Shown: piece by piece, positions 1 through 64,000 of the stretch | How positions within the stretch are numbered: position 1 is the first letter of the stretch | How the letters are laid out: the number at the start of each line of letters is the position of its first letter | DNA from: Sphingobacteriales bacterium | GTDB lineage: Bacteria; Bacteroidota; Bacteroidia; Sphingobacteriales; Sphingobacteriaceae | Reading direction: 5' to 3' | Assembly (NCBI GenBank): GCA_038209155.1 | Contig: JBBQYA010000002.1 | Coordinates: 3,862 to 67,861 of the forward strand | DNA length: 64,000 bases | Made by a program: the position numbers and the translations under genes | The notes under the pieces: generated by a model | Told to the model about the DNA's origin: nothing | Seen by the model: the letters and a program-made list of their open reading frames with translations, nothing else | The model's database searches: none

Positions 1-569
1 GTACAACCAAATTCATTGGTAATAGTAAGAGTGTACAAAGTATTTATTACAGGTTTGGCATAAGTAAATAAATCTGTAGGATTTGTTAAACCCGTAATAG
101 GTGTCCATAGATAGGTTTCATTATGTTGGGGATTAAAACGACAGCTTCTGTATAAATTTACACTGTCTCCTAATTTAATATATTTTCTTTTTTCATCTAA
201 AGTGCATCCAAATCCAATATTGAGTACATAAACAGTATCTGTTGCAACAATAGTAGAACCATCTTTTACAGTTAATTTAAAAAGTATGCTATTACCATAA
301 ATCTGATTACTGCTTAGGATAGGATTTGAAACAGTTGCATTCAACAAAAGATCTGATGCGGTAATCAAAAGATTACCGAATATATAATTTGCTTCCCAAA
401 GATATGTGTAACTACCTGTGCCACCACTAGCAGTTGGACTACCACCAAGGCTGTAACTATTTGCATCTGGAAAACAAATAAAAAGATCTAACCCCGCATC
501 GGCAGTTAATTGAGCTTTACTTATTTGACAAAAAAAGCAAAGAAATAAAATAATGTAGAGATGTTTCAT
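1..569 (-). CDS. Secreted Ig/PKD-like repeat surface protein, N-terminal part; the gene runs off the left edge
   Basis: My own minus-strand translation from the ATG at 569-567 gives MKHLYIILFLCFFCQISKAQ (signal peptide), then LTADAGLDLFICFPDANSYSLGGSPTASGGTGSYTYLWEANY... This ADAG..D...LGG.P.ASGG.G.YTY.W pattern is typical of repeat modules in large Bacteroidota surface proteins. The frame stays open to nt 1. It is absent from the ORF track because it has no stop inside the window. Confidence 0.6.
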   Translation of the reverse strand, partial: MKHLYIILFLCFFCQISKAQLTADAGLDLFICFPDANSYSLGGSPTASGGTGSYTYLWEANYIFGNLLITASDLLLNATVSNPILSSNQIYGNSILFKLTVKDGSTIVATDTVYVLNIGFGCTLDEKRKYIKLGDSVNLYRSCRFNPQHNETYLWTPITGLTNPTDLFTYAKPVINTLYTLTITNEFGC

Positions 570-742
570 AGTGGTAGAATTTATTGTTTAAAAATGAAAT
601 TTCTTAATATGATTATATCTAAAATTTTAAATATTAACTAAAAGTAAGTATTTAGTTAAATAAAAATTAGCCAAAAGAATTTTTTAATGATTTCTATTTA
701 ATTAATTTCCAATTTTTCTAAATAAAACATAATAAAACCACC

Positions 743-1621
743 TCACCCCACTATCTTATCTACAAACTCCACAATAGTATTTTTAATAAAACTTTCTTTT
801 GTCCATGGAATAAAATGATTGGCTCCTTTTATAATGTGGAGTTGAGTTTGAGTAGGATTTTCTTTTTGAATAAAATAAGCATTCTCAACAGGGACCAAAG
901 AATCCTTGTCACCATGAATTACGCAAATAGGAACAGTAATTTCTTTAATGTTATCGGATATTTGTGCTACTTCTTTTTTGAAATACATAATTTCATTATT
1001 ACTAGTCGATAGATCTGTAGGCAAAAAAAATCGAAAGAAAATGGTATTGATCAAATATCTCCACTTTTCCTTTTCTTCATATTTTGCAGCCACCGATCCA
1101 CTCAAAACTACAATTCCAGCAAGGTTTTTATTTTTTGATTCGGCTAATTCTGCTACCACTGGACCACCTAGTGAGTGCCCGATAGCAAAAATCTTTTTAC
1201 CATTATTAATGACTTTAAACATCAAATTAATCAATCTGCATTGTTCCATAACAGGCATCGCTTTGCCATAATCACTTCCTCCAAAACCTGGCCGATCTAT
1301 ACTGATCACTCTATATTTACTAATTAAAACAGAATCAGAAAGAAATTCTCGAAATGCTTTCCAATCTCCTGGTGAACCATGAATGAACACTAAAGTGGTC
1401 GCATTATCTTTTCCTGTTTGTAAATAGTGCAATTTTTTTCCATCTACTAAAAGGGTATTGCTTTTTAATACAATTCCTTTTTCTTTAAATTCTTTTTTTG
1501 CTTTATCATCATTTGCATTTAATGCTTCGTGGTCGTTGTAATTTTTCATTACTGAACAGCCAATCATGATTAATAACATTAATACTCCAAAAACTTTTGC
1601 AATTTTTTTTAGCATTCTCAT
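743..1621 (-). CDS. Alpha/beta-fold hydrolase, probable lipoprotein
   Basis: Oxyanion-type HGSPGDW motif and nucleophile elbow GHSLGG. The N-terminus MLLIMIGCSV looks like a signal peptide with a lipobox Cys. Confidence 0.8.
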   Translation of the reverse strand: MRMLKKIAKVFGVLMLLIMIGCSVMKNYNDHEALNANDDKAKKEFKEKGIVLKSNTLLVDGKKLHYLQTGKDNATTLVFIHGSPGDWKAFREFLSDSVLISKYRVISIDRPGFGGSDYGKAMPVMEQCRLINLMFKVINNGKKIFAIGHSLGGPVVAELAESKNKNLAGIVVLSGSVAAKYEEKEKWRYLINTIFFRFFLPTDLSTSNNEIMYFKKEVAQISDNIKEITVPICVIHGDKDSLVPVENAYFIQKENPTQTQLHIIKGANHFIPWTKESFIKNTIVEFVDKIVG

Positions 1622-1708
1622 GATTATTTATCGAGATTAAGATTAAATTATTTATTTATGTGCAAAGAAATTAATTTCCTTTGATTTCAATAACATTAAA
1701 AATGAAGA

Positions 1709-2404
1709 ATGATCGTTGATCAAACCAAAAAAACCTTAATTAATTTCATTGCTGGATTTCTACTCAGTATTTTAGGTACAATTCCTCTTGGTTTTTTAAA
1801 TTTGGTTGCTTTACAGATTTTTTCCAACAAAGGAAAATGGGAAGCTATTCTTTTCGCATGGGGAGTAATTTTTGTAGAACTCATTGTGATACGCCTTACC
1901 ATGTCTGGTGCTAAATATCTGATAGCCAAACAGAAGTACAGAATATATATTGATTTATTCACTTTCTTATTTATTTCAGGATTTGCATTAGCTGGCTTTT
2001 TAGCCAATAAAAATGGCAAAACTGATTTAGATACTGATTTTGCAGTTGCTGCTGTACACCCATTATTGTATGGAATAATTTTAGGTTGTCTTAATCCTTT
2101 ACAAATACCGTTTTGGGCAGGTTGGAATGTGTATATGATTAATCATAAAAACCTGATACCAGAAAAGCCATTTTACTATTTTTATATGATAGGAACAGCA
2201 ATAGGCACGTTTGCAGGAATGTGTATTTTTGTTTTAACGGCAAAATATATGATCGAAAAAAACCAAAATGCTTTGCAGAATACTGGTGGAAAACTAATTT
2301 CTTGGGTTTTTTTAATTTTGGCTTTATGGCAAGGAAGTCAATTAATCTATCATTGGATAGGAGATAGGCAGAAAAAGAAATCTCTAATTGAATCTGACGA
2401 ATAA
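1709..2404 (+). CDS. Multi-pass inner-membrane protein with LysE/RhtB-like topology; function unknown
   Basis: 231 aa with about 6 hydrophobic helices. The N-terminal GTIPLGFLN resembles the LysE-family PGP motif only loosely. ATG at 1709. Confidence 0.5.
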   Translation: MIVDQTKKTLINFIAGFLLSILGTIPLGFLNLVALQIFSNKGKWEAILFAWGVIFVELIVIRLTMSGAKYLIAKQKYRIYIDLFTFLFISGFALAGFLANKNGKTDLDTDFAVAAVHPLLYGIILGCLNPLQIPFWAGWNVYMINHKNLIPEKPFYYFYMIGTAIGTFAGMCIFVLTAKYMIEKNQNALQNTGGKLISWVFLILALWQGSQLIYHWIGDRQKKKSLIESDE

Positions 2405-2408
2405 ATTA

Positions 2409-3032
2409 TTATTGAATAGAAATTCGTTTCATAGCGGTTTCTGTTCCGCAGGTAATTCGTATAAAATATAATCCGGCAGAAGCACTACCAGAAAGGTCAA
2501 ATTCTTTTCTATAATCACCAATCTGACGTTTTTCGTTCATCAAATTTATAACTTCGTTACCTAAAATATCTAATAACTTTACAGAAATTGTACTTTCTTT
2601 TCGGACATAAAACTGAACCGTTAATTTGTCATTCACTACTGGATTTGGGAACACGGAAAGACTATTAAGCAAATTCTGAGTGTTGCGAATAGAGGATGTA
2701 GAATTTACTGTAATAATTCCTGACATAGAAGAATTTAATGGACCTCCATGAGTTACACTATAATAGGGAATAATGCCAGATCGATTAATTACATAAGCTC
2801 TATATTTGGACATTAAATTTAAATTGAAAGCAGGTAAAGTGATTTGATCTTGAGAAACTACAGTATTAATTCCGTCAATCCATTGAAATTGAACAGTATC
2901 ACCAACATTTATCGTAATGTTTTTTGGAATAAATTCTAAATTCTTAACTTGAATTATATGTCTAGTTTGGCTAAAAACCAAAATCGGAAAATTAAGTAAG
3001 GCAATAAAAAATAAAATGTAAAAAATCCTCAT
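2409..3032 (-). CDS. Cupredoxin-like secreted protein with a T9SS C-terminal sorting domain
   Basis: Signal peptide LNFPILVFSQT. The plastocyanin-like strand pattern is HIIQVKNLEFIPKNITINVGDTVQFQW ... YYSVTHGG...MSGIITV. The C-terminal SVFPNPVVNDKLTVQF...GLYFIRITCGTETAMKRISIQ is a typical Por_Secre_tail. Confidence 0.7.
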   Translation of the reverse strand: MRIFYILFFIALLNFPILVFSQTRHIIQVKNLEFIPKNITINVGDTVQFQWIDGINTVVSQDQITLPAFNLNLMSKYRAYVINRSGIIPYYSVTHGGPLNSSMSGIITVNSTSSIRNTQNLLNSLSVFPNPVVNDKLTVQFYVRKESTISVKLLDILGNEVINLMNEKRQIGDYRKEFDLSGSASAGLYFIRITCGTETAMKRISIQ

Positions 3033-3057
3033 ATTTGCATCAACTGGGAAATATTGT

Positions 3058-3065
3058 CAAATATA
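3058..3065 (-). promoter_or_regulatory. Candidate Bacteroidota sigma-A -7 box (TAnnTTTG)
   Basis: The minus strand reads TATATTTG, 25 nt upstream of the ATG at 3032. Confidence 0.35.
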
Positions 3066-3234
3066 CATTTAAACCTTTTGAATTTTGATTTAAATGGCAA
3101 CATTTTGAAAGAAAACAAAAAAATAATCTTAACAGATGTTATTAAATTTCTTAATTTAACAATGGATTTTATCCATTCTAAACCAACATTTTTAATGTTT
3201 ATTTGTAATTCACCTAGACTAGCATAATTTTTCG

Positions 3235-6200
3235 ATGAATAATCTATTCAAAGATCATTATAACACAATAAATCAATTACTTAATTCTTTTCCCTATTCT
3301 GCATTAATTGTTGATGAGCAGCAAATTGTGCAGTTGGCAAATCATGCATTTAAAATCCAAACAGGTTTATGTAATGATATTTTTGGAAAAAAAATAAATG
3401 ACTTGCCTGGTATTTTGCTCAATCAAAAAAGCGAAAATCAATATTCTTTACAATTTAATAATGATCAAGGTAAGGTAATAAATCTAAATTGTTTTTCAGA
3501 AAGTTTGAGTTTAGAGTCTGGAAATAAGTTTTACTTATTAAAATTTGAAAATAATATAGAAATTAAATTGGAGCATTTGAGAGAAGTTCTAAATGCTTCA
3601 TTTGAACCATTATGTGTTCACGAAAACTTCAAATTAATAGGTGCAAATGATATTTTTCTAAAAATGATAGGATACGAACTTCATGAATTGGATGGATTAT
3701 ATTTAAAAGATATTTGTGAAGAAAAATCCTATAATGCCATCTTATCAAACATTCAAAAAAAGATAAATATACCTTATGAAGCACTTGGAATAAGAAAAGA
3801 TAGGACAACTTTTCCTGTTTTAGTCAGAGGCAAGTCTATCACTTTCAGCGGAATCGAGTATAGAGTAGTTTCTTGCAGAGATCTTACTCAAGAAAAACTT
3901 TCGGAAAAGCAAAAATTAAATGAGAAAACCAAGCTTGAAGCCATTGTAGAAACGCAGACAAAAATTATTTCTTCCGACTTAAATTTAGAAAAGTTGTTGA
4001 AAATTATTGTGAATCAATCGAGCAAAATAACTGGAGCAGATGGCGCTACTATAGAATTTGCAGAAAATGACCACATGGTTCAAAAAGCAAGAACTGGGTT
4101 TGCTAGTAAATTGAAAGGGAAGCAATTACTTATTAATAATAGTCTTTCTGGTCATTGCTTTAAAACAGGAAAATCTATTTTAGTGCACAACGCATTAAAA
4201 AATAAATATGTAAATCAGAATGCTAGAACTACACTTGGTTCTAATTCTGTGATTGTGGTTCCCTTAAAATTTGAATCAGAAATTATTGGAGTTCTGAAAG
4301 TAATTTCTCAAATAAAAGCAGCATTTACCGAAGAAGATGTAGAAACTCTCCAGATAATGGGCGGATTCATTGCCTCTGCTATCAGAAATGCAAATCAATA
4401 CGAAGAGAAACAGCAATTATTAGAAAAATTAACCGATATTTTAGAACATGTTCGCGAAAGTGAGGAACAATTTCGCTTACTAGCAGACCATATTAATGAT
4501 ATTGTAGCTTTGCATGATTTGGATGGTAATTTTACTTTTATTAGTCGATCTGTTACCAATGTTTTGGGTTATAAACCTGATGATCTTTTAGGAATAAGCG
4601 TATATAATTACATTCATCCAGATGATTTGAAAGGCCTTAAAGAACATATTAAAGAAAAAATATTTAAAACTAAAACCCAATCTAAAATTATATATAGATT
4701 TTTAAACAAAAATCAAAATTATATTTGGTTGGAAAGTATAGGCGAACCTATTCTAGATGAAAATAACCGTGTTGTAAAAATTCAAGTATCGTCTAGAGAT
4801 GTAAGTGATCGGATAAAAACATTAAATGCTTTATTGGAAAGCGAAAAAAGATATCGTTTTATTGCTGAAAATAGCACAGATATGCTTAGTATTCATGCTA
4901 TAGACGGAAGCATGTCCTATATAAGTCCAGCATCTAATAGAATTTTAGGCTATAAACCTTCAGAGCTTGTAGTTTTAGATCCATTTCACTTATGCCACCA
5001 TGAAGATTTACCAATTTTGAAAGAGGCAATGCGTATTTATATTGTTGAAAGACAGAAAGTGGCTTCTTTTACTTATCGAATGAAAAGGAAAGACGGAGAG
5101 TTTATTTGGATAGAATCCGTAGCAAAAACGGTTCTAAACGAACAAAATTTAGTCACTCAAATACAAGTAGCTCATAGAGATATCACTGTTAGAAAGCAAG
5201 TTGAGCACGAATTGTTGAAGTCGAAAATAGAAGCAGAAAGTGCCACAAAAATGAAATCTGAATTTTTGGCAATGATGAGCCACGAAATTCGAACCCCAAT
5301 GAATGGTGTAATTGGAATGACAGGTTTACTTTTAGAAACAAAATTAACCGATAGTCAGTCAGAATATGCTCAAGCGATTATGGAAAGTGGCGATGCACTT
5401 TTGAATGTAATCAATGATATTCTTGATTTTTCTAAGATAGAATCTGGCAAAATGGAATTTGATGAAAATCCATACGACTTATCTTCTTTAATAGATGGTG
5501 TTTTTAATCTTTTAAAAATTAAAGCTAAGGAAAAGCATATTGAACTTATTTATTTTCTAGATCCTGATCTCCCAGAATTATTAATTGGCGATTCACTACG
5601 AATCAGACAGATATTAATTAATTTAATCAGTAATTCTATCAAATTTACGAGTGAAGGGGAGATTTTTGTTTCGGTAAGCAGACTTGCTAATAAAATAGAT
5701 TCAAGCGAAATAGAATTGCAATTTTCCATAAAAGATACAGGAATTGGTATACCTAAAGATAAAATAGATCGCCTTTTCAACCCATTTATTCAAGTGGATT
5801 CTTCTACTTCTCGTCGTTATCAAGGTACAGGACTTGGTTTAGCGATTTGTAATAAATTGGTAGATATGATGGGTGGAAGAATTTGGGTGGACAGTGTTTA
5901 CATGGAAGGATCAATTTTTAGTTTTACACTAAAAAATAAGATTTCCGAGAAATTAAGTGATGTAGCCAAAACTCAATCGAATGAAACCAATGAATCTTTA
6001 CTGAATAAACGAGTTTTACTTTTGAGTGATAATCCAACCCAATTGCATGTATTAAATATGCAGTGTAAAAATTGGAAAATGCAAACTTATGCTGTCAAAA
6101 ATGAACAAGAAGCATTTGAAAAAAGCAAATCAGGAATTTCTTTCGATGTAGTAATTACTAATCTGCACATTCCAGATGAAGAAAGAATAAAATTATGCAA

Positions 6201-6804
6201 TAGTATTAGAAGTTTTTCTTCAGGAGATTTACCGTTTATACATATTTCTTCCGAAAAAAATCAGCAATCATTAGGTCTGTTTAGAGAATTAAATTACTAT
6301 CTCTCAAATCCTGTTAAATATTCAGATTTATACAAAATTTTAATCGATCAATTTAAAATTACTCCAAAAGAAGTTTTGGTGGAAAAAAGTGCTCAAGAAA
6401 TAGAAAAGCCCCTTTCCGAACGAATTCCCATTAAAATTTTATTGGCAGAAGATAATATCATTAATCAAAAATTGGTTACCCACGTACTTTCTAAAATGGG
6501 CTACAGTATAGATATTGCCGAAAACGGAATTGAAGTAATTCAAGCATTAAAAAAGAAAGAGTACGATTTGATTTTCATGGATGTGCAAATGCCAGAAATG
6601 GATGGTTTGGAAGCCACCAGTATTATTGTAAATAATTGGCCTAGAACTTCTAGACCCATTATTGTAGCTATGACAGCCAATGCCATGATAGGCGATAAAG
6701 AGAAATGTATAGAAGCTGGAATGGACGATTACATGAGTAAACCGATTGTATTAGCAGATATTAAAACTAAAATTGAAAAATGGGGAAGTTTAAAATTGGC
6801 TTAG
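3235..6804 (+). CDS. Soluble hybrid sensor histidine kinase: PAS x several, GAF, HisKA, HATPase_c, degenerate receiver, receiver
   Basis: H-box SEFLAMMSHEIRTPMNGV. ATPase boxes LINLISNSIKFT, DTGIGIP and GTGLGLAI. A GAF-like block ends around ...VVPLKFESEIIGVLKV. Two PAS modules carry the repeated pattern (RF[LI]A[DE]...D...[LM]...H..DG...[FY]IS.). The C-terminal receiver is KILLAEDNIINQ...YDLIFMDVQMPEMDG...AMTANA...SKP. No TM segment. Confidence 0.9.
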   Translation: MNNLFKDHYNTINQLLNSFPYSALIVDEQQIVQLANHAFKIQTGLCNDIFGKKINDLPGILLNQKSENQYSLQFNNDQGKVINLNCFSESLSLESGNKFYLLKFENNIEIKLEHLREVLNASFEPLCVHENFKLIGANDIFLKMIGYELHELDGLYLKDICEEKSYNAILSNIQKKINIPYEALGIRKDRTTFPVLVRGKSITFSGIEYRVVSCRDLTQEKLSEKQKLNEKTKLEAIVETQTKIISSDLNLEKLLKIIVNQSSKITGADGATIEFAENDHMVQKARTGFASKLKGKQLLINNSLSGHCFKTGKSILVHNALKNKYVNQNARTTLGSNSVIVVPLKFESEIIGVLKVISQIKAAFTEEDVETLQIMGGFIASAIRNANQYEEKQQLLEKLTDILEHVRESEEQFRLLADHINDIVALHDLDGNFTFISRSVTNVLGYKPDDLLGISVYNYIHPDDLKGLKEHIKEKIFKTKTQSKIIYRFLNKNQNYIWLESIGEPILDENNRVVKIQVSSRDVSDRIKTLNALLESEKRYRFIAENSTDMLSIHAIDGSMSYISPASNRILGYKPSELVVLDPFHLCHHEDLPILKEAMRIYIVERQKVASFTYRMKRKDGEFIWIESVAKTVLNEQNLVTQIQVAHRDITVRKQVEHELLKSKIEAESATKMKSEFLAMMSHEIRTPMNGVIGMTGLLLETKLTDSQSEYAQAIMESGDALLNVINDILDFSKIESGKMEFDENPYDLSSLIDGVFNLLKIKAKEKHIELIYFLDPDLPELLIGDSLRIRQILINLISNSIKFTSEGEIFVSVSRLANKIDSSEIELQFSIKDTGIGIPKDKIDRLFNPFIQVDSSTSRRYQGTGLGLAICNKLVDMMGGRIWVDSVYMEGSIFSFTLKNKISEKLSDVAKTQSNETNESLLNKRVLLLSDNPTQLHVLNMQCKNWKMQTYAVKNEQEAFEKSKSGISFDVVITNLHIPDEERIKLCNSIRSFSSGDLPFIHISSEKNQQSLGLFRELNYYLSNPVKYSDLYKILIDQFKITPKEVLVEKSAQEIEKPLSERIPIKILLAEDNIINQKLVTHVLSKMGYSIDIAENGIEVIQALKKKEYDLIFMDVQMPEMDGLEATSIIVNNWPRTSRPIIVAMTANAMIGDKEKCIEAGMDDYMSKPIVLADIKTKIEKWGSLKLA

Positions 6805-6888
6805 AAATATCAATTAAATTAGCTCGACAATTCATTTTGCAAATTATATTTTTACCCCATTTTAACTCGAGTATATAAATTAAGATTA

Positions 6889-8826
6889 TTGGAAAAGCAC
6901 GCTCACAAAAACAATGCTCTTACAGGAGCAGGATTATTAATTAGTTTAGGAATTATTTACGGTGATATTGGAACTTCTCCGCTTTATGTTTTAAAGGCTA
7001 TTATTGGGACTTCCATAATTGAATCAGATTTAATTTTAGGTGCGCTATCCTGCATATTTTGGACTCTTACTCTTCAGACAACTGTTAAATATGTTCTTAT
7101 TACTTTAAGAGCCGATAATAAAGGAGAAGGGGGAATATTTTCCTTGTTTACGCTAATTCGCCGAAAGGCAAAATGGCTCGCAATACCAGCTATGATTGGT
7201 GGCTGCACACTTTTAGCTGATGGAATTATCACCCCGCCTATTTCCGTTTCGTCTGCTATAGAAGGTTTGCAAATAAGATATCCAGATATCCAAACAGTTC
7301 CGATAGTGATTGCAATTATCACAGGATTATTCGTTTTTCAACAGTTTGGATCCAATTTAGTTGGTCGTGCTTTTGGTCCAGTAATGTTAGTCTGGTTTGG
7401 AATGCTGGCCTATTTTGGAGCATCTCAAGCTTTTACCAATTTTGAAGTTTTTAAAGCAATCAATCCTTATTATGGGTATAATTTATTAGTAAATACTTCT
7501 GGCGGTTTTTGGTTGTTAGGTGCAGTTTTTCTTTGCACAACAGGAGCAGAGGCACTTTATTCAGATCTTGGCCATTGCGGTAGAACCAATATTAGAGTAA
7601 GTTGGGTTTTTGTAAAATCTTCATTATTACTGAATTATTTTGGTCAAGGCGCATGGTTGCTCACTCAAAGCGGAAAAACGTTGAATGAAAATCCGTTTTA
7701 TAGTATTATTCCAGAAGGTTTTTTATTTTATGGAATTATAATTTCTACGCTTGCTACCATTATTGCAAGTCAAGCTTTGATCAGTGGTTCTTTCACCTTA
7801 ATAAGTGAAGCTGTTCGATTGAATTTTTGGCCAAAAGTCAAAATCAATTTTCCAAGTAATCAGAAAGGTCAATTGTACATACCAAGTGTGAATTGGCTGC
7901 TATTAGGAGGTTGTATCATCGTAGTTCTATTATTTAAAAAATCAGAAAATATGGAGGCTGCGTATGGCTTGTCCATTACTCTTACTATGCTGATGACCAC
8001 TATTTTACTCTCCGTTTATTTACTTACCAGAAGAGTTTTACCTATTATTGTTGGAGTTTTTGTAATCGTTTATGGTACAATAGAAATTAGTTTTCTGATT
8101 GCAAATCTGGTAAAATTTAGTCATGGTGGTTGGTTTACTTTATTGATTGGTGGAATTTTATTTTCGGTAATGTGGACTTGGTTTGCAGCTAGAAAGATCA
8201 AAAATAGATATGTAAAGTTTGTGGAGGTGGAAGATAATTATGAGGTATTAACAGATTTGAGTAATGATGAATCTGTTCCAAAATTTGCATCGCAGTTGGT
8301 GTATTTGACAAGCGCCAATTTCTCATCTGAAATAGAAAGTAAAATCATTTACTCCATTTTACAAAAACAGCCTAAAAGAGCAGATGTTTACTGGTTGGTA
8401 CATGTTGATGTGGTAGATGAACCTTACACTAGAGAATATAAGGTAGTGGTTTTAGTTCCAAATCATGTAATCAGAATAGAATTTGAATTAGGATTTAGAG
8501 TGGAACAAAAAATCAATTTATTATTTAGAAAAGTTGTAGAAGATTTAATTGCAAAAGGAGAAATAGACATCACTAGTAGATATACTTCGTTAAACAAACA
8601 TAAAATCACTGGAGATTTTAGATTTGTGGTTTTAGAAAAGCAATTATCAACATCTAATAATTTACCTTTTTACGAAAAGATTATTATGAGTTATTACTTT
8701 TTGCTTCATAAATTCTCACTTTCTGAGGAAAAAGGTTTTGGTTTAGATTTGTCTTTTGTAACGGTTGAAAAAGTGCCATTGGTATTGTCAAAATCGCAAC
8801 CAATAGAACTGAAAAGAATTTATTAA
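6889..8826 (+). CDS. kup: KUP/HAK/KT potassium uptake transporter
   Basis: Hallmark N-terminal motif GIIYGDIGTSPLYV, about 12 TM segments and a C-terminal cytoplasmic domain of about 200 aa. The start is TTG at 6889, the only in-frame start upstream of the motif. Confidence 0.9.
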   Translation: MEKHAHKNNALTGAGLLISLGIIYGDIGTSPLYVLKAIIGTSIIESDLILGALSCIFWTLTLQTTVKYVLITLRADNKGEGGIFSLFTLIRRKAKWLAIPAMIGGCTLLADGIITPPISVSSAIEGLQIRYPDIQTVPIVIAIITGLFVFQQFGSNLVGRAFGPVMLVWFGMLAYFGASQAFTNFEVFKAINPYYGYNLLVNTSGGFWLLGAVFLCTTGAEALYSDLGHCGRTNIRVSWVFVKSSLLLNYFGQGAWLLTQSGKTLNENPFYSIIPEGFLFYGIIISTLATIIASQALISGSFTLISEAVRLNFWPKVKINFPSNQKGQLYIPSVNWLLLGGCIIVVLLFKKSENMEAAYGLSITLTMLMTTILLSVYLLTRRVLPIIVGVFVIVYGTIEISFLIANLVKFSHGGWFTLLIGGILFSVMWTWFAARKIKNRYVKFVEVEDNYEVLTDLSNDESVPKFASQLVYLTSANFSSEIESKIIYSILQKQPKRADVYWLVHVDVVDEPYTREYKVVVLVPNHVIRIEFELGFRVEQKINLLFRKVVEDLIAKGEIDITSRYTSLNKHKITGDFRFVVLEKQLSTSNNLPFYEKIIMSYYFLLHKFSLSEEKGFGLDLSFVTVEKVPLVLSKSQPIELKRIY

Positions 8827-10742
8827 GCGGGAATTGTTCTCAATTTGCTGTTTTTATAACCATAAGCAAAATAAATAATTAAGCCGACAAAAAGCCAAAT
8901 TCCGAATCCAATCCAATTAGTAATTCCCATTTCCGACATCATGTAAAGGCAACAAACAAGCCCCGCAACTGGTATGAATGACAGATTTAATTGGAAACAT
9001 AAAATTGAAATATAAAGGCAAACCAATATGAAAATCCACGTTGGTATTTTATGTTTAAACAATCCAAATCCAGATTCAAATTTTTTGTCTTCTGAAATAG
9101 ATAATTTATTTAAGGTATTGGAATACATGTTTTTGTCCATCGCTAATAAAGCAATTTCTGGATCTGCTAATTCTTTATCTTCAGTTTTCAAGTCCGATTT
9201 AATAACCGTTTTTAATTCAGCTAATTCATTTTCATTCAAAGAGGTGATTAATTGAGTTGGCTTAAAAGCTTGTTTTTCATTTAAAACAAAAGCTTTTGTT
9301 TCATTTGGTCTTTGAATAAAAAGAAAAATAAGTGTTCCTAAAAATAGGATTGGAACAATAAATTTTGAATTGAGGTAAGGAGTTTTAAATTTTCGATCAA
9401 TAGTTTCTTTGCTGTTTTGCAATTTTAATACTCCAGCGCAAACCAATACAAAAGCAAATAAAGTTCCGATGCTACAAAGGTCAGTTACCATCGTTAAATT
9501 CATAAATAAGGAAGGAACAGCAACTACGAAACCAGTTACAATGGTAGCAAAAGATGGAGTTCTGTATTTCGGGTGAATTCTTGAAAAAGCCTTTGGAAGC
9601 AATCCATCTCGGCTCATGCTCATCCAAATTCGTGGTTGTCCTAATTGAAAAACCAATAAAACACTCGCCATTGCAATCACTGCACTTACTGCAATTATGC
9701 CAGATAGCCAATTAAGATTCAATTCTTGAAACACAAAAGCCAACGGATCTCCGACAGCCAATTGATCATATTTTACCATTCCAGTAAGAACTAAAGCCAC
9801 CGCAACATAAAGAACAGTACAAATAATAATTGCCCACATCATGGCTTTGGGTAAATCTCTTTGCGGGTTTTTGCATTCCTCGGCTGTGGTAGATATGGCA
9901 TCAAAACCGATGTATGCAAAAAATACTGCCGAAACACCTTTTACCACTCCAGAAAACCCGTTTGGAGCAAACGGAGTCCAGTTTTTAGTATCCACATAAA
10001 AAACACCAACTGCAATAATTAGTAAAATTATCGCCAATTTTATCACCACCATCACATTACTGGCATTTCTTGATTCTTGCATTCCACGGTAAACCAGCCA
10101 AGTAATCAATACGATAATGAGTAAAGCTGGAAGGTCGGCAACAAAATGAAAACCACCAATTAAAGGTGCTGATTGCCATGCTGTGTATGTTGCTTGTTGA
10201 TTATAACTTAAGTTTTCAAACAGTTTTCCGCTTTGCATCAATAAGGTTGATTCTTTAAATCCGCGAGATGCACTTAAATAATCCATCGTCATCCAGGCAG
10301 GCAATTCTATTCCGCCAGAAGCAAGCAAACTTGTGAAATAATCCGACCATGAAATAGCCACAGTGATATTACCAACCCCATATTCCATGATTAAAGACCA
10401 ACCAATAATCCATGCAATAAGTTCACCAAATGCGACATAGGAATAGGTGTAAGCACTACCAGCAACTGGAACAATGGAAGCAAATTCTGCATAGGCAAAG
10501 GCTGCAAAACCACAAGCTATAGCTGTGAAAATGAATAAATAAATAACGGCTGGACCACCGTCTGAACTTGCTTTTCCTATAGTGCTAAAAATTCCTGCAC
10601 CGATAATTGCAGCAATTCCAAATGCTGCTAAATCTCTCACTCCTAATGTTTTCGCTAATGCACCACCATGATGGTTTTGTCGTGCATCCGCATCTCTTAA
10701 TATTCCTTTAATCGTCTTTTTCCTAAAGAGTTTTTCAAACAT
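8823..10742 (-). CDS. APC-superfamily amino acid permease (cationic amino acid transporter-like, 14 TM)
   Basis: N-terminus ...LAKTLGVRDLAAFGIAAIIGAGIFSTIG and GSAYTYSYVAFGELIAWIIGW are typical APC signatures. An insert of about 100 hydrophilic residues precedes the last two TM helices. Confidence 0.85.
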   Translation of the reverse strand: MFEKLFRKKTIKGILRDADARQNHHGGALAKTLGVRDLAAFGIAAIIGAGIFSTIGKASSDGGPAVIYLFIFTAIACGFAAFAYAEFASIVPVAGSAYTYSYVAFGELIAWIIGWSLIMEYGVGNITVAISWSDYFTSLLASGGIELPAWMTMDYLSASRGFKESTLLMQSGKLFENLSYNQQATYTAWQSAPLIGGFHFVADLPALLIIVLITWLVYRGMQESRNASNVMVVIKLAIILLIIAVGVFYVDTKNWTPFAPNGFSGVVKGVSAVFFAYIGFDAISTTAEECKNPQRDLPKAMMWAIIICTVLYVAVALVLTGMVKYDQLAVGDPLAFVFQELNLNWLSGIIAVSAVIAMASVLLVFQLGQPRIWMSMSRDGLLPKAFSRIHPKYRTPSFATIVTGFVVAVPSLFMNLTMVTDLCSIGTLFAFVLVCAGVLKLQNSKETIDRKFKTPYLNSKFIVPILFLGTLIFLFIQRPNETKAFVLNEKQAFKPTQLITSLNENELAELKTVIKSDLKTEDKELADPEIALLAMDKNMYSNTLNKLSISEDKKFESGFGLFKHKIPTWIFILVCLYISILCFQLNLSFIPVAGLVCCLYMMSEMGITNWIGFGIWLFVGLIIYFAYGYKNSKLRTIPA

Positions 10743-10842
10743 GTAGGCTATAGTTTAGAATTTGAAGATAGAATTTTTATTTATACCAAAGACGTTTGAT
10801 TTTTTGATTTATTTAAAATATCTTCCTCAATTGATATTTAAA

Positions 10843-10850
10843 TAGATTTG
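10843..10850 (+). promoter_or_regulatory. Candidate -7 box (TAnnTTTG)
   Basis: TAGATTTG lies 17 nt upstream of the ATG at 10868. Confidence 0.35.
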
Positions 10851-10867
10851 TATCACTCTAATAAGCC

Positions 10868-11512
10868 ATGTTCCAAATTTTAAAGCATAATCGAATTTAC
10901 TTTACCTTATTCTTTTTATTAATATTATCCATTGCTATTTTGCTTTCCTTGTATTCCAAGCAGCAATTATTTTTTATGATAAATGATTCTGTAAACACAA
11001 AGGATCTATTTTTTAAATACATCACTCACCTTGGGGATGGTTTATTTTTCTCTTTGGTAATTATCGTTTTGGCGTTTTTCAAATTCCGTTATTCTGTGTT
11101 GGGAATTTTATGTTATGCAATACCAAGTTTATTCACACAATTTTTGAAGAAAAATATTTTTCATGAATATCGACCCAAAGCTTTTTTTGAAGGAATTCAA
11201 ACTTTACAATTGGTAGAAGGAGTAAAAGTTCATAGTTTTAATAGTTTTCCATCTGGGCATGCGACTACTGTATTTGCTATGTTTACTTTATTAGCAATTA
11301 TTTCTACCAACAAAAAGGTATCCTATCTCTTTTTTGCTTTAGCCTTTTTAACTTCCTTTAGTAGAGTTTATTTGTCGCAGCATTTCGTGCTTGACGTATA
11401 TGCAGGAGCAATAATTGGAACAGTATTAACAGTTTTAATTATTTATTTTTGTGATAAAATTAATTGGTTTAAGAAGGATATTTTTGATAGGAGGTTTAGG
11501 TTTTCTACATGA
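10868..11512 (+). CDS. PAP2-family membrane phosphatase
   Basis: Acid phosphatase motifs KxxxxxxRP (KKNIFHEYRP), PSGH (FPSGHA) and SRxxxxxHxxxD (SRVYLSQHFVLD). Multi-TM. Confidence 0.85.
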   Translation: MFQILKHNRIYFTLFFLLILSIAILLSLYSKQQLFFMINDSVNTKDLFFKYITHLGDGLFFSLVIIVLAFFKFRYSVLGILCYAIPSLFTQFLKKNIFHEYRPKAFFEGIQTLQLVEGVKVHSFNSFPSGHATTVFAMFTLLAIISTNKKVSYLFFALAFLTSFSRVYLSQHFVLDVYAGAIIGTVLTVLIIYFCDKINWFKKDIFDRRFRFST

Positions 11513-11586
11513 AATTTGAAATTAGATATTTCTTGATTTAAAAATTTTAGTTGGGAATGATAACCATTGTCTTTAAATAAAAATTA

Positions 11587-13296
11587 TCATTCCAATTCTT
11601 TCAACTTCAATTGAATAAATTCGGCAATGGATTTTATATTTTCTTTACTAAAATCAAAAGAAATTCCAGCTGTTTCATAAATTTCTTTTACAGGTTTTGT
11701 ATAGCCTAACTTTAATGCAGCTAAATATTGATTAATGTTTTTTTCTGGATCTTTGCTGTAATTTTTCCAAATTGCAATCGCACCTAATTGTGCCATTCCA
11801 TACTCAATATAATAGAAAGGCACTTCAAATAAGTGTAATTGTTTTTGCCAAAGCGTTTTTCTGGTTTCGGAAAATCCATCCCAATTAATTATTTTATTTC
11901 CAAAATCATTTGTCAAATTGCTCCATTCTGTTTCTCGCTCACTACTCGTATTTTCTGGATTTAAATAAAGCCAATGTTGAAACTTATCTATCATTGCTAT
12001 CCAAGGAAAAATCATAATAATATCTTCTAAATGTTCTTTTTTAGCACGCTTTAAATCATCTTCATTTTCAAAAAATTCATTCCAATAATCCATTGTAATT
12101 AATTCCATACTCATAGAAGCTAATTCTGCAACTTCGGAAGGCACATTTTTGAATCCGTTCAATTCTAAATCACTACTAATAAAAGTATGCACCGCATGGC
12201 CTCCTTCATGAATCATAGTAATCATATCTCGAAAAGAATTTGCGGAATTCATAAAAATAAACGGCATACCACTTTCAGATAGTGGATAATTATAACCGCC
12301 TGGTGCTTTTCCTTTTCTAGATTCCAGATCGAAAAGATTGTTTTCTTTCATCGTTTGCAAACATTCACTCAAATAGGGATGCACTTTTTCAAAACATTGT
12401 TTAGTTTTCTGGAATAGTTCTTCAGCCCCTACAAATGGTTTTAAAGGTTCTTTTTCAGAAATATCTACATCTAAGTCATAGGGTTTAATAGAATCTAGCT
12501 TTAATTTATTTTTTCTTTCTAAAGTAAAATCAGCAACCAATGGAACTATTTCCGTAAGAATAGCTTGGTGGAAATCTTCACATTCTTTTACTCCAAAATC
12601 AAACCTGCCCAACTCTCTAAATTTATAATCACGATAGTTAGAGAAGCCTGCATTTTTTGCAACTTGATTTCTTTTTGAAATTAATTTCCCCATTAATTCA
12701 TTCAAAGCATCTCTATCTTTTAATCTTCGATCGGTAACTAATTTATAAACATCTTCTCTCTGTGTTCTATCTATGCTTTTCAAGAAATTAGAAGCTTGTT
12801 CCAATGTGAATTCTTTATCCTGATAATGTATGCTCATTGCACCAGCAATTGCTCCAAACTCTTGTTGCATCACTTGAATTTCCGCCATAAGTTCTACATT
12901 CTCTTGTCTGAATAATTCTATTTGATTTTTAATAGATCGTAAATAAATTTTATACGTTTCCTGATCTAATTTTTCTAAGTAATTATTGGCTATTAATTTT
13001 TTATTTAATTCATTAAAAGCTTCAGCAGAAATTGGTTCAATTTCTGTGACAAATAATTCAAAATCTTGTTTTACTTTTTCGTCTGTGGTATCACACGTTG
13101 TTCGAATATATTTCCATGCAAGGGTCTCATCCAAAGCAGCTTCCAATTCACTACGATCTAATAACCAATGTTCTAAATCCTTAGTTGAATTAATTTCTCT
13201 TGTTTTAAGATCTTCAAAATAAGGTAAAAGATTAGTTTTGCTAAAATCAAATTCAGCAGGTAAAAATTTACGTTTAGAAACAGAACTAATTTGCAT
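11587..13296 (-). CDS. pepF: M3-family oligoendopeptidase F
   Basis: Zinc motif HEGGHAVH (HExxH) with a downstream E (EVAELAS). The 569-aa length and overall layout are typical of PepF/M3B. Confidence 0.8.
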   Translation of the reverse strand: MQISSVSKRKFLPAEFDFSKTNLLPYFEDLKTREINSTKDLEHWLLDRSELEAALDETLAWKYIRTTCDTTDEKVKQDFELFVTEIEPISAEAFNELNKKLIANNYLEKLDQETYKIYLRSIKNQIELFRQENVELMAEIQVMQQEFGAIAGAMSIHYQDKEFTLEQASNFLKSIDRTQREDVYKLVTDRRLKDRDALNELMGKLISKRNQVAKNAGFSNYRDYKFRELGRFDFGVKECEDFHQAILTEIVPLVADFTLERKNKLKLDSIKPYDLDVDISEKEPLKPFVGAEELFQKTKQCFEKVHPYLSECLQTMKENNLFDLESRKGKAPGGYNYPLSESGMPFIFMNSANSFRDMITMIHEGGHAVHTFISSDLELNGFKNVPSEVAELASMSMELITMDYWNEFFENEDDLKRAKKEHLEDIIMIFPWIAMIDKFQHWLYLNPENTSSERETEWSNLTNDFGNKIINWDGFSETRKTLWQKQLHLFEVPFYYIEYGMAQLGAIAIWKNYSKDPEKNINQYLAALKLGYTKPVKEIYETAGISFDFSKENIKSIAEFIQLKLKELE

Positions 13297-13361
13297 AATT
13301 ATAAGATTTAAAAATAAAATTTAAGAATTTTTGAAAATAATGTTAAAATTATCATTAGTAT

Positions 13362-13490
13362 GGTCGGCTTAGGGATTGAAGCGGTATCCTTTTTTTGCTT
13401 ATTCAAACTATCAAATGAGAATAATCTCACCGCAAAAAAAGATAAAGCTGAAAGCCCGACCCCGAAATTTTTTTATTTCGGGGAAAGCCA
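13362..13490. other. GC-rich long imperfect hairpin plus a 9-bp stem-loop; candidate small structured RNA, strand unresolved
   Basis: GGTCGGCTT...AGC..TATC.CTTTTTTTGC (13362-13398) pairs with GCAAAAAAAGATA.AGCT..AAGCCCGACC (13432-13461). CCCCGAAAT-TTTTTT-ATTTCGGGG follows at 13460-13483. An alternative pairing GCGGT (13381-85) with ACCGC (13429-33) is possible. Confidence 0.3.
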
Positions 13491-13612
13491 CTCATAAAAA
13501 TTAATTCACCGATTAGTATTAAGTTATAAAATAAGAATATTAAAAAAGTATAAACAAAAAAATTTTAAACATAACTAGAGCCCAGTAGATATTTTCATAT
13601 AAATTAAAAGAT

Positions 13613-14461
13613 TTAAAAATAATAATTCAAAACAAAAAATATAGAAAATAAAATACTTGCTAAACCATTGGTTGTAAAAAATGCAGCATTTACTCGCGAC
13701 AAATTATTGGCTTTAACAATAGTATGTTGATAAATTAATAAACCGATAAAAATTAAAGCTCCAATCCAGTATAAACTGTTTGCTTTTAAAAAATAACCAG
13801 CAAGCAGAATACTAGAAGCTGAAAAAAAATGTAGCATTCTACTTAATAAAAGTGCTTTTTCTCCTCCAAACCTTGTCGGCATACTGTATAGTTTCATTTC
13901 ACGATCGAAGTTTTCATCTTGTAAGGAATAAATAATATCGAAACCACTTACCCAACATAAAACTGCAACTGAAAAGAAGATAGGAATTACATGAAATTCA
14001 TTAGTTACAGCCAAGAAAGCTCCTAATGGTGCAAGCGATAATCCTAAGCCTAAAACTAAATGGCACCAATAAGTAAATCGTTTGGTATAACTATATCCCA
14101 AAATGATTAATAAAGCAATGGGAGATAAATAGAAACACAGGGTATTTATAAAATATGTAGTTATTATAAATGCAATGCAACATAAAATTGTAAACATCAA
14201 AGCATTTTTTGCAGAAACTATTCCAGCTGGAATTTCTCTAATCTGTGTTCTGGGATTTTTTGCATCTATATCTCTGTCTATGTATCTATTAAATGCCATA
14301 GCAGCACTTCGAGCTAAAAACATACACAGAATAATTGCAAACAATTTTTGAAGATTGAATTCAAAATTCCCAATCATTAATGCTAAATAAAAACCAACAA
14401 TGGCAAAAGGTAAAGCAAAAATAGTATGACTGAATTTAATCAGCGAAAGGTAATTTTTCAA
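13613..14461 (-). CDS. UbiA-family aromatic polyprenyltransferase
   Basis: N-terminal LIKFSHTIFALPFA and Asp-rich motif NRYIDRDIDAKNPRT, a second D-rich region YSLQDENFD, and about 8 TM segments. Its first 26 nt overlap the end of engB. Confidence 0.8.
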   Translation of the reverse strand: MKNYLSLIKFSHTIFALPFAIVGFYLALMIGNFEFNLQKLFAIILCMFLARSAAMAFNRYIDRDIDAKNPRTQIREIPAGIVSAKNALMFTILCCIAFIITTYFINTLCFYLSPIALLIILGYSYTKRFTYWCHLVLGLGLSLAPLGAFLAVTNEFHVIPIFFSVAVLCWVSGFDIIYSLQDENFDREMKLYSMPTRFGGEKALLLSRMLHFFSASSILLAGYFLKANSLYWIGALIFIGLLIYQHTIVKANNLSRVNAAFFTTNGLASILFSIFFVLNYYF

Positions 14462-15086
14462 TTGAAATATTTATTTTTTTTTCGGGTTTAATAAAACTTT
14501 TATTTACCTCATCTATAAATGCTAGAATAGGGTCTGCACCTGATTTTTTTTCTGCTGAGGTTACATAAACACTTGGCAATTCTTCCCAATTTTTTCTTAA
14601 TTGATCTTTAAATAAAGCAACATTATCATTCGTTTTGTTTGAAGATTGTTTATCGCTCTTGGTAAAAATGATAATAAACGGAATTTCATTTTCTCCTAAC
14701 CAAGTCACAAATTCCAGATCAATTTTTTGAGGAGCTAATCGGCTATCGATCAAAACCATTGCAGATTGCAAATTTTCTCTACTTTCAAAATAAGTTTTTA
14801 TAAATTTTTCCCAACTTCCTTTATCAGATCTGGATGCTCGAGCAAAACCATAGCCTGGCAAATCAACTAAATACCAATTTTCATTAATCAAAAAATGATT
14901 GATCAATCTGGTTTTCCCAGGAGTTTGAGAAGTTTTTGCTAACTTTTTTTTATTAGTAAGCATATTGATCAAAGAAGATTTACCCACATTGCTTCTTCCA
15001 ATAAATGCATATTCTGGAAGTAATGGCTCGGGTAATTTACTCACTTCGGTGTTGCTACAAACAAAATCTGCTGATCGAATAATCAT
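14436..15086 (-). CDS. engB: Ribosome-biogenesis GTPase YihA/EngB
   Basis: G1 GRSNVGKSSLIN, G3 DLPGYG and G4 TKSDK. I place the start at the ATG at 15086 (MIIRSADF...), which fits the family N-terminus better than the longer track start at 15113. Confidence 0.85.
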   Translation of the reverse strand: MIIRSADFVCSNTEVSKLPEPLLPEYAFIGRSNVGKSSLINMLTNKKKLAKTSQTPGKTRLINHFLINENWYLVDLPGYGFARASRSDKGSWEKFIKTYFESRENLQSAMVLIDSRLAPQKIDLEFVTWLGENEIPFIIIFTKSDKQSSNKTNDNVALFKDQLRKNWEELPSVYVTSAEKKSGADPILAFIDEVNKSFIKPEKKINISIEKLPFAD

Positions 15087-15213
15087 GGTTTGAAATAAAA
15101 TACAAACATACATTTTCGATAGGGAAACTCTTTTTATCTATGGAATAAATCTGTTTTATCATTTTTTTGTTGACTCATCTATAATCCAATCCTAATTCAT
15201 AGGCTTAAAAAAT

Positions 15214-15221
15214 TATATTTG
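15214..15221 (+). promoter_or_regulatory. Candidate -7 box (TAnnTTTG)
   Basis: TATATTTG lies 9 nt upstream of the ATG at 15231. It overlaps the alternative TTG start at 15219, which argues against that start. Confidence 0.35.
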
Positions 15222-15230
15222 CAATTATTT

Positions 15231-15956
15231 ATGAATGAAATAAGACCGTATTTACATACAGAAAGTTCAAAAAAAGAACAAGTTGCCACTATGTTCGACA
15301 AAATTGCGCATTCGTATGATTTCTTAAATCATTTTCTATCTCTTGGAATTGATAAAATTTGGAGAAAAAAAGCCATCAGAGAATTAGCAGATGCTAAACC
15401 TAAATTAATTTTGGATGTCGCAACTGGAACCGGAGATTTTGCTTTGGAAGCGTTAAAATTGAATCCGGAAAAAATAATAGGAATTGATATTTCAAATGGA
15501 ATGTTAGATATCGCAAGGAAAAAAATTATTACAAAACAGTTAAATGAACTATTTGAAGTCAGATTGGGCGACTCTGAACAGCTCGATTTTGAGTCTAATA
15601 AGTTTGACGCTGTTACCGTTAGCTTTGGAGTCAGAAATTTTGAAAATCTACAAAAGGGGATTTCAGAAATATTTAGAGTGCTTAAACCTGGCGGCAAATT
15701 AATTGTTTTGGAATTTTCCAGACCCAAAAAGTTTCCAGTCAAACAAGCTTATAACTTTTATTTTTTTAGTATTTTACCCCTGTTCGGAAAATTATTTTCT
15801 AAAGATCAACGCGCATACAATTACCTTCCAGAGTCTGTAGCTGCATTTCCTGACGGAGATGCTTTTACTGCTATTTTAATTCAAGAAGGATTTCATCATA
15901 CCACAAATAAAACACTTACGTTTGGAATCAGTTCCATTTACACAGGCATAAAATGA
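15231..15956 (+). CDS. ubiE: Demethylmenaquinone/ubiquinone C-methyltransferase
   Basis: N-terminus VATMFDKIAHSYDFLNHFLSLGIDKIWRK and SAM motif LDVATGTGD, then ...VSFGVRNF... and LKPGGKLIVLEFS. All are classic UbiE/MenG blocks. Confidence 0.9.
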   Translation: MNEIRPYLHTESSKKEQVATMFDKIAHSYDFLNHFLSLGIDKIWRKKAIRELADAKPKLILDVATGTGDFALEALKLNPEKIIGIDISNGMLDIARKKIITKQLNELFEVRLGDSEQLDFESNKFDAVTVSFGVRNFENLQKGISEIFRVLKPGGKLIVLEFSRPKKFPVKQAYNFYFFSILPLFGKLFSKDQRAYNYLPESVAAFPDGDAFTAILIQEGFHHTTNKTLTFGISSIYTGIK

Positions 15957-16660
15957 CGCACTCATCTATCTATTATATCCTATTTTTTTTCACTCTAATA
16001 ACTGGTTTTGCAGCAAAAGCTCAAGAAAACTCAGCCCGAGGAATTGATTTAGCCGATTATAATTTTGGTTTTTCCATTGCATATAATACTCATACTTTAC
16101 GAGTTATTCCTAAACGTGATTTTAGATTAGGGGATAGTTTGCAAACAGTAAAACCAATTTCTGGACCTGGTTTTAATTTAGGAATGTTGGTAAATGTAAA
16201 ACTAAATAAGAAAGTAGATTTACGTTTTACGCCTTCTTTGGCTTTTACCGATAGAAGTTTGGATTTTGTATTTGATGATAAAACCAAAAATAAATTAAAG
16301 CCTGTGGAATCCACCTATGTTGATTTGCCTTTAAGCTTAAAATTAAAATCAGAAAGACATAGAAATGTGCGATTTTACGTTATTGGAGGACTTAAATATT
16401 CCTACGATGTAATTTCACAGAAAAGATTAGCAGATCAAAATTTATCTGAGGAGCTCAAAAAAGTAAAATTGCAAAAAAATGTTTTTGCTTATGAGTATGG
16501 GTTTGGAATGGACTTTTATTATGAATATTTCAAGTTTTCTCCCGAAATTAAATTCTCTAACGGTATTAATGATATTTTGATAAGAGAAGATAATAGGTTT
16601 TCAAAACCATTAGATAGATTATTTTCAAGAGTGTTTCAAGTTACTTTATTCTTTGAATAA
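15953..16660 (+). CDS. porT: PorT-family outer-membrane beta-barrel protein
   Basis: Signal peptide (FAAKAQE) and alternating beta-strand pattern, about 235 aa. Its ATGA start overlaps the ubiE stop. From memory, the ubiE-porT adjacency is conserved in Bacteroidota. This is a family-level call only. Confidence 0.6.
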   Translation: MTHSSIYYILFFFTLITGFAAKAQENSARGIDLADYNFGFSIAYNTHTLRVIPKRDFRLGDSLQTVKPISGPGFNLGMLVNVKLNKKVDLRFTPSLAFTDRSLDFVFDDKTKNKLKPVESTYVDLPLSLKLKSERHRNVRFYVIGGLKYSYDVISQKRLADQNLSEELKKVKLQKNVFAYEYGFGMDFYYEYFKFSPEIKFSNGINDILIREDNRFSKPLDRLFSRVFQVTLFFE

Positions 16661-16663
16661 TTA

Positions 16664-17425
16664 ATGAATAAAATTGCATTTATTACGGGAGCAAGCTCAG
16701 GAATTGGCGAGGCAACTGCAATTTCTTTTGCGGCTGCCGGCTATCAATTAATTCTGTGTGCAAGAAGAAAAGATCGATTAGAAAAAATAAAATCAGAACT
16801 ATTTACAAAATATAAAACCAATATTTTTATTTTGACTTTTGATGTTCAAAATAACAATCAAGTTCAAAAGGCAATAGATTCACTACCAGAAAATTGGAAA
16901 AAGATAAATGTTTTGATTAATAATGCAGGTTTGTCTTTGGGCTTAAGTTCGATTGAGGATGGGGATACAAACGATTGGGAAACCATGATTGACACGAATG
17001 TAAAAGGGCTTTTATGGGTGACCAAAGCACTCATTCCATTATTAAAAAAGTCTTTAAATCCTCAAATTATCAATATTGGATCTATTGCTGGTAAACAAAC
17101 GTATGCTATGGGAAACGTTTACTGTGCAAGCAAACATGCAGTTGCAGCTTTGAGCGATGCCATGCGTATTGATTTACTATCAGCCGAAATTAAAGTTACT
17201 GCCATTCATCCAGGAGCAGTAGAAACTGAGTTTTCTGTTGTAAGATTTAAAGGAGATCAAACAAAAGCCAACCAAGTTTATCAAGGTTTCAAACCTTTGA
17301 TGGCGGCAGATGTAGCAGATTCTATTTTATATTGTGCAGGTTTGCCACCGCATGTGAACATAAATGAATTAACTATTATGCCTTTGGCCCAAGCAAGTCC
17401 AATGTATTTAAACAAAACAAGATAA
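16664..17425 (+). CDS. Short-chain dehydrogenase/reductase, YdfG-like
   Basis: Cofactor motif TGASSGIG, NNAG, and catalytic YCASK. Confidence 0.85.
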   Translation: MNKIAFITGASSGIGEATAISFAAAGYQLILCARRKDRLEKIKSELFTKYKTNIFILTFDVQNNNQVQKAIDSLPENWKKINVLINNAGLSLGLSSIEDGDTNDWETMIDTNVKGLLWVTKALIPLLKKSLNPQIINIGSIAGKQTYAMGNVYCASKHAVAALSDAMRIDLLSAEIKVTAIHPGAVETEFSVVRFKGDQTKANQVYQGFKPLMAADVADSILYCAGLPPHVNINELTIMPLAQASPMYLNKTR

Positions 17426-17429
17426 GAAA

Positions 17430-17879
17430 ATGACATTAATAGATACTATTGATAATGATATAAAAAGGGCAATGATTGCCAAAGATGAAATTGGTTTACG
17501 TGCTTTACGAGCAATAAAATCAGCTTTATTAATTGCCAGAACCGAAAAAAATGCTACGGATAATATTAGCGCAGAAACAGAATTAAAGGTTTTGCAAAAA
17601 CAAGTGAAACAAAGAAAAGAATCTGCCGATATTTACAATCAACAAAATAGAGATGATTTAGCAAAAATAGAATTGGATGAATTAGCTGTGATTGAAAAAT
17701 ATCTTCCAGCACAAAAAACGGATGAAGAAATAGAAGCAATGATTAAAAGTATTATTACCGAAACAGGTGTTAGTTCACCGAAAGAAATGGGCAAAGTAAT
17801 TGGACTGGCTACCACTAAATTGGCTGGTGCAGCGGATAGTAAAACAATAGCAACGCTTGTAAAAAAGCTTTTAAACTAA
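17430..17879 (+). CDS. GatB/YqeY domain protein
   Basis: 149 aa. ...DIKRAMIAKDE..LRALRAIKSAL... and C-terminal ...MGKVIG...KLAG.ADSK are typical of YqeY. Confidence 0.8.
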   Translation: MTLIDTIDNDIKRAMIAKDEIGLRALRAIKSALLIARTEKNATDNISAETELKVLQKQVKQRKESADIYNQQNRDDLAKIELDELAVIEKYLPAQKTDEEIEAMIKSIITETGVSSPKEMGKVIGLATTKLAGAADSKTIATLVKKLLN

Positions 17880-18013
17880 AAAAAAATAAAAAAAATGCCT
17901 AATTCATGAACTAGAATGTTTTTGTTTTTGGATTAACAAGGGCTTTTTCAGCATTAAAATAAATAAATTATCGGTCCCATGGTTCAAATATTAGGTTAAT
18001 AAAATTTAAGATT

Positions 18014-18021
18014 TATATTTG
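18014..18021 (+). promoter_or_regulatory. Candidate -7 box (TAnnTTTG)
   Basis: TATATTTG lies 25 nt upstream of the ATG at 18047. Confidence 0.35.
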
Positions 18022-18046
18022 GGATGAGCATTACTAAAAAGTATCT

Positions 18047-18808
18047 ATGAATTTTAAGATTAAAGATAACAACGGATTTAAGTATGTGGAAGAAGGTGAA
18101 GGACCAGTTCTGCTATTGTTGCATGGCTTATTTGGAGCTCTGAGCAATTGGGAAGATGTGATAAAAGCATTCTCTTCTCACTATAAAATTCTTATTCCAT
18201 TAATGCCAGTTTACGAGTTGCCATTACTTTCAACCAATGTTACCAGTTTGGCCAAGTTTGTACAAAAGTTTGTTGAATATAAGAAGCTAGATAAATTTGT
18301 TTTATTGGGAAATTCTTTAGGTGGTCATGTGGCTTTAGTTTATACATTAAGCCATCCAGAGCATGTAGAACGAATGATGCTTACAGGAAGCTCTGGATTG
18401 TATGAAGAATCGATGGGGGGTACTTTTCCTAAACGTGAAAATTATGAATATATTAAAGAACGGGTTCAATACACATTCTATGCGCCAGAAACCGCAAGCA
18501 AGGAGTTGGTGGACGAAGTTTTTGAAATAGTAAACAATAGAAATAAAGTTATTAGAATTATAACAATGGCAAAATCTGCCATGAGACATAATTTAAAACA
18601 AGAATTATCTAAAATAAAAATTCCGGTTTGTTTAATTTGGGGAACAGATGATCGGGTAACTCCGCCTCCTGTAGCAGAAGAATTTCATCAATTACTAGTT
18701 CATTCAGAATTAAATTGGGTTGAAAAATGTGGTCATGCACCTATGATGGAACGCCCTTCAGAATTTAATGCTATACTCTCAAAATTTTTAAATAAACCAA
18801 TAACCTAA
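18047..18808 (+). CDS. Alpha/beta-fold hydrolase
   Basis: LLLHGLFG, nucleophile elbow GNSLGG and C-terminal ...CGHAPMME (catalytic His). Confidence 0.85.
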   Translation: MNFKIKDNNGFKYVEEGEGPVLLLLHGLFGALSNWEDVIKAFSSHYKILIPLMPVYELPLLSTNVTSLAKFVQKFVEYKKLDKFVLLGNSLGGHVALVYTLSHPEHVERMMLTGSSGLYEESMGGTFPKRENYEYIKERVQYTFYAPETASKELVDEVFEIVNNRNKVIRIITMAKSAMRHNLKQELSKIKIPVCLIWGTDDRVTPPPVAEEFHQLLVHSELNWVEKCGHAPMMERPSEFNAILSKFLNKPIT

Positions 18809-18815
18809 AAAAACC

Positions 18816-19481
18816 ATGCTCGCTAGAGAAATTCTCATCGATATTATTCCACCTCTGAAAATTAATGATACCATTCAGAAAGCTTTGGATTATATGTCGG
18901 AGTTTAAGGTGCAGCATTTACCCGTTGTAGAAGATAATATTCTTACTGCCATTGTTTCGGAAGATGAAATGATTGAATTGTCGGCTAATCAGTTGATTTC
19001 TGAAACTGTTAAAAATAATTATCCCATCACTGTTTTTCAAAATCAACATTATTATGATGTAGTTAAATTAATGTCTGAAAATAATTTAACGCTGATTCCT
19101 GTAGTTTCAGATTCAACTTTAAGATATTTAGGCGCTATTACGCTACAAACTTTAGCAAAGTATCAAGCAAAAACAAGAGCATTGGCAGAACCAGGAGGTA
19201 TTTTAATTATCAATTGTGGATTGCATGATTATTCTTTGTCAGAAATAGCCAGAATTATAGAATCTGAGGATGTAATCATATTAAGTTCTTATATAACTTC
19301 TGAACTTGGAGCTCGCCTTTTAGAAATCACTTTTAAATTAAATAGAACTGACTTATCTTCTGTAATTGCTTCTTTGGAAAGATTTAATTATCAAATAGTT
19401 GCATCATACCATCAGCCTACCATAAATAGTAATTCTATGGAACGCTATGAGTCTTTTATGACTTATCTTAATCTAAAATAA
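18816..19481 (+). CDS. CBS-domain pair protein
   Basis: Two CBS-like modules (...MSEFKVQHLPVVED..., ...MSENNLTLIPVVSD...). It holds the conserved position just upstream of nadK. Confidence 0.7.
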   Translation: MLAREILIDIIPPLKINDTIQKALDYMSEFKVQHLPVVEDNILTAIVSEDEMIELSANQLISETVKNNYPITVFQNQHYYDVVKLMSENNLTLIPVVSDSTLRYLGAITLQTLAKYQAKTRALAEPGGILIINCGLHDYSLSEIARIIESEDVIILSSYITSELGARLLEITFKLNRTDLSSVIASLERFNYQIVASYHQPTINSNSMERYESFMTYLNLK

Positions 19482-19483
19482 AA

Positions 19484-20362
19484 ATGGTAATAGCCCTTTA
19501 CGGCAGAAATTTTAATGATCAAGCAATTCCCTATGTTCAGGAATTAGTAGATTGTTTGCAAGATGCAGGATTGAAAATTACCGTATTTGAGTCATTTTTG
19601 GTTTTTTTAAATACCAGAATTCAGTTTAAAAATCCATTAGAGACTTATGATTCGCATGATGATTTAGTTTTTAAAGTAGATTTTTTAATAAGTTTAGGCG
19701 GCGATGGTACTTTATTAGATACTGTTACCTTGGTTAGAGACTCTGGAATTCCAGTTGTTGGAATTAACTTAGGAAGATTAGGTTTTCTAGCAAGTATTAA
19801 TAAAGATTCTGTTCGCACGGCTGTAGAAAGTTTAGTAAAAGGCCATTTTACATTAGATAAAAGAACTTTGTTGCGCTTAGAATCGGACGTTCCTCTCTTC
19901 AATGGATTAAATTATGCTTTAAATGAATTAACAATCCATAAAAAAGATACCTCTTCTATGATCATTATACATACTTATTTGAATGGTGAATTTTTAAATT
20001 CGTACTGGGCCGATGGTTTAATTATCGCAACACCTACTGGTTCCACTGCATATTCATTAAGTTGTGGTGGACCCATTATTTTTCCTCGATCAGGCAATTT
20101 TGTTATCACGCCTATCTCGCCACACAACTTAAATGTTCGCCCCGTAATTCTATCAGATAGTAATACAATAACTTTTGAAGTGGAAGGCCGAAGTTCTTAT
20201 TTCTTAGTTACATTGGATTCTAGAACAGAAATTATTGATTCATCTGTTCAATTGGCAGTTAGAAAAGAGAATTTTGAGATAAATCTACTCCGCTTGAATA
20301 ATGAAAATTATTTAACCACGTTAAGGAACAAATTAATGTGGGGCTTGGATACTCGAAATTAA
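19484..20362 (+). CDS. nadK: NAD(+) kinase
   Basis: GGDGT motif (LISLGGDGTLL), NELTI and ATPTGSTAYSLSCGGPI. Confidence 0.92.
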   Translation: MVIALYGRNFNDQAIPYVQELVDCLQDAGLKITVFESFLVFLNTRIQFKNPLETYDSHDDLVFKVDFLISLGGDGTLLDTVTLVRDSGIPVVGINLGRLGFLASINKDSVRTAVESLVKGHFTLDKRTLLRLESDVPLFNGLNYALNELTIHKKDTSSMIIIHTYLNGEFLNSYWADGLIIATPTGSTAYSLSCGGPIIFPRSGNFVITPISPHNLNVRPVILSDSNTITFEVEGRSSYFLVTLDSRTEIIDSSVQLAVRKENFEINLLRLNNENYLTTLRNKLMWGLDTRN

Positions 20363-20430
20363 TTTTATCCAATTCGGAATTTAGCTACATTCTAAGCATT
20401 TTATAATTAATAGTAATTGAATTTAATTTA

Positions 20431-20438
20431 TATTTTTG
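20431..20438 (+). promoter_or_regulatory. Candidate -7 box (TAnnTTTG)
   Basis: TATTTTTG lies 16 nt upstream of the ATG at 20455. Confidence 0.35.
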
Positions 20439-20454
20439 CCCCTCGTAACAAAAA

Positions 20455-21306
20455 ATGAAATCGACTCTTAAACTTGTTTTCTTTCTTTTTTTTCTCTCAA
20501 TTTCTTTTGCTCAGGCGCAATGGGAGCCAGGTGTGGCTTTTGGTGGCTCTGGTTATCAAGGAGAAATGAATTCCAGAAATCCTGTAAAATTTACAGATCT
20601 GGCAGGTGGAATTTATTTAAGATATAATTTTAGTGATTTTTTTGCCTTTCGAGGATCGCTTTTTATTGGTAATCTTCAAGGTGCAGATTCGACGTCCAAT
20701 TTTGCATTTAATAAAGAAAGAAATTTAAGTTTTACCTCCTCCTTAGAAGAACTAGGAACTCAATTAGAGTTTAATTTATTCAGATACCAACCAGGTAGTA
20801 AAGATTATCGATTCACGCCTTATGTTTTCACTGGATTTAATATTTTCAGATTCAATCCGAAAGCAGTTTATAAAGGACAAGAATTTGAGTTACAACAATT
20901 AGGTACAGAAGGGCAGGGTACTGTATTAAATCCAGAAGGGAAATATTCTTTAGTTAATTTTTCGATTCCATATGGAGTTGGTATTAAATATAATTTTTTA
21001 GACAACTATACCTTTAATATAGAGGCAGGTTACAGAAGCACAGCAACAGATTATATTGATGATGTAAGTGGAACATATGTAGATAAAGTGGTTTTGGCGC
21101 AAAAAAATGGTTCAAATTCAGCCATTTTCAGTGATAGGTCAGGAGAATTAAATGATGGAGTTTATTCAGGAACTCCAAAAACGCAACGTGGCGATTTGAA
21201 AAAGAGAGATAATTATATGTTTGCTACTATTGGAATTTCATACACCTTTGTAAAAGTACAATGTCCAGGAATTTCTAATTTCCGAAAAATTCAAAAACTT
21301 AAATAA
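20455..21306 (+). CDS. Outer-membrane beta-barrel protein, DUF6089-like
   Basis: Signal peptide (SISFAQAQ) and alternating aromatic beta-strand pattern. It holds the conserved position between nadK and uppS, as in Flavobacteriia. Confidence 0.6.
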   Translation: MKSTLKLVFFLFFLSISFAQAQWEPGVAFGGSGYQGEMNSRNPVKFTDLAGGIYLRYNFSDFFAFRGSLFIGNLQGADSTSNFAFNKERNLSFTSSLEELGTQLEFNLFRYQPGSKDYRFTPYVFTGFNIFRFNPKAVYKGQEFELQQLGTEGQGTVLNPEGKYSLVNFSIPYGVGIKYNFLDNYTFNIEAGYRSTATDYIDDVSGTYVDKVVLAQKNGSNSAIFSDRSGELNDGVYSGTPKTQRGDLKKRDNYMFATIGISYTFVKVQCPGISNFRKIQKLK

Positions 21307-21381
21307 ATGTATGTAAATGCAATATTATACATTAGTAAAAAATAAAATATCAAATTACCATTTATTTGGCTGCACAAATTC

Positions 21382-22122
21382 ATGAATTTCAAAGATCAGA
21401 TTCTAAGTCAAACTTTACCAAAACATGTTGCTATTATAATGGATGGGAATGGAAGGTGGGCGAAAGAAAAAGGAAAATTCAGAGTTTTTGGACATAAGAA
21501 CGGCGTGAGAGCGGTTAGAGACACGGTAGAGGGCGCAGCCGAAATTGGATTAGAAAATCTTTCTTTATATGCTTTTTCTACTGAGAATTGGAATAGACCT
21601 AAATTAGAAGTTAATGCATTAATGGAATTATTAGTTTCGACCATTAACAAAGAAACAGCAACATTAATGGAAAATGATATTCGATTAACGGCTTTTGGCG
21701 ATTTAGATTCCTTACCATCATCTTGCCGAAGAGAATTGTATTCTGCCATTGATAAAACAAAAAATAATAAAAGAATGACATTAAACCTTGCCTTGAGCTA
21801 CAGTTCAAGAATGGAAATTGTAAATGCCGTGAAAAAAATAGCTTTAGAAGCAAAAGAAGGAAAAATCAATATTGAAGATATAGATGCTGATTTATTTTCC
21901 GATAATCTAAATAGCGGCTATCTTCCTAATCCTGAATTATTGATTAGAACTAGCGGAGAAAACAGAATCAGTAATTTTATGCTTTGGCAAATTGCTTACA
22001 CAGAACTTTATTTTACCACGAAATTATGGCCCGACTTCCGTCGTGAAGATCTTTTTGAGGCCATATTAAACTACCAAGGTCGCGAACGTAGATTCGGTTT
22101 AATCAGCGAACAGGTTAGCTAA
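21382..22122 (+). CDS. uppS: Di-trans,poly-cis-undecaprenyl-diphosphate synthase
   Basis: HVAIIMDGNGRWA, FSTENWNRP and RTSGE.RISNF.LWQ..Y.E. Confidence 0.93.
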   Translation: MNFKDQILSQTLPKHVAIIMDGNGRWAKEKGKFRVFGHKNGVRAVRDTVEGAAEIGLENLSLYAFSTENWNRPKLEVNALMELLVSTINKETATLMENDIRLTAFGDLDSLPSSCRRELYSAIDKTKNNKRMTLNLALSYSSRMEIVNAVKKIALEAKEGKINIEDIDADLFSDNLNSGYLPNPELLIRTSGENRISNFMLWQIAYTELYFTTKLWPDFRREDLFEAILNYQGRERRFGLISEQVS

Positions 22123-22146
22123 GTACAATTGAATTTATCCCTTTTA

Positions 22147-24639
22147 ATGAAAAATTTTTTTCTTACTATTTTTTTGTGTTGCAGCTTTTTAATCTCAAAA
22201 GCTCAAGATAGTACCTTAATTGACCTTAATTACAATCAACCGACAGAATATACTTTGGCAGGTCTTACTGTGAGTGGAACCAGATTTTTGGATCAAAATG
22301 CATTAATTACTTTATCTGGTTTGACCGTTGGAGAAAAAATCAAAATCCCTGGAGACAAAATTGCAAAAGCAATCAATAACCTTTGGAAACAAGGTCTTTT
22401 TGAAGATATAGAAGTAAATGTTACAAAAATTCTGGGTGATAATATTTTCTTGGATATGTACTTACAAGAGCGGCCTAGACTTTCTAAATTTCAGTTTATT
22501 GGAATTAAAAAAGGAGAAGTAGACGAAATTAAAGATAAAATAAAATTATTTCAAGGCAAAGTGGTGAATGATAACCTAATAAAAAATACATCAAATACCA
22601 TAGTAAAATATTATCAAGAAAAAGGTTTTCTGAATGCAACAGTTTCTATAACCCAAAAACCAGATACAGCTTTAAGTAATAGTGTTATTGTTTTAATTAA
22701 AATTGAAAAAAAAAATAAGATAAAAATAAATAAAATAAATATTACTGGAAACACAAATGTAGAGGCAAAAAAGTTAAAAAAAAGCATGAAGGATACTAAA
22801 GAGCGTAAGATTTACAATGTCTTTAAAACTTCAAAATTTCAAGAAAACACGTATGAGGAAGATAAAGTAAAACTTCTTCAAACGTACTCCAATTTAGGAT
22901 ATCGTGATGCTTACATTATAAAAGATACCGTTTACAAATACAATGAAATGGCGGTAAACGTGGAAATAAACATTTTTGAAGGGCCTAAATATTATTTTGG
23001 AAACGTAAATTGGGTAGGAAATACCAAATATTCCTCAGAAGCTCTCACTACCATTTTAGGATTGAAAAAAGGAGATGTTTACAATGCTCAAGAATTAGAA
23101 ACCCGATTACAACAAAATCCAAATGGGCGAGATATATCATCTCTTTATTTAGATGATGGATATTTGTTTTTCAATGTTTCTCCTTTTGAAACCAGGGTAT
23201 ATAATGATACCATAGATTTGGAAATCAGAATTACAGAAGGTGCTCAAGCGACTATCAATAAAGTAACGGTTCAAGGAAATTTAAAAACAAATGATAAAGT
23301 TGTATTACGAGAAATAAGAACCAAACCCGGGCAAAAATTTTCTAGAGCAGATATTATAAGAACAACCAGAGAAATTGCACAATTAGGATACTTTGACGAT
23401 CAAAAAACAAATGTAATTCCAAAACCTAATCCACAAGATGGTACAGTGGATTTGCAATTCATTGTGGAAGAAAAACCTGCAGATCAGATTGAACTTTCAG
23501 GAGGTTTCGGGGCTGGAACCATTGTGGGTACTCTTGGATTATCGTTTAATAATTTTTCTTTACGCAATATCTTTAATGGAAAGGCTTATGCTCCGATTCC
23601 TACTGGCGATGGGCAAAGATTAAGTTTAAGAGCTCAAGCAAATGGCAGATCATTTCAATCGTATAATTTTTCTTTTACTGAACCTTGGTTTGGAGGTAAA
23701 AAACCAATCAGTTTTGGAGCTTCTTTTTTCCGATCTTTACAAACTAATAATAGGCGAATAAGTGATCCTTTAAGTACTTATATTATTGTAAATGGAGTAG
23801 GGGTTACTTTGGGAAAAAGATTGAAAAGACCAGATGATTTTTTTGTATTGAATTATGGAATTAATTTTCAGCAATATCAGTTGAAGGATAATCCCAGTTT
23901 AATTTTCAGTAATGGAACTGCTTATAATATTAATTTTTCTCAATCTCTATCCAGAAATTCAGTAGATGCTCCAATCTATCCAAAATCGGGATCTAATATT
24001 CAAGTGAGTTTACAGGTGACACCGCCTTATTCTTTTATAAATGGAAATGTGTACGACCAATTTACCGATCCAAAAGAAAAATACAAATTAGTAGAATATC
24101 ATAAATGGAAATTTGATGCTACCCAATTTATTCGGGTATACGGCAATTTAGTATTGAATTTGAAAACCCAATTTGGTTTAGTAGGTTTTTACAATTCTGG
24201 TATAGGAATTTCACCTTTTGAAAAATTTAGATTAGGTGGTGATGGGCTTACTGGATTCAATTTCCTTACTGGTTCAGAAATTATTGGACTTCGTGGATAT
24301 GAAAATAATTCAATTGTGCCAGAGCCAAACCAAGGCGACGATGGAAGTCCAATTTTTAATAAATATGTAATAGAATTGCGACATCCTATTACACAATCTC
24401 AATCATCCACAATATTTTTACTTGCGTTTGCCGAAGGTGGGAATACTTGGAATACGTTTAATAAATTCCAACCGTTCAATGTAAAACGATCAGTAGGAGT
24501 TGGTGTTCGAATTTTCTTACCTATATTTGGGCTACTCGGGCTCGATTATGGATATGGTTTCGATGCTATTCCAGGAAACGAAACAGCCAATAAAGGGCAG
24601 TTTCATTTTTCTATTAGTCAGAGTTTAGGAGGATTTTAA
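22147..24639 (+). CDS. bamA: Outer-membrane protein assembly factor BamA
   Basis: Signal peptide MKNFFLTIFLCCSFLISKAQD, five POTRA-like repeats, and a C-terminal barrel ending ...SISQSLGGF. It follows uppS and precedes two skp genes. I prefer the ATG at 22147 to the TTG at 22129. Confidence 0.9.
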   Translation: MKNFFLTIFLCCSFLISKAQDSTLIDLNYNQPTEYTLAGLTVSGTRFLDQNALITLSGLTVGEKIKIPGDKIAKAINNLWKQGLFEDIEVNVTKILGDNIFLDMYLQERPRLSKFQFIGIKKGEVDEIKDKIKLFQGKVVNDNLIKNTSNTIVKYYQEKGFLNATVSITQKPDTALSNSVIVLIKIEKKNKIKINKINITGNTNVEAKKLKKSMKDTKERKIYNVFKTSKFQENTYEEDKVKLLQTYSNLGYRDAYIIKDTVYKYNEMAVNVEINIFEGPKYYFGNVNWVGNTKYSSEALTTILGLKKGDVYNAQELETRLQQNPNGRDISSLYLDDGYLFFNVSPFETRVYNDTIDLEIRITEGAQATINKVTVQGNLKTNDKVVLREIRTKPGQKFSRADIIRTTREIAQLGYFDDQKTNVIPKPNPQDGTVDLQFIVEEKPADQIELSGGFGAGTIVGTLGLSFNNFSLRNIFNGKAYAPIPTGDGQRLSLRAQANGRSFQSYNFSFTEPWFGGKKPISFGASFFRSLQTNNRRISDPLSTYIIVNGVGVTLGKRLKRPDDFFVLNYGINFQQYQLKDNPSLIFSNGTAYNINFSQSLSRNSVDAPIYPKSGSNIQVSLQVTPPYSFINGNVYDQFTDPKEKYKLVEYHKWKFDATQFIRVYGNLVLNLKTQFGLVGFYNSGIGISPFEKFRLGGDGLTGFNFLTGSEIIGLRGYENNSIVPEPNQGDDGSPIFNKYVIELRHPITQSQSSTIFLLAFAEGGNTWNTFNKFQPFNVKRSVGVGVRIFLPIFGLLGLDYGYGFDAIPGNETANKGQFHFSISQSLGGF

Positions 24640-24652
24640 CTTTTATAATACA

Positions 24653-25312
24653 ATGAAGAAAATATTTTTATTAGTAACAATTGCCTTGTTTTTTGAAAAT
24701 TCTTGGGCACAAAAAATTGGTTTTGTAGATACTGAATACATCTTAAAACATGTTCCAGAATATACATCTGCACAACGGCAATTGGATGATTTATCAGTAA
24801 ATTGGCAAAAAGAGGTGGATAAAAAATACGATGAAATAGATAAATTATATAAAGCTTACCAAGCGGAACAAATTCTATTATCAGAAGATATGCGAAAAGC
24901 AAAGGAACAAGAAATAGTAGACAAGGAAAAAGCAGCTAAAGATTATCAAAAGCAGAAATTTGGTTTTGAAGGGGAGCTTTTTCAAAAAAGAAAAGATTTA
25001 GTTAAACCAGTTCAAGACAAAATTTACAATGCAGTTCAAAAAGTGGCTGAGGAGGGAGCTTTTGGGTTTTTATTCGATAAAACTAGCGATTTAATTATGA
25101 TTTATTCAAGCTCAAAATACAATAAAAGCGATGATGTAATTATAAAAATGGGATACAAACCCGGTCAAATAGTTGGTGGAGATGCTCCAAAATCCAATCC
25201 TTCACAAGATGTAAGTACACCTAATAGACCAAACCAAACTGCTCCAGCAAAAACAAATCAGCAGCCAGTAAAATCTCCGCCAGTTACTCAACCAATAAAA
25301 GACAGAAAATAG
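24653..25312 (+). CDS. OmpH/Skp-family periplasmic chaperone
   Basis: Signal peptide and the start KIGFVDTEYILKHVPEY, a coiled-coil core and a Pro/Gln-rich tail. It lies in the conserved position after bamA. Confidence 0.8.
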   Translation: MKKIFLLVTIALFFENSWAQKIGFVDTEYILKHVPEYTSAQRQLDDLSVNWQKEVDKKYDEIDKLYKAYQAEQILLSEDMRKAKEQEIVDKEKAAKDYQKQKFGFEGELFQKRKDLVKPVQDKIYNAVQKVAEEGAFGFLFDKTSDLIMIYSSSKYNKSDDVIIKMGYKPGQIVGGDAPKSNPSQDVSTPNRPNQTAPAKTNQQPVKSPPVTQPIKDRK

Positions 25313-25413
25313 AATTGGATTTTTATAAATTAAATTCTATTCTTACATTAAATAAAACAACTCAACGTAAAATTTTAAACAAAAACAATTTTAAAAAATC
25401 AGAATCAAAAAGG

Positions 25414-25992
25414 ATGAAAAACATAATCAAAGTTGCCTTAGTAGCAATATTAGTCACTTTAGGAAATAGTAAATTATTTGCTCAGTCAACAAAATTTGGA
25501 CATATAAATTCAGCTGAATTGTTGAGTATGATGCCAGAAATCAAAGAAGCAGATAAATTGTTGCAAACCTATGGAGCACAATTGGAATCACAATTAAAAA
25601 TGATGACTGCAGAATATCAATCAAAAGTAGAAAAATATCAAGGTGAAGAGGCAATGATGGCTGATGCAATAAAACAATCCAAAGTAAAGGAAATTACAGA
25701 CTTAGAAGGTAGAATTCAAGAATTTCAACAAACCGCTCAAGAATCTGTAACAAAGAAAAAAGAAGAGTTATATTCTCCAATATTGAAAAAAGCGGAAGAT
25801 GCAATTAACTCGGTAGCTAAAGAAAATAATTTTTCTTATGTTTTTGATAAAAGCGTTGGAGCAGTTATTTACGCTCAAGATTCAGATAATATCATGGATT
25901 TGGTAAAAAAGAAATTGAATGTCACTGGAATTTCACCAGCAGTTGTTCCAGCGCCAGCAAGTTCTCCTGAAAAAACAACACCCAAAAAATAA
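25414..25992 (+). CDS. OmpH/Skp-family periplasmic chaperone, second copy
   Basis: MKNIIKVALVAILVTLGNSKLFAQ, then KFGHINSAELLSMMPE. I use the ATG at 25414 because the track start at 25315 is a TTG that adds a non-signal N-terminus. Confidence 0.8.
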   Translation: MKNIIKVALVAILVTLGNSKLFAQSTKFGHINSAELLSMMPEIKEADKLLQTYGAQLESQLKMMTAEYQSKVEKYQGEEAMMADAIKQSKVKEITDLEGRIQEFQQTAQESVTKKKEELYSPILKKAEDAINSVAKENNFSYVFDKSVGAVIYAQDSDNIMDLVKKKLNVTGISPAVVPAPASSPEKTTPKK

Positions 25993-26010
25993 AATTGCAA
26001 AAACTATTTG

Positions 26011-26055
26011 AAAGGGATTATAAATCACGTAATTTGTGATTTATAATCCCTTTTT
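26011..26055 (+). terminator. Rho-independent terminator after the bamA-skp-skp unit
   Basis: Perfect 18-bp stem AAAGGGATTATAAATCAC / GTGATTTATAATCCCTTT with loop GTAATTT. The 3' arm runs into a T5 tract. Confidence 0.75.
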
Positions 26056-26058
26056 AAT

Positions 26059-26865
26059 TTGAATTCAACACAACCCATAGGTATATTTGATTCTGGTATC
26101 GGAGGCCTCACTGTCGCCAATGCAATTCATAAATTACTCCCATCGGAAAGCTTAATCTACTATGGAGATACTGCCCATTTTCCATATGGCGATAAATCTC
26201 CTGAAGCTATTAGTAAATATAGTGAAGGTGTAGCTAAATTTTTGATTTCTAAAAATTGTAAAGCAATAGTTATAGCCTGCAATACTGCGTCTAGTTTAGG
26301 ATTTGAAACGGTAAAAAAATTAGTTGGAGATTCTATTTTAGTAATTAATGTAATAGACCCTGTAATTGAATTAATAGAAAATCTTAATCATATAAATAGA
26401 GTAGGTGTGATAGCGACTAAAGGAACAATAAAATCAAAAGTATATGATACAAAACTCCTAAAAATAGACCGTGAGATACAAGTGCAAACATTAGCAACTC
26501 CATTATTAGCACCCATGATCGAGGAAGGTTTTTTTAATAATAACATTAGTAAAACAATTATTCACTCTTATTTATCGCGACCAAAATTAAAAAAAATAGA
26601 TGCCATCATACTGGCTTGTACTCATTATCCGCTCATAAAGCCTGAAATTGCAGCCTACTATAAAGCTAAAATTGAAATAATAGATAATGCTTTGGTTACA
26701 GCAGAGTATATTAAAATTAAATTAAAAGAATTAGATTTATTGAGCGATAGTAAAAATCCAAAACTTCAATTTTATGTTTCTGATTTTACCACTTCTTTTC
26801 AAAATAGTACTAAAGTTTTCTTTGAAGATAAAGTTCATTTAGAACTAAAAAATATCTGGAAATAG
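26059..26865 (+). CDS. murI: Glutamate racemase
   Basis: IGIFDSGIGGLTV, the first catalytic Cys block IACNTAS and the second LACTHYP. TTG start at 26059. Confidence 0.92.
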   Translation: MNSTQPIGIFDSGIGGLTVANAIHKLLPSESLIYYGDTAHFPYGDKSPEAISKYSEGVAKFLISKNCKAIVIACNTASSLGFETVKKLVGDSILVINVIDPVIELIENLNHINRVGVIATKGTIKSKVYDTKLLKIDREIQVQTLATPLLAPMIEEGFFNNNISKTIIHSYLSRPKLKKIDAIILACTHYPLIKPEIAAYYKAKIEIIDNALVTAEYIKIKLKELDLLSDSKNPKLQFYVSDFTTSFQNSTKVFFEDKVHLELKNIWK

Positions 26866-27150
26866 TCATGATACTCTAGACTATTTGCTGAAAAAAAATT
26901 TTAAATTACAAGAAACAATTAGACTAATTTTTCGCAATATCTAAACCTTATATCTCTAATAATAAATAAGTTTTTTTTATAATAATTTGTATTTATTATT
27001 ACGAAGTTAATAATTGGAATTTTAAATTAACATGCTGTCAAAAGTGTTACAGCGAAGATTTAATTCAGAAGTTGTATAAAATTTCTACACAATTATTTTA
27101 ATAATTTGAACTAATTTATATTCTAAAAAAAATAATTCCAAACCGAATAG

Positions 27151-27176
27151 GGGTAACAAATACTTTACTTGTCATA
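27151..27176 (+). promoter_or_regulatory. Candidate ECF-type promoter, GGGTA-N13-TTGTCATA (copy 1)
   Basis: GGGTA at 27151-55 and TTGTCATA at 27169-76. The same 13 fixed bases at the same spacing recur at 28484-28509. Confidence 0.45.
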
Positions 27177-27212
27177 CATAAAAGAAGGATAAAATTTGTG
27201 TGCGGTAAAGCA

Positions 27213-27220
27213 TAGATTTG
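27213..27220 (+). promoter_or_regulatory. Candidate -7 box (TAnnTTTG)
   Basis: TAGATTTG lies 17 nt upstream of the TTG start at 27238. Confidence 0.3.
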
Positions 27221-27237
27221 CATAAAAAATAAATCTC

Positions 27238-28428
27238 TTGCTAACTCAGGAAATAAAAGATATTCATACGAATTTTAGTTTCAGTGAGCAACTGTACAAA
27301 AGAAGTTTTAAGGATTATTATTCACCACTCTGTCAGTTTGCTTTTAACATTTTGAGCGATCAAGATGAAGCTGAAGAAATAGTTCAAAATGTTTTTTATA
27401 AATGGTGGGAAAAGCGTGAAAGTTTGGAGATTACCCAATCCATAAAGTCTTATTTGTATAAATCTGTACACAACGCAAGTCTAAATAGATTGAAACATGA
27501 AAATATAAAGGATAATTATAAACAGTATAATGCCACGCAAATAGATAACAATCCAATGTATGCAACAGAGAATCTTCACTTGAAAGAAATGGAAATGGAA
27601 TTATACAAAGCGATAGAATCATTGCCAGAACAGTGCAGAAGAGTATTTAAATTGAGTCGTTTTGAAGAATTGAAATATGCAGAAATTGCGAATCAATTAG
27701 AGATTTCGATAAAAAGAGTTGAAAACCCTCAAATAGCGGGGTCTGTAAATGTTGCTTATGGTAAAACATCAGGTTTGCAAATAGCTTCTTTAGTGAATAT
27801 AAATGCAAATGAAATCTCTGGAGCTCAAATTTCTGGCTTAGTAAACATTGCAAATAAAGTAAATAAAGGTTTTCAATTAGGTTTGGTTAATTATGCAGAT
27901 TCATCAAACTCGATTCCGATCGGTCTTTTTAGTTTTGTAAGAAAAGGTGGGTATAGGCGCCTTGAAATTGGAATAAATGAACAAGCTTTCATCAACGCTT
28001 CTCTAAAAACTGGTGTGCGTAGATTTTACACAATCTTCCAATCTGGAATTTGGTCTCAACAAACTTCTAAACCTATTTGGTCTTATGGTTTAGGAATCGG
28101 TAAAAGTGTGTTTTTTAAAAATAATTGGAATTTTGATTTTCAAGGAACTCATGCATTTGTAAATAATGGTAACTCATTAAATACAGACAATCAATTAATA
28201 AAAATTCATTTTATAGTTGAAAAGAAGTTATCTAAAAGCACGTCATTAGCTGTTGGTCCAGTTGTTAATGGTTTTTTTGAAAAAAAATTCCAAAATAATG
28301 GAAAACTAATCTCTGATTTTGTTCCTTATGATCTTAAAACTTATGATTTAATTAATAACACCGTAAAGACTTGGATTGGTTTTACAGCATCAATTCGCTT
28401 TTTTGATGTTAATGGTTTTGGTAAATAA
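27238..28428 (+). CDS. Chimeric ORF: ECF sigma-70 (regions 2 to 4, truncated in 4.2) fused in frame to a G-x-Q-[IL]-x-G-L-V-N repeat plus beta-rich domain
   Basis: Region 2 is DEAEEIVQNVFYKWWEKRE. Region 4 is LPEQCRRVFKLSRFEELKYAEIANQLEISIKRVEN. From nt 27727 come four repeats of about 16 aa (PQIAGSVNVAYGKTS, GLQIASLVNINANEIS, GAQISGLVNIANKVNK, GFQLGLVNYADSSNS). A beta-rich tail of about 170 aa follows, with no TM segment or signal peptide. The only usable start is TTG at 27238. Confidence 0.7.
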   Translation: MLTQEIKDIHTNFSFSEQLYKRSFKDYYSPLCQFAFNILSDQDEAEEIVQNVFYKWWEKRESLEITQSIKSYLYKSVHNASLNRLKHENIKDNYKQYNATQIDNNPMYATENLHLKEMEMELYKAIESLPEQCRRVFKLSRFEELKYAEIANQLEISIKRVENPQIAGSVNVAYGKTSGLQIASLVNINANEISGAQISGLVNIANKVNKGFQLGLVNYADSSNSIPIGLFSFVRKGGYRRLEIGINEQAFINASLKTGVRRFYTIFQSGIWSQQTSKPIWSYGLGIGKSVFFKNNWNFDFQGTHAFVNNGNSLNTDNQLIKIHFIVEKKLSKSTSLAVGPVVNGFFEKKFQNNGKLISDFVPYDLKTYDLINNTVKTWIGFTASIRFFDVNGFGK

Positions 28429-28483
28429 TTTTCTTCAACAACTAATTAAAATCCAATTAATAAAAAAAGTAAAATGGCAATAA

Positions 28484-28509
28484 GGGTACTCTCTTTTACA
28501 ATTGTCATA
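28484..28509 (+). promoter_or_regulatory. Candidate ECF-type promoter, GGGTA-N13-TTGTCATA (copy 2)
   Basis: GGGTA at 28484-88 and TTGTCATA at 28502-09, 20 nt upstream of the receptor ATG at 28530. No TAnnTTTG box lies in this spacer. Confidence 0.45.
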
Positions 28510-28529
28510 ATATAAAAATAAAATAAAAT

Positions 28530-30935
28530 ATGAATCGTAAAATTGCAGTTCTCATCCTAATTCTTCTTTTAGGTTTTTCAGAACAAAACAAAATCTTTGC
28601 TCAACAAAAGTTCACGGTAAGTGGCTATGTTAAAAGTAGTGCAGATGGAGAAACCATTCTTGGCGCTACAATATATACAAGAGAATTGGCCTCTATGGGT
28701 ACTTCTACCAATAATTCAGGATTCTATTCTCTTACTTTACCAAGTGGAAAATATAAATTAGTAATAAGTAGTTTAGGATTTACAACTCAACTATTAGATT
28801 TAGATTTAATACAAAACAGAGTACAAAATATTGAATTGGATGATTCGGAAACTCAATTAGGAGAGGTAATTATTACGGAAGATATAATAGATGCAAATGT
28901 ATCTTCCAATAGAATGAGCATAGAAAAATTGAGCATTCAAACTATTAAAAGTATGCCCGCTTTATTGGGTGAAGTTGATGTAATTAGAAGCATTCAACTT
29001 TTGCCTGGAGTAAGTACGGTGGGAGAGGGTGCTTCTGGTTTTAATGTACGTGGAGGAGGTGTAGATCAGAATTTAATTCTTCAAGATGAATCCATCATTT
29101 ACAATAGCTCGCATTTATTTGGATTTTTTTCTGTCTTTAATCCTGACGCTGTTAAAGATGTAACGCTGATGAAAGGTGGAATTCCAGCACAATATGGTGG
29201 CAGATTATCTTCTCTATTGGATGTTAAATTGAAAGAAGGGAACTCAAAAGAATTTGCTGGATCTGCAGGTATCGGAACGGTTAGTAGCAGATTATCGTTA
29301 GAAGCACCTATTATAAAAGATAAAAGTTCATTTATTATAGCAGCTAGAAGATCCTATGCAGATGTTTTTTTAAAACTATTACCAGATTTCAAGGATAACC
29401 AACTATATTTTTATGACTTAAGTGCGAAGTGGAATTATAATATAGATGCAAAAAATACTGTGTTTGTTTCAGGATATTTTGGAAAAGATGTTTTTCAATT
29501 CAATGATGATTTTAAATTGAATTGGGGTAATGCTACTGGAACTGTAAGGTGGAATCATGTTTTCAACCAAAAATTATTTGCCAAATTTACAGGAGTATTC
29601 TCTAATTATAATTATTTATTAGGTGTGCCATCAGGAACAGATGCTTTTGAATGGATTTCAAGCATTCAAAATCAGAATGCTAAGGCAGATTTGCAATATT
29701 TTATAAACCCAAAAAACACGTTAAATTTTGGTGGATCGGTTATTAATTATAGTTTTCAACCAGGTAAAATTTCTCCCTTAGGTAATAATAACATATTTAA
29801 CGAATATGAACTTGCTACCCAAAGGGGTTTAGAATATGCTGTTTATATTGATAATGATAGAGAATTTGGATCAAGATGGTCTGTGCAATATGGCCTTCGT
29901 CTGTCAATGTTTGATTATCGAGGTCCGTACACAACAAAAGAATATGAAGGTAAAGATGGATTAAGAAAAGATTTAGTAAAAACAAAAAAATACGGGAGTG
30001 AATCTATTGTCAAATATTGGAATCCAGAACCAAGGTTTAGTACACGTTATGTATTAAATGAGAATAGTTCGATAAAAGCTAGTTACCAAAGAATGGCTCA
30101 ATATATTCATTTAATTTCGAGTACTTCTGCTGCATCTCCACTTGATATTTGGCAACCAAGCACCACCAATATAAAACCAGAAACTGCTGATCAAGTTGCA
30201 ATTGGATATTTTAGAAATATTAAAAATAATATGTTTGAAACTTCAGTTGAGGTATATTATAAAAATTCAACCAATCAGATTGATTATATAAATGGTGCAG
30301 AAACTTTGTTGAATGAAGATTTGGAAAGTGAATTATTGTATGGAAAAGGTAGAGCTTATGGAGCTGAATTCTACATTAAAAAGAAGTCTGGTAAGCTTAA
30401 TGGTTGGGTTAGTTATACCTTGGCTAAATCTGAAAGACAAATTATTGGCTTAAATAATAATGATTGGTATAATGCTAAGTATGATCGAACTCACAACATA
30501 TCAATTGTTGGTATTTATGATTTAACCAAAAAATGGTCTTTCTCAACTTCATTTGCTTATTTAACAGGGGTTGCAACTACTTTTCCTAATTCCAGATATA
30601 CCGTTCAAGGAATCGTGATACCCGATATATCAGACGATTCTAGAAATAATTATCGAGTACCAGCTTATCATAGACTAGATTTTTCTGCCACTTTAACTCC
30701 CGAAGGAAAGCCAAATAAAAAGTATACAAGCAACTGGGTATTTTCAGTATATAATGCCTACAACCGTAGAAATGCCTTTTCTGTTTATTTTGGTCAAAAT
30801 AACGACTCCCAAAATCTTACCTATACTCAAGATCCAAATGGAACTGTAATACCAACTTCTGCTAAAACACAAGCTACTCGATTAGCTATTTTTGGATCAA
30901 TCATTCCTTCTGTTACTTATAATATTAACTTTTAA
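28530..30935 (+). CDS. TonB-dependent receptor (CarboxypepD_reg, plug, barrel; no STN signalling domain)
   Basis: Signal peptide, then FTVSGYVKSSADGETILGATIY...GFYSLTLPSGKYKLVISSLGF (CarboxypepD_reg). The plug is ...VDVIRSIQLLPGVS...GFNVRGG. The barrel ends ...VTYNINF. Confidence 0.9.
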   Translation: MNRKIAVLILILLLGFSEQNKIFAQQKFTVSGYVKSSADGETILGATIYTRELASMGTSTNNSGFYSLTLPSGKYKLVISSLGFTTQLLDLDLIQNRVQNIELDDSETQLGEVIITEDIIDANVSSNRMSIEKLSIQTIKSMPALLGEVDVIRSIQLLPGVSTVGEGASGFNVRGGGVDQNLILQDESIIYNSSHLFGFFSVFNPDAVKDVTLMKGGIPAQYGGRLSSLLDVKLKEGNSKEFAGSAGIGTVSSRLSLEAPIIKDKSSFIIAARRSYADVFLKLLPDFKDNQLYFYDLSAKWNYNIDAKNTVFVSGYFGKDVFQFNDDFKLNWGNATGTVRWNHVFNQKLFAKFTGVFSNYNYLLGVPSGTDAFEWISSIQNQNAKADLQYFINPKNTLNFGGSVINYSFQPGKISPLGNNNIFNEYELATQRGLEYAVYIDNDREFGSRWSVQYGLRLSMFDYRGPYTTKEYEGKDGLRKDLVKTKKYGSESIVKYWNPEPRFSTRYVLNENSSIKASYQRMAQYIHLISSTSAASPLDIWQPSTTNIKPETADQVAIGYFRNIKNNMFETSVEVYYKNSTNQIDYINGAETLLNEDLESELLYGKGRAYGAEFYIKKKSGKLNGWVSYTLAKSERQIIGLNNNDWYNAKYDRTHNISIVGIYDLTKKWSFSTSFAYLTGVATTFPNSRYTVQGIVIPDISDDSRNNYRVPAYHRLDFSATLTPEGKPNKKYTSNWVFSVYNAYNRRNAFSVYFGQNNDSQNLTYTQDPNGTVIPTSAKTQATRLAIFGSIIPSVTYNINF

Positions 30936-30943
30936 AAAATAAG

Positions 30944-31771
30944 ATGAAAAATTTATTTAGTAAAACACTAACAACTATACTTATTATTATTTTCTTTACC
31001 TCTTGCGAAGATGTAATTGATGTAAAATTGGATAAAGGAATTACAAAGATTAGTGTAGATGCAGAAATTACCAATTTACCTGGGCCTTATTATGTGAAAT
31101 TAACAACTACTGCCCCATATTTTGAGAATAAGGCAAATCCTCCACTTACAGGTGCATCGGTATTTATTTCTGACAATAAAGGAAATGTTGATACATTGAT
31201 TGAAACTAATAATGGAATTTACGTTACTCAATTTATTCAGGGTGAAATAGGCGTAAGTTACACATTGACCATTAAATCTGGAGGTCAAGAATATTTTGCA
31301 GAGACTAAAATAAATAGGGTTCCAAAAATTGATTCTTTATATACTGAATTTTTAGAAAATGAGATAGGATTTGATGATGGCATTTATGTTTTCACCAATA
31401 TCCAAGAACCAGAAGGTTTAGGAGATCATTTTAGATTTAGAGCTTATAGAAATGATACTCTTTTTAATAAAACATCTGACCTGTTTTATACTTCTGACAG
31501 ATTTGTTGATGGAAATTATATAGTAGATCAAGAAATAACATTCAATCCTTTTTTAAAAGGAGACAAAGCAACATTACAAATCCTATCAATTACAGAAGAT
31601 GCATACTTTTTTTATAATGAAGTAGTTAGACAAACTTCTGGTGGAGGTTTATTTTCAGATCCACCGGCAAATGTGAGAACCAATGTTTTTAATAAAAATC
31701 CTTCTGGAACCAAGGCTACAGGATATTTTTTCGGATCTGCTGTTTCTCAAAAAACAATAATTGTCCAATAA
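30944..31771 (+). CDS. DUF4249-family lipoprotein, the usual partner of this receptor class
   Basis: Lipobox FFTSCEDVIDVKLD, then ...AEITNLPGPYYVKLTTT...TGASVFISDNKGN...GIY...GVSYTLTI..GGQEY.A.T...VPKIDSL, which matches my memory of DUF4249. It starts 8 nt after the receptor. Confidence 0.75.
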   Translation: MKNLFSKTLTTILIIIFFTSCEDVIDVKLDKGITKISVDAEITNLPGPYYVKLTTTAPYFENKANPPLTGASVFISDNKGNVDTLIETNNGIYVTQFIQGEIGVSYTLTIKSGGQEYFAETKINRVPKIDSLYTEFLENEIGFDDGIYVFTNIQEPEGLGDHFRFRAYRNDTLFNKTSDLFYTSDRFVDGNYIVDQEITFNPFLKGDKATLQILSITEDAYFFYNEVVRQTSGGGLFSDPPANVRTNVFNKNPSGTKATGYFFGSAVSQKTIIVQ

Positions 31772-31785
31772 AAAAAGAATTAAAT

Positions 31786-31815
31786 AAATGCCATTTCTGA
31801 AAAGAGATGGCATTT
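31786..31815. terminator. Shared hairpin terminator between convergent genes
   Basis: 12-bp stem AAATGCCATTTC / GAGATGGCATTT with one G-U pair and loop TGAAAA. The minus-strand side is T-rich. Confidence 0.6.
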
Positions 31816-31830
31816 AAAAATTTGATTATT

Positions 31831-33009
31831 TTAATTTTTTCTTTTCATTAAATTAAAAATATATCCAAGAAAACTATTGTTAGATTCTGCTTTATCTTCT
31901 TCATTCTCAATAATCTCATCACCTTTTTTCGCTGTAGATTTTGAATCTCCGTTATCTCCAATTAAATAACCATAAGGTTTTAAATCATCTACTTCATCAA
32001 AAATAATTTTCAGTATTCCTAAAAGAGGAATAAATAAAATCATGCCGGCAACTCCCCATAATTTACCGCCGACTAATAAAGCTATAATGGTTGCAAATGA
32101 GTTTATTTTTACTTTAGAGCCAGTAATATTTGGCGTTAAGAAATTGTTTTCTAAAAACTGTGTTAAATAGCAAACCCCGAAAGTTGCTACAGCATACCAA
32201 CTATTATCTTTCATCAATAATGCCATGGCAATTGGAAATAAACTGCCAATAAGTACGCCTATATATGGTATTATGTTTAAAAAACCAGCCAAACAACCAA
32301 AAAATATCGCATGCGGAACACCAATTATTAAAAATCCAATACTATTTAATGTGGATAAAATAGCCATTACAATCAAAACCCCTGAAAGATAGGATTGAGT
32401 CACTGAGCTTGTTTTTTCTAAAATGTCGTTTGTTCGTTCGTGATTTGCAACATCAGCAATCATTAAAATAAATTTTCTAATTCGCGTTCTAAAAAAAAGA
32501 AAGAAAAAAATATAAATAATTAGAATTGCAATGGTAGCTAAAGTACCAGTAGTGGTCACTAATACTCCTTTGGCAACTACGTCCAAATTATCTGTCAATC
32601 CACTTATTTGTTCATTAAAATAAGTATTTTGTTCTTTTGCAGACATATTGGTTTGTTTCTGAATAAAAGAAGTTAATAAATCAAATTTCTCGATTGCTTT
32701 TTGTTTCAAAATGGGCAAATCTTCTGCAAAACCCATAATTTGACTAGAAAACAAAAAGATAAATCCAGCAATTACAGTTATAATAATTAAGAGACAAATA
32801 ACAATTGCTAAAGCTCTCGGAAATTTATGCTTTTCTAAAAACCTACATACTGGCAACATGAGCATTGCTAAAAGTGCAGCGAAACTTAATGGAACTATAA
32901 GACTTCCCGCATAGTATAAGCCACATACTAGTAATGTAAAGAAAAGTAAAAGCAAGGTTAATTTGAAAAGAGGTTGCTCCGTAGTAGATTTAGGTATTTC
33001 TGTATTCAT
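31831..33009 (-). CDS. AI-2E family (PerM/UPF0118) transporter
   Basis: About 8 TM segments and a conserved C-terminal core ...IPYIG..IG...P......WGVAGMILFIPLLGILK. I use the ATG at 33009 because the longer track start at 33033 is a TTG. Confidence 0.75.
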   Translation of the reverse strand: MNTEIPKSTTEQPLFKLTLLLLFFTLLVCGLYYAGSLIVPLSFAALLAMLMLPVCRFLEKHKFPRALAIVICLLIIITVIAGFIFLFSSQIMGFAEDLPILKQKAIEKFDLLTSFIQKQTNMSAKEQNTYFNEQISGLTDNLDVVAKGVLVTTTGTLATIAILIIYIFFFLFFRTRIRKFILMIADVANHERTNDILEKTSSVTQSYLSGVLIVMAILSTLNSIGFLIIGVPHAIFFGCLAGFLNIIPYIGVLIGSLFPIAMALLMKDNSWYAVATFGVCYLTQFLENNFLTPNITGSKVKINSFATIIALLVGGKLWGVAGMILFIPLLGILKIIFDEVDDLKPYGYLIGDNGDSKSTAKKGDEIIENEEDKAESNNSFLGYIFNLMKRKN

Positions 33010-33050
33010 TTTTTTAGAATTACAATTAAACAACCAAAAAAAATCAAATG

Positions 33051-34340
33051 CTAAAGTGCATCAGCAACAATAAAAGTACTTCCACCTATAAAAATCATAT
33101 CATCAATTTGGGCATTATTTTTCGCGCTATTTAGAGCAGATGGTACATCATTAAAGACATTTCCGACTAAATTAAATTTACCAGCCTTCTCCTCCAATTC
33201 TAAAACATCTAATGCTCTTGGAATATTTGCTTTACAAAAATAATAGATTGCATTTTGAGGCAACATCGCCAAAACTTTATCTACATCTTTATCATTCACC
33301 ATTCCAAATACCATATGAAGATTTCTATAAGTTGAAGACTCTATCATCTCCATAACTAGTTTAAGTCCGCTTTCGTTATGAGCAGTGTCGCAAACTATTA
33401 ATGGTTTTTTATTTAAAATTTGCCATCTTCCCATTAAAAAAGTGTTTTTTACGACATTTTTAATACCTTCATAAACAGCTGTATTTGGCAAATCAGCTAT
33501 CTTGTTTTCATTGATTATTTCCACAGAAGCAATTACAGTACTAATGTTTTTCAATTGATAATTTCCAATTAATGCAGATTTTAATTCCGGAAAAATTATT
33601 TCCTCTTTGTTCATTACGTTTACAATAATGTAATTGTCAATAGTTTTCACCTTACTTGTACTGTAATCATCAGAAGCAAAAATAATTTTAGACTTTTCCT
33701 TTTTTGCTTTTTCAATAAAAACAAAATCAGTTTCTGATTCTCTTTCACCAATCACTATTGGAATTCCTTCCTTGATAATTCCTGCCTTTTCACCAGCAAT
33801 TGTAGATAATTCTTTACCCAATAAATTTTGATGATCTAAACTTATATTAGTAATAATGGAAAGTTCTGGGGTAATCACATTAGTAGAATCTAATCTACCA
33901 CCCAATCCAGTTTCGATGATTGCAAAATCTACTTCTTCTTCGTGAAAAAAAGAAAAAGCCATGGCAACTGTTAATTCGAAAAAAGATGGCTTTATTTCTT
34001 CTGCATTTACCTTATTGTTTTTGATAAAATCCACCACGAAATTTCTTGAAATTTTTTCACCGTTCACTCTTATTCTTTCTCGGAAATCTTTTAAATGCGG
34101 AGAAGTATACAATCCGGTTTTATACCCAGCCTCTTGAAAAATAGATGCTAATAGATGCGAAGTGCTTCCTTTTCCATTAGTACCAGCTACATGGATAGTT
34201 TTGAAATTATTTTGAGGATTGCCAATAAGTTCGCAAAGTTGTATCGTGTTTTTCAAATCTGGTTTATATGCTGCTGCGCCAATACGATGAAACATTGGCA
34301 ATTGGCTATACATATAGTCTAAAGTTTGTTGGTAATTCAT
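33051..34340 (-). CDS. folC: Folylpolyglutamate synthase / dihydrofolate synthase
   Basis: P-loop HVAGTNGKGST and LETGLGGRLDSTN-type block (IETGLGGRLDSTNV). The start is placed at the ATG at 34340 (MNYQQTLDYMY...). Confidence 0.9.
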   Translation of the reverse strand: MNYQQTLDYMYSQLPMFHRIGAAAYKPDLKNTIQLCELIGNPQNNFKTIHVAGTNGKGSTSHLLASIFQEAGYKTGLYTSPHLKDFRERIRVNGEKISRNFVVDFIKNNKVNAEEIKPSFFELTVAMAFSFFHEEEVDFAIIETGLGGRLDSTNVITPELSIITNISLDHQNLLGKELSTIAGEKAGIIKEGIPIVIGERESETDFVFIEKAKKEKSKIIFASDDYSTSKVKTIDNYIIVNVMNKEEIIFPELKSALIGNYQLKNISTVIASVEIINENKIADLPNTAVYEGIKNVVKNTFLMGRWQILNKKPLIVCDTAHNESGLKLVMEMIESSTYRNLHMVFGMVNDKDVDKVLAMLPQNAIYYFCKANIPRALDVLELEEKAGKFNLVGNVFNDVPSALNSAKNNAQIDDMIFIGGSTFIVADAL

Positions 34341-34431
34341 TTTTACAGCCATGCGAAACATTTTTTTTAAAACCTGAAAATTTAACAATCAGATGATGTA
34401 AAGATAAACGGGAAGATGAAGTTTTATTAAA

Positions 34432-35280
34432 TTATTGTAAACGAAATGTAAACGTTACGATTCCGCTTTGGATATCTGGAGCTGTTTCCAACGAATTTAG
34501 CTTGACTCCCATCACTGCTTTCTCGCATTTAGCCCATAAAGTTGTATTAGAAATGGTCGTTCCTCGAGCACCAGCTTCGGCAGAAATAATCTTTCCAGCT
34601 TTATCAACTTGGATAGTAACTTTCACCACACCTTGACTTTGACTCTCATCATTAATGACGGGTTTTGATAAAAATTTTCGACCAGCAAGGCTTAATCCAA
34701 CGCCTCCAGGGCCAATTCCTGAACCTGTTCCGTCCCCATTTCCTCCTTCATAACTATTTGAATTCAAACTTCCATCTGGTTTTCCTTGATTTCCTGGTTT
34801 TCCAGTAGTTCCATCTCCTGTACCTGTTCCATTATTTTTCTTGCCTCGGTATAATGCATTCTGATCAACCTTTGGAGTTTCTTTTATAGGTTCTTTTACT
34901 ACTGGTTCGTTTGAAACACTTGATTTAGGATTTTTACTTTCACTTGTTTTCACCTCAGGAGCTTCTTCATTATCCTGTGTAATTACATTGGTTTCACTTT
35001 CAGTTTCTACAGGTGTTGAAGTTTGAGTTTCTTGTACAGGTTCATCTGGTAATTTATTATTTGCATTAGGTGCAGTTGATGGTTCTTCGGCACTTGTGAA
35101 TGCATCATTCATTCCATCTTCACTTGTTCCATAATTAATTATAATTCCTCCAGCCTCGGTTTCCTCGATTGGAAAAGGAATACTAATGAATGAAAAATAA
35201 CAAATAGCTAAAAATAAAACATGAATAACAATTGATGTCACCCAGCTTTTTGCAGAATTATCTTCTTCTTGTCTTACCAT
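34432..35280 (-). CDS. tonB: TonB-family energy transducer
   Basis: N-terminal TM segment (SWVTSIVIHVLFLAICYF), a long Pro/Glu/Thr/Gly low-complexity linker and a C-terminal TonB_C-like fold (...GVVKVTIQVDKAGKIISAEA...IVTFTFRLQ). It lies directly after exbD. Confidence 0.75.
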   Translation of the reverse strand: MVRQEEDNSAKSWVTSIVIHVLFLAICYFSFISIPFPIEETEAGGIIINYGTSEDGMNDAFTSAEEPSTAPNANNKLPDEPVQETQTSTPVETESETNVITQDNEEAPEVKTSESKNPKSSVSNEPVVKEPIKETPKVDQNALYRGKKNNGTGTGDGTTGKPGNQGKPDGSLNSNSYEGGNGDGTGSGIGPGGVGLSLAGRKFLSKPVINDESQSQGVVKVTIQVDKAGKIISAEAGARGTTISNTTLWAKCEKAVMGVKLNSLETAPDIQSGIVTFTFRLQ

Positions 35281-35281
35281 T

Positions 35282-35677
35282 TTATTTAGGTTCGGTTGCC
35301 AAAACCAACTTTATTTTCATCTTATTAGATATGTCCATTATGTTCACTACATTTTCAATGGCAACGGTTCTGTCTACATAAAGTACAACCGTTAATTCAT
35401 CAATACCTTTAATATATCCTTGCAGAACAGATTGTATTTGAGTTTCTGGAACAGGTATTTTATTAATAAAATATTCCAATTCTTTAGTTACAGATACAGT
35501 AATTGTTTTCTTTGCTACAGATTGCCCTGTGGAAGATCTTGGCAATAAAAGTTTAATTACATTCGGATTAACAACTGTAGAACAAATTAAAAAGAATAAC
35601 ATCAAAAAAAACATGATATCATTCATCGAAGAAGTATTTACTTCTGCCGAAATTTTATGTCGTTTGCGTAAGTTCAT
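35282..35677 (-). CDS. exbD: ExbD/TolR biopolymer transport protein
   Basis: 131 aa. ...MNDIMFFLMLFFLI... TM segment followed by a periplasmic domain. It overlaps exbB by 4 nt. Confidence 0.85.
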   Translation of the reverse strand: MNLRKRHKISAEVNTSSMNDIMFFLMLFFLICSTVVNPNVIKLLLPRSSTGQSVAKKTITVSVTKELEYFINKIPVPETQIQSVLQGYIKGIDELTVVLYVDRTVAIENVVNIMDISNKMKIKLVLATEPK

Positions 35678-36360
35678 CGAGTCGGTTCTTCCAGCAAATC
35701 AATAAAATCAATTGCATCTGTTTCCATTTTAAGTATTACTTTTTCCACCATTATATTTAAAACATGATGACCTACATAAGCAATAATTCCAATAATTAAT
35801 CCTGAAGCACTGGTTATCATTTTCTCATAAAGCCCTCCAGCTATTAATCCAATGCTAATATTATCAGACAATGAAATATTATAAAATATTTTTATTACTC
35901 CAGAAATAGTTCCAACAAATCCCAGCATGGGTGCAATTCCAGCAATAATGCCAAGAATACTTAAATTGTTTTCCAATTTAGATACTTCTAGCTTGCCGAC
36001 ATTTTCTATCGCACCTTCAATTTCTTTAATGGGTTTTCCTACTCTTTGTAATCCCTTTTGCAACATTCTAGCAATTGGAGTATCGCTGTTTTTACAAAGA
36101 GATTGAGCCATTGGTAAATTTCCTGCAATGATTTGCTCTCTTACTTGGCTCATCAATTTTGATTCGTCTTTTGATGCTTTTCTGATGGTGAAATACCGTT
36201 CAAAAAATATGTAGACTCCGATTATTGATAAAATTCCAATTGGAATCATTACCCAACCACCTTTTATAATTAAATCTAATAAATTGAGTTTTTCTGGCAA
36301 TGCAGCTGCTGCGGGTGCTGCTGCGGTTACGATCGTATCTGTAATCTGCAATAAGGTCAT
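35674..36360 (-). CDS. exbB: MotA/TolQ/ExbB proton channel
   Basis: Three TM segments and the conserved ...GIAPMLGFVGTISGVI... block. Confidence 0.88.
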   Translation of the reverse strand: MTLLQITDTIVTAAAPAAAALPEKLNLLDLIIKGGWVMIPIGILSIIGVYIFFERYFTIRKASKDESKLMSQVREQIIAGNLPMAQSLCKNSDTPIARMLQKGLQRVGKPIKEIEGAIENVGKLEVSKLENNLSILGIIAGIAPMLGFVGTISGVIKIFYNISLSDNISIGLIAGGLYEKMITSASGLIIGIIAYVGHHVLNIMVEKVILKMETDAIDFIDLLEEPTR

Positions 36361-36417
36361 AGAATATTTAAGTAAAATATATTTTTTAAGAAAGAACGGA
36401 TGAAATGTTTTTATAGT

Positions 36418-37542
36418 TTATTGCTCCAGCAACCAAGCATCTTTTCTGATATTTCTTCGTGCAACTTTTAAAGCAGCTAAAGCTTCTTGTTTATCAGTAA
36501 ATGTTCCTAAAGTAATTCTAACTGGCCCATTAGATCGGCCCGTCATAATAGTTGCATAGGTTCCTTTGGCTTGCATTTGTTCAATTACTTTGCTTGCTTC
36601 CAAAATTGTTTTAAAAGAACCTCCTACGATAACAAAAATGTTTGTGTCAGGAATTGGTAGTATTTTGTCAGCTTTTATTTGTGTGCTATCTGTTTTTAAA
36701 TCAATTGCTTGAATTGGAATTTCTAAAGTGGTTTCCTTTAATTCCTTTCGATTAAATTGTGGTATATTTTCATTTTCCAAATCAATTGGTTGTAATGGAC
36801 TAGTTCCGGTTATGAATGAATCTGGAACAAATAATTCAGGTTCTATGGTTGGAAAATCCTTATTCTCAGTTGGAATAATTACCTCTGCCATTGTGCTTTT
36901 ATTTGTCAATAATTCAGAAAAATTTGTATCTGCTGGCCACATGGAAGCAAAAGAATAATTTTTTATTTTTTCTTGATATTGATAAATAGTAAAGCCTGCT
37001 ATTATTAATAAAACTAAAACTGCTGCCAAAGCAAATTTACTTCGTTTGCGACCTGGAGTTTTAATGATATGGTGATCGAGATTATCATTTAATAAACTAT
37101 TCAGCCTATCCATTTTGTTTTCTCGTTTTATCAAAAACGCATTCACATTACTTAAACCAAAAGAATCAATCAAATAATTTTGATTTTGAGAAGGTTCAAA
37201 TTCTACACTTTCTATTCTTGGGATTAGTTTTCCAATATTTGCAAATTCATACGGGCGATTGTTTTCTAAAGCTTTTAATACATCTCCAGAGAATCTTTCA
37301 ACGAAATAAAGTGCAGATTCGTAAGAAATGCTGTGTTTTCTAGCAATATAATTGGTTAATAATCCATCATTATGATGCAAATTTCTATTGAATGCTATTC
37401 TTTTATGAGGTGGTCTAATGGTATTTAAAGGGCCAATAAGTACAGCAGAAGCTCTACTTGCCACAAATCCACCTAAACCTGGTACGATAACGCAGTTGTG
37501 TTCAAACAACAATTCGTGGATATACTGCGGAATATTCATCAT
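36418..37542 (-). CDS. HU-like domain plus SPOR domain membrane protein
   Basis: The N-terminus ...CVIVPGLGGFVA... is the HU/CCDC81-like module. A central TM segment (FALAAVLVLLIIAGFTIY) follows, then a C-terminal SPOR-like ...FVIVGGSFKT...A..V...MQAKG..A........VRITLGTF....EA. Confidence 0.7.
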   Translation of the reverse strand: MMNIPQYIHELLFEHNCVIVPGLGGFVASRASAVLIGPLNTIRPPHKRIAFNRNLHHNDGLLTNYIARKHSISYESALYFVERFSGDVLKALENNRPYEFANIGKLIPRIESVEFEPSQNQNYLIDSFGLSNVNAFLIKRENKMDRLNSLLNDNLDHHIIKTPGRKRSKFALAAVLVLLIIAGFTIYQYQEKIKNYSFASMWPADTNFSELLTNKSTMAEVIIPTENKDFPTIEPELFVPDSFITGTSPLQPIDLENENIPQFNRKELKETTLEIPIQAIDLKTDSTQIKADKILPIPDTNIFVIVGGSFKTILEASKVIEQMQAKGTYATIMTGRSNGPVRITLGTFTDKQEALAALKVARRNIRKDAWLLEQ

Positions 37543-37736
37543 GGTGTAAAATTATATTTTAAAATCAAACCATCAAACTTTATGGAAAATTGTTCTGATT
37601 TTTGATTTAAGATCCAGAATCTATCTTTCTTTTAATTTTAGATAAAAAATAAATTTCTCCTTTATGTATTAACTAATTTTTGAAAGTGATTTTCTAAAAT
37701 TAAAAGTATTGTTCATTTTTCAGAATACTCTTTATA

Positions 37737-39362
37737 TTAAAATGAAAAAGTAACTCCACCTAAACCATTAAATCCATTGCTTTCGTAATTTCTCCATAAT
37801 TTATATTGGGTAGAAGTTATATTGTTTAAATTAACAAATGCCGATAGTGTTTTAGAATAACGATATTCAACTCCTAAATTTAAATCTGCATATCCTTTAA
37901 GTTTTACAAAAGAATTGACTTTATAATCTAATAAAGCATTTCTTTCTCCTACATAAAACAAGGAAGTTCGGATGATAAATTTATCTACAAAATTATAGCT
38001 CGCACTTATTTCAGCTCTTGAACCTGGTCTATGCCAAGCTCTTACCTGCTTTTGTAAAGAATAAGAATCTAAAGTTAAGCTTCCATACAATCTTAATTTT
38101 TCTGATTGTTGATAATTAATTTCTGCGTGCAAACTAGTAATTCCAATATTTCCAGAGTCATATACAACTAAAAATTTTCTATTATCGGTAGAATCATTTA
38201 CATAGAAAGGAAGATTTTTTACACTTTTTATTCCAGCCCAAACTTTAAATGAAGTGCTGCTAGCTAAACTTCCTTTTATTCCACCATAGAAATGAAGGTT
38301 TTCTGTAGTATTGTTTAGTGTAATGTTTGGAGCTATAAAAGGATTTTCGTTGCTGAAGTTTCTTAGAGAATTCTTGTAAATATCTCCAGTTATTCCTGCA
38401 AAAGCAACTGCTTTTTCTTCAATTATGTTTACTGAAGCATATCCAGAAGGGAAGAAACTAGTTTTTTTGGTATTTCCGGATTCACTCGCTAAAATAAATC
38501 CAGCTTTTATAGAAAATATATCTTGTTTGAAATTAATGGAAGGTGAAAATTTGAAAATTGTATTTTTTGTAGTGACTATATCTTTCGAATTCGTTGCGTC
38601 TAAACTTAGGTCCAATTCTGCCTTGAATTCATTTATAACTTTATTTAAATGCAAACCAGCAATTACGTTTCCTTCCTTTGCTTTATATTTATCAGAAAAT
38701 GTATAGCCGCTAATTTTCGCAGCATACCCCAAAGTATAATCGTCTATTTTTGTATTATACAATTCAGCTTCGCCACCTATAGTCTGGAAACGTTGTTTTA
38801 AATTGTTTTTAAAATTATCTGAGGTAAATAATTTTTCATCATAACCATAAAACTTTGTTGCATTTCTATCATAAAATACATTTCCACTTAATTGCTGTTC
38901 GCCCAAAAGTGTTTTACCAAATAATTTAAGGTTATCAGTACTGAAATCTCTACTGTTTTTGCCATTTGAAGAAAGATGTTTCAATAACACACCATACTGA
39001 TTGCTTTTATCTCTGGTATTGGCAACATACAATTCGCCTAAAGCAGTTCCAATATTTCCAAATCCACCTTTTAAATATCCTTTATACAATTTTGTGATAC
39101 TTTCTGATTTCATTTTTTCGGGTGGTAAACCTGCTAATGAAATTGTTTGATCAATTTTTTTATCACTTAATTTATAATTGACAACCGGATCTGCTAATTT
39201 AATATCAAACACTTCTGGATTGGTTCTAATCCTAACACCTTCCGCTAAAATTGCTTTATAAGGTCTTATCACATCTATATCTTCTGATAGATTTTTTTGT
39301 GCATTTGCCATTGTTGCTATTAAAACAAAACTTAACAACAAATTATATCTTTTAAATTTCAT
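37737..39362 (-). CDS. Outer-membrane beta-barrel protein, receptor-barrel-like without a plug
   Basis: Signal peptide MKFKRYNLLLSFVLIATMANAQ and a beta-strand pattern throughout, ending ...GGVTFSF (aromatic terminus). I use the ATG at 39362, which leaves a 7-nt gap after the TPR gene. Confidence 0.65.
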   Translation of the reverse strand: MKFKRYNLLLSFVLIATMANAQKNLSEDIDVIRPYKAILAEGVRIRTNPEVFDIKLADPVVNYKLSDKKIDQTISLAGLPPEKMKSESITKLYKGYLKGGFGNIGTALGELYVANTRDKSNQYGVLLKHLSSNGKNSRDFSTDNLKLFGKTLLGEQQLSGNVFYDRNATKFYGYDEKLFTSDNFKNNLKQRFQTIGGEAELYNTKIDDYTLGYAAKISGYTFSDKYKAKEGNVIAGLHLNKVINEFKAELDLSLDATNSKDIVTTKNTIFKFSPSINFKQDIFSIKAGFILASESGNTKKTSFFPSGYASVNIIEEKAVAFAGITGDIYKNSLRNFSNENPFIAPNITLNNTTENLHFYGGIKGSLASSTSFKVWAGIKSVKNLPFYVNDSTDNRKFLVVYDSGNIGITSLHAEINYQQSEKLRLYGSLTLDSYSLQKQVRAWHRPGSRAEISASYNFVDKFIIRTSLFYVGERNALLDYKVNSFVKLKGYADLNLGVEYRYSKTLSAFVNLNNITSTQYKLWRNYESNGFNGLGGVTFSF

Positions 39363-39369
39363 AGGATTC

Positions 39370-42300
39370 TTAATTTTCAGCACTAGTTAATTCGTCTAGT
39401 TTTCTCTTTGCTGTAGGTTTTATTTCATCATCGCCTTCGTAGTTATCTAGCAAACTTTGCAAAGTACTTTTTGCTTGAAAAGTGTCATTCAATCTTGTAT
39501 AAGTATCAGCAAGTAATAGGAAAGATTTTCCAATCCAATAATCATAAGAAGGAATTTCGTTTATAATCTCGAAACTTTTTTTCTTAGCATCATCATATTT
39601 TCCGTTGTTAAATAAATCCTGAGCGATGTAATATCTAGCTTCTGCTCCAGCAATTGTAGTGGTGGTTGCGGCTAAAGTTTTGAAATAATTTAATGCAGAA
39701 ATGGTATCTTTTTTCAACAATAAAGCTCTCCCAGCATATAAATTAGCGGTGTTTTTTTCGTCTGTTGATGATTTGTCAAATTCTATTACAGTTTTTGCAG
39801 CCAGAAAAAGACTATCAGCATTCTGTTCTTTTGAATAGCAATTCAATAGATTATTAATAGCAAAACCGTACGTTTCTTTCAGTTGTGGATTGTTTTTTAA
39901 TTGAATTAAATAAGGTTTTGCAGCTGAACAATTATTTTGTTGAACTAAAATTCTAGCGATATAAACAAGAGATTTTTCATTGAATAAAGAATTTCCTGTT
40001 CCTAAAACATATTTAAAATCGGATAATGCATTGTTGTAATCCTTAGTTTGTAAATAACTTTCGCCTCTATAATAATAAGCTTCTGTAGCAAAATATCCTT
40101 TTGGATAATTTCTTAAATATGAACTAAAGGAGGTGATGCTACCTGCAAAATCACTTTTTAAGTAGTTGGAATTTGCCGCTTGAAAACTTATTGAATCTTT
40201 CTGTGGAGCAGAAATACTCGAATTAGGAATTCCTGCAGAATAATTCAAAAAGCCGTCAGCATCACCCTTTCCAATATATATATTCCGAATGGCTTGCATA
40301 GCTTCTTTAGATTCTGGACTTCCACTATATCCCGAAACTACTTTTTTGTATTCCTGCAATGCTTTTTCATCTTCATCCAAATTATAAGAGATTAAACCTA
40401 GATTTAAATAAGCTCTTGGAACCAAATTACTTTTAGGATAATAAGTGATAAATTGATTAAAAGCAATTTTTGCATTGCTAGGATCATTGATGTATAAATA
40501 AGTTGCACCAATTTCAAATTTTGCATCATCAGCATAAATTGAACTTGGGTATTTGGAAATAATATTTTGTAAGGCATTCAATTTCACATTACTTTGATTT
40601 TGCAAACCATTAATGATGGCTCTTTGGAAGAGTGCATAATCTGTTCCTGATTGGTTGGTGTTTATTATTTTATTGTATTGATTGATTGCTTTATCGTAGT
40701 TTTTCAATGCAAATGCACAATCTCCTGATCTTAAAATTGCATCATTTAAAATCTTTTTATCAGCATCTGGATTTGCTAAATATTTATCGAACCAAGTGGA
40801 AGCTGAATTATAATTTTCTTGAATGAAATAGGCATAACCTATATTATATGATGCTTTTTTATAAATAGTAGTTTCTTCTGCTTGAGCAGACAAAATGAAT
40901 TGTTGATAACCCGAAATAGCTAGTTTTACATTTCCCGATTCAAAATTACTTTCTGCTTTCCAATACATGGCAAGAGATTGAATTAATTTATCTGTTCCGT
41001 TTTTTATTGCTTTTTCAAATAAGTTAATAGCAGATCTGTAATCTTTTAAATTAAATAATTCAACCCCTCTGAAATAATTTGCTTGTTGGTAAGCTTGCAA
41101 GGCAGATTTTGATTTAGGATTTACAGTTTCTAATAAATCAATTGCTTCTTGATAATTTTTTGAACCTGCCAATGCTTCACCCAAATACGCTTTTGCTTCA
41201 TTTACGTTATCATCATTCGGATATTTTTTGATATAATCTCTAAATGTTGCGACCGCTACATCATTAAATTTCAAATCATAAGATAGTTTTCCATAATTCA
41301 ATAAACCCTCTCGGCTTAGTTTTTCGTCAGCATTTTGCTTGGCAACTTTCTGAAATGCTGTTCTGGCACTTTGTTTATTATTTAGTTTTAAAAATGAATT
41401 ACCTAAAATATACATCCCGTTTTGAGCAAATATTCCGGTTGAATCTCCTAATCTTTCTAAGCTTTTAATAGCATTCGCATAATCTGCTGTCTGAAAATTT
41501 GAATATCCTATTTGATATAAATCTTGAGCATTTAATAATCTGATGCTATCACTCTTCAGAAATCCATTATAATATTCTCTTGCTTTTTTATAATCAGATT
41601 TTTTAAAATAAGCACTCCCAACCAATCTATACATTGCAGATTCGTTTTTCGGATTTGAATTCTTTAAAATAGGCAATGAATAATTGATTAATTCATCGTA
41701 TTTGCCAGTTTGATAATATATCTGAGCTATATAATAAGGAACTAAACTGCCGTAAATTTTAGAATCTTTTAAACTCAAAAACGTTTCAAGTGCTTGAGGA
41801 TAATCCTTTTCTACATAAGATGTGTACGCATAATAATAGGATGCAGGATATCCATATTTTGTAGAACTGCCTCGCACGTCTCTAAAAAAACCTTTTGCTT
41901 TTTTATAATCCTTTTGCATAAAATAGCTATACCCGATCTTGAATTTGTATTCTAATCTTTCGGCATCAGTTAAGGCATACATATCTGCTTTTTCAAACCA
42001 TTCTGTAGCATCTTTAAAATTATTTTGACGATAATAAAATTTACCTAAACGAAAAAATGCAGATTTAGCCAAAGCGTTTTCTGGATATTTATTCACAAAA
42101 TCTAGCATCAGAAATTCCGCTTGATCATTGAATAATTCCATGGCACACAATGCTTGATAAAATGTAGAGTTAATTCGTAACAAATTAATATTATCGCGAT
42201 CTGCTGGTGTGAAACTAATGGTTTGCAAGCTCTTGTCAACTTGCTCAAATTCTATTTGAGCTACTGCAAACTTCTCTTTATCAAATAATTCAATGGCGTT

Positions 42301-42405
42301 TTTAAATTGCTTATTGATGGTGTAAATAGCGGTTTGTTGTGCAAAAGTATTAATCATACATCCAGAAATGATGATTAATAAAATAGCGGCTTTTTTTATA
42401 TTCAT
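39370..42405 (-). CDS. Large TPR-repeat lipoprotein
   Basis: MNIKKAAILLIIISGC gives a lipobox. About 1000 aa follow of repeated A..Y..G..Y....Y..A...F TPR/YbgF-like units. I use the ATG at 42405 rather than the track start at 42435. Confidence 0.75.
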   Translation of the reverse strand: MNIKKAAILLIIISGCMINTFAQQTAIYTINKQFKNAIELFDKEKFAVAQIEFEQVDKSLQTISFTPADRDNINLLRINSTFYQALCAMELFNDQAEFLMLDFVNKYPENALAKSAFFRLGKFYYRQNNFKDATEWFEKADMYALTDAERLEYKFKIGYSYFMQKDYKKAKGFFRDVRGSSTKYGYPASYYYAYTSYVEKDYPQALETFLSLKDSKIYGSLVPYYIAQIYYQTGKYDELINYSLPILKNSNPKNESAMYRLVGSAYFKKSDYKKAREYYNGFLKSDSIRLLNAQDLYQIGYSNFQTADYANAIKSLERLGDSTGIFAQNGMYILGNSFLKLNNKQSARTAFQKVAKQNADEKLSREGLLNYGKLSYDLKFNDVAVATFRDYIKKYPNDDNVNEAKAYLGEALAGSKNYQEAIDLLETVNPKSKSALQAYQQANYFRGVELFNLKDYRSAINLFEKAIKNGTDKLIQSLAMYWKAESNFESGNVKLAISGYQQFILSAQAEETTIYKKASYNIGYAYFIQENYNSASTWFDKYLANPDADKKILNDAILRSGDCAFALKNYDKAINQYNKIINTNQSGTDYALFQRAIINGLQNQSNVKLNALQNIISKYPSSIYADDAKFEIGATYLYINDPSNAKIAFNQFITYYPKSNLVPRAYLNLGLISYNLDEDEKALQEYKKVVSGYSGSPESKEAMQAIRNIYIGKGDADGFLNYSAGIPNSSISAPQKDSISFQAANSNYLKSDFAGSITSFSSYLRNYPKGYFATEAYYYRGESYLQTKDYNNALSDFKYVLGTGNSLFNEKSLVYIARILVQQNNCSAAKPYLIQLKNNPQLKETYGFAINNLLNCYSKEQNADSLFLAAKTVIEFDKSSTDEKNTANLYAGRALLLKKDTISALNYFKTLAATTTTIAGAEARYYIAQDLFNNGKYDDAKKKSFEIINEIPSYDYWIGKSFLLLADTYTRLNDTFQAKSTLQSLLDNYEGDDEIKPTAKRKLDELTSAEN

Positions 42406-42869
42406 AGTTTCCCGATACAGCGGAATCCAAATCAAAAATTAATTCCGGGATTGCTGCATTAACGCTCCAAACTTAGGTAAATATTGTACCAAGCTTTTAA
42501 ATTTATCTTAACAGATGTAGATAATTTAGTTTGGGACTGAAAAATTTGATTTTGCTCTAATGTATGAAGAATTGAGACTATGATAACATAAGATTGAAAT
42601 AAAGTATACAAGGTTATCTGAGTTTGCAGCATTGGTAATCCCTTAAGGATTTACGTTGAAAGTAGTTTAAAATAGTTTTATTGATATCAAATAACTCAAA
42701 ATAAATGATTTAATAAATTTAATTTATATGTTTATGAGATAGTTGAATGATAAACAACTTATTTCTCTATTATTCTTCATTAATAATTATCTATATTTAT
42801 AACGTGTTCTAAAAGAGTTAAAAAACAAAAAGTATTTTAAGAAATCTAACCTTTTCAAAAGTATATCCT

Positions 42870-43763
42870 ATGAAATCCACATTACTTTTAATCCTTTCCT
42901 TTATCTTTTCAAATACTCATGCACAGTTTGCTCCACTTGGTGCAAAATGGCATTATTCATCCAGTGATAATGGATCTGCTCCTTCTGGTGCTACCTACAA
43001 ATTGTTTGAAAGTGAAAAAGATACTGTGCTAGCTGGTGTAAATTGTAAAAAGTTAAAAATAACCCATTTCAAATATAATGGAGATACAATTTTTCCTGTT
43101 CCTTTTTTTGTTTACCAGTCAAACGACACTGTCTTTTATTTTAATGATGTCTATTCTCGCTTTTTTCCTTTGTACATATTTAATGTAAATGTTGGCGATA
43201 CATTGGTTTATCATACACCATATATTCCTACAAATCCAGCTGATACCAATTTATATGTTAGGGTTGATTCTGTTACTAAATTTATTTCTGGCTCAGATAC
43301 GTTAAAACATATTTGGACATCGTCAATTTTGAATACTGTTCTATTTTTTGATGGAGGCTATATTGAATTATTGGGATGCCCAAATGTAATGTTTCATCAA
43401 GCCGGATTTACCTTTCCAGAAGCGGACGGACCAATGAGATGTTATGAAGATAGTTCGATTTTTATAAAAAAGAGTTCTACTAATTGTGATTACCGCCTAA
43501 CTTCTGGAATTAGTGCAGAGAAAGAAAATAGTTCAATATCCGTTTACCTAAATCCAAATAACCAAATAGTTCAGTTAAAAACATCTGAAAACGCTTCGAT
43601 TCATTATAATTTATTTGATGCTAATGGAAAACGTATAATCCAAGGAAACTTTAATTTCGAAACTGCAATTGATTTAAGTAGAAATACAGATGGAATATAT
43701 TATTTACAATTAAGCAAAGAGAATAAAATATTCAGAACTGAAAAATTGAGTTTAATACATTAA
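42870..43763 (+). CDS. Secreted protein with a T9SS C-terminal sorting domain
   Basis: Signal peptide (FIFSNTHAQ). The C-terminus ISVYLNPNNQIVQLKTSEN...DANGKRI...GIYYLQLSKENKIFRTEKLSLIH is a typical Por_Secre_tail. Confidence 0.75.
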   Translation: MKSTLLLILSFIFSNTHAQFAPLGAKWHYSSSDNGSAPSGATYKLFESEKDTVLAGVNCKKLKITHFKYNGDTIFPVPFFVYQSNDTVFYFNDVYSRFFPLYIFNVNVGDTLVYHTPYIPTNPADTNLYVRVDSVTKFISGSDTLKHIWTSSILNTVLFFDGGYIELLGCPNVMFHQAGFTFPEADGPMRCYEDSSIFIKKSSTNCDYRLTSGISAEKENSSISVYLNPNNQIVQLKTSENASIHYNLFDANGKRIIQGNFNFETAIDLSRNTDGIYYLQLSKENKIFRTEKLSLIH

Positions 43764-43784
43764 AATAATTCTTTTATTCAGATT

Positions 43785-46088
43785 TTAAAACGTCAAACTT
43801 GCTCCAATACTTGGTAGAAAAGGTAATTGGTTTTGACGCTCGTATCGTATTGCATCAAAATAAAATATATTTTCACGGTTTAGAATATTGGTAATTCCAG
43901 CAGAAAGTTCAAGTTTAGAGTATTTAGATAATTGGAAACTTTTTTTACCAGAAACATCCATTCGGATAAAATTAGGAAGTAATGCTTTATTTAATTCTGC
44001 GCTAATTACACCAATATTACCATTTTCATTTATGTAATTGGTGTTGATATTATTTCCGAAATTAATTTGTTCATACACACCTTGTGTTTGTGTAAATGGA
44101 AATCCTGATCCAAAACTGTATCTCACACTTACTTCCCAGTCCTTCTTTTCACCGAAATCATAAGTACTTAAAAAATTAATATTATGTCGTCTATCATAAA
44201 ATGGTCGATAAGTTCTTATTTCATCCCTACGAATTACTTGACCTAAAGAATAAACAAGATTGATGTATAAATTCTTTTTTCTGTAGGTTCCAGAAAAATC
44301 AATTCCTCTCGCATAACCTTGTTCTACAATGATATCTTTTCTTAAAAAGTTAGGAACAGTATCGTTTGGACCATTATCTGGATATATTTTATCTCTATTG
44401 GTATTGGTTATTTGGCTAAAATTTTTGTAATAACCTTCAATATTGATTAATAAATTGGGTAATAAATCATATTCAAATCCAGCTATTAGATGTTCTGCTT
44501 TCTGAAGTTTAGAAGTCACTTGTTGGCCAAGAAATTCTTTTTGCAAATTTTCTGTTCCGGATAAAAAACCATAGAATAAATTCACTACATCTCTATCAGA
44601 ATTTGCACTTAATAAGTTTTGAGAATAAAATCCTCCAGCAGATTTCAACCTTAATTTTTCAGTCAAAATAAATTTTGCGCCTAATCTTGGTTCAGGTGAA
44701 AATTCACTTAACGAAGCATAATAATGTGCTCGAAAACTGGGTTCAACAATTAATCTTCCTTTCTTGTATTTATAACTTATAAAACCTGCTAATTCTGTTG
44801 TAAAATCTTGCTGTTGAACAGTCAAATTAAAAGGATTGGTAAATTTAAAGTCGGTATTAAAACCCAAAACTTCAAAACCATAACGGATATCATCATCACC
44901 TAGAAAAAGGGTATAATCCATTCCTGCATTAAACCCAGAAATGGAACTAAATCTTGGTTTTCCATCACGCTCTTCCAGCGTTATTCTATAATCGGTATAC
45001 GAAAAGAATGCATTAATTAAAGAAGAAGAAGCTTCTGGAACCAAAACAAAATTCATACCTCCACCTCTTGATTTCCAATTGATTCTGGTGGCATCCGTAT
45101 AATTTACTCGATCGGTAAAGTTGAATCCAAACAGATTTACTTTACTTCCATTGTTTCCGCTAGTGGAGATTTTAGCATAAATATCGGTAAAGTTAAATGG
45201 CAAACCAGCGGTATCTACATAGCTATAAATGGTTTTAGAGGTTTGCTCTAAATAAGAGGTTTTTCCTGTTAATAAAAATGTAGTAGAAGGTTTGCCTTCT
45301 TTGTATTTGCTCAATGGTCCTTCTAATAATATTTTTGAACTAAAAGGACTTGCACCAACTTTTCCCGATAAACGGTTTTTGTTTCCATCACGAGTTGTGA
45401 TATCTAGAATAGCTGAAATTCTGCCGCCATATTTTGCTCCAAAACCTCCAGTGTATACATCCACATTTTTGATGATGTCAGTTTCAAAAACAGAAAACAA
45501 ACCTATTGAATGAAAAGGATTATAAATCGTCATTCCATCAAGAATTACTTTGTTTTGAATCGGAGATCCACCACGAATATATAGTTGACCACCTTGATCT
45601 CCAGAGAAAATTACACCTGGTATCACTTGAAGATATTGCGCCAAATCGGGTTCACTACCAATAGATGGAATTTGCATAATTTGTTTTGGAGTAATTTTGG
45701 TTACTGAAATTTGAACTTTATTCAATTGCTCTGCTCTTTCTCCAGAAATGCTCACTTCTTTTAAATTTACTTTTGTAGGTAGTAAATATATATTTTTAGA
45801 TACCCGTTCATTTGCTTTCAAAACAATTGTAAATTCGGCAGTATCAAAACCCATATTTCTAGAAACTAATCTGTAAGTCCCTGGCTTCAGTTGAGAAATA
45901 GAATAAAAGCCATTTACATCGGTAGTAGATCCAATGCTGGTTCCTTTAAGACTTACTCCACTAAAAATGATGGGTTCACCGGTTTCTTTGTCATAAACAA
46001 AACCTCTTATTTCTGAATTTTGTGCTAAAGTGCTGAACGGTAATAGAAAAAGTAAAAGAAACTGAAGGGATTTAAAAAAATTATTCAT
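43785..46088 (-). CDS. TonB-dependent receptor (CarboxypepD_reg, plug, barrel)
   Basis: IRGFVYDKETGEPIIFSGVSL...GFYSISQLKPGTYRLVSRNMGF. The plug is ...LAQYLQVIPGV...GGQLYIRGG. The barrel ends ...GASLTF. Confidence 0.9.
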   Translation of the reverse strand: MNNFFKSLQFLLLFLLPFSTLAQNSEIRGFVYDKETGEPIIFSGVSLKGTSIGSTTDVNGFYSISQLKPGTYRLVSRNMGFDTAEFTIVLKANERVSKNIYLLPTKVNLKEVSISGERAEQLNKVQISVTKITPKQIMQIPSIGSEPDLAQYLQVIPGVIFSGDQGGQLYIRGGSPIQNKVILDGMTIYNPFHSIGLFSVFETDIIKNVDVYTGGFGAKYGGRISAILDITTRDGNKNRLSGKVGASPFSSKILLEGPLSKYKEGKPSTTFLLTGKTSYLEQTSKTIYSYVDTAGLPFNFTDIYAKISTSGNNGSKVNLFGFNFTDRVNYTDATRINWKSRGGGMNFVLVPEASSSLINAFFSYTDYRITLEERDGKPRFSSISGFNAGMDYTLFLGDDDIRYGFEVLGFNTDFKFTNPFNLTVQQQDFTTELAGFISYKYKKGRLIVEPSFRAHYYASLSEFSPEPRLGAKFILTEKLRLKSAGGFYSQNLLSANSDRDVVNLFYGFLSGTENLQKEFLGQQVTSKLQKAEHLIAGFEYDLLPNLLINIEGYYKNFSQITNTNRDKIYPDNGPNDTVPNFLRKDIIVEQGYARGIDFSGTYRKKNLYINLVYSLGQVIRRDEIRTYRPFYDRRHNINFLSTYDFGEKKDWEVSVRYSFGSGFPFTQTQGVYEQINFGNNINTNYINENGNIGVISAELNKALLPNFIRMDVSGKKSFQLSKYSKLELSAGITNILNRENIFYFDAIRYERQNQLPFLPSIGASLTF

Positions 46089-46147
46089 ATTGTATTATCG
46101 CACGCAAGATAAATTAAATACCTTGTTTTAATGACGCTTAAATTATT

Positions 46148-47077
46148 TTATTGATTTTTTTGACCGCTTAATAGATAAAGAACTGCCATTCTGATAGCTA
46201 CTCCATTTTCTACTTGATCTAAAATGGCTGCTTGCGGAGAATCCGCTACTTCGGAGCTAATTTCTACACCTCTATTAATTGGGCCTGGGTGCAAAACCGT
46301 AATTTTTTTATCCAATTTATGCAGAATTTCAGCGGTCAATCCGTATTGCATTGTGTATTCTCTAATGCTTGGAAAATACTTTATATCCTGTCTTTCCAAT
46401 TGAATTCTGAGCATGTTTGCCACGTCACACCATTCTAAAGCTTTGATTAAATTCGTTTCTATTTTTACACCAAGAGACTCAATATGGCGTGGAAGCAAAG
46501 TGGCTGGTCCACAAACTTTGACTTCTGCTCCCAACTTTTTTAGACATAAAATATTAGAAAGTGCAACTCTGCTATGTAAAATATCACCAACAATAACTAC
46601 TTTTTTACCAGCCAAATCACCAATTTTTTCTCGGATAGAAAATGCATCTAATAATGCTTGAGTTGGGTGCTCATGCGCACCATCGCCAGCATTTATGATT
46701 TGAGCATTGATGTGTTTCGATAAAAAAACTGCCGCCCCAGCATGTGGATGCCTCATTACTACCATGTCAACTTTCATGGCAAGAATATTATTTACGGTAT
46801 CAATCAAAGTTTCACCTTTAGAAACGGAAGACGAAGAAGCTGCAAAATTAATTACATCTGCTGAAAGTCTTTTTTGAGCAAGTTCAAAGGAAAGTTTTGT
46901 TCGAGTTGAATTTTCGAAAAACAAATTTGCAATGGTAACATCTCTTAACGATGGAACTTTTTTAATAGGACGATTTAAAACACTTTTAAAATTTTCTGCT
47001 GTATCAAATATAATTTGAATATCCTCTTCGTTGATTTCTTTAATTCCTAAAAGATGTCGTACACTTAGTTTATTCAT
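46148..47077 (-). CDS. pyrB: Aspartate carbamoyltransferase catalytic subunit
   Basis: FFENSTRTKLSFELA (STRT motif), HPTQALLD and HPGPINRG. Confidence 0.93.
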   Translation of the reverse strand: MNKLSVRHLLGIKEINEEDIQIIFDTAENFKSVLNRPIKKVPSLRDVTIANLFFENSTRTKLSFELAQKRLSADVINFAASSSSVSKGETLIDTVNNILAMKVDMVVMRHPHAGAAVFLSKHINAQIINAGDGAHEHPTQALLDAFSIREKIGDLAGKKVVIVGDILHSRVALSNILCLKKLGAEVKVCGPATLLPRHIESLGVKIETNLIKALEWCDVANMLRIQLERQDIKYFPSIREYTMQYGLTAEILHKLDKKITVLHPGPINRGVEISSEVADSPQAAILDQVENGVAIRMAVLYLLSGQKNQ

Positions 47078-47097
47078 GATTAATTATGCTCAAATTT

Positions 47098-47637
47098 TTA
47101 ATCGCCACTCAAAAGTAAAACTTCATCTGCACCATCTATTTCTTTCCACTTTACTTTCACCCGTTCTGAGTCTACCGAATCTATCTTGATTCCAGTGTAA
47201 TCTGGTGCTATTGGAAGTTCTCTTGTATATTTCCGATCGATCAATACCATTAATTCTACTTTGGAAGGTCTTCCAAAAACTAATAATGCATCCAAACCTG
47301 CTCTTACTGAGCGACCTGTGAACAATACATCATCTATTAAAATGACTTTTTTATTTTCTATAATAAAATCCATATTAGTGCTTGCTGCTAATAAGGGTTC
47401 TCGTCTTCGGAAATCGTCTCTGAAAAATGTAGTATCCAAATCTCCGTAAGGAATAATAATATCTGGTAAAATGATTTTTAAATGCTGTTGTATTCTTCTT
47501 GCTAATAAAATTCCCCGGGGTTGCAAACCAATGATTACAGAATTGGAAAAATCGTCATGATTTTCGATGAGCTGATGACACAATCTTTTTAATGTTATGT
47601 CGAAATGCGTATGGCTTAAAATTAACCTACTTTGCAT
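47098..47637 (-). CDS. pyrR: Bifunctional pyrimidine regulator / uracil phosphoribosyltransferase PyrR
   Basis: PRPP-binding loop VILIDDVLFTGRSVRA, 179 aa, immediately upstream of pyrB. Confidence 0.88.
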   Translation of the reverse strand: MQSRLILSHTHFDITLKRLCHQLIENHDDFSNSVIIGLQPRGILLARRIQQHLKIILPDIIIPYGDLDTTFFRDDFRRREPLLAASTNMDFIIENKKVILIDDVLFTGRSVRAGLDALLVFGRPSKVELMVLIDRKYTRELPIAPDYTGIKIDSVDSERVKVKWKEIDGADEVLLLSGD

Positions 47638-48010
47638 AATTGGATAGGCAAATATAGAAATTTATGTGAATTCAATTTTTAAAAGAAAAATCAAACTATG
47701 CTTATATTATATTAAAATCTTTGATTTATAATTAATTTTTTCAAAAACCTGATATTTAAAATTGATATAGTTCCATCTACATTTCCTTCAATTTTTTAGC
47801 CTATATATTTTTATCTAATATTTTTACTAAAGTTTTCTGCTTAAAATATTTGTATCCAATTTTTACAACTTTAGATTTATCCTATTACAGAATCAACCTT
47901 TTGTCATATGTTGCCATTAGTGTCTTTGGTTTCCATGTATTTATTTTTATTAAATTAATACTGAAAAAGAATTTATAAAAAACAAATACTATAAATTATA
48001 AAACTAAATT

Positions 48011-49210
48011 TTACTGAAAATCTGTTGTTAATTTAAATCTAGTAATTCGGCTGTTTTTGGAATCGCACACATATAATATTTTGTCATTGTAGGCCATAGA
48101 TTTCGGTTCGTTAAATTGAGTTGGACCATTTCCTCTTCCTCCAAAAGAAACTTTTATATTTTTTCTATTTGCACTAGAAGCAGGTGCATCTACTCCTTCC
48201 AAACCGTTGAGCGTAAATAAATAAATAGAATCTTTTGCTGCGTCAGAAACAAAAATATAATTGGTTCCGTCGCCAGCTATGGTAATTGCCTGTGGAGTTG
48301 TAAATCTATTGGGAGAATAGATAAAACCATCAGCTTTGCTTGGGTCGTTGTTATTCAAAGATTGATTTAAACTATAGCTTGAGCCATTTTCATCAGATAA
48401 AAACCGAATATATTGTGTTTTGATTGCAGTATTCACGTCTATAGATGTGAAAAGAAAATCTCCGCCAGGTTTCACTGAATTAGATTGCGGTGCTTTTGCT
48501 AAAGTTGAAATGGCAAATGGTTTTTTGAAATAATCACTTATTAATCCTTGCTCGGTGCTTACGTTTACAGAAGAAATAAATTTATCTTTAATACTAAAAA
48601 CCAAAACTGCATCATCAGGACCACCAATTTGGTTTGGATTATTTGATGGGCCAGATCTTGTAACATAATAAGAATTGTCTGCCATTATACTTAATCTATT
48701 TAAATGTACGGCTGTGTCTGCAGTTGTAAAACTAGTTTTAAAATAAAATGGATGTAAAATAGTTTTAATTATTTTTGCAGATCGTAATCCATAAAAAATA
48801 CCTTGCAAACTAATTCTATATATTGCATCCACCGTAAATTTTTGTGAATTAATAATGGTGTCTTTTGTTCCTAAAGCAAGCAATTCTAATGATCTGTTTT
48901 GAGCAATTGATTTTACGCCTTTAACAAAAAATTCCCCCTGAATTACCCCAGACTTATTATAAGCAATGATTTTCTCCGATTTTTGGTCAGCTACATAAAT
49001 TAATTCATCGTATCCAGCTATAATATCTACAGGGTTTTGTAAACCTTGAAACGATGGCTGAATAGGTACAAATGCAATTAATTCATTGTTAAAAACTGGA
49101 ATTTCTATAAAATCAATTTCTGTTTTATCGCCAAAAGGTTTTTCGCAAGAAATAAATAAAAAACTTATTATAATAAATAAGTAAGTAGAAATATTGTTAA
49201 TCCAATTCAT
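48011..49210 (-). CDS. NHL-repeat beta-propeller lipoprotein
   Basis: Lipobox FLFISCEKPF. NHL-like repeats include ...DELIYVADQKSEKIIAYNKSG, ...TNYIFVSDAAKDSIYLFTLNG and FNEPKSMAYNDKILYVCDSKNSRITRFKL. Confidence 0.7.
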   Translation of the reverse strand: MNWINNISTYLFIIISFLFISCEKPFGDKTEIDFIEIPVFNNELIAFVPIQPSFQGLQNPVDIIAGYDELIYVADQKSEKIIAYNKSGVIQGEFFVKGVKSIAQNRSLELLALGTKDTIINSQKFTVDAIYRISLQGIFYGLRSAKIIKTILHPFYFKTSFTTADTAVHLNRLSIMADNSYYVTRSGPSNNPNQIGGPDDAVLVFSIKDKFISSVNVSTEQGLISDYFKKPFAISTLAKAPQSNSVKPGGDFLFTSIDVNTAIKTQYIRFLSDENGSSYSLNQSLNNNDPSKADGFIYSPNRFTTPQAITIAGDGTNYIFVSDAAKDSIYLFTLNGLEGVDAPASSANRKNIKVSFGGRGNGPTQFNEPKSMAYNDKILYVCDSKNSRITRFKLTTDFQ

Positions 49211-49218
49211 ATTTTTTA

Positions 49219-50235
49219 TTATTTATCTTCTCTTTTACTTTTATTAATTCCAAATTGAATTCCAATCTGATTGGTAAATCCTAAAAATTGGTATGGTTCT
49301 GCTGCATATTCAATTCGTAATGGATTTTTACCAACTCTAGTTTTTAGGCTAAAGCCAAAAGTTGGGTAAGGCTGGTTTTCAATTCCAATTTTGTAACCCG
49401 CTCTTAAAGCTAACAGAGCCATGTATTCATATTCTACACCTATTCTTATATTTTCTGCATTATCATTTGGATGATGCAATTCTGCTGCAACTAATAAAAC
49501 ATGATTTTCTTTTCTTAAAGGAACAAACGAAACACCGATTTTAAAAATGGTGGGAGGGCTAAAATTTTCAGTTGTTCTATCTGGATTTGGAATGGAAGAG
49601 AAACTTTTTGTTTGTCCATTTATTTTAGAATCTACCCCAAAATTATTAAGCAAAACAGCAAATTTCAATTCTTTAAAATCTGTTTTATACAAAAATCCTA
49701 AATCTAAAACTCCAGAGTGAACATTGTATGTATCTAAATATTCATTTACATATCGTGCAGTAACGCCATAACTAAAATAGTCGGAAAGTTTTCTAGCAAA
49801 ACTTACCCCAGCAGCCATATTGGAACTATAATAAAATTCTCCTGTACCCTCTGGACTAAATTCTGTTCTCCTAGGCATGGCATCTGTTCTCAAAGATTGA
49901 ACATGAACGGCAAAAGTATTATTGTTTTTTGCTGGAATTACTGCCGCTAAATAGCTGTTGTTTATATTACTTATATAAATTGTATTAGAGAGTCCAAAGG
50001 TTAAATTTTCAACATCTATGATGGAAGCTGGGTTTGCATTAGCAGAAAAACCGTCTCCAGAAACTGCTGTTTGAGCACCACCCATTGCTGATTGTCTTGG
50101 ACTTGTTGATAATTTCAAGAAAGTAAAAGAAGATGTACCAGCGCGTTGACCTCCAAGATTTGGAATTAATTGGGCTAAAGCAGTATTACTAAAAATACTT
50201 AATATGAACAAAAAGGGTATAGTTTTAAATTTCAT
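49219..50235 (-). CDS. PorV/PorQ-family outer-membrane barrel
   Basis: Signal peptide, then the family N-terminal signature ...NLGGQRAGTSSFTFLKLSTSPRQSAMGGAQTAVSGDGFSANANPASI. At 338 aa it is nearer PorQ size than PorV size. Confidence 0.7.
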   Translation of the reverse strand: MKFKTIPFLFILSIFSNTALAQLIPNLGGQRAGTSSFTFLKLSTSPRQSAMGGAQTAVSGDGFSANANPASIIDVENLTFGLSNTIYISNINNSYLAAVIPAKNNNTFAVHVQSLRTDAMPRRTEFSPEGTGEFYYSSNMAAGVSFARKLSDYFSYGVTARYVNEYLDTYNVHSGVLDLGFLYKTDFKELKFAVLLNNFGVDSKINGQTKSFSSIPNPDRTTENFSPPTIFKIGVSFVPLRKENHVLLVAAELHHPNDNAENIRIGVEYEYMALLALRAGYKIGIENQPYPTFGFSLKTRVGKNPLRIEYAAEPYQFLGFTNQIGIQFGINKSKREDK

Positions 50236-50252
50236 TTTATGTCTTTTATCAA

Positions 50253-53072
50253 TTAAAATTGCCAGCTTAAACCTACCAATAGTTGTCTTGGGTTTAAAAA
50301 CCTTGCAGGATTAAAAGGCGGAATTCCATTATCCTGCGGATCTGGGTAATTTGGATCTCTAAAATTACTTTCTAAATTATCTCCTCTTTCATAGGCCCTG
50401 CCAGTAACAGAATTTATAATTGCAGAATTTTTATTGTTAAATGCATTTTTTATTTCAAGGCTTAATCCAATGGTACTTAATCTACTGATATAAAAGTCTT
50501 TTGTAATTTTCAAATCGGTAAAATACCAAGCAGCCCCGAGTTTACTAAACGGATTTTCTTCATCAATTTCGTAAATAGGTCTTCCAACTTCATTGATTCC
50601 TTTAAACAATGCAGGTGTATATCGCAACCCAGATTTATAGGTAGATGTTAAAAACACTCGATAGTTTTTAAAAGGTATATTAAATATTTTAAACGAAGTA
50701 TCAGGTTTTAAAATTACCTGAAACTTTATATCCAAAGGTCTATCACCAGCCAAGAATTGTTCTTTGGTTGGAGAAATATTGCCCGTTTGTTTTATTTGTA
50801 GTTGAGACTCAAGAGCAGAGTTGGATTTTCCTGTTGCAATTTGATAAGCTCCTGTTAATGAAGCATTCAACCACCTTTTTACTCTTCTATTAAAGCTTAT
50901 TTCTAATCCTCTCACTCGCGCATAATCTTGATTGATAAAAAAGTTTTTCTCTGTAAACCTACCTGTTTGATCTTTTATAATTAAAGTTCTACTTACTATG
51001 TAATCATATTTATCATTATAAAAAGCAGCAGCAGAAATAGCAAAATTCGAAGTGATTTGAGTTTTCAAACCAACTTCGTAAGACACGGTAACCTCTGGAT
51101 TTAAATCTGGGTTTCCTAAATTAGATAAGAAAGAACGGTTTTGATAAACTGGATCTAAGCCTGCATAAACAAATCTTGGATGCGGCAAACGGGTAAGGTG
51201 CCCATAATTAAAAAATAATACATTGTTTTCTGAGATTGGAAAAGAAATTCTAAGTTTCGGTAAAAGTCTAAATTTGAAATTTCTTCCCAAAAGTGGGGTT
51301 GTATTATTTCTGTAACTATTTCTAGTGGCATCTAATACTGGAGCATTCGGATCTTCGACTGCATCATCTGCAAACTTACCGGGTGCCCAATAATTTAATC
51401 TCAAACCAATATTTACAATTATGCCCTTGTACCTTAGATCATTTTGTGCAAAAATACCTCCAGTAGCTGGATTCACTTTCCAAATATCATTGCTTTGGCC
51501 AATACTTGTAGAAGGTGTGCTCGCTGAATCATTTATTTGCAGAGGAGCTCCAATCCAAGGTCGAGAAACATCTATCCATTGATATTCTTGTTCTTTATGC
51601 TCAAATCCTGCGGTGAAAAAGTTGGCTTTATTTAATTGATAATTTATTTTAAATTTTAGTGTATTTTCAATTGCATAGTGATCATGCCAAAGAGTTGCAA
51701 TTCCATTATTATTGAATAATCCAGGGCCTTGGTTTACAAATACAACAGAATCACCTGGGTTAAACAAAGTAATATCACCAGAAACAATAGATGCTGGGTC
51801 AAATACTTGATCAACCGTTTGACCTCTAAATAACCTTCCGTTTGCATCTGCTCGCAGATTTACAAACAGCCTTGCTAATGAAACATCAATAGAAACTCGA
51901 TTAGAAAGTAAATTTTGATATTGTAAAATTGTTAAATTAGATTTTTGTGTGTAGGTATTTCCATTATCTAAATCTAAACTAAATGGATACTGAAATCCAG
52001 GCGTAACAATAGCATTATTTCCAATGATTTGTAGAGATCTTGTATTTTGATTGATGTTTAAACTATATTGATTGGAAGCAGTAAGTTTCTGACCTTTTTT
52101 TAAATTATAGGTAAGTTTAATGGTGTTTGACCAACGATTATCTTGACGAGGAGCCCAAAATTCTCCTCCATTTTTTAGTAAAGAACTTTTTAGTTGATCA
52201 GCAGTAATCTTAAAAAACTCATCGGTGAGTTCCATATTTCCACTTACGAAAAAACCAATTTTCTTTTTAGAAAAAGGTAATTTCCCACCTACACTTAAAT
52301 TTATTGCATCTGAATTCCATTGAGAAGCTTCGTTAAAACCCAAATTATCTCTAGTATACGCTCCGCTAAATTGAATTTGATCTCCCCCTTCTCTAATTCT
52401 AGTAAGTACTAAACCAGATGTTCCTTCTCCGTATTCCGCACCTACACCTCCAGTTATTACTTCTACATCTTTAATTGCATTCGACGCAACTTCTACTCCA
52501 AATCCGGTTCCAGCTAATGGATCTTGTGCATTAACACCATCCACCAAAAATTGAGTTTCATAAACTCTTCCGCCTCTAATTTGCAGTCCATCAGGGTTTT
52601 GACTCACACCTGCTTGCATGGCAACGATAGATTGAACATCTTTCACGTTCATATCTTTTATGTCTTCCGAAGTTACTTTGGAAGTAGATCTTCCAGCTTC
52701 TAAATCAATTATTGTTTTTTGTCCTAAAATCTCTACGGCTCCTAAATCTGTAGTTGCCTCACTTAATGATAAATTGAGAATTAATTCTTTTGATGAGCTT
52801 ATTTTTGCTCCATTATAAATTACTTCTTTATATCCTAAATACGTGATTTTGATACTGTATTCTCCAGGTTTTATGTTTATTAATTTATAATTTCCATTTA
52901 TATCTGTTTGAGTTCCAGAGTAAGTACCTAAAACCAAAACGGTAGCACCAGGGATTGTTTCTTTTGTTTTTTTATCCGTAATTACTCCCTTTATAGATCC
53001 AGTTTGAGCCCAAGAAGCGGTAGCAAATAGTAAAAAGAAAAATAAAACAATTAATTGTAAACGTTTAATCAT
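50253..53072 (-). CDS. TonB-dependent receptor, 939 aa (CarboxypepD_reg, plug, large barrel)
   Basis: GSIKGVITDKKTKETIPGATV...GNYKLINIKPGEYSIKITYLGY. The plug is ...VQSIVAMQAGV...LQIRGGR. The barrel ends ...VGLSWQF. Confidence 0.9.
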   Translation of the reverse strand: MIKRLQLIVLFFFLLFATASWAQTGSIKGVITDKKTKETIPGATVLVLGTYSGTQTDINGNYKLINIKPGEYSIKITYLGYKEVIYNGAKISSSKELILNLSLSEATTDLGAVEILGQKTIIDLEAGRSTSKVTSEDIKDMNVKDVQSIVAMQAGVSQNPDGLQIRGGRVYETQFLVDGVNAQDPLAGTGFGVEVASNAIKDVEVITGGVGAEYGEGTSGLVLTRIREGGDQIQFSGAYTRDNLGFNEASQWNSDAINLSVGGKLPFSKKKIGFFVSGNMELTDEFFKITADQLKSSLLKNGGEFWAPRQDNRWSNTIKLTYNLKKGQKLTASNQYSLNINQNTRSLQIIGNNAIVTPGFQYPFSLDLDNGNTYTQKSNLTILQYQNLLSNRVSIDVSLARLFVNLRADANGRLFRGQTVDQVFDPASIVSGDITLFNPGDSVVFVNQGPGLFNNNGIATLWHDHYAIENTLKFKINYQLNKANFFTAGFEHKEQEYQWIDVSRPWIGAPLQINDSASTPSTSIGQSNDIWKVNPATGGIFAQNDLRYKGIIVNIGLRLNYWAPGKFADDAVEDPNAPVLDATRNSYRNNTTPLLGRNFKFRLLPKLRISFPISENNVLFFNYGHLTRLPHPRFVYAGLDPVYQNRSFLSNLGNPDLNPEVTVSYEVGLKTQITSNFAISAAAFYNDKYDYIVSRTLIIKDQTGRFTEKNFFINQDYARVRGLEISFNRRVKRWLNASLTGAYQIATGKSNSALESQLQIKQTGNISPTKEQFLAGDRPLDIKFQVILKPDTSFKIFNIPFKNYRVFLTSTYKSGLRYTPALFKGINEVGRPIYEIDEENPFSKLGAAWYFTDLKITKDFYISRLSTIGLSLEIKNAFNNKNSAIINSVTGRAYERGDNLESNFRDPNYPDPQDNGIPPFNPARFLNPRQLLVGLSWQF

Positions 53073-53095
53073 AAGTTTTTTTTAAATAATAGTAT

Positions 53096-54556
53096 TTACC
53101 AATTGAATTCTTGTTTTAACACTGTTCTGAAAAACTCTTTTAATTCATTGGTTGAAGAATTTCCATCCGCATCTCCGAGCAGATTATTCAATTCGACTGA
53201 GCAAAAAATTTGATTAGTTTTTCCATCCGCATTTTCAGATTTGGCACAAATAGCTTTAGGTGCAAAAAATCCATTTGTTTTTAATTGTGCTTTATAAATA
53301 ATTTTAGCACTTGATTTTGCATAAAATGGGTCTAAGCCATTGATGAATTTAGTAACTTTTAAATTGGGAAAATTAGGGGCGTCTGCTTGTTTTACTGCCA
53401 AACTATCAATTGGAAAATCGATTCTTTGCCCCGTTAAAACGGTAGCGAAACTGTCTACAGGGCTAAATTGATAAATAGCAGAAGTTCTTACTACGGAAGC
53501 AGGAAAAGAAGATGAGATTAAAACCTTACCACCTTTGTTTAAATAATCTTGAATAGCTGCAGAGGCAAGTTCCAATGGAAGCGAATTATTTATGGCAGTA
53601 CTTTCACCATACCAAAAAACTTTATCATATAAATTTAATAATAAACTAAAAGTAGGTTTCCAAAAAGAAGGAAAATTTGCAAATCCACTTGGAAACAAAT
53701 CATACAAATCGTAATTTCCATTTATTTCATTAATTAATGGAAGATAAATAGCAGTGGGATTTGGTGTTACGTTTATATTGTGAGCGTCAACAACTAGCAA
53801 ATCTGAAGACTTCTTTTTTAAATAAAAAGATTTTAATGTGTCGGGCAAACTTTCACTACCTGCATTATCTCTTACTTTGATGTAAACAAAATTTCTATCA
53901 TTTACTTTTAGCCCGCTTATTTTTTCTGATCGTAATAGAGCATCAAAACCAAAATAAACATTTCCGTTTTGCAGACCTACATTTTCTGGATTTTCTGGAA
54001 CAAGTGTCAAAAAGGTAAGTGTTCTAGGTAATGGATACCATCTGCCTTCATTTATTTTTACAAATACAGAATCTATAGTTTCTAAACCATCAAAATCATC
54101 TGCTTTCCATAAAATAGAAAAAACTGAAAACACAGTATCTGTTTTAATAAGAGCATCATCAAAACTGATTTCGGGTTTCTTATTTTTTATAGGAATGCTC
54201 AGAAAAGCAGGTCCTGGATCTTTATTTCCATCATTATCTACTGCACGTACATAAAAATCAATGTCGCTTGTATCACTATTTCCAGAAATACTAAACCTAA
54301 ATACTGAATCCTGTTTGGTTGTAAATTCCCAATTTATCTTATTAAAAGAAAATTCAAAACCTTTTACAAAACCATCCTTATCGTCACCACTCCATCTTAA
54401 ATTTACTACTGTATTTAGTCTTTCTTCACCAGATCTATTAATTTTATCAACAAATAATTTGGTACTCGGAGTTTGGTTTTCTAATAGTTCTCCTTTTTTG
54501 CAGGAGATAAAAAACAAGCCAAAAAAGGCAAAAATATAAAGATGAGCTATTTTCAT
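53096..54556 (-). CDS. Lipoprotein with two N-terminal Ig/FN3-like modules and a C-terminal alpha/beta domain; function unknown
   Basis: Lipobox LFFISCKKG. The repeated motif W.(G/A)DD.DG appears as LRWSGDDKDGFVKGFEFSF and ILWKADDFDGLETIDSVFVKI. It is the first gene of the four-gene operon. Confidence 0.6.
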   Translation of the reverse strand: MKIAHLYIFAFFGLFFISCKKGELLENQTPSTKLFVDKINRSGEERLNTVVNLRWSGDDKDGFVKGFEFSFNKINWEFTTKQDSVFRFSISGNSDTSDIDFYVRAVDNDGNKDPGPAFLSIPIKNKKPEISFDDALIKTDTVFSVFSILWKADDFDGLETIDSVFVKINEGRWYPLPRTLTFLTLVPENPENVGLQNGNVYFGFDALLRSEKISGLKVNDRNFVYIKVRDNAGSESLPDTLKSFYLKKKSSDLLVVDAHNINVTPNPTAIYLPLINEINGNYDLYDLFPSGFANFPSFWKPTFSLLLNLYDKVFWYGESTAINNSLPLELASAAIQDYLNKGGKVLISSSFPASVVRTSAIYQFSPVDSFATVLTGQRIDFPIDSLAVKQADAPNFPNLKVTKFINGLDPFYAKSSAKIIYKAQLKTNGFFAPKAICAKSENADGKTNQIFCSVELNNLLGDADGNSSTNELKEFFRTVLKQEFNW

Positions 54557-54700
54557 AAAGAGCGCTAAATTACATAAAATTCCATCTTACTTTCTTTAGT
54601 CCTATGTTAAGATAATGTTAAGTTTTTGTTGTCTTTGGATTATTCAAAATTTTATTCTTTATTTTAAAAAAAAATTAAAACATCCTAAAAATTTAAAAAC

Positions 54701-55156
54701 ATGAACATGAAATTAAAACTCACATTTACCATTCTATCCATCTTATTTTTCAGTATTTCAAATGCTCAAGAATACAAAGTAATTACTTCCATAGAATCTG
54801 TAGTTCCGTTAGGTTTAGGTAGATCCAGAATTTTGGAAAATAAAACTTCTCTGGATATTGCTGCATTTACAACCGAAAGAACTGATGGAAAAAAAAGCGA
54901 CCAAGGAGATATAAGTAGGGGAGATGCAAAAATTGATAATTTTTCAGAAGCCAAATTGCTGAATTTTTTCTCAGCAGTAGGAATTAATTTTCAAAATATT
55001 GCTTCTAATGATGCTCTGATTTCTTCAAAAATTAATGCCTTGGTCAAAGAAGGTTGGAAATTACAATTTGTAACAAGTGGAGTAGAAAGCGATGCTGGAA
55101 AAGATGATGGAAGTGGGATTTTTATCACCAGATATATTTTTTATAAAGAAAGATAA
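54701..55156 (+). CDS. Small secreted protein of unknown function
   Basis: Signal peptide MNMKLKLTFTILSILFFSISNAQE, 151 aa, followed by a clean terminator. No motif recognised. Confidence 0.5.
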   Translation: MNMKLKLTFTILSILFFSISNAQEYKVITSIESVVPLGLGRSRILENKTSLDIAAFTTERTDGKKSDQGDISRGDAKIDNFSEAKLLNFFSAVGINFQNIASNDALISSKINALVKEGWKLQFVTSGVESDAGKDDGSGIFITRYIFYKER

Positions 55157-55182
55157 ATTCGGATTTTAAAGATTAAAAATAA

Positions 55183-55212
55183 AAAACCCGAAATTAATGT
55201 TTCGGGTTTTTT
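55183..55212 (+). terminator. Rho-independent terminator with a bidirectional A/T-flanked hairpin
   Basis: AACCCGAAA-TTAATG-TTTCGGGTT followed by a T-run. Confidence 0.75.
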
Positions 55213-55700
55213 ATGTTTTGAAAAAGTATTCTGATAAAAGTATATAAACATGAACATAAGTTGATTTAAAGAACTTAATATTGCTTTTTTTATGTTTGAA
55301 AAGCAACTAACAATAATATAATTCCTAATTGAAATCCACAGTTAATTAAAACTTATTTTAATCAACAGCTAATTGTCAGATCACGTAAATTTAAACCTTA
55401 GTAATATTAAGAACCCCAATTTAAATAAAAACCTTATTACCTTATTTCAAATTATTAATAAGGTTGTTTTACTAAAGAATCATCTTAATTACTAATATAA
55501 TAAAGTAAACTTTTTAATTAAATATTAAAAAACAACATACTAATTTAGATATTAAATAAATTAATAAATTTCTATCAAAAGCTACTAAAGTTTATTTTTT
55601 CTTTATAAATAAAAAAGTAAGCAATTTCTTAAAATGAAAATATTAATTATTTAGTTTGCTCAATTAAATAAAAAGATTTAAAAACAATCACCTACAAATC

Positions 55701-55740
55701 AAAAAAAAACCGAACAATAAATTATTCGGTTTTTTTTGGT
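55701..55740 (-). terminator. Rho-independent terminator after dnaJ
   Basis: The AACCGAA / TTCGGTT stem is flanked by A9 and T8, so a T-run follows on either strand. Confidence 0.7.
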
Positions 55741-55753
55741 AAAAAAAATTTTA

Positions 55754-56905
55754 TTATTCAAAATACTCTTTCATTCTTCCGAAAAAACCTTTATCATTTT
55801 TGCCGGGAGCTGGTTTGAAATTGGCAGATTCTTGTAATTTCTCCAACATAATTCTTTCTTCTCTGGATAGAATTTTTGGAGTCCAAATATTTACATGAAC
55901 CAACTGATCTCCTTTACCGTAGGCGTTGATTTCTGGTAAACCTTTACCTTTCAATCGCAAAACTCTGCCACCTTGTGTACCGGCATCAATTTTAATTTTT
56001 GCTTTTCCGTCTATAGTTGGAACTTCTACATTGGTTCCCAAGGTTGCATCCACAAAACTTATGTATAGATCATAGATCACATTATTTCCTTCTCTTTTCA
56101 AGTCAGGATGTTCAATTTCTTCAATTAAAATCAATAAATCTCCAGAAACTCCACCTCTAGGTGCAGCATTTCCTTTTCCGCTCATTGATAATTGCATTCC
56201 TTCTCCCACTCCAGCAGGGATATTTACAGAAATTTGCTCTTCACCAACTACTACTCCATCTCCATGACAAACATTACATTTAGATGCAATAATTTGACCT
56301 TCTCCATTACAAGTAGGGCAAGTACTAGTGGTTTGCATTTGTCCAAGAATCGTATTGCTTACTCTTCTTACAGAACCAGCTCCTCCACAAGTTGAACAAG
56401 TTGACATAGAATTTCTGTCTTTTGCACCAGATCCACTACAGGTGCCACAAGCAATTTGCTTATTTACTTTTATCTTTTTTTCTGCACCAATTGCTATTTC
56501 TTGAAGGGTAAGTTTTACTTTAATTCTAAGGTTGGAACCTCTAGAAACTCTTCTGCCACCACCTCTACTTTGTTGGCCTCCAAAAAAGCCATCAAACCCG
56601 CCACCACCTCCAAAAATATCCCCAAACTGGCTGAAGATATCTTCCATATTCATGTTTTGACCACCGCCACCACCACCTGCTGCACTTGCTCTATGACCAA
56701 ATTGGTCATACCTTTGCTTTTTTTCTGCACTACTCAAAACCTCATAGGCTTCTGCAGCTTCCTTAAAATTATCTTCGGCTACTTTATCATTCGGATTTTT
56801 ATCTGGATGATATTTTATTGCTGCTTTTCTGTAAGCTTTTTTTATTTCGTCTGCATCGGAGTTTCTCGTTACGCCCAATACATCATAATAATCTCTTTTC
56901 GACAT
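55754..56905 (-). CDS. dnaJ: Molecular chaperone DnaJ
   Basis: J-domain with HPD (YHPDKNP), a Gly/Phe-rich linker and four CxxCxGxG zinc-finger repeats ([32 protein letters not shown]). Confidence 0.95.
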
Positions 56906-56934
56906 TTTTTAAATTTTCTCTGGTAGTTTATTAA

Positions 56935-57525
56935 TTATGCACCAACTACAACTTTTGCAAATCGGATTACTTTATTATTTAGATAATAGCCTTTTTCCAA
57001 TTCATCTAGAATTTTTCCTTTCAAGTCATCTGATGGAGCTGGAATACCGGTTATGGCTTCGTGCAAATCCACATTAAAGTTTTCATTTAAGGAAATCATT
57101 TCTTTCAAACCTTGTTGCTGAAGAATGGAATTAAGTTTATTCTGAACTAAAATTACTCCTTCTTTCATTCCACTGGTTTCATCGTTGTCTGGTAAAGCTT
57201 TCAATGCACGTTCAAAATCATCTAAAACGGGAAGCATCGCAGTAATAATATCTTTTCCGGCTGACTTAAAAAGATCCATTCTCTCTTTAGAAGTTCTTCG
57301 TTTATAATTGTCAAACTCTGCAAAAAGACGCAGATATTTATCATTGGCAGCATTTAATTGAGTTTGTAAATCTGGAGTTTCATTCACTGACGTATCGTCG
57401 GTATTTTCATTTTCTTCCAAAATCTCATTGCCGTCTTCTATTTCAATTTCTCGTAGATTATTCTTGATGTTTGTATCATCTATCAAATCCTCCGCTTTAT
57501 TCTCCATTTTTTTCTTTTTAAACAT
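56935..57525 (-). CDS. grpE: Nucleotide exchange factor GrpE
   Basis: ...YLRLFAEFDNYKRRT... and the C-terminus ...LEKGY.LNNKVIRFAKVVV are classic GrpE blocks. It lies directly upstream of dnaJ. Confidence 0.92.
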   Translation of the reverse strand: MFKKKKMENKAEDLIDDTNIKNNLREIEIEDGNEILEENENTDDTSVNETPDLQTQLNAANDKYLRLFAEFDNYKRRTSKERMDLFKSAGKDIITAMLPVLDDFERALKALPDNDETSGMKEGVILVQNKLNSILQQQGLKEMISLNENFNVDLHEAITGIPAPSDDLKGKILDELEKGYYLNNKVIRFAKVVVGA

Positions 57526-57687
57526 TCGCTTCTTCTTAAAACATTCGTATTCGAATTTTTCAAATTCAATTTTTTTGCCAATAAGTTTAATAGGTCATTA
57601 TGGCAGAGCAAAATCAAAATTTGCACCAATTAGTTTGGCTTTTCCTATTTTTAACTTCTATTTCTAAACGATTGTTCTTTATGAGCC

Positions 57688-57714
57688 AAAAAAAAATCGG
57701 CTATTAACCGATTT
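57688..57714 (-). terminator. Rho-independent terminator after the thioredoxin-like gene
   Basis: The minus strand reads AAATCGG-TTAATAG-CCGATTT followed by T9. Confidence 0.7.
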
Positions 57715-57736
57715 TAATTTTTTATCGAAAAAAATA

Positions 57737-58288
57737 TTATTTCAGAAATAATTTCAATTCGTTTTCTAAGCTTGCACCCCGAAGATTTTTTGCAATGATT
57801 TTTCCACTTCCATCTATTAAAAAATTGGTAGGAATAGCCTCAACCATATAAGATGCAGCCGCTGGAGAATTCCAACCAGCTAAATCTCCTACATGATAAG
57901 TCCATTTTAAATTATCTTTTACAATAGCCGCTTTCCAAGCCTCAGCTTTAGTATCCAATGAAACACTATAAACGGTAAAACCATTTCCGTTTTTAAATTT
58001 CTTGTCTTTATATTGATCAAAAGCATTTACAACCGTAGGATTTTCTTTTCTGCACGGACCGCACCAAGACGCCCAAAAATCAATTAAAACAACTTTTTTT
58101 CTTAACGAAGAAAGCTTGATCTCTTTACCATTTGGATCTTTTAAAATAATTTCTGGTGCTGTGTCGCCAACTTTTATTCCAGTAGTTGCACTTTTAATTT
58201 CTGTTTTTTTGGGAATAATAAAACTAAACCCGATAAAAGCTATGGCAGCTACTATTACTGCCAGCGTTAATTTTTTTGTACTATTCAT
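57737..58288 (-). CDS. TlpA/ResA-family thiol:disulfide oxidoreductase
   Basis: N-terminal anchor plus a thioredoxin fold with WASWCGPCRKENP. Confidence 0.85.
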   Translation of the reverse strand: MNSTKKLTLAVIVAAIAFIGFSFIIPKKTEIKSATTGIKVGDTAPEIILKDPNGKEIKLSSLRKKVVLIDFWASWCGPCRKENPTVVNAFDQYKDKKFKNGNGFTVYSVSLDTKAEAWKAAIVKDNLKWTYHVGDLAGWNSPAAASYMVEAIPTNFLIDGSGKIIAKNLRGASLENELKLFLK

Positions 58289-58977
58289 AAGTTTTCTATT
58301 TCTATTCGTTCTTCTATTATTTTACCGTTTTCGCATCTGATAATTCTGGAAGGGAAACGTTCAATCATTCTGTAATCGTGTGTTGCCATTAAAACTGCTG
58401 TGCCGTTTCTGCAAATTTCTTTTAGCAATAGCATGATTTCTACAGATGTATCTGGATCTAAATTTCCAGTGGGTTCATCCGCTAAAATTATTTCTGGATT
58501 GTTTACCAATGCTCTTGCAATTACAACTCTTTGCTGTTCACCACCAGAAAGTTCGTATGGCATTTTGTTTATTTTGTTTTCCAAGCCTACCAAAGCCATT
58601 ACATCTTCTATTCTTTGTTTGATAGATAATTCATTGTTCCAACCGGTAGCATGCATCACAAACTCCAAATTTTTTCCAGTCGTTCTGTCTGTTAATAATT
58701 GAAAATCCTGAAAAACGATCCCTAATTTTCTTCTTAAAAATGGAATTTCTTGGTCTTTGATCGTATTTAAATCAAATCCTGCTACATTTCCTTGACCATT
58801 TTCAATTGAAATATCGCCATAAATTGTTCTGAGCAAACTGCTTTTTCCACTTCCTGTTTGACCGATCATGAATACAAATTCGCCACTATGAATAGCAAGA
58901 TTTACATCATATAAAACTTGATGATCATGATGGAAAACATCCACATTTTTTAAACTTATTACAGAATGATCTTCCAT
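58285..58977 (-). CDS. ftsE: Cell-division ABC ATPase FtsE
   Basis: Walker A GQTGSGKSS, Q-loop, signature LSGGEQQR and Walker B ILADEPTGNLD. The 230-aa length and FLRRKLGIVFQDF are typical of FtsE. No adjacent ftsX. Confidence 0.75.
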   Translation of the reverse strand: MEDHSVISLKNVDVFHHDHQVLYDVNLAIHSGEFVFMIGQTGSGKSSLLRTIYGDISIENGQGNVAGFDLNTIKDQEIPFLRRKLGIVFQDFQLLTDRTTGKNLEFVMHATGWNNELSIKQRIEDVMALVGLENKINKMPYELSGGEQQRVVIARALVNNPEIILADEPTGNLDPDTSVEIMLLLKEICRNGTAVLMATHDYRMIERFPSRIIRCENGKIIEERIEIENL

Positions 58978-59180
58978 TACATAGATATTTTTTGAATAAT
59001 GCCAAAAGGCATCTGTTGAAAATAGTTTGTTAATTCAAGAGTTCGTGCACCTAACCCACATTTTTCTAATGCTTTTTCTGGTCTATCTACTCTAAAATAG
59101 GCGAGAAGCGTAAACTTGTCATCGCGAAGTTGAATATAATCTGGAATTTTGGCTACGCCTTTTACTTTGATTGCGTACAA
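58977..59180 (-). CDS. Small hypothetical protein (67 aa), translationally coupled to ftsE
   Basis: Its stop overlaps the ftsE start (minus strand TAATG). TTG start. No motif recognised. Confidence 0.4.
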   Translation of the reverse strand: MYAIKVKGVAKIPDYIQLRDDKFTLLAYFRVDRPEKALEKCGLGARTLELTNYFQQMPFGIIQKISM

Positions 59181-59194
59181 AATGAAATATAAAA

Positions 59195-59485
59195 TTAAAT
59201 TAAAGGCTGAACTTTTAAATGATGAAATTTTGATTTGCGATTTCTGAAAAATTCATCCATATCAGCTTTCATAATACTCATTCTGACTTTTAACGTTCCA
59301 AAACGAGTATTTAGCATATCATCATAATTTTTGTCGGATGCTATACCAAAGACTTTTTCCAACTCTTCATGAAATTCTTCTTGAGTATGTTGTTTCAAAT
59401 GCTGTATCATAAGCTCTGCAACTTCAGTTGCCTGATCTTGAGTTAGTTCAGTTTTTTTTGAAATTTTGTCAACCAATGATTCCAT
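59195..59485 (-). CDS. Small acidic helical hypothetical protein (96 aa)
   Basis: ATG-initiated ORF 14 nt upstream of the 67-aa ORF on the same strand. No motif recognised. Confidence 0.45.
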   Translation of the reverse strand: MESLVDKISKKTELTQDQATEVAELMIQHLKQHTQEEFHEELEKVFGIASDKNYDDMLNTRFGTLKVRMSIMKADMDEFFRNRKSKFHHLKVQPLI

Positions 59486-59530
59486 TGCTTCGAGGTTAAT
59501 TTTATGTAAAGTTAAACTTCTTTTTTGTGT

Positions 59531-60547
59531 TTACTGTAAATTTTCTAAAAATTTTGGAATGTCCACTCCATCTGCATAATCCATAAGTCCGGGTTGCTGA
59601 GTACTGCCAAAAGGAATCGAGTTTTCTATTTCTAAAGAACTTACCAAACATTGAAGTGAGTTTGAATTCTCCTTCAAATAATGCTTTAAAGTATTTAAAT
59701 CGCTATATTTTTCGTAATAAATTACAGAAATTGGACTTTGAAAACTCGTATTTTCTGCAATGCTTAAAAACTCGTTTGCTAAATGTTCTGCTTTATTCAT
59801 CAAAAGTAAAGTTCGATTATAATCGTAATTATTTTTGTACTTGAAATGAGAATCTATTTCTTTAAAATGATAAGAAGCATCAAATAATGGACTGAAATTA
59901 TAATCTTCCGGCACATAAATTTTAGAAACACTTCTACAACCTAAACCAAAATAGGTGAAAATATCCGAACAAAGATTTTTTAATTCTGTTTCTGATTCTT
60001 TACCATCTAAAACAGCAGCCGAATTTCTGTTTTTACGAATCACATGTGGATATTTTCCAAAATAATAATCGAAATATCTGGCTGTATTATTACTTCCGGT
60101 GGCAATTACTGCATCAAAATTGGCAAGTCTATCCGTAAATATAATTTCATCTTTCCATTCAGGATTTATGGAAACTAATTTTTCCAACACAAAACGGATA
60201 AGCAAATTATCTTGAGAAGAAAGTTTAATCATCGCTTTATGACCAGCTATTAATACACATAAAACATCATGGAAACCTACTAAAGGAATATTTCCAGCTA
60301 AAATGAGTCCAATTGTTTTTTGATTTTTATTATCGACTGGTAAATTTGGATAATGATTTAACCATTCAGAAAGATTTTTTTCGGTTAATAAATGACCAAA
60401 TGCATGAAAAGAAAGTGTAGAATTTTCTTTTGTAAACCAATTATTAATTTTTGATGCTTGAAGCATTACTTCATTAATTTCTGTTGAAGCTGATAATAAA
60501 ATTTGACCTAATTGTTCAAAATCCTTAATAATTGCACTACGTTGCAT
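59531..60547 (-). CDS. LuxC-like acyl-CoA reductase family protein
   Basis: ...GLILAGNIPLVGFHD... and ...YFGLGCRSVSKIYVP... match my memory of the roughly 340-aa Bacteroidota acyl-CoA reductase family. These genes usually sit divergent from a ferredoxin gene, as here. Confidence 0.6.
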   Translation of the reverse strand: MQRSAIIKDFEQLGQILLSASTEINEVMLQASKINNWFTKENSTLSFHAFGHLLTEKNLSEWLNHYPNLPVDNKNQKTIGLILAGNIPLVGFHDVLCVLIAGHKAMIKLSSQDNLLIRFVLEKLVSINPEWKDEIIFTDRLANFDAVIATGSNNTARYFDYYFGKYPHVIRKNRNSAAVLDGKESETELKNLCSDIFTYFGLGCRSVSKIYVPEDYNFSPLFDASYHFKEIDSHFKYKNNYDYNRTLLLMNKAEHLANEFLSIAENTSFQSPISVIYYEKYSDLNTLKHYLKENSNSLQCLVSSLEIENSIPFGSTQQPGLMDYADGVDIPKFLENLQ

Positions 60548-60588
60548 ATTCTTTACTATTCTCTAAATCTGATAAGTGTTTAATTTAT

Positions 60589-60596
60589 TATATTTG
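60589..60596 (+). promoter_or_regulatory. Candidate -7 box (TAnnTTTG)
   Basis: TATATTTG lies in the divergent spacer, 66 nt upstream of the ferredoxin ATG. Confidence 0.3.
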
Positions 60597-60656
60597 CGCT
60601 TTATGCAAAAACAATTTGCAAAGCTAAGGTTTAATAAACAGTAAAATCAAGGATAG

Positions 60657-61016
<360 letters not shown>

Positions 61017-61038
61017 AAAATCATATAATTGAACAATA

Positions 61039-61070
61039 AAAGGGATAACAGAAACGCTATCCCTTTTTTT
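61039..61070 (+). terminator. Rho-independent terminator after the ferredoxin gene
   Basis: AAAGGGATA-ACAGAAACGC-TATCCCTTT running into T7. Confidence 0.75.
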
Positions 61071-61090
61071 ATATCTCAAAAATCTATTCT

Positions 61091-61879
61091 ATGAAATCTG
61101 AATTTGGTATTTGTTGCTTATCCGTAATTCCAGTTCGATTAGAGCCATCAGACCAATCAGAAATGATAAGTCAATTACTGTTTGGAGATCATTTCTTGAT
61201 TGAAGAAGAAAATGGAACTTGGATTAAAATTAAAACTTGGTTTGATGAATATGAAGGTTGGATAGATCGAAAGCAATGTTTTATTTTATTGGAAGACGAG
61301 TATCAGAATTTATGTGTTTTCCCAAATTATATTAGCACAGCTTATCTGAATGAAGTAAAAGATCCAGAAAATAAAAAATTATTTATCCCTTTAGGTTGTT
61401 CCCTTCCAGAATTTAATGGAAATCAAGTAATTTTAGCAAGTCGAGAATATAACTACTTAGGAGAAGCAAAATTTGCTTCAGATTTTACTCAACAAAATTT
61501 AGAAAATTTTTCCGGTTTATATTTAAATAGTCCTTATTTATGGGGAGGAAAATCTCCAGCTGGTATAGATTGTTCGGGATTTACCCAAATAATATTCAAA
61601 TTAATGGGAATAAAACTACCAAGAGATGCTTATCAGCAAGCAGAAAAGGGTGCGCTTGTTCATTTTGCAGAAGAGATTGTCCCTGGCGATTTATTATTTT
61701 TTGATAATGAAGAAGGAAGAATCACTCATGTTGGAATTGCATTAAACAACCAAAACATTATTCATGCTTCTGGAAAAGTACGAATAGACCAATTTGACCA
61801 TGTTGGTATTTTTAATAAAGAGTATAAAAAATATAGTCATAAATTAAGAATTGTTAAGAGAATGGGGATAATAGGTTGA
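61091..61879 (+). CDS. NlpC/P60 (C40) peptidoglycan peptidase with an N-terminal SH3-like domain
   Basis: Catalytic block YLWGGKSPAGIDCSGF with a downstream HVGI and H. The N-terminus ...GDHFLIEEENGTWIKIKT is SH3b-like. Confidence 0.85.
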   Translation: MKSEFGICCLSVIPVRLEPSDQSEMISQLLFGDHFLIEEENGTWIKIKTWFDEYEGWIDRKQCFILLEDEYQNLCVFPNYISTAYLNEVKDPENKKLFIPLGCSLPEFNGNQVILASREYNYLGEAKFASDFTQQNLENFSGLYLNSPYLWGGKSPAGIDCSGFTQIIFKLMGIKLPRDAYQQAEKGALVHFAEEIVPGDLLFFDNEEGRITHVGIALNNQNIIHASGKVRIDQFDHVGIFNKEYKKYSHKLRIVKRMGIIG

Positions 61880-62111
61880 GTTAAAATTTTTTAGATTCAA
61901 ATCTAAAAATCTATTTTTAAATCTTTCATCTAATAATCTTTTATTAAATAAAATATTTTTTTTACAAAGTTATTAAATAGTAGTATCATTATTTTAGTTG
62001 CCAGTATTTTTCAATTATTTTAATAAAAGGATGTAATGTACTTATTTTTATTTTTTATGTTTTATTAAAAATTATTATTGATCCAATTTTTTAGATACTT
62101 TAGTTGATCAT

Positions 62112-62513
62112 ATGAAAGATTTAATAATCACAGAGCCATTTAAAAAGCCTGAATATTACCACACAACGGTTTTACCAATCAAAAAAGGGAAAGATTTTTT
62201 ATTGCTAAGGTTATATGACATAACCTATCTGAAAGGAGACGGTGCTTACTCTAAAATTTATATTCAAAAAAATGGAATTGAAAACCTTCACTATCACCAT
62301 ACTTGCAAAGCGCTTGGTTTTTATGAAAAAACATTTCCAATATATTCATTTTTAAGGGTTCACAATAGTTTTATTGTTAATTTGGATAAAATTGTATATA
62401 TCAGAACAAAAGGAGGTTGGGTTTTAGAATTGGTAGATTCAACTATAATAAAAGTAGCCGATTCACATAAAATGGAATTGCTCAAAAGACTTGGACTTAA
62501 ACCCGAACTATGA
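62112..62513 (+). CDS. Stand-alone LytTR DNA-binding domain protein
   Basis: ...LRLYDITYLKGDGAYSKIYI...FLRVHNSFIVNLDKI... follows the LytTR pattern. At 133 aa it has no receiver or membrane domain. Confidence 0.75.
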   Translation: MKDLIITEPFKKPEYYHTTVLPIKKGKDFLLLRLYDITYLKGDGAYSKIYIQKNGIENLHYHHTCKALGFYEKTFPIYSFLRVHNSFIVNLDKIVYIRTKGGWVLELVDSTIIKVADSHKMELLKRLGLKPEL

Positions 62514-62671
62514 ACGAAAATTAACTATCCGTTAAATGATTAAGCACATTTGTTAAGTATTGTATACAATCTAGTTTTATAACAATATCTTTATTATAAA
62601 ATTTATTATAAACTATTAGCTATGGAAAATTTAAAAAGACAATTATTTGTTACAATAAAATTAAATAAGGT

Positions 62672-63346
62672 ATGAAAAGTTATCTAACCATTTTACTTAC
62701 AGTTTATGCATTGGGTATAAATGCTCAGAGTATACAACAAAAATTGTTTGGAGGTAAAAATCGGATAGAAGTTGGTAATACCTATGCGAATTTTTTTAAA
62801 AATGATCGATTCAACAAAAATAAAAATGTTAGAGTCCAAGCGTATTTTGGATATACGCGAATTATTAAAAAAACACATTTAATCTCTCTTAATTTTCGCC
62901 TCTATGAAGCATATTTTAAAAATAATTATTCTATTGGCGAAGTCGAATCGAGTTTTTTCGATGTAGTGGGTATTCAATATGGGAGAAAATTTAACTATAA
63001 ACAAATAGAAATAATTCCTTTTGCAGGAATTAATTATCGATATTTTGGTTTAGAATCTGCCATATTTGGGTATAGAGATCCAGTAAATAAGTTTGAGCCA
63101 TTATTTGCTGATTTAAAATACAATTCAGTAGGAGGTTCAGTTGGGTTAGATGCAAATTATTATATTTTCAAAAATTTAGGTGTAGGAGTTAAGTATTATT
63201 ATGCAAACTTTCCATTTGAAAATGGGAAGTTAATTGCTGGTGGTGATGCAAGTAGAGGTGATCAACCAAGTCAATCTATTATTGAAAATTATAAACCAAT
63301 AACAGAAATGTTTAATCTTCATCTTAAACTTATTGGTCGGTTTTAA
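62672..63346 (+). CDS. Small outer-membrane beta-barrel-like protein, paralog A
   Basis: Signal peptide MKSYLTILLTVYALGINAQS and an alternating aromatic strand pattern. It is a paralog of the next gene. Confidence 0.6.
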   Translation: MKSYLTILLTVYALGINAQSIQQKLFGGKNRIEVGNTYANFFKNDRFNKNKNVRVQAYFGYTRIIKKTHLISLNFRLYEAYFKNNYSIGEVESSFFDVVGIQYGRKFNYKQIEIIPFAGINYRYFGLESAIFGYRDPVNKFEPLFADLKYNSVGGSVGLDANYYIFKNLGVGVKYYYANFPFENGKLIAGGDASRGDQPSQSIIENYKPITEMFNLHLKLIGRF

Positions 63347-63476
63347 TTGTTGTAATAGTTTAAAACAACAATTAAGCAATGCTGAAATTAACATTGCATC
63401 ATTGAGCGTTGGTATTTACACCATTAGCATCAAAACAGATAAATGGGCAAAGAATGTGAAATTCGTAAAACAATAA
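63303..63476 (+). pseudogene. Start-less relic of a T9SS C-terminal sorting domain
   Basis: The open frame with no start codon ends ...LKQQLSNAEINIASLSVGIYTISIKTDKWAKNVKFVKQ*. This is the last roughly 35 aa of a Por_Secre_tail (the ...GIY.I.I.T......K..K motif). Its 5' end overlaps the end of paralog A out of frame. Confidence 0.55.
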
Positions 63477-63479
63477 GGT

Positions 63480-64000
63480 ATGAAAAGTTATCTAATCATT
63501 TTACTTACACTTTATGCATTGGATATAAATGCTCAGAGTTTACAACAAAAATTGTTTGGAAGCAAAAATCGGATAGAAGTTGGATCTACTGGAATGCATT
63601 TTTTTTCTCAAAAAATTTCAAAATCACACAAGCCCACAACCGATAAGATTTATATTGGATATTCAAGAATTTTCAATTCAAATAATATTATCTCTTTAGA
63701 TTATATTGAATTTTCAGGTAGCTTTAATAACTGGAAAATCGGAGATATAAGTGGTACCTATGCTGAATCTTCGCAGTTAGCTATGGAAGAATTTTCAACT
63801 ATTCATTGATTGAAATCATCCCATCATTTGGACTATCTTACCGTTATGATGGTTTAGAACTTATTTCATTTGCAGAAAGAAACCCTGGACTTCCTTGGTC
63901 TGAACCCATATTCGCTACTTTGAGATATAATAGCATAGGTATCAAAGGAGGTTTTGATTTAAATTATTTTTTCGCAAAAAATATGGGATTGGGAGCTAAG
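63480..64000 (+). pseudogene. Paralog B of the small beta-barrel gene, interrupted by a 1-nt frameshift near 63765-63775; runs off the right edge
   Basis: Frame 1 gives MKSYLIILLTLYALDINAQS...GDISGTYAESS, then drifts to a stop at 63807-63809. The shifted frame reads ...IFAVSYGRIFNYSLIEIIPSFGLSYRYDGLE...FATLRYNSIGIKGGFDLNYFFAKNMGLGAK. That is colinear with paralog A (...VVGIQYGRKFNYKQIEIIPFAGINYRYFGLE...FADLKYNSVGGSVGLDANYYIFKNLGVGVK). Confidence 0.65.

Follow-up and report, generated by a model that had tools for sequence, protein, structure and literature searches.

Group-specific, autoregulated promoters have been described for several ECF sigma factors, such as sigma-E of E. coli, with the sequence GGAACTT-N16-TCAAA, and SigW of B. 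subtilis, with TGAAAC-N16-CGTA (Staron 2009; Casas-Pastor 2021, PMC7826278). The group ECF240 (formerly ECF10) comprises FecI-like sigma factors of Bacteroidetes that occur with FecR-like anti-sigma factors and TonB-dependent receptors, and no member of this group has been studied experimentally (PMC7826278). Related signalling is found in the FecI/FecR/FecA system and in the ECF sigma/anti-sigma/SusC-like systems of Bacteroides (PMC9249621). Regulon prediction has been reported to work poorly for FecI-like sigma factors (10.1101/2020.06.23.168245). On the transporter side, BT2172/BT2173 of Bacteroides thetaiotaomicron was described as a TonB-dependent transporter with a DUF4249 'lid', its regulation not being described there (bioRxiv 10.1101/2023.03.17.533168, PMC11003636). 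As for published promoter data, a start-site paper on F. psychrophilum gives only a generic CGT-type ECF motif, and a paper on dCas12f and sigma-E concerns a different sigma clade. No paper was found that gives the motif described below, and the same logo may already be among the group-wise predicted ones of PMC7826278. A search for a published start-site map of a member of this sigma group found none, and nothing was found in the literature on the STN/CarbopepD_reg protein discussed here.

The locus analysed in this work lies in a window of 64,000 nucleotides (the whole stretch of DNA that was analysed) from a Sphingobacteriales bacterium. Its predicted promoter pair is of an ordinary kind and belongs to a system of a known type; new here is that the genome holds a deletion derivative of the module. 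As in the sigma-E- and SigW-type promoters, the elements are bipartite, with a rigid spacer and a GT(C/A) -10 core, they stand before a sigma gene and neighbouring targets, and the motif is conserved within a sigma subgroup. In contrast to those promoters, the -35 element is TA[G/A]GGGTA and does not contain AAC, the regulon is very small and confined to the neighbourhood, and in this genome the cognate sigma factor is truncated. With ECF240 the module shares a TIGR02985-type sigma factor, an adjoining FecR gene in the relatives and a TonB-dependent receptor nearby, in Bacteroidota, and by this context it fits with ECF240/ECF10. The likeness to FecI/FecR/FecA-type signalling and to the Bacteroides systems lies in a sigma factor held by a FecR-type membrane anti-sigma factor, in a periplasmic STN input and in an outer-membrane transporter operon as the output, whereas in the relatives the STN domain is carried by a separate repeat-plus-small-barrel protein and not by the transporter, and the window lacks both the STN domain and FecR. 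A further difference, in this case from the fecIR operon of E. coli, is that an ECF-type promoter precedes the sigma operon itself.

Two Copies of a Bipartite Element in the Window

On the forward strand of the window, GGGTA at 27151-55 is followed by TTGTCATA at 27169-76 (copy 1), and GGGTA at 28484-88 is followed by TTGTCATA at 28502-09 (copy 2). The first-pass annotation had reported this two-copy motif, and its coordinates, its forward strand, the identical spacing and the location in the spacers before both open reading frames were all confirmed in the sequence. Copy 1 ends 61 nt before the TTG start (27238) of a sigma-like ORF, and copy 2 ends 20 nt before the ATG (28530) of a TonB-dependent receptor gene. 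In copy 1, the -35-like element TAGGGGTA (27148-27155, + strand), which contains GGGTA and is found as an identical element at the same place in a same-genus relative, is followed after a fixed 14 nt by the -10-like element TGTCATA (27170-27176, + strand). In copy 2, the -35-like element is TAAGGGTA (28481-28488, + strand), the equivalent spacer of the relative having TAGGGGTA, and the -10-like element is again TGTCATA (28503-28509, + strand). The sequence TTGTCATA occurs four times on the forward strand of the window (at 27169, 28502, 45988 and 47901), the occurrences at 45988 and 47901 both being without a GGGTA partner. A third TTGTCATA at 47901 had previously been noted as unpartnered, which is correct as regards the missing partner and incorrect as regards the count, as there are four occurrences on this strand and not three.

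Among the checks proposed together with the motif were a scan of the genome and a comparison of orthologous loci. The genome scan (2,988,183 bp, 31.4% GC) returned only two exact matches to GGGTA-N13-TTGTCATA, both at this locus, and one further site with a single mismatch, on contig C10. The number of exact matches expected was 0.11 from base composition, with a probability of 0.006 for at least two, and 0.03 from the real counts of the two halves (78 of TTGTCATA and 2236 of GGGTA in the genome). A scan of the window only, with two mismatches allowed, found 2 matches against 1.7 expected and has no discriminating power. The GGGTA-N13-TTGTCATA pattern was chosen after the fact.

Conservation in Orthologous Loci

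The comparison set consisted of 48 orthologous sigma-FecR-STN loci from the family and the class, among them the locus (L016) of a same-genus genome (G001); the window's own genome is designated G000. The GGGTA-N13-TTGTCATA pattern was found to be the core of a longer bipartite element, TA[G/A]GGGTA-N14-TGTC[A/T]TA, which most of the 48 loci share, at an unchanged spacing, strand and position; the motif recurs in them at the sigma gene and at the second unit. When one mismatch was allowed in the first half, the strict pattern matched 62 times in 689 kb, and shuffled sequences gave 6.9 matches on average; an ORF of 100 aa or more began within 160 nt downstream of 60 of the 62, and nearly all of these matches were on the sigma strand. 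In 60 instances the T, A, GGG and T of the -35-like half were invariant or nearly so, and the spacing was invariant, with a GGG-to-GTC centre-to-centre distance of 20 bp, the sequence of the N14 spacer itself being unconserved. The -35-like half is without the 'AAC' typical of most ECF promoters, which counts against the explanation preferred below.

In loci that do not have TGTC, its place is taken by TGTA, CGTC or TGTT, and the spacing is unchanged. Where a locus has two copies, one variant is carried at both (CGTC twice in L028, TGTA twice in L025 and in L050), which fits one shared reader with drifting specificity. The same-genus genome contains exactly two genome-wide matches, both at the equivalent places of its locus, and its sigma-promoter copy is nearly identical to that of the window, though the surrounding region is only about 69% identical. 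Across the loci, the genes downstream of the motif copies were 26 sigma genes and 29 targets. The 29 target promoters precede 22 barrel paralogues, which are 300-450-aa paralogues of the C-terminal part of the STN protein, 6 TonB receptors and 1 FecR gene, and the TGTC-to-ATG distance at target genes is mostly 11-30 nt.

Two sequence features of ECF promoters are present in this element: it is bipartite, with a rigid spacer and a GTC/CGT-type -10 core, and it stands upstream of a sigma gene and of co-located targets. Judged from sequence comparison, the assignment of both copies as the -35-like and -10-like elements of ECF-type promoters is well supported, and the ECF-promoter architecture proposed in the first-pass annotation is borne out by the conserved bipartite motif beside the sigma gene and the receptor/DUF4249 operon. 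A concrete promoter consensus, TA[G/A]GGGTA-N14-TGTC[A/T]TA, is thereby proposed for a FecI-like sigma/FecR module that is widespread in Bacteroidota and has yet to be studied by experiment; its predicted outputs are TonB receptor/DUF4249 pairs, small-barrel paralogues and DUF2807 lipoproteins. A dispersed repeat and an RNA structure were also considered and were rejected on account of the copy number of only two, the variable spacer sequence and the lack of complementarity between the halves of the motif.

A Deletion Chimera in Place of the Sigma Gene

The ORF at 27238-28428 (396 aa) downstream of copy 1 was found to be a chimera: the 5' part of a sigma gene continues in the same frame into the barrel-encoding end of the STN-protein gene. 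By blastn, window positions 27112-27727 correspond to 1471-2082 of L016 and window positions 27728-28428 to 4468-5168, so that the deletion junction lies at 27727/27728, where about 2385 bp of the same-genus relative are missing. The 2385 bp without a window counterpart are a multiple of three and contain the 3' end of the sigma gene, the complete fecR and some 402 codons from the start of the gene for the STN protein; no clear microhomology was seen at the junction. The intact order in G001 is sigma (201 aa), FecR (351 aa), the 635-aa STN protein, receptor (801 aa) and DUF4249. The 635-aa protein gives a weak STN hit in Pfam (23.3 bits; cut-off 28.4) and a CarbopepD_reg hit that narrowly misses the Pfam cut-off, and it has a long C-terminal part. 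As read from this alignment, the window locus is a deletion derivative of the sigma/FecR/STN module. A FecR gene adjoins the sigma gene in G001 and in all 47 other loci examined; none was found at the window locus or anywhere else in its genome, which is scored 100% complete. The locus is also without an STN domain, the receptor having none and the remnant of the STN protein beginning at about residue 403, past the domain. The response regulator that stands next to the locus in G001 is not conserved at that of the window.

The FecI-like ECF sigma remnant (residues 1-163; 27238-27727, + strand) retains sigma-2 intact. Residues 20-163 of the chimera match TIGR02985 (Sig70_bacteroi1) with 149.5-151.9 bits against a cut-off of 126.4, the match covering profile positions 3-149 of 162 only, and about 230 unrelated residues follow; similarly, Sigma70_r4_2 is matched at positions 2-45 of 54. 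This truncated protein is the only sigma factor in the genome that reaches the TIGR02985 cut-off. The cut in sigma-4.2 was recorded after '...ISIKRVEN', with the sigma break at '...TVEN|HMGKALRILRNQLADY...', the last ~29 residues being lost and a proline following the break. Within the family hardly any variation is seen in the lost block, QMGKALxIMRxxLxDYLPL, whose G, K, A, L, I, R and L are conserved at 90% or more; in an alignment with SigH, SigW and sigma-E it falls on the second half of their sigma-4.2 recognition helix. The sigma-4.2 recognition helix reads the -35 element, its second half being the DNA-contacting one, and ECF sigma factors depend strongly on -35 recognition. In the AF2 model of the chimera, sigma-2 was confident, with a pLDDT of ~95, and the truncated sigma-4 was low, with a pLDDT of 43-56 (residues 141-160).

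The remaining part of the ORF (27728-28428, + strand) is the 3' remnant of the STN/CarbopepD_reg protein, with the last GxQxxGxxN repeats and a small beta-barrel, and it is 56% identical to residues 381-635 of the G001 STN protein. The C-terminus of the chimera was modelled by AF2 as all-beta, with a pLDDT above 90, and its best structural matches, which were weak, were 8-stranded outer-membrane barrels (NspA, OprF-N and OmpA). Since the chimera has no signal peptide, its barrel part cannot reach the outer membrane. The fusion protein was found in this genome only, among 5.8 billion clustered proteins, and its frame is open over 396 codons despite 31% GC.

Downstream of copy 2, the TonB-dependent receptor gene (28530-30935, + strand) is intact and its product is 86% identical to that of G001, with CarbopepD_reg and Plug regions (Pfam CarbopepD_reg_2 and Plug) and no STN domain. 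After an intergenic gap of 8 nt it is followed by the gene of a DUF4249 lipoprotein (30944-31771, + strand), also intact and 71% identical to that of G001, which is a putative lid partner of the receptor. A non-SusC TonB receptor immediately followed by a DUF4249 lipoprotein is the same pair as BT2172/BT2173.

Since the helix that reads the -35 element is cut and both FecR and the STN domain are gone, the switch is probably dead in this genome. The earlier proposal of an autoregulated sigma factor with the receptor pair as its regulon holds for the ancestral circuit and is not supported for this genome, in which the sigma ORF is a chimera, half of the helix is lost and fecR is missing. A recent deletion is the simplest reading of the perfect promoters, the open frame and the intact receptor and DUF4249 genes. 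Promoters and a frame preserved in this way would call for a deletion of very recent date or for some remaining selection, a point that counts against the preferred explanation. The annotation of the 396-aa 'sigma factor' is corrected accordingly to a deletion chimera, which would make the strain a naturally occurring knock-out of the switch that still has the output promoters, and it could be a clean background for complementation with an intact sigma factor.

Housekeeping-Type Box and Proposed Regulation

A Bacteroidota housekeeping-type -7 box, TAGATTTG (27213-27220, + strand), lies between the ECF promoter and the TTG, at 18 nt from the latter, and the same box is found in G001. The receptor spacer of the window contains no TAnnTTTG. 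This contrast between the two spacers had been pointed out in the first-pass annotation, and it generalises: TAnnTTTG was found within 110 nt after the ECF motif at 16 of 26 sigma genes and at 1 of 29 target genes. The nearest TTTG upstream of TAGATTTG ends only 14 nt before the box, and a canonical -33 element is therefore not evident.

The promoters would be read by the FecI-like ECF sigma factor encoded at the same locus. In intact relatives the module would comprise the sigma factor, the FecR anti-sigma factor and an outer-membrane STN-domain protein, followed by a second unit. The intact sigma operon, having an ECF promoter and then a housekeeping TAnnTTTG promoter, would combine basal sigma-A-dependent expression with positive feedback, and the second unit, having the ECF promoter only, would be switched on only once FecR releases the sigma factor. 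The second unit of the window would be the TonB receptor with DUF4249, and elsewhere it may be a small-barrel paralogue. It is considered quite probable that the sigma factor of the locus reads both promoters and that the deletion of about 2.4 kb broke it, the two promoters most likely being orphans of a recently broken circuit. No terminator-like sites were found in 26800-32000, so the receptor operon may receive read-through from the promoter at 27213; it may now be transcribed in this manner from that putative housekeeping promoter.

Alternative Explanations

A different fate of the chimera can be envisaged, in which the truncated protein is still active through sigma-2 acting on TGTC and, without FecR, drives its own gene and the receptor operon constitutively. 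This is judged unlikely. Both promoters match the consensus perfectly, the chimeric ORF has stayed open over all of its 396 codons, the receptor and DUF4249 have remained intact and well conserved, with identities of 86% and 71%, and the sigma-2 part is modelled with a pLDDT of ~95, all of which speaks for an active chimera; in a study of ECF systems of Bacteroides, moreover, deletion of the anti-sigma genes reportedly activated the systems examined. However, the deletion takes QMGKALxIMRxxLxDYLPL, and with it the DNA-contacting half of the sigma-4.2 helix, and leaves a proline after the break, in a class of sigma factors that rely strongly on -35 recognition; the appended part is an outer-membrane barrel without a signal peptide, and the protein database holds no other such fusion. 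The broader claim, that this is a natural ECF sigma factor without a complete -35-reading helix which, freed from FecR, reads its promoters mainly by sigma-2 and TGTC, is given slightly less credence still. If it were true, the transporter would be driven constitutively, and the perfect promoters and the long open frame would be explained. About as improbable as that claim is an artefact of assembly or of the population, in which case the real chromosome would have the missing 2.4 kb, an intact sigma-fecR-STN operon and fully functional promoters. Against an artefact, the junction is internal to a contig 67.8 kb or longer, and neither a repeat nor microhomology that could mislead an assembler was seen there; the genome, to which a completeness of 100% is assigned, yielded no match to FecR and no second sigma or STN N-terminal part. 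In favour of an artefact, the genome is a draft of 209 contigs, and perfect promoters with an open chimeric frame would also be expected from a very recent or spurious deletion.

The readings in which the motif is not a promoter at all are less probable again. That it is the binding site of another regulator, a repressor or an activator, could be argued from the -35-like half, which is atypical for ECF promoters, and is nevertheless very improbable. The motif is asymmetric, always faces the gene in the same direction and keeps a short, fixed distance to the start codon; its -10-type core is GTC, GTA or CGTC, and among the neighbouring regulators just the ECF sigma factor and FecR are conserved, the response regulator beside the G001 locus having no conserved counterpart at the window locus. 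Chance coincidence, or membership in a dispersed repeat, was rejected and is regarded as almost inconceivable, even with a pattern picked after the fact and a two-mismatch window scan at chance level: two exact copies were found against 0.03-0.11 expected, the element is conserved across dozens of genera with variable spacer sequence, and G000 and G001 have only two copies each. The preferred explanation remains that of promoters read by the locus sigma factor and orphaned by the deletion.

Occurrence of the Pattern in Other Genomes

A blind scan with ATAGGGGTA-N13-TTGTCATA was run against one genome per species (185,579 species) and returned at least 120 loci, with 73 Bacteroidota among the 80 titles listed. 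Among the matches listed, 60 of 121 were directly upstream of homologues of module genes, and these 60 comprised sigma (31), receptor (13), barrel paralogue (8), FecR (6) and STN protein (2) genes. Further matches of the blind scan stand before genes for DUF2807 lipoproteins, for a small outer-membrane barrel and for other envelope proteins of this sort. Outside the orthologous loci, the 12-base pattern was at background in 151 genomes, with 160 matches compared with 147 for the reversed control, so the pattern is unable on its own to define regulons, and the regulon is usually small and local. In one genome (G006), 8 copies were found against 0 in the control, all 8 being intergenic and located 8-99 nt before genes whose products have signal-peptide-like N-termini.

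Genes Downstream of the Motif

The gene most commonly found 3' of the candidate ECF promoter motif in other genomes did not encode a TonB-dependent receptor but a paralogue of the C-terminal portion of the STN protein, the repeat-plus-small-barrel outer-membrane protein of the intact sigma/FecR module. This paralogue, of 300–450 aa, combines GxQxxGxxN repeats with a small barrel, lacks the STN domain and is covered by no Pfam family. Its gene was located downstream of the motif at L017:5015-6430, at L024:2881-4120 and in loci L033-L042, in the latter some 2 kb 5' of sigma. Another recurrent product encoded immediately 3' of the motif was a DUF2807 lipoprotein of roughly 240 aa (L078:6067-6786, L087:824-1549 and L112:1937-2674), its gene adjoining STN-protein and receptor genes; it is a likely additional regulon member in Cytophagia and Flavobacteriia. 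In G006, a small genome of the family, eight exact motif copies were counted versus none for the control (L184-L191), all eight of them upstream of genes whose products have signal-peptide-like N-termini; a much larger regulon is suggested for this lineage. A Bacteroidota sigma/FecR/STN module with the motif was also present on contig CAZNHL010000145.1 (L101), binned as "uncultured Bifidobacteriaceae" and probably mis-binned.

Start Codons, Leaders and Internal Boxes

Taken over the full set of motif instances, an AAA (28517-28519 in the window) is conserved 8–10 nt downstream of TGTC, with an information content of 0.9–1.25 bits, and could mark the start site or belong to an A-rich translation-initiation region. 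At target genes, TGTC and ATG are only about 11–30 nt apart, which points to very short leaders. In the same-genus relative G001, the ATG of the longest sigma ORF overlaps the conserved TAGATTTG box (L016:1566-1595); the corresponding window region (27211-27240) has no ATG at that place and carries a stop at 27223-27225. In both genomes, translation of sigma probably begins at the conserved TTG, which is at 27238 in the window. Two further TAnnTTTG boxes (27878-27885 and 27930-27937) fall where the chimeric ORF encodes the barrel remnant, some 600 nt before the receptor gene, and could serve as cryptic internal promoters.

Follow-up and report, generated by a model that had tools for sequence, protein, structure and literature searches.

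Among the described systems that the locus presented here resembles, cell-surface signalling of the FecI/FecR/FecA type comes first, in which a FecI-like ECF sigma factor is encoded together with a FecR-type anti-sigma factor and an outer-membrane protein bearing an STN domain, the usual means by which such outer-membrane proteins contact FecR. In the sigma factors themselves, the sigma2 domain is responsible for core binding and −10 recognition. We take the FecI-like clade to be ECF239–243 and the sigma/anti-sigma/SusC-like trios of Bacteroidota to be ECF240 (formerly ECF10); the sigma factor discussed below is likened to them by its domains and gene order, not by group number. Beside these modules stand the C-terminally extended ECF sigmas, namely ECF41, ECF56 and ECF294 with SnoaL-like domains, ECF42 with TPR and ECF238 with a Cys-rich extension (Casas-Pastor et al. 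2021, PMC7826278), which combine a complete sigma2–sigma4 core with an extension conserved within the group and whose groups are devoid of anti-sigma genes. In Bacteroidota, Dma3 (BT_2778) is a dual membrane-spanning anti-sigma factor to whose N-terminus a sigma is fused (PMC10927553). The Dma proteins go with ECF21 sigmas and OMP_b-brl_2 barrels; between their two ends lie an anti-sigma domain, a TM helix in the inner membrane and a periplasmic linker that is long and disordered. Lastly, the LA_2272 family (NF047436), whose members are exported by a signal peptide and carry 8–12 repeats, shares with standalone Bacteroidota repeat-plus-barrel proteins of ~380 aa a 16-residue repeat of the form G-x-Q-x-[AS]-G-x-x-N and the same C-terminal beta domain.

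The window, i.e. the whole 64-kb stretch of DNA analysed, contains one ORF that recalls parts of each of these systems. It lies where an earlier note on this DNA had placed it, at 27238–28428 on the forward strand, with a TTG start and 396 aa (Table 1). Its residues 1–163 are a FecI-like Bacteroidota ECF sigma, and residues 164–396 consist of four 16-aa repeats and an all-beta domain. The frame is uninterrupted over 1,188 nt in a genome of 31% GC, which best matches and a Flavo-1 RNA match place close to Cytophagales-like Bacteroidota. Separate genes in sister loci match the two halves with E-values of 1e-67 and 1e-86, so that chance does not account for the feature. Very probably, this ORF is the scar of one ~2.4-kb in-frame deletion, by which the start of a sigma gene came to be fused to the end of a gene for an outer-membrane protein, and is now a dead, pseudogene-like remnant of a signalling module; the deletion is best read as recent, lineage-specific and entailing a loss of function.

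Table 1. Features of the chimeric locus, in window coordinates
Feature	Positions	Strand	Details and basis
ECF-type bipartite promoter-like motif TAGGGGTAAC-N-TTGTCATA	27148-27176	+	TAGGGGT 27148-27154, 14-nt spacer, TTGTCATA 27169-27176
Chimeric ORF	27238-28428	+	396 aa, TTG start codon
ECF sigma half, codons 1-163 (sigma2, linker, sigma4.1, start of sigma4.2)	27238-27726	+	ends ...ISIKRVEN; Pfam and NCBIfam matches
Junction codon CCT (Pro164)	27727-27729	+	deletion scar between 27726 and ~27730
Last four of ~12 LA_2272-like 16-residue repeats (x-Q-[IL]-[AS]-[GS]-L-V-N...), residues 164-227	27727-27918	+	16-residue register; collinearity with L005
Predicted C-terminal small beta-barrel domain, residues 228-396 and stop codon	27919-28428	+	matches the L005 635-aa protein at its C-terminus (56-60% identity)
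Second motif copy, slightly degenerate	28481-28509	+	TAAGGGT, 14-nt spacer, TTGTCATA; precedes the 801-aa gene
801-aa CarboxypepD_reg/Plug receptor-like gene	28530-30935	+	intact; Pfam matches
DUF4249 gene	30944-31771	+	intact; Pfam match

The origin of the ORF is read from two sister loci, L005 and L089, in each of which five separate and intact genes encode a sigma of 201 aa, a FecR anti-sigma factor of 333 aa, an outer-membrane protein of 635 aa, an 801-aa receptor-like protein and a DUF4249 protein. Both halves of the chimera are collinear with separate, adjacent genes of these relatives, and the intervening 2,385 nt (795 codons; L005 coordinates 6517–8901) are absent from the window. The ancestral FecR consists of FecR and FecR_C domains with one TM helix, and the 635-aa protein of a signal peptide, STN, CarbopepD_reg, ~12 repeats of 16 residues and a small beta-barrel. 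What is missing comprises most of the sigma4.2 recognition helix, the entire FecR gene and ~403 codons of the 635-aa gene, that is its signal peptide, STN, CarbopepD_reg and ~8 repeats. A deletion taking away the sigma end and the N-terminal part of the next gene, possibly with an anti-sigma or TM part, had been proposed in the earlier note; this stands in outline, but the partner is the third gene of the operon, not the next one. Among the 32 related loci with sufficient downstream sequence, FecR is present in all 32, the STN/repeat/barrel gene is also found in 31 and the sigma is always full-length. Since 31 of these 32 diverse loci have the whole trio, the fusion is not ancestral, and the reverse polarity, in which the sisters would have gained genes, was rejected. 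In the window, tblastn with the sister FecR gave no match across the 64 kb, as expected from the claim that no separate anti-sigma gene is present; no STN remnant is left there either, and a search for a compensating second module found none.

The sigma half retains its sigma2 domain (Sigma70_r2, residues 24–87, E 1.9e-10), and its score for TIGR02985 (Sig70_bacteroi1) is 149.5 bits, against a cut-off of 126.4. The truncation in region 4.2 noticed earlier is now measured: Sigma70_r4_2 matches residues 120–163 (E 5e-12) over profile positions 2–45 of 54 only, its coverage ending at 45/54, and TIGR02985 is covered over positions 3–149 of 162 (149/162). Alignment with P0042, the nearest full-length sigma relative (201 aa), is gap-free at 65% identity between residues 15–163 of the chimera and 24–172 of P0042, and ends exactly at VEN (P0042 residue 172). 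The solved ECF sigmas SigH, SigW and RpoE align as far as P0042 residues 185–188, their sigma4 domains reaching 13–16 residues past the cut point. The chimera thus falls short by ~16 structured residues in its last sigma4 helix, for which the earlier estimate of 15–20 residues was correct, and by 29 residues when counted up to the end of the protein. By profile coverage, by comparison with P0042 and by the solved structures alike, the complete sigma4.2 helix-turn-helix with its −35 recognition helix is lacking. The deleted tail holds 10 of the 71 most conserved positions of the family; in the part that is kept, 55 of 61 family-invariant positions are retained. Close to the junction, T160R alters a position that is 100% invariant among relatives, and at the other end the ATG start of the sisters is gone (TG→GC and a 2-nt indel), with an in-frame stop at 27223.

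In the second half, the four repeats claimed in the earlier note follow a strict 16-residue register, and residues 164–227 are collinear with residues 404–467 of the 635-aa protein in L005. On this copy, the LA_2272 repeat model (NF047436) scores 20.1 bits, under its 25-bit threshold; on the family member P0017 it scores 78.5 bits in seven stretches. Over the whole segment, residues ~165–396 align with residues 404–635 of the L005 protein without gaps at 56–60% identity. The description of the tail as beta-rich agrees with its AlphaFold2 model, which is all-beta with a pLDDT of 90.3. The best Foldseek matches of this model are the NspA, OprF and OmpA barrels, OmpW, OmpX and designed TM barrels, the matches to eight-stranded barrels (NspA E 3.5e-4, OprF, OmpA) having modest TM-scores of 0.36–0.39 on the query; OMP_b-brl_2 (Pfam) has no match in the ORF. 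The C-terminal half thus models as a fragment of an OmpA/NspA-like outer-membrane barrel. Its homologues, at 27–39% identity over ~96% of the 233 residues, are collinear with it (four repeats plus domain) and are separate proteins with typical signal peptides at their start, the protein of the window itself excepted; their last residue is usually Phe. Compared with the exported LA_2272 family members, the fragment in the window has four repeats, no signal peptide and a sigma attached to it. A Kyte–Doolittle scan of the 396 aa found no hydrophobic segment, N-terminal or other (19-residue maximum 0.81, no segment reaching 1.6), which accords with the reported absence of a signal peptide and of a TM segment. 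In the sister, the deleted part contains the FecR TM helix (2.01) and the signal peptide of the 635-aa protein (1.63, at residue 1).

At the junction, the codons of the window read AAC|CCT CAA ATA, those of the sister sigma GAA AAC CAC ATG and those of the sister 635-aa gene AGT ACT CAA CTA. The microhomology that the earlier note had proposed here is not demonstrated: the shared ‘Q-I/L’ sits 3′ of the intervening Pro codon and is therefore not the crossover, and the sister sequences have at most 1–3 nt in common at the breakpoints. As the sisters are too diverged (35–44% at the protein level), the ancestral junction is not reconstructable, and the comparison at codon level neither confirmed nor excluded a microhomology-mediated deletion as such. 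The peptide of the chimera at this point reads ...SIKRVENPQIAGSVNVAYGK.

The course of events would then be the following. A three-gene cell-surface-signalling operon, made up of an ECF sigma, a FecR-type anti-sigma factor and an outer-membrane protein, underwent a single in-frame deletion, which fused codon 163 of the sigma gene to the third gene at about codon 403/404. With it went the C-terminal tail of the sigma and ~16 structured residues of its sigma4.2 helix, the reader of the −35 element; all of the anti-sigma factor, with the one TM helix that it has; and both the signal peptide and the STN domain of the outer-membrane protein. What remains of the sigma, sigma2 and part of sigma4, should fold, yet its promoter should go unrecognised, and the barrel fragment attached to it would be neither exportable nor insertable into the outer membrane. 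With the recognition helix, FecR, the signal peptide and STN all lost, the module is most likely inactivated, and the ORF would be a recent pseudogene-like remnant in which stop codons have not yet been acquired. On its own the finding carries little weight, as it adds one further case of an accessory signalling module disabled by a deletion in a single lineage. Annotation pipelines will wrongly name the chimera ‘RNA polymerase sigma factor’, and recognising the remnant keeps a new sigma architecture from being wrongly claimed, a risk that is real because genuine sigma–barrel fusions (Dma3) occur in the same phylum.

An ORF of this kind may also arise as an artefact of assembly or binning, through a chimeric join, a collapsed segment or a minority deletion variant picked by the assembler. 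Both sources are metagenome-type assemblies, and the internal repeats of the third gene can mislead assemblers. However, the Logan assembly of SRR19962013, obtained with a different pipeline, contains the same 396-aa ORF with the same in-frame junction, while its consensus differs at 20 sites in 7,360 nt, four of them within the ORF; an identical junction in a second assembly that is 20 SNPs away in 7.4 kb argues that the join is not an assembly artefact. In addition, the sigma gene and the repeat region have no common sequence on which a collapse could occur, synteny around the junction is unbroken and the reading frame is kept exactly across the join. The artefact is therefore highly improbable.

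The fusion belongs to this lineage alone. More than 1,000 sigma relatives have lengths of 170–225 aa, and the extension is carried only by P0001 and P0041, which are 2 aa apart. No match in a metagenome search covers both halves, and when 1.84 billion representatives were searched exhaustively with phmmer, the self-match alone spanned residues 1–396, followed by the 635-aa sister type at 305 bits and then by matches to single halves of at most 177 bits. These results bear on the alternative raised in the earlier note, a new ECF sigma class regulated in cis by a C-terminal domain, to which may be added an envelope-spanning sigma–barrel fusion akin to Dma3. C-terminally extended ECF groups without anti-sigma genes do exist (PMC7826278), as does the predicted sigma–anti-sigma–TM–linker–barrel fusion Dma3/BT_2778 in Bacteroidota (PMC10927553). 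Like the former, the ORF is one polypeptide in which a further domain follows an N-terminal sigma, and it has no anti-sigma gene nearby; like the latter, it comes from Bacteroidota and unites in a single frame an ECF sigma and, on the model, an OmpA/NspA-like small barrel. The resemblance ends there. In place of a full core, a group-conserved extension and a group without anti-sigma, the window has a truncated core with the recognition helix cut and incomplete sigma4, an extension that occurs in a single lineage and amounts to a barrel fragment without signal peptide, and FecR in all relatives of the sigma. Of the connecting parts of Dma3 none is present, whether anti-sigma domain, TM helix or linker, the sigma being joined straight to the repeats at residue 164; moreover, the sigma is FecI-like and the barrel has no OMP_b-brl_2 match. 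When conservation in relatives was checked, the fusion proved to be confined to one near-clonal lineage, a single 99.7%-identical sequence pair among the 1.84 billion representatives, and both halves are collinear with separate sister genes. The new-class reading is largely refuted and very unlikely.

The deletion having been favoured, the question of residual activity is posed by the sequence that survives. The chimera might keep a partial or new activity, either as an anti-sigma-free sigma that recognises mainly the −10 element, or a different −35 via its new residues, or as a core-binding decoy damping other ECF sigmas, with the barrel as a tail that is inert or destabilising. The chimera keeps sigma2 and most of sigma4 and scores above the TIGR02985 cut-off, most invariant positions (55/61) are retained, the motif upstream of the ORF is intact, and the ORF is open in two strains. 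Non-synonymous change is not in excess either: as a ratio to the neighbouring 801-aa gene, dN between the window and L005 is 2.2 for the sigma half and 2.9 for the barrel half, while L005 and L089, both intact, give 4.0 and 4.4 when compared with each other. This absence of excess dN fits a recent deletion and continued selection equally. The two strains diverge by 0.27% and differ in the ORF by two synonymous and two non-synonymous changes, and a neutral ORF of the same composition stays open with P = 0.84 at 0.27% divergence and P = 0.53 at 1%; since a neutral ORF would thus likely still be open at the observed divergence, intactness is uninformative. On the other side, only the first turn of the recognition helix precedes the cut, where Pro comes next, ten highly conserved positions are deleted, the fusion is conserved nowhere else, and an unexported barrel fragment of ~230 residues would be expected to misfold in the cytoplasm. 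T160R, the lost ATG start and a G→A change in the motif before the 801-aa gene are small signs of decay. A partial or new activity is unlikely, and it is likewise unlikely that the chimera is expressed as a constitutively available, anti-sigma-free sigma-like protein with altered or relaxed −35 recognition or core competition; if it were, the deletion would have rewired regulation in the lineage rather than destroyed it. As a pseudogene test, dN/dS had no power, dS between the window and its sisters being saturated (pS 0.63–0.81) and only four ORF sites differing between the strains.

Reading the ORF as a deletion scar leads back to the intact trio, whose reconstruction uncovered a widespread and apparently undescribed module composed of an ECF sigma, FecR and an outer-membrane protein of STN, CarbopepD_reg, repeats and small barrel, which goes with a sharply conserved promoter-like motif, TAGGGGTA-N14-TTGTCATAACC. 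The module shares its logic and gene order with FecI/FecR/FecA-type signalling; in the window it is broken, without recognition helix, FecR, signal peptide and STN. In the intact relatives, the STN partner is not a TonB-dependent transducer, and instead of a Plug and a 22-strand barrel it has the 16-aa repeats and a small barrel. The intact trio may be an undescribed form of cell-surface signalling, with STN placed on a small repeat-bearing barrel, and may merit study more than the chimera; Chryseolinea and Paracrocinitomix are among its culturable carriers.

The motif recurs with regularity. TAGGGGT is found in 56 of 67 regions upstream of related sigma genes, where about one is expected, and TTGTCAT in 47 of the 67. 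In 34 trio loci, all 36 motif instances are on the operon strand and 25 are immediately 5′ of the sigma gene. The copy ahead of the chimera, ~60–90 nt upstream of the start codon, is the sole exact match within the window, and in L005 (5942–5966) and L089 it occupies the identical position with nearly the same sequence. Its conservation before the sigma gene suggests autoregulation, as in the FecI/FecR/FecA-type module, and it is presumed to be the autoregulatory promoter of the ancestral sigma operon.

The second copy of the motif, before the 801-aa gene, carries the G→A change within its most conserved block, whereas the homologous site in the sisters has the consensus TAGGGGT; in L005, the exact motif lies at 9694–9718, 28 nt 5′ of its 801-aa gene. 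Judged by this motif, the 801-aa and DUF4249 genes were probably targets of the lost sigma. The 801-aa protein is 85% identical to its sister orthologue, with a dN/dS of ~0.055. A scan of genome contigs for distant orthologues of the 801-aa gene (80 loci, 44–53% identity) showed that the 801/DUF4249 pair occurs independently of the sigma module, which is upstream of none of them; for this reason they were of no use as a rate calibration. The motif is likewise absent from 79 distant orthologues of the 801-aa gene.

The chimera, in which the front of an ECF sigma factor runs in frame into the tail of an outer-membrane protein, stems from an ordinary lineage-specific deletion, most likely gene-inactivating, and is the remnant of a sigma/anti-sigma signalling operon. 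All the features that the earlier note had described are present in the sequence, as seen with Pfam, TIGR02985, the repeat register and hydrophobicity. Sigma70_r2 matches residues 24-87, and TIGR02985, the Bacteroidota ECF model, reaches 149.5 bits (cut-off 126.4) over positions 3-149 of 162. The truncation of the sigma factor is borne out by Sigma70_r4_2, which matches residues 120-163 but only with positions 2-45 of its 54. Residues 164-227 are four repeats that keep strictly to a 16-residue register (PQIAGSVNVAYGKTSG / LQIASLVNINANEISG / AQISGLVNIANKVNKG / FQLGLVNYADSSNSIP), and the last ~170 residues have no Pfam match. The chimera contains neither a transmembrane (TM) helix nor a signal peptide (19-residue hydrophobicity maximum 0.81). 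The LA_2272 surface-repeat model (NCBIfam) stays below threshold on the window copy (20.1 vs 25 bits) and matches P0017, a member of the repeat and barrel family, strongly (78.5 bits, 7 stretches).

Relatives of the sigma half, more than 1,000 in number, are standalone proteins of 170-225 aa. Homologues of the C-terminal half are likewise normally separate: they are standalone exported proteins that share the beta domain and carry a signal peptide and 8-12 repeats of this kind, most of them ending in Phe, and none carries a sigma domain except the window's own protein. For the C-terminal 233 residues, AlphaFold2 with a 38-sequence alignment gave a confident, all-beta model (pLDDT 90.3, pTM 0.84). 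The best PDB counterparts of this predicted fold are small outer-membrane barrels, the top matches being NspA, the barrel domains of OprF and OmpA, OmpW, OmpX and designed TM barrels.

The origin of the chimera is apparent from sister loci. The closest sigma relative (P0042, 201 aa, 65% identity; NCBI contig JANOCT010000008.1, locus L005) is followed by a FecR anti-sigma factor (333 aa) and then by three more proteins, one of 635 aa, one of 801 aa with CarboxypepD_reg/Plug domains and one of the DUF4249 family. The window genes 3′ of the chimera are orthologues of the last two, the 801-aa protein being 85% identical. Residues 15-163 of the chimera pair gap-free with P0042 residues 24-172, the alignment ending at VEN, while residues ~165-396 align without gaps, at 56-60% identity, to the C-terminal residues 404-635 of the 635-aa protein. 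What is missing from the window corresponds to L005 positions 6517-8901, a stretch of 2,385 nt (exactly 795 codons): the last 29 sigma codons, the whole of FecR with its sole TM helix (KD 2.01) and, from the third gene, its first ~403 codons, which encode a signal peptide (KD 1.63), an STN-like domain, CarbopepD_reg and ~8 repeats. These five genes are also intact on another sister contig (L089, ENA OFCX01000057), and neither FecR/STN remnants nor a second module were found in the 64-kb window. The deletion proposed in the earlier note is thus right in outline, both halves being collinear with separate sister genes and the 2,385 nt between them absent.

Its proposed microhomology is no more than a possibility. 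The window junction reads GTT GAA AAC | CCT CAA ATA GCG GGG, against GTA GAA AAC CAC ATG GGA AAA in the sister sigma gene and AGT ACT CAA CTA GCT GGA in the sister third gene. The protein resemblance between VENQI and xQIAG is real (the family consensus 3′ of VEN is QMGKAL..., and repeats start with x-Q-[IL]-A-G), but the crossover took place outside this stretch, because a Pro codon separates N from Q. Only 1-3 nt at the breakpoints are common to the sister sequences, and a microhomology-mediated deletion is a possible origin.

Polarity was assessed on loci retrieved by a search with the chimera, of which 32 have a related sigma gene and at least 3.2 kb downstream. FecR adjoins the sigma gene in 32/32, the STN/repeat/barrel gene then follows in 31/32, and the sigma factor is always full-length; therefore, the trio is ancestral and the fusion derived. 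The fusion is not conserved in relatives, sisters L005 and L089 keeping separate genes. No metagenome match spans both halves. When 1.84 billion representatives were searched exhaustively with phmmer, residues 1-396 were matched solely by the window's own protein (883 bits); the runner-up is of the 635-aa sister type (305 bits), and the remaining top matches cover one half each at ≤177 bits, a second fusion being expected at about ≥260 bits. The 90% cluster does hold a second 396-aa sequence (P0041), from the Logan assembly of SRR19962013 (L004), which differs from the window at 20 sites in 7,360 nt, four of them in the chimeric ORF (2 synonymous, 2 non-synonymous), with an identical junction. 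Two differing consensus sequences sharing the same in-frame join, between sequences without similarity, argue strongly, at the assembly level, against misassembly. Six of the 20 differences lie within 21 nt (32464-32484; 2 non-synonymous, 4 synonymous) inside an AI-2E transporter gene (31831-33033, minus strand), and may reflect recombination over a short tract or a local discrepancy between the assemblies.

Coordinates of the chimera, the trio module and the promoter-like motif (L numbers are loci)
Feature	Position	Strand	Remarks
Chimera, 396 aa	window 27238-28428	+	one ORF, TTG start
Motif, intact	window 27148-27176	+	upstream of chimera
Motif, degenerate (TAAGGGT-N14-TTGTCATA)	window 28481-28509	+	before 801-aa CarboxypepD_reg/Plug gene; same in L004
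Motif, L005 copies	L005:5942-5966 and 9694-9718		9694-9718 before 801-aa gene
Trio module	L005:6001-9603		also L086, L087, L089-L168, e.g. L092:4953-8336, L108:2375-5720

The last sigma4 helix reads the −35 element in sigma70-family proteins. Solved ECF sigma4 domains (SigH 5zx2, SigW 5wuq, RpoE 1or7) align through P0042 residues 185-188, whereas only the first turn of this helix (K-R-V-E-N) is left in the chimera, followed by Pro, and the deleted tail holds 10 of the 71 most conserved family positions. With this helix cut, −35 promoter recognition should be lost. The alternative of a new ECF class with a cis-acting C-terminal extension was rejected: ECF groups with such extensions combine a complete core with a conserved extension and lack an anti-sigma factor (PMC7826278), and none of these three features, each tested, applies to the chimera. 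True sigma-barrel fusions do exist in Bacteroidota, as Dma3 of Bacteroides is a predicted sigma/anti-sigma/TM/linker/8-strand-barrel fusion (PMC10927553). In contrast to Dma3, the chimera has no anti-sigma domain, TM helix or linker, so that its barrel fragment, devoid of an export signal, would be unable to reach the outer membrane.

In 56/67 related loci, the sigma gene is preceded at a distance of 60-90 nt by a sharply conserved bipartite motif, TAGGGGTA-N14-TTGTCATAACC. The 36 instances counted in 34 trio loci all share the strand of the operon: 25 are upstream of the sigma gene, 7 (in 7 of the 34 loci) directly 3′ of the third gene, and no copy falls within the trio. This strand bias and placement are those expected of an ECF promoter under autoregulation together with a target promoter, and the motif is probably the cognate promoter of the sigma factor. 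In both sisters, a copy (as TAGGGGT) precedes the 801-aa gene; at the corresponding window site, as in L004, a G→A change falls within the most conserved block. From this comparison, the deletion probably cut the 801/DUF4249 pair off from this sigma factor. The change may show a promoter beginning to decay after the loss of its sigma factor, or mere natural variation; no motif precedes the distant orthologues of the 801-aa gene (0/79). At L156:1638-4000, an 801-like gene (43% identity) upstream of the trio is itself preceded by a TAGGGGT...TGTC motif, which suggests that receptor-like genes could be recurrent targets of this sigma type.

Whether the ORF is dead was approached through substitution and reading-frame statistics. 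Relative to the 801-aa gene, dN ratios are 2.2 (sigma half) and 2.9 (barrel half) for window-L005, against 4.0 and 4.4 for the intact pair L005-L089, which argues against long neutral evolution: the deletion is recent, or else the ORF is constrained. Since 193 of 3,564 possible point mutations create a stop, a neutral ORF stays open with P = 0.84 at 0.27% (the strain divergence), 0.53 at 1% and 0.04 at 5%; an open frame therefore in no way speaks against a recent dead remnant. Minor signs of decay are T160R beside the junction, at a position invariant in 120 relatives, the retention of 55/61 invariant positions by the sigma half (median 61 in relatives), and the loss of the sisters' ATG start (27205-27240: TG→GC and a 2-nt indel; TAA in frame at 27223), which leaves the TTG at 27238 as sole sigma start. 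Loss of function is the strongly favored prediction, residual or newly gained activity being improbable.

The ancestral trio consists of a FecI-like ECF sigma factor, FecR and a 580-690-aa outer-membrane protein with a signal peptide, STN, CarbopepD_reg, ~12 LA_2272-like 16-aa repeats and a small OmpA/NspA-like barrel. It would operate in the manner of FecI/FecR/FecA cell-surface signalling and of the sigma/anti-sigma/SusC-like trios known from the FecI-like clade in Bacteroidota (PMC7826278, PMC9249621). However, among 10 third genes STN was detected in 9 (4 above the Pfam threshold) and CarbopepD_reg_2 in 10, with no Plug/TonB-receptor domain (0/10); thus, unlike in those systems, the STN-bearing FecR partner is not a TonB-dependent transducer. 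No published description was found in the literature, and the trio is apparently a widespread, so far undescribed three-gene module. A standalone 385-aa repeat and barrel protein ends a different cluster in Paracrocinitomix mangrovi (L001:1407-6158, CP091819.1), after an ECF sigma factor (178 aa), two small ORFs (135 and 72 aa, without Pfam match) and a 779-aa CarboxypepD_reg protein; an STN/CarbopepD_reg protein lies just upstream. From this cluster, the linkage of the repeat and barrel family to ECF sigma loci seems recurrent. Elsewhere in the window, the only Rfam match at gathering thresholds is a full-length Flavo-1 RNA (RF01705; 13358-13465, plus strand; 52.8 bits vs gathering 42), consistent with a Bacteroidota origin.

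Follow-up and report, generated by a model that had tools for sequence, protein, structure and literature searches.

Four adjacent genes on the minus strand of the window, i.e. the whole 64-kb stretch of DNA that was analysed, are predicted to encode exported proteins: a lipoprotein (g1), a TonB-dependent transporter (g2), a PorV/PorQ-family barrel (g3) and an NHL propeller lipoprotein (g4). An earlier reading, made from the sequence alone, had described them as tightly packed, and the open reading frames indeed leave gaps of 23, 17 and 8 nt between g1 and g2, g2 and g3, and g3 and g4. The features it had listed are visible in the translations as well, namely the lipoboxes FFISC in g1 (lipid Cys19) and LFISC in g4 (lipid Cys22) and two type I signal peptides, and the motifs it had quoted (LRWSGDDKDGFVKGFEFSF, ILWKADDFDGLETID and NLGGQRAGTSSFTFLKL) were all found. 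The operon promoter presumably lies within the region 5' of g1. Promoter and terminator scans gave matches no more numerous than in shuffled sequence, the sigma-70-like matches 5' of g1 being weak and no commoner than in shuffled sequence, and no riboswitch, leader or other Rfam family was found in that region. A functional tie to the downstream pyrR-pyrB genes was dropped: their adjacency is kept in no other locus and is therefore regarded as coincidence.

Table 1. The four genes with the region preceding them (window positions), and the three genes encoded upstream in other genomes.
Feature	Position	Strand	Length	Description
g1	53096..54556 (ORF 54556..53096)	minus	486 aa	lipoprotein gene
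g2	50253..53072	minus	939 aa	predicted TonB-dependent transporter gene
g3	49219..50235	minus	338 aa	PorV/PorQ-family barrel gene
g4	48011..49210	minus	399 aa	NHL propeller lipoprotein gene
Intergenic region 5' of g1	54557..54700	minus	144 nt	divergent
A	upstream cluster			putative EEP-family hydrolase with T9SS CTD
B	upstream cluster		702 aa	PorZ-like C-terminus (weak matches)
C	upstream cluster		726 aa	ExeM/NucH non-catalytic N-terminal region and type A CTD

Predicted products of the four genes

In the AlphaFold2 model of g1 (pLDDT 85), two FN3/Ig-like modules are followed by a C-terminal Rossmann-like alpha/beta domain, the architecture that had been proposed from the sequence alone. The protein matched no Pfam or NCBIfam family, SusD-like ones included; single-member scans of its homologues gave marginal fn3 matches only, a profile search against the PDB gave none, and Foldseek with the whole model retrieved FN3 tandems as sole matches. 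All 151 g1 homologues are named 'hypothetical'; wherever a g1 or g4 homologue bears a name it is 'hypothetical protein', and names given to the barrel go no further than 'PorV/PorQ family protein'. At least two acidic residues occupy positions +1 to +6 past the lipid cysteine in 10 of 17 g1 orthologues; the lipoprotein export signals are ambiguous in g1 and g4 alike. Neither g1 nor g4 has a T9SS CTD, as judged by the absence of PF18962 and TIGR04183 matches.

With a plug, a barrel region and a TonB-box-like segment, g2 is predicted to be a TonB-dependent transporter. It matches Pfam CarbopepD_reg_2 (66.4 bits) and Plug (45.5 bits, cut-off 23.9), which agrees with the large CarboxypepD_reg receptor recognised earlier, and its residues 530-766, in the barrel region, match TonB receptor models. 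The segment LGAVEILGQ, N-terminal to the plug, resembles a TonB box, the last residue is Phe, and PF00593 is present in the g2 orthologue of one of the other loci (L004). Among the four core genes g2 is the best conserved (median identity 51.5%). Membership of SusC/RagA with a SusD partner was considered and rejected: the TIGR04056 match reaches 63.9 bits against a cut-off of 368 and covers the N-terminal part alone, and Pfam and NCBIfam detected no SusD-like domain in g1 or g4, so that the earlier statement that a SusD-like partner is absent holds for both lipoproteins.

The g3 product matches the PorV/PorQ family model NF033709 with 168.8 bits (cut-off 90) over model positions 1-325 of 326, and Pfam PorV (PF19572) with 32.5 bits (cut-off 27). 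The equivalog models score below their cut-offs, with 99.9 bits against 220 for PorQ (NF033711, model positions 10-192 of 335, the alignment being confined to the N-terminal half of g3), 61.8 against 250 for PorV (NF033710) and 34 against 325 for PorV2 (NF052325), and PorP/SprF (TIGR03519) gave no match at E≤0.01. All 20 g3 orthologues scanned match the family model and rank the barrel models in the same order (best E-value against the PorQ model 5e-31); weak PorP/SprF matches occur in two of them (best E 5.5e-5). The sole PDB sequence match of g3 is PorV 6h3i_F (E 2e-4, residues 30-168). Since the PorQ, PorV and PorV2 cut-offs are all failed, the profiles place g3 in a separate, FadL-like subfamily of PorV/PorQ proteins, with PorQ as its closest equivalog. 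Of the PorQ-like barrel of the sequence-only reading, family, size and best equivalog match thus stand, and identity with PorQ or PorV by the NCBIfam cut-offs does not; of the groups between which it had proposed to decide, only the PorV/PorQ family as a whole takes in g3, which is assigned to neither PorV, PorQ nor PorP/SprF.

Both profile and fold identify g4 as the NHL beta-propeller that had been suggested: the Pfam NHL match (PF01436) scores 22.6 bits (cut-off 20), and AlphaFold2 predicts a six-bladed beta-propeller (pLDDT 86.6, pTM 0.82), for which the best nine PDB matches in Foldseek are all NHL domains (E 4e-13 to 1e-10), those of TRIM71, Thin and Brat among them (E 4e-13). The tail that follows the lipid cysteine, some 30 residues long, is highly conserved (consensus C-E-x-F-F-G-x-K-T-D-x-x-F-I-D), and its residues 21-45 are modelled at low confidence (pLDDT 50-57).

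Conservation of the cluster and its upstream genes

Gene order was surveyed in 80 species genomes anchored on g1 and in 80 metagenome loci anchored on g4. Of 61 informative species-level genomes, 46 have g1-g2-g3-g4 contiguous, in unchanged order and all on one strand, with protein identities of 30-50%; such an arrangement is far beyond chance. In the g4-anchored survey g3 lies directly upstream of g4 in 71 of 73 informative loci and g2 likewise upstream in 42 of 62; g3-g4 is an almost invariant gene pair, usually preceded by g1-g2. Free variation of the neighbours among relatives, which the sequence-only reading had counted against a joint function, is therefore not what the surveys found. 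The parts also occur separately, g3-g4 by themselves in 20 loci and g1 with B and C yet without g2-g4 in 12 loci of the g1-anchored survey, and can therefore work apart. By record label, the carriers in the genome survey, on which the taxon labels rest (the 80 metagenome loci carry none), are Bacteroidota or unclassified bacteria save two of 80, both seemingly mis-binned. Nearly all are labelled as uncultured MAGs, and the usual model species are absent among them.

In most genomes three more genes, A, B and C, lie directly upstream of g1, and the four window genes are the conserved core of a seven-gene Bacteroidota cluster. In the g1-anchored survey, 61 of 65 loci have C immediately upstream of g1; the figures for B and A are 58 of 61 and 33 of 58. 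The link to the T9SS that had been drawn from the barrel is thereby stronger than was then visible, with three T9SS-type cargo genes upstream in most genomes. Of 18 C proteins, 17 match the first ~240 of the 546 positions in the ExeM/NucH model (best E 4e-21), and all 18 have a type A CTD; one member matches a tRNA_anti-like OB fold, and one of the two members scanned against Pfam gives a sub-threshold DUF5689 match (16.9 against 28.6 bits). The alignment of A members contains the invariant polar residues N, E, H, D, N, D and D-H, which we read as a putative EEP catalytic set from this alignment of A proteins alone, with no reference EEP enzyme in it. Both EEP enzymes and OB folds also act on or bind molecules other than nucleic acids. 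Charge was computed as a hint of DNA binding, and the mature proteins are mostly acidic.

In 6 of 14 members of B, the last ~125 residues can be aligned with positions 664-757 of the PorZ model, which has 757 positions (best E 4e-5); this resemblance to the PorZ CTD is suggestive only. HHalign of B against C aligns the last 27 columns alone (12.8% probability). The NHL lipoprotein had been taken as the counterpart of PorZ, a role that B, with its C-terminus matching the PorZ CTD, fits better. The window locus and its closest relatives have the four core genes only: tblastn and HMM searches (E≤1) found no homologue of A, B or C within the 64-kb window, and any cargo genes are therefore unlinked or lost. 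The window does encode a T9SS cargo, a CTD protein at 42870-43763.

Proposed function and alternatives

It is quite possible, in our estimate falling a little short of probable, that the four genes are the outer-membrane core of a T9SS-coupled capture-and-import system, possibly for extracellular nucleic acids. A, B and C would be exported by the T9SS; the g3 barrel and g4 would be held together via the conserved N-terminal tail of g4; and B, perhaps also C, would be kept on the surface by g3 binding the uncleaved CTD, as PorQ does with PorZ. A polymer, most likely extracellular nucleic acid, would be bound by C and cut by A, and the fragments would be taken up by g1 and g2 on TonB energy. A further-reaching proposal is speculative and somewhat unlikely: in it, the PorQ-like barrel and its NHL lipoprotein would physically dock DNA-binding proteins and nucleases exported by the T9SS onto a TonB-dependent transporter, which would make the cluster an outer-membrane machine of a new class, a 'nucleic-acid utilisome' fed by the T9SS.

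Two other explanations are, in our judgement, unlikely to a similar degree. The g3-g4 pair could be a lineage-specific module for T9SS attachment or sorting in general, whether as a divergent PorQ that has a lipoprotein partner or as a second attachment complex; co-regulation or drift would then account for its place next to the transporter. PorQ as the best equivalog, the PorQ-like length and the 20 loci in which the pair stands alone near tamB-like and tsaD-like housekeeping genes speak for such a module. An HMM built from g3 orthologues and searched through every ORF in 2.7 Mb of loci recovered the orthologues only and no second PorV/PorQ gene, in a sample too small for a porQ gene to be expected by chance. 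However, g3 falls far below the PorQ cut-off and aligns in its N-terminal half alone, its orthologues are annotated by NCBI as 'PorV/PorQ family protein' and not as PorQ, and the pair is joined to g1-g2 in ~70% of loci, most of which have adjoining T9SS cargo genes.

Alternatively, the locus could serve nutrient uptake independently of the T9SS through two outer-membrane channels, g3 being either a channel of the FadL type or, like BamG with BamH, a platform for the export or retention of g4, and g1 and g4 acting as substrate-binding lipoproteins for g2. PorV/PorQ proteins are part of the FadL superfamily, some bacteria that lack a T9SS have annotated members of the family, the window locus lacks the cargo genes, BamG matches are present though weak (g3 E 0.0048; 2 of 20 orthologues), and BamG2-BamH2 sets a precedent for a barrel and a lipoprotein paired in an operon (PMC12578637). 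Against this, a T9SS CTD protein gene adjoins g1 in 61 of the 65 loci, T9SS barrel models match all 20 orthologues far better than BamG does, and the carriers are, by record label, Bacteroidota or unclassified in all but two of 80. That the same machinery takes up DNA for natural transformation and not for nutrition is very unlikely: transformation of R. anatipestifer requires both a CarboxypepD_reg transporter and a DUF5689 protein (PMC8459023), and that system has evolutionary relatives in the Ddb loci (bioRxiv 10.1101/2025.03.18.642099; PMC12478041), but A as a probable nuclease points to degradation and none of the loci examined links competence genes to the cluster.

Our literature search found no description of the cluster, in keeping with the earlier remark that no function had been described for it; its occurrence in MAGs and the naming of its products as 'hypothetical' may explain this absence. 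The cluster is a conserved and testable case for how T9SS cargo stays at particular surface sites, and for whether PorV-like barrels beyond PorV and PorQ anchor specific cargo, with a third PorV/PorQ subfamily, a fixed lipoprotein partner and a genetic tie to likely cargo and an importer. If nucleic acid is the substrate, the range of DNA-utilisation and DNA-uptake systems would grow beyond gut Bacteroidales and Riemerella and take in many environmental Flavobacteriales, Cytophagales and related lineages, which would matter for phosphorus and nitrogen cycling as well as for gene transfer. Should the utilisome proposal be true, the cluster could be the outer-membrane DNA route in many Bacteroidota without a known uptake route.

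Comparison with known systems

Like SusC/SusD polysaccharide utilisation loci (PULs), the cluster co-encodes a CarboxypepD_reg outer-membrane transporter with presumed surface lipoproteins and secreted hydrolases, but it has neither SusD nor glycoside hydrolases, and g2 stays far from the SusC/RagA cut-off (63.9 against 368 bits). The pairing of PorP/SprF-like barrels with their cargo, as in SprF-SprB, shares the principle of a dedicated outer-membrane barrel encoded beside the secreted protein that it anchors (PMC9143113). It differs in the barrel family, g3 having no PorP/SprF match and two of its 20 orthologues weak ones, in the cargo, which carries a type B CTD there and type A or PorZ-like CTDs here, and in the transporter and two lipoproteins that the present cluster adds. 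In BamG-BamH, the surface lipoprotein BamH has a conserved N-terminus that inserts as a wedge into BamG, a FadL-like barrel (PMC12578637); the likeness lies in a 14-strand FadL-like barrel joined to a lipoprotein with a highly conserved N-terminus, encoded in an operon in the case of BamG2-BamH2, whereas the BamG similarity of g3 is marginal, a link to BamA is absent and BamH is not an NHL propeller.

In P. gingivalis PorZ keeps its CTD, to which PorQ binds, and the existence of cognate PorV-like barrels has been suggested (PMC10202324). Our cluster resembles PorQ-PorZ in that a barrel of the PorV/PorQ family and of PorQ size is encoded with a beta-propeller protein, and in that B of the full cluster resembles the retained PorZ CTD at its C-terminus. 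However, g3 fails the PorQ cut-off (99.9 against 220 bits), the g4 propeller, an NHL lipoprotein, lacks a CTD, the pair is part of a TonB-dependent transporter operon, and B has no PorZ match beyond the CTD.

In B. thetaiotaomicron and R. anatipestifer, DNA is imported by a CarboxypepD_reg transporter together with the DUF5689 protein DdbD, which is structurally like DNA-binding domains, and nucleases (bioRxiv 10.1101/2025.03.18.642099; PMC12478041; PMC8459023). Unlike these loci, the present cluster has no DUF5689 lipoprotein next to g2, its OB-fold protein and EEP enzyme carry T9SS CTDs and not lipoprotein signals, a PorQ-like barrel and an NHL lipoprotein are added, and the window itself contains neither nuclease genes nor a DUF5689 partner. 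By domain type, it nevertheless shares with ddbABCDEF and RA0C_RS04915/04920 a CarboxypepD_reg transporter with an adjacent extracellular partner protein, and, within the same locus, secreted enzymes of nuclease families and a putative DNA-binding protein of the OB-fold or DUF5689 type.

Gene content and conservation of the g1-g4 operon

ORF translation bore out the four minus-strand genes proposed in the sequence-only reading, with gaps of 23, 17 and 8 nt, in a window of about 31% GC; the closest relatives of the window are MAGs of uncultured Bacteroidota. The translations also show the FFISC and LFISC lipoboxes, two signal peptides of type I and the motifs quoted in that reading, and profile searches confirmed its domain calls for the transporter (g2), the PorV/PorQ-like barrel (g3) and the NHL propeller lipoprotein (g4), the last through an NHL repeat match. 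g2 has a CarbopepD_reg_2 and a Plug domain, matches TonB receptor models in its barrel region, and reached just 63.9 bits against the SusC/RagA model (cut-off 368). The profile searches gave no family match for the first lipoprotein (g1). AlphaFold2 models built on homologue alignments predict that g1 consists of two FN3/Ig sandwiches with a Rossmann-like alpha/beta domain behind them (pLDDT 85) and that g4 is a six-bladed propeller (pLDDT 86.6, pTM 0.82); the top PDB matches of the g4 model are NHL domains (TRIM71/Lin41, Thin, Brat). Location of g1 and g4 on the cell surface is uncertain, since two acidic residues at most six residues from the lipid Cys occur in only 10/17 g1 and 7/18 g4 orthologues. 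Where the source gives a name, homologues of g1 and g4 are called 'hypothetical protein' throughout, and those of g3 either this or 'PorV/PorQ family protein', the name NCBI annotation uses for orthologues.

Features of the window, and cargo genes upstream of g1 in related genomes
Feature	Position	Strand	Details
g1, 486-aa FN3 lipoprotein	54556..53096	-	ORF translation
g2, 939-aa TonB-dependent transporter	53072..50253	-	ORF translation
g3, 338-aa PorV/PorQ-family barrel	50235..49219	-	ORF translation
g4, 399-aa NHL propeller lipoprotein	49210..48011	-	ORF translation
A, ~430 aa			upstream of g1 in 33/58 loci
B, ~702 aa			upstream of g1 in 58/61 loci
C, ~726 aa			immediately upstream of g1 in 61/65 loci
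Flavo-1 RNA (Rfam RF01705)	13358-13465	+	52.8 bits, gathering score 42
CarboxypepD_reg + Plug transporter	28530-30935		third in window
1021-aa all-TPR protein, then 548-aa protein without family	37737-42435	-	
T9SS C-terminal sorting domain protein, 297 aa	42870-43763	+	
CarboxypepD_reg + Plug transporter, 767 aa	43785-46088	-	second in window
pyrR-like (179 aa) and pyrB-like (309 aa) genes	46148-47637	-	named from translations alone
Divergent secreted protein, 151 aa	54701-55156	+	no family match
Strong terminator-like hairpin	55179-55214		behind the 151-aa gene

The barrel g3 matched Pfam PorV and, over its full length, the NCBIfam PorV/PorQ family model (168.8 bits, cut-off 90). Against the PorQ equivalog it scored 99.9 bits (cut-off 220) in an alignment limited to the N-terminal half, against the PorV equivalog 61.8 bits (cut-off 250) and against PorV2 34 bits (cut-off 325). 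The order family model, PorQ, PorV, PorV2 held in 20/20 g3 orthologues, among which marginal matches to PorP/SprF and to BamG were seen in two each. Scores above the family cut-off and below those of the equivalogs thus place g3, by profile comparison, in the PorV/PorQ family as a separate subfamily. The g3-orthologue HMM detected no PorV/PorQ paralog in the 2.7 Mb of surveyed loci, a small sample.

We surveyed 80 loci anchored on g1 (one genome per species, tblastn scoring) and 80 metagenome loci anchored on g4. Downstream of g1, the genes g2, g3 and g4 were found in the same order and strand in 46 of the 61 loci with sufficient sequence, 12 loci had none of them and three had some; median gaps between neighbouring tblastn matches were 21, 39 and 23.5 nt. 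Upstream of g4, g3 was the immediate neighbour in 71/73 informative loci, g2 was present in 42/62 and g1 in 38/56. The genes g3 and g4 stand alone amid housekeeping genes (tamB-like, tsaD-like) in 20 loci, most of one marine lineage. Linkage is thus tightest within the barrel-propeller pair, and most loci have the four-gene set. Free variation of the neighbouring genes among relatives, which the sequence-only reading had named as part of a counter-indication, was not seen. On a less likely reading, the pair would be a housekeeping module with a divergent PorQ; its setting in these 20 loci speaks for this, the PorQ score of g3 below the equivalog cut-off against it. In one MAG (L087) the pair adjoins rho and serS, not a transporter, and a 200-aa ORF without signal peptide lies between g3 and g4 (5375-5977).

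By record label, the carriers belong to the Flavobacteriales (Cryomorphaceae, Schleiferiaceae, Salibacteraceae, Owenweeksia, Thermaurantimonas aggregans), the Cytophagales (Flexibacter flexilis among them) and lineages labelled Sphingobacteriales or Chitinophagaceae. The carriers also comprise the chromosome-level MAGs OZ253948.1, OZ245737.1 and OZ254081.1. Contigs with a full Bacteroidota-type cluster also occur in MAGs that bear the labels Rhizobium sp. and Desulfobacterales (L008, L072); these contigs are probably mis-binned or mislabelled.

T9SS-type cargo genes upstream of g1

The cluster begins ahead of g1 in most genomes, where the cargo genes A, B and C immediately precede g1 on its strand. 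A encodes an Exo_endo_phos domain and a T9SS C-terminal domain (CTD); its invariant polar residues (N30, E71, H172, D210, N212, D275, D338, H339), taken from the alignment of A alone, are read as a putative EEP catalytic set. C carries a type A CTD in 18/18 members and in 17/18 matches the first ~240 of 546 positions of the ExeM/NucH extracellular-nuclease model (best E 4e-21), the part ahead of the catalytic domain; inside this region one member has a tRNA_anti-like OB-fold match and another a weak DUF5689 match. B is the most conserved of the three (60% mean column identity) and has no family match. In 6/14 members its last ~125 residues align with positions 664-757 of 757, the last ~90, of the PorZ model (E 4e-5 to 7e-3). 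These positions are the PorZ CTD, which remains uncleaved and binds PorQ (PMC10202324). As HHalign of B against C gave a match confined to the last 27 columns, the kinship of the B C-terminus to the PorZ CTD is suggestive, not proven.

The cluster can also be divided. In a clade of MAGs B, C and g1 are linked and g3-g4 lie elsewhere, with g1 and g4 on separate contigs in one of them (locus tags OHK0039_...). In two further lineages (L049, from 14256 onward, and L046) A/B/C-g1-g2 are present and g3-g4 are missing behind the transporter, so the modules can part on either side of g2; in L049 the gene behind g2 is ABC permease-like and lies on the opposite strand.

At the locus, the window and its near relatives (L007, the closest, and L090-L092) carry g1-g4 only, and tblastn and HMM searches of the 64-kb window yielded no homologues of A, B or C. 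The window does encode a 297-aa CTD protein, hence its organism has T9SS cargo. The gene of this protein is convergent with that of the 767-aa transporter, 21 nt apart, another cargo-transporter juxtaposition.

Other features of the window and its relatives

Rfam detected no family in the window besides Flavo-1. The pyrR/pyrB-like genes follow g4 on the same strand after a 373-nt gap; this adjacency was seen in no other locus examined, and we regard it as probably coincidental. The 151-aa secreted protein is kept beside g1 only in the window's lineage (L007, L090, L092; 82-84% identity), and L082 has a 48% homologue. Directly downstream of and convergent to g4 in L004 lie two adjacent minus-strand ORFs with Reg_prop and Y_Y_Y matches (16505-19029). 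The same pair occurs in L005, L006 and L033, all from a single species, with sizes of 441+379 aa or 249+553 aa, and looks like a single propeller protein of the two-component-regulator/PorZ kind that has been broken into two.

Proposed function and comparison with known systems

The literature searched contains no description of the g1-g4/A-B-C cluster, of an NHL lipoprotein that is paired with a PorV/PorQ-family barrel, or of T9SS cargo genetically linked to a TonB-dependent transporter. Family memberships and gene linkage are established, the folds come from AlphaFold2 models, and the system is real and conserved; its function we infer. The T9SS would export A, B and C, and g3 paired with g4 would retain B, perhaps also C, by binding the CTD according to the PorQ-PorZ logic. 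C would then bind a polymer, A would cleave it, and g1 with g2 would import the products. The retention step matches a published suggestion of cognate PorV-like barrels that shield particular CTD proteins and keep them in place (PMC10202324).

Pairing of the g3 and g4 proteins is suggested by their near-invariant adjacency and by a ~30-residue tail right behind the lipid Cys of g4, which is highly conserved in the alignment and modelled with low confidence. This tail recalls BamH, whose conserved N-terminus is lodged in BamG, a FadL-like barrel (PMC12578637). On another less likely reading, the locus would be T9SS-independent, with g3 as a FadL-type channel or a BamG/BamH-like lipoprotein platform; the marginal BamG matches speak weakly for this, the CTDs of A and C against it. 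Residues 9-89 of g4 give a weak match (E 3e-4, 19.8 bits, cut-off 150) to NF047780, the 391-position model of the Leptospira LIC_12708 lipoprotein family. Together with a PorV/PorQ-family protein annotated for the spirochaete Brachyspira, this suggests that the pair of barrel and lipoprotein may have relatives beyond Bacteroidota.

For the proposed retention and import of cleavage products, nucleic acid appears the most likely substrate, given the non-catalytic ExeM/NucH region in C, the OB match in one member, the EEP enzyme A, and the precedent of CarboxypepD_reg transporters with DUF5689 partners and nucleases. This step is the weakest, since neither EEP enzymes nor OB folds are restricted to nucleic acids and the cluster proteins are acidic overall. 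A CarboxypepD_reg transporter with a DUF5689 partner and nucleases serves DNA utilisation in ddbABCDEF, where the DdbD structure resembles DNA-binding domains (bioRxiv 10.1101/2025.03.18.642099; PMC12478041). Such a transporter and partner also act in natural transformation of R. anatipestifer (PMC8459023), and the machine proposed here could, with lower probability, serve transformation instead of nutrition. We see in the cluster a putative combination of T9SS cargo-specific anchoring and an import locus of the PUL or Ddb kind.
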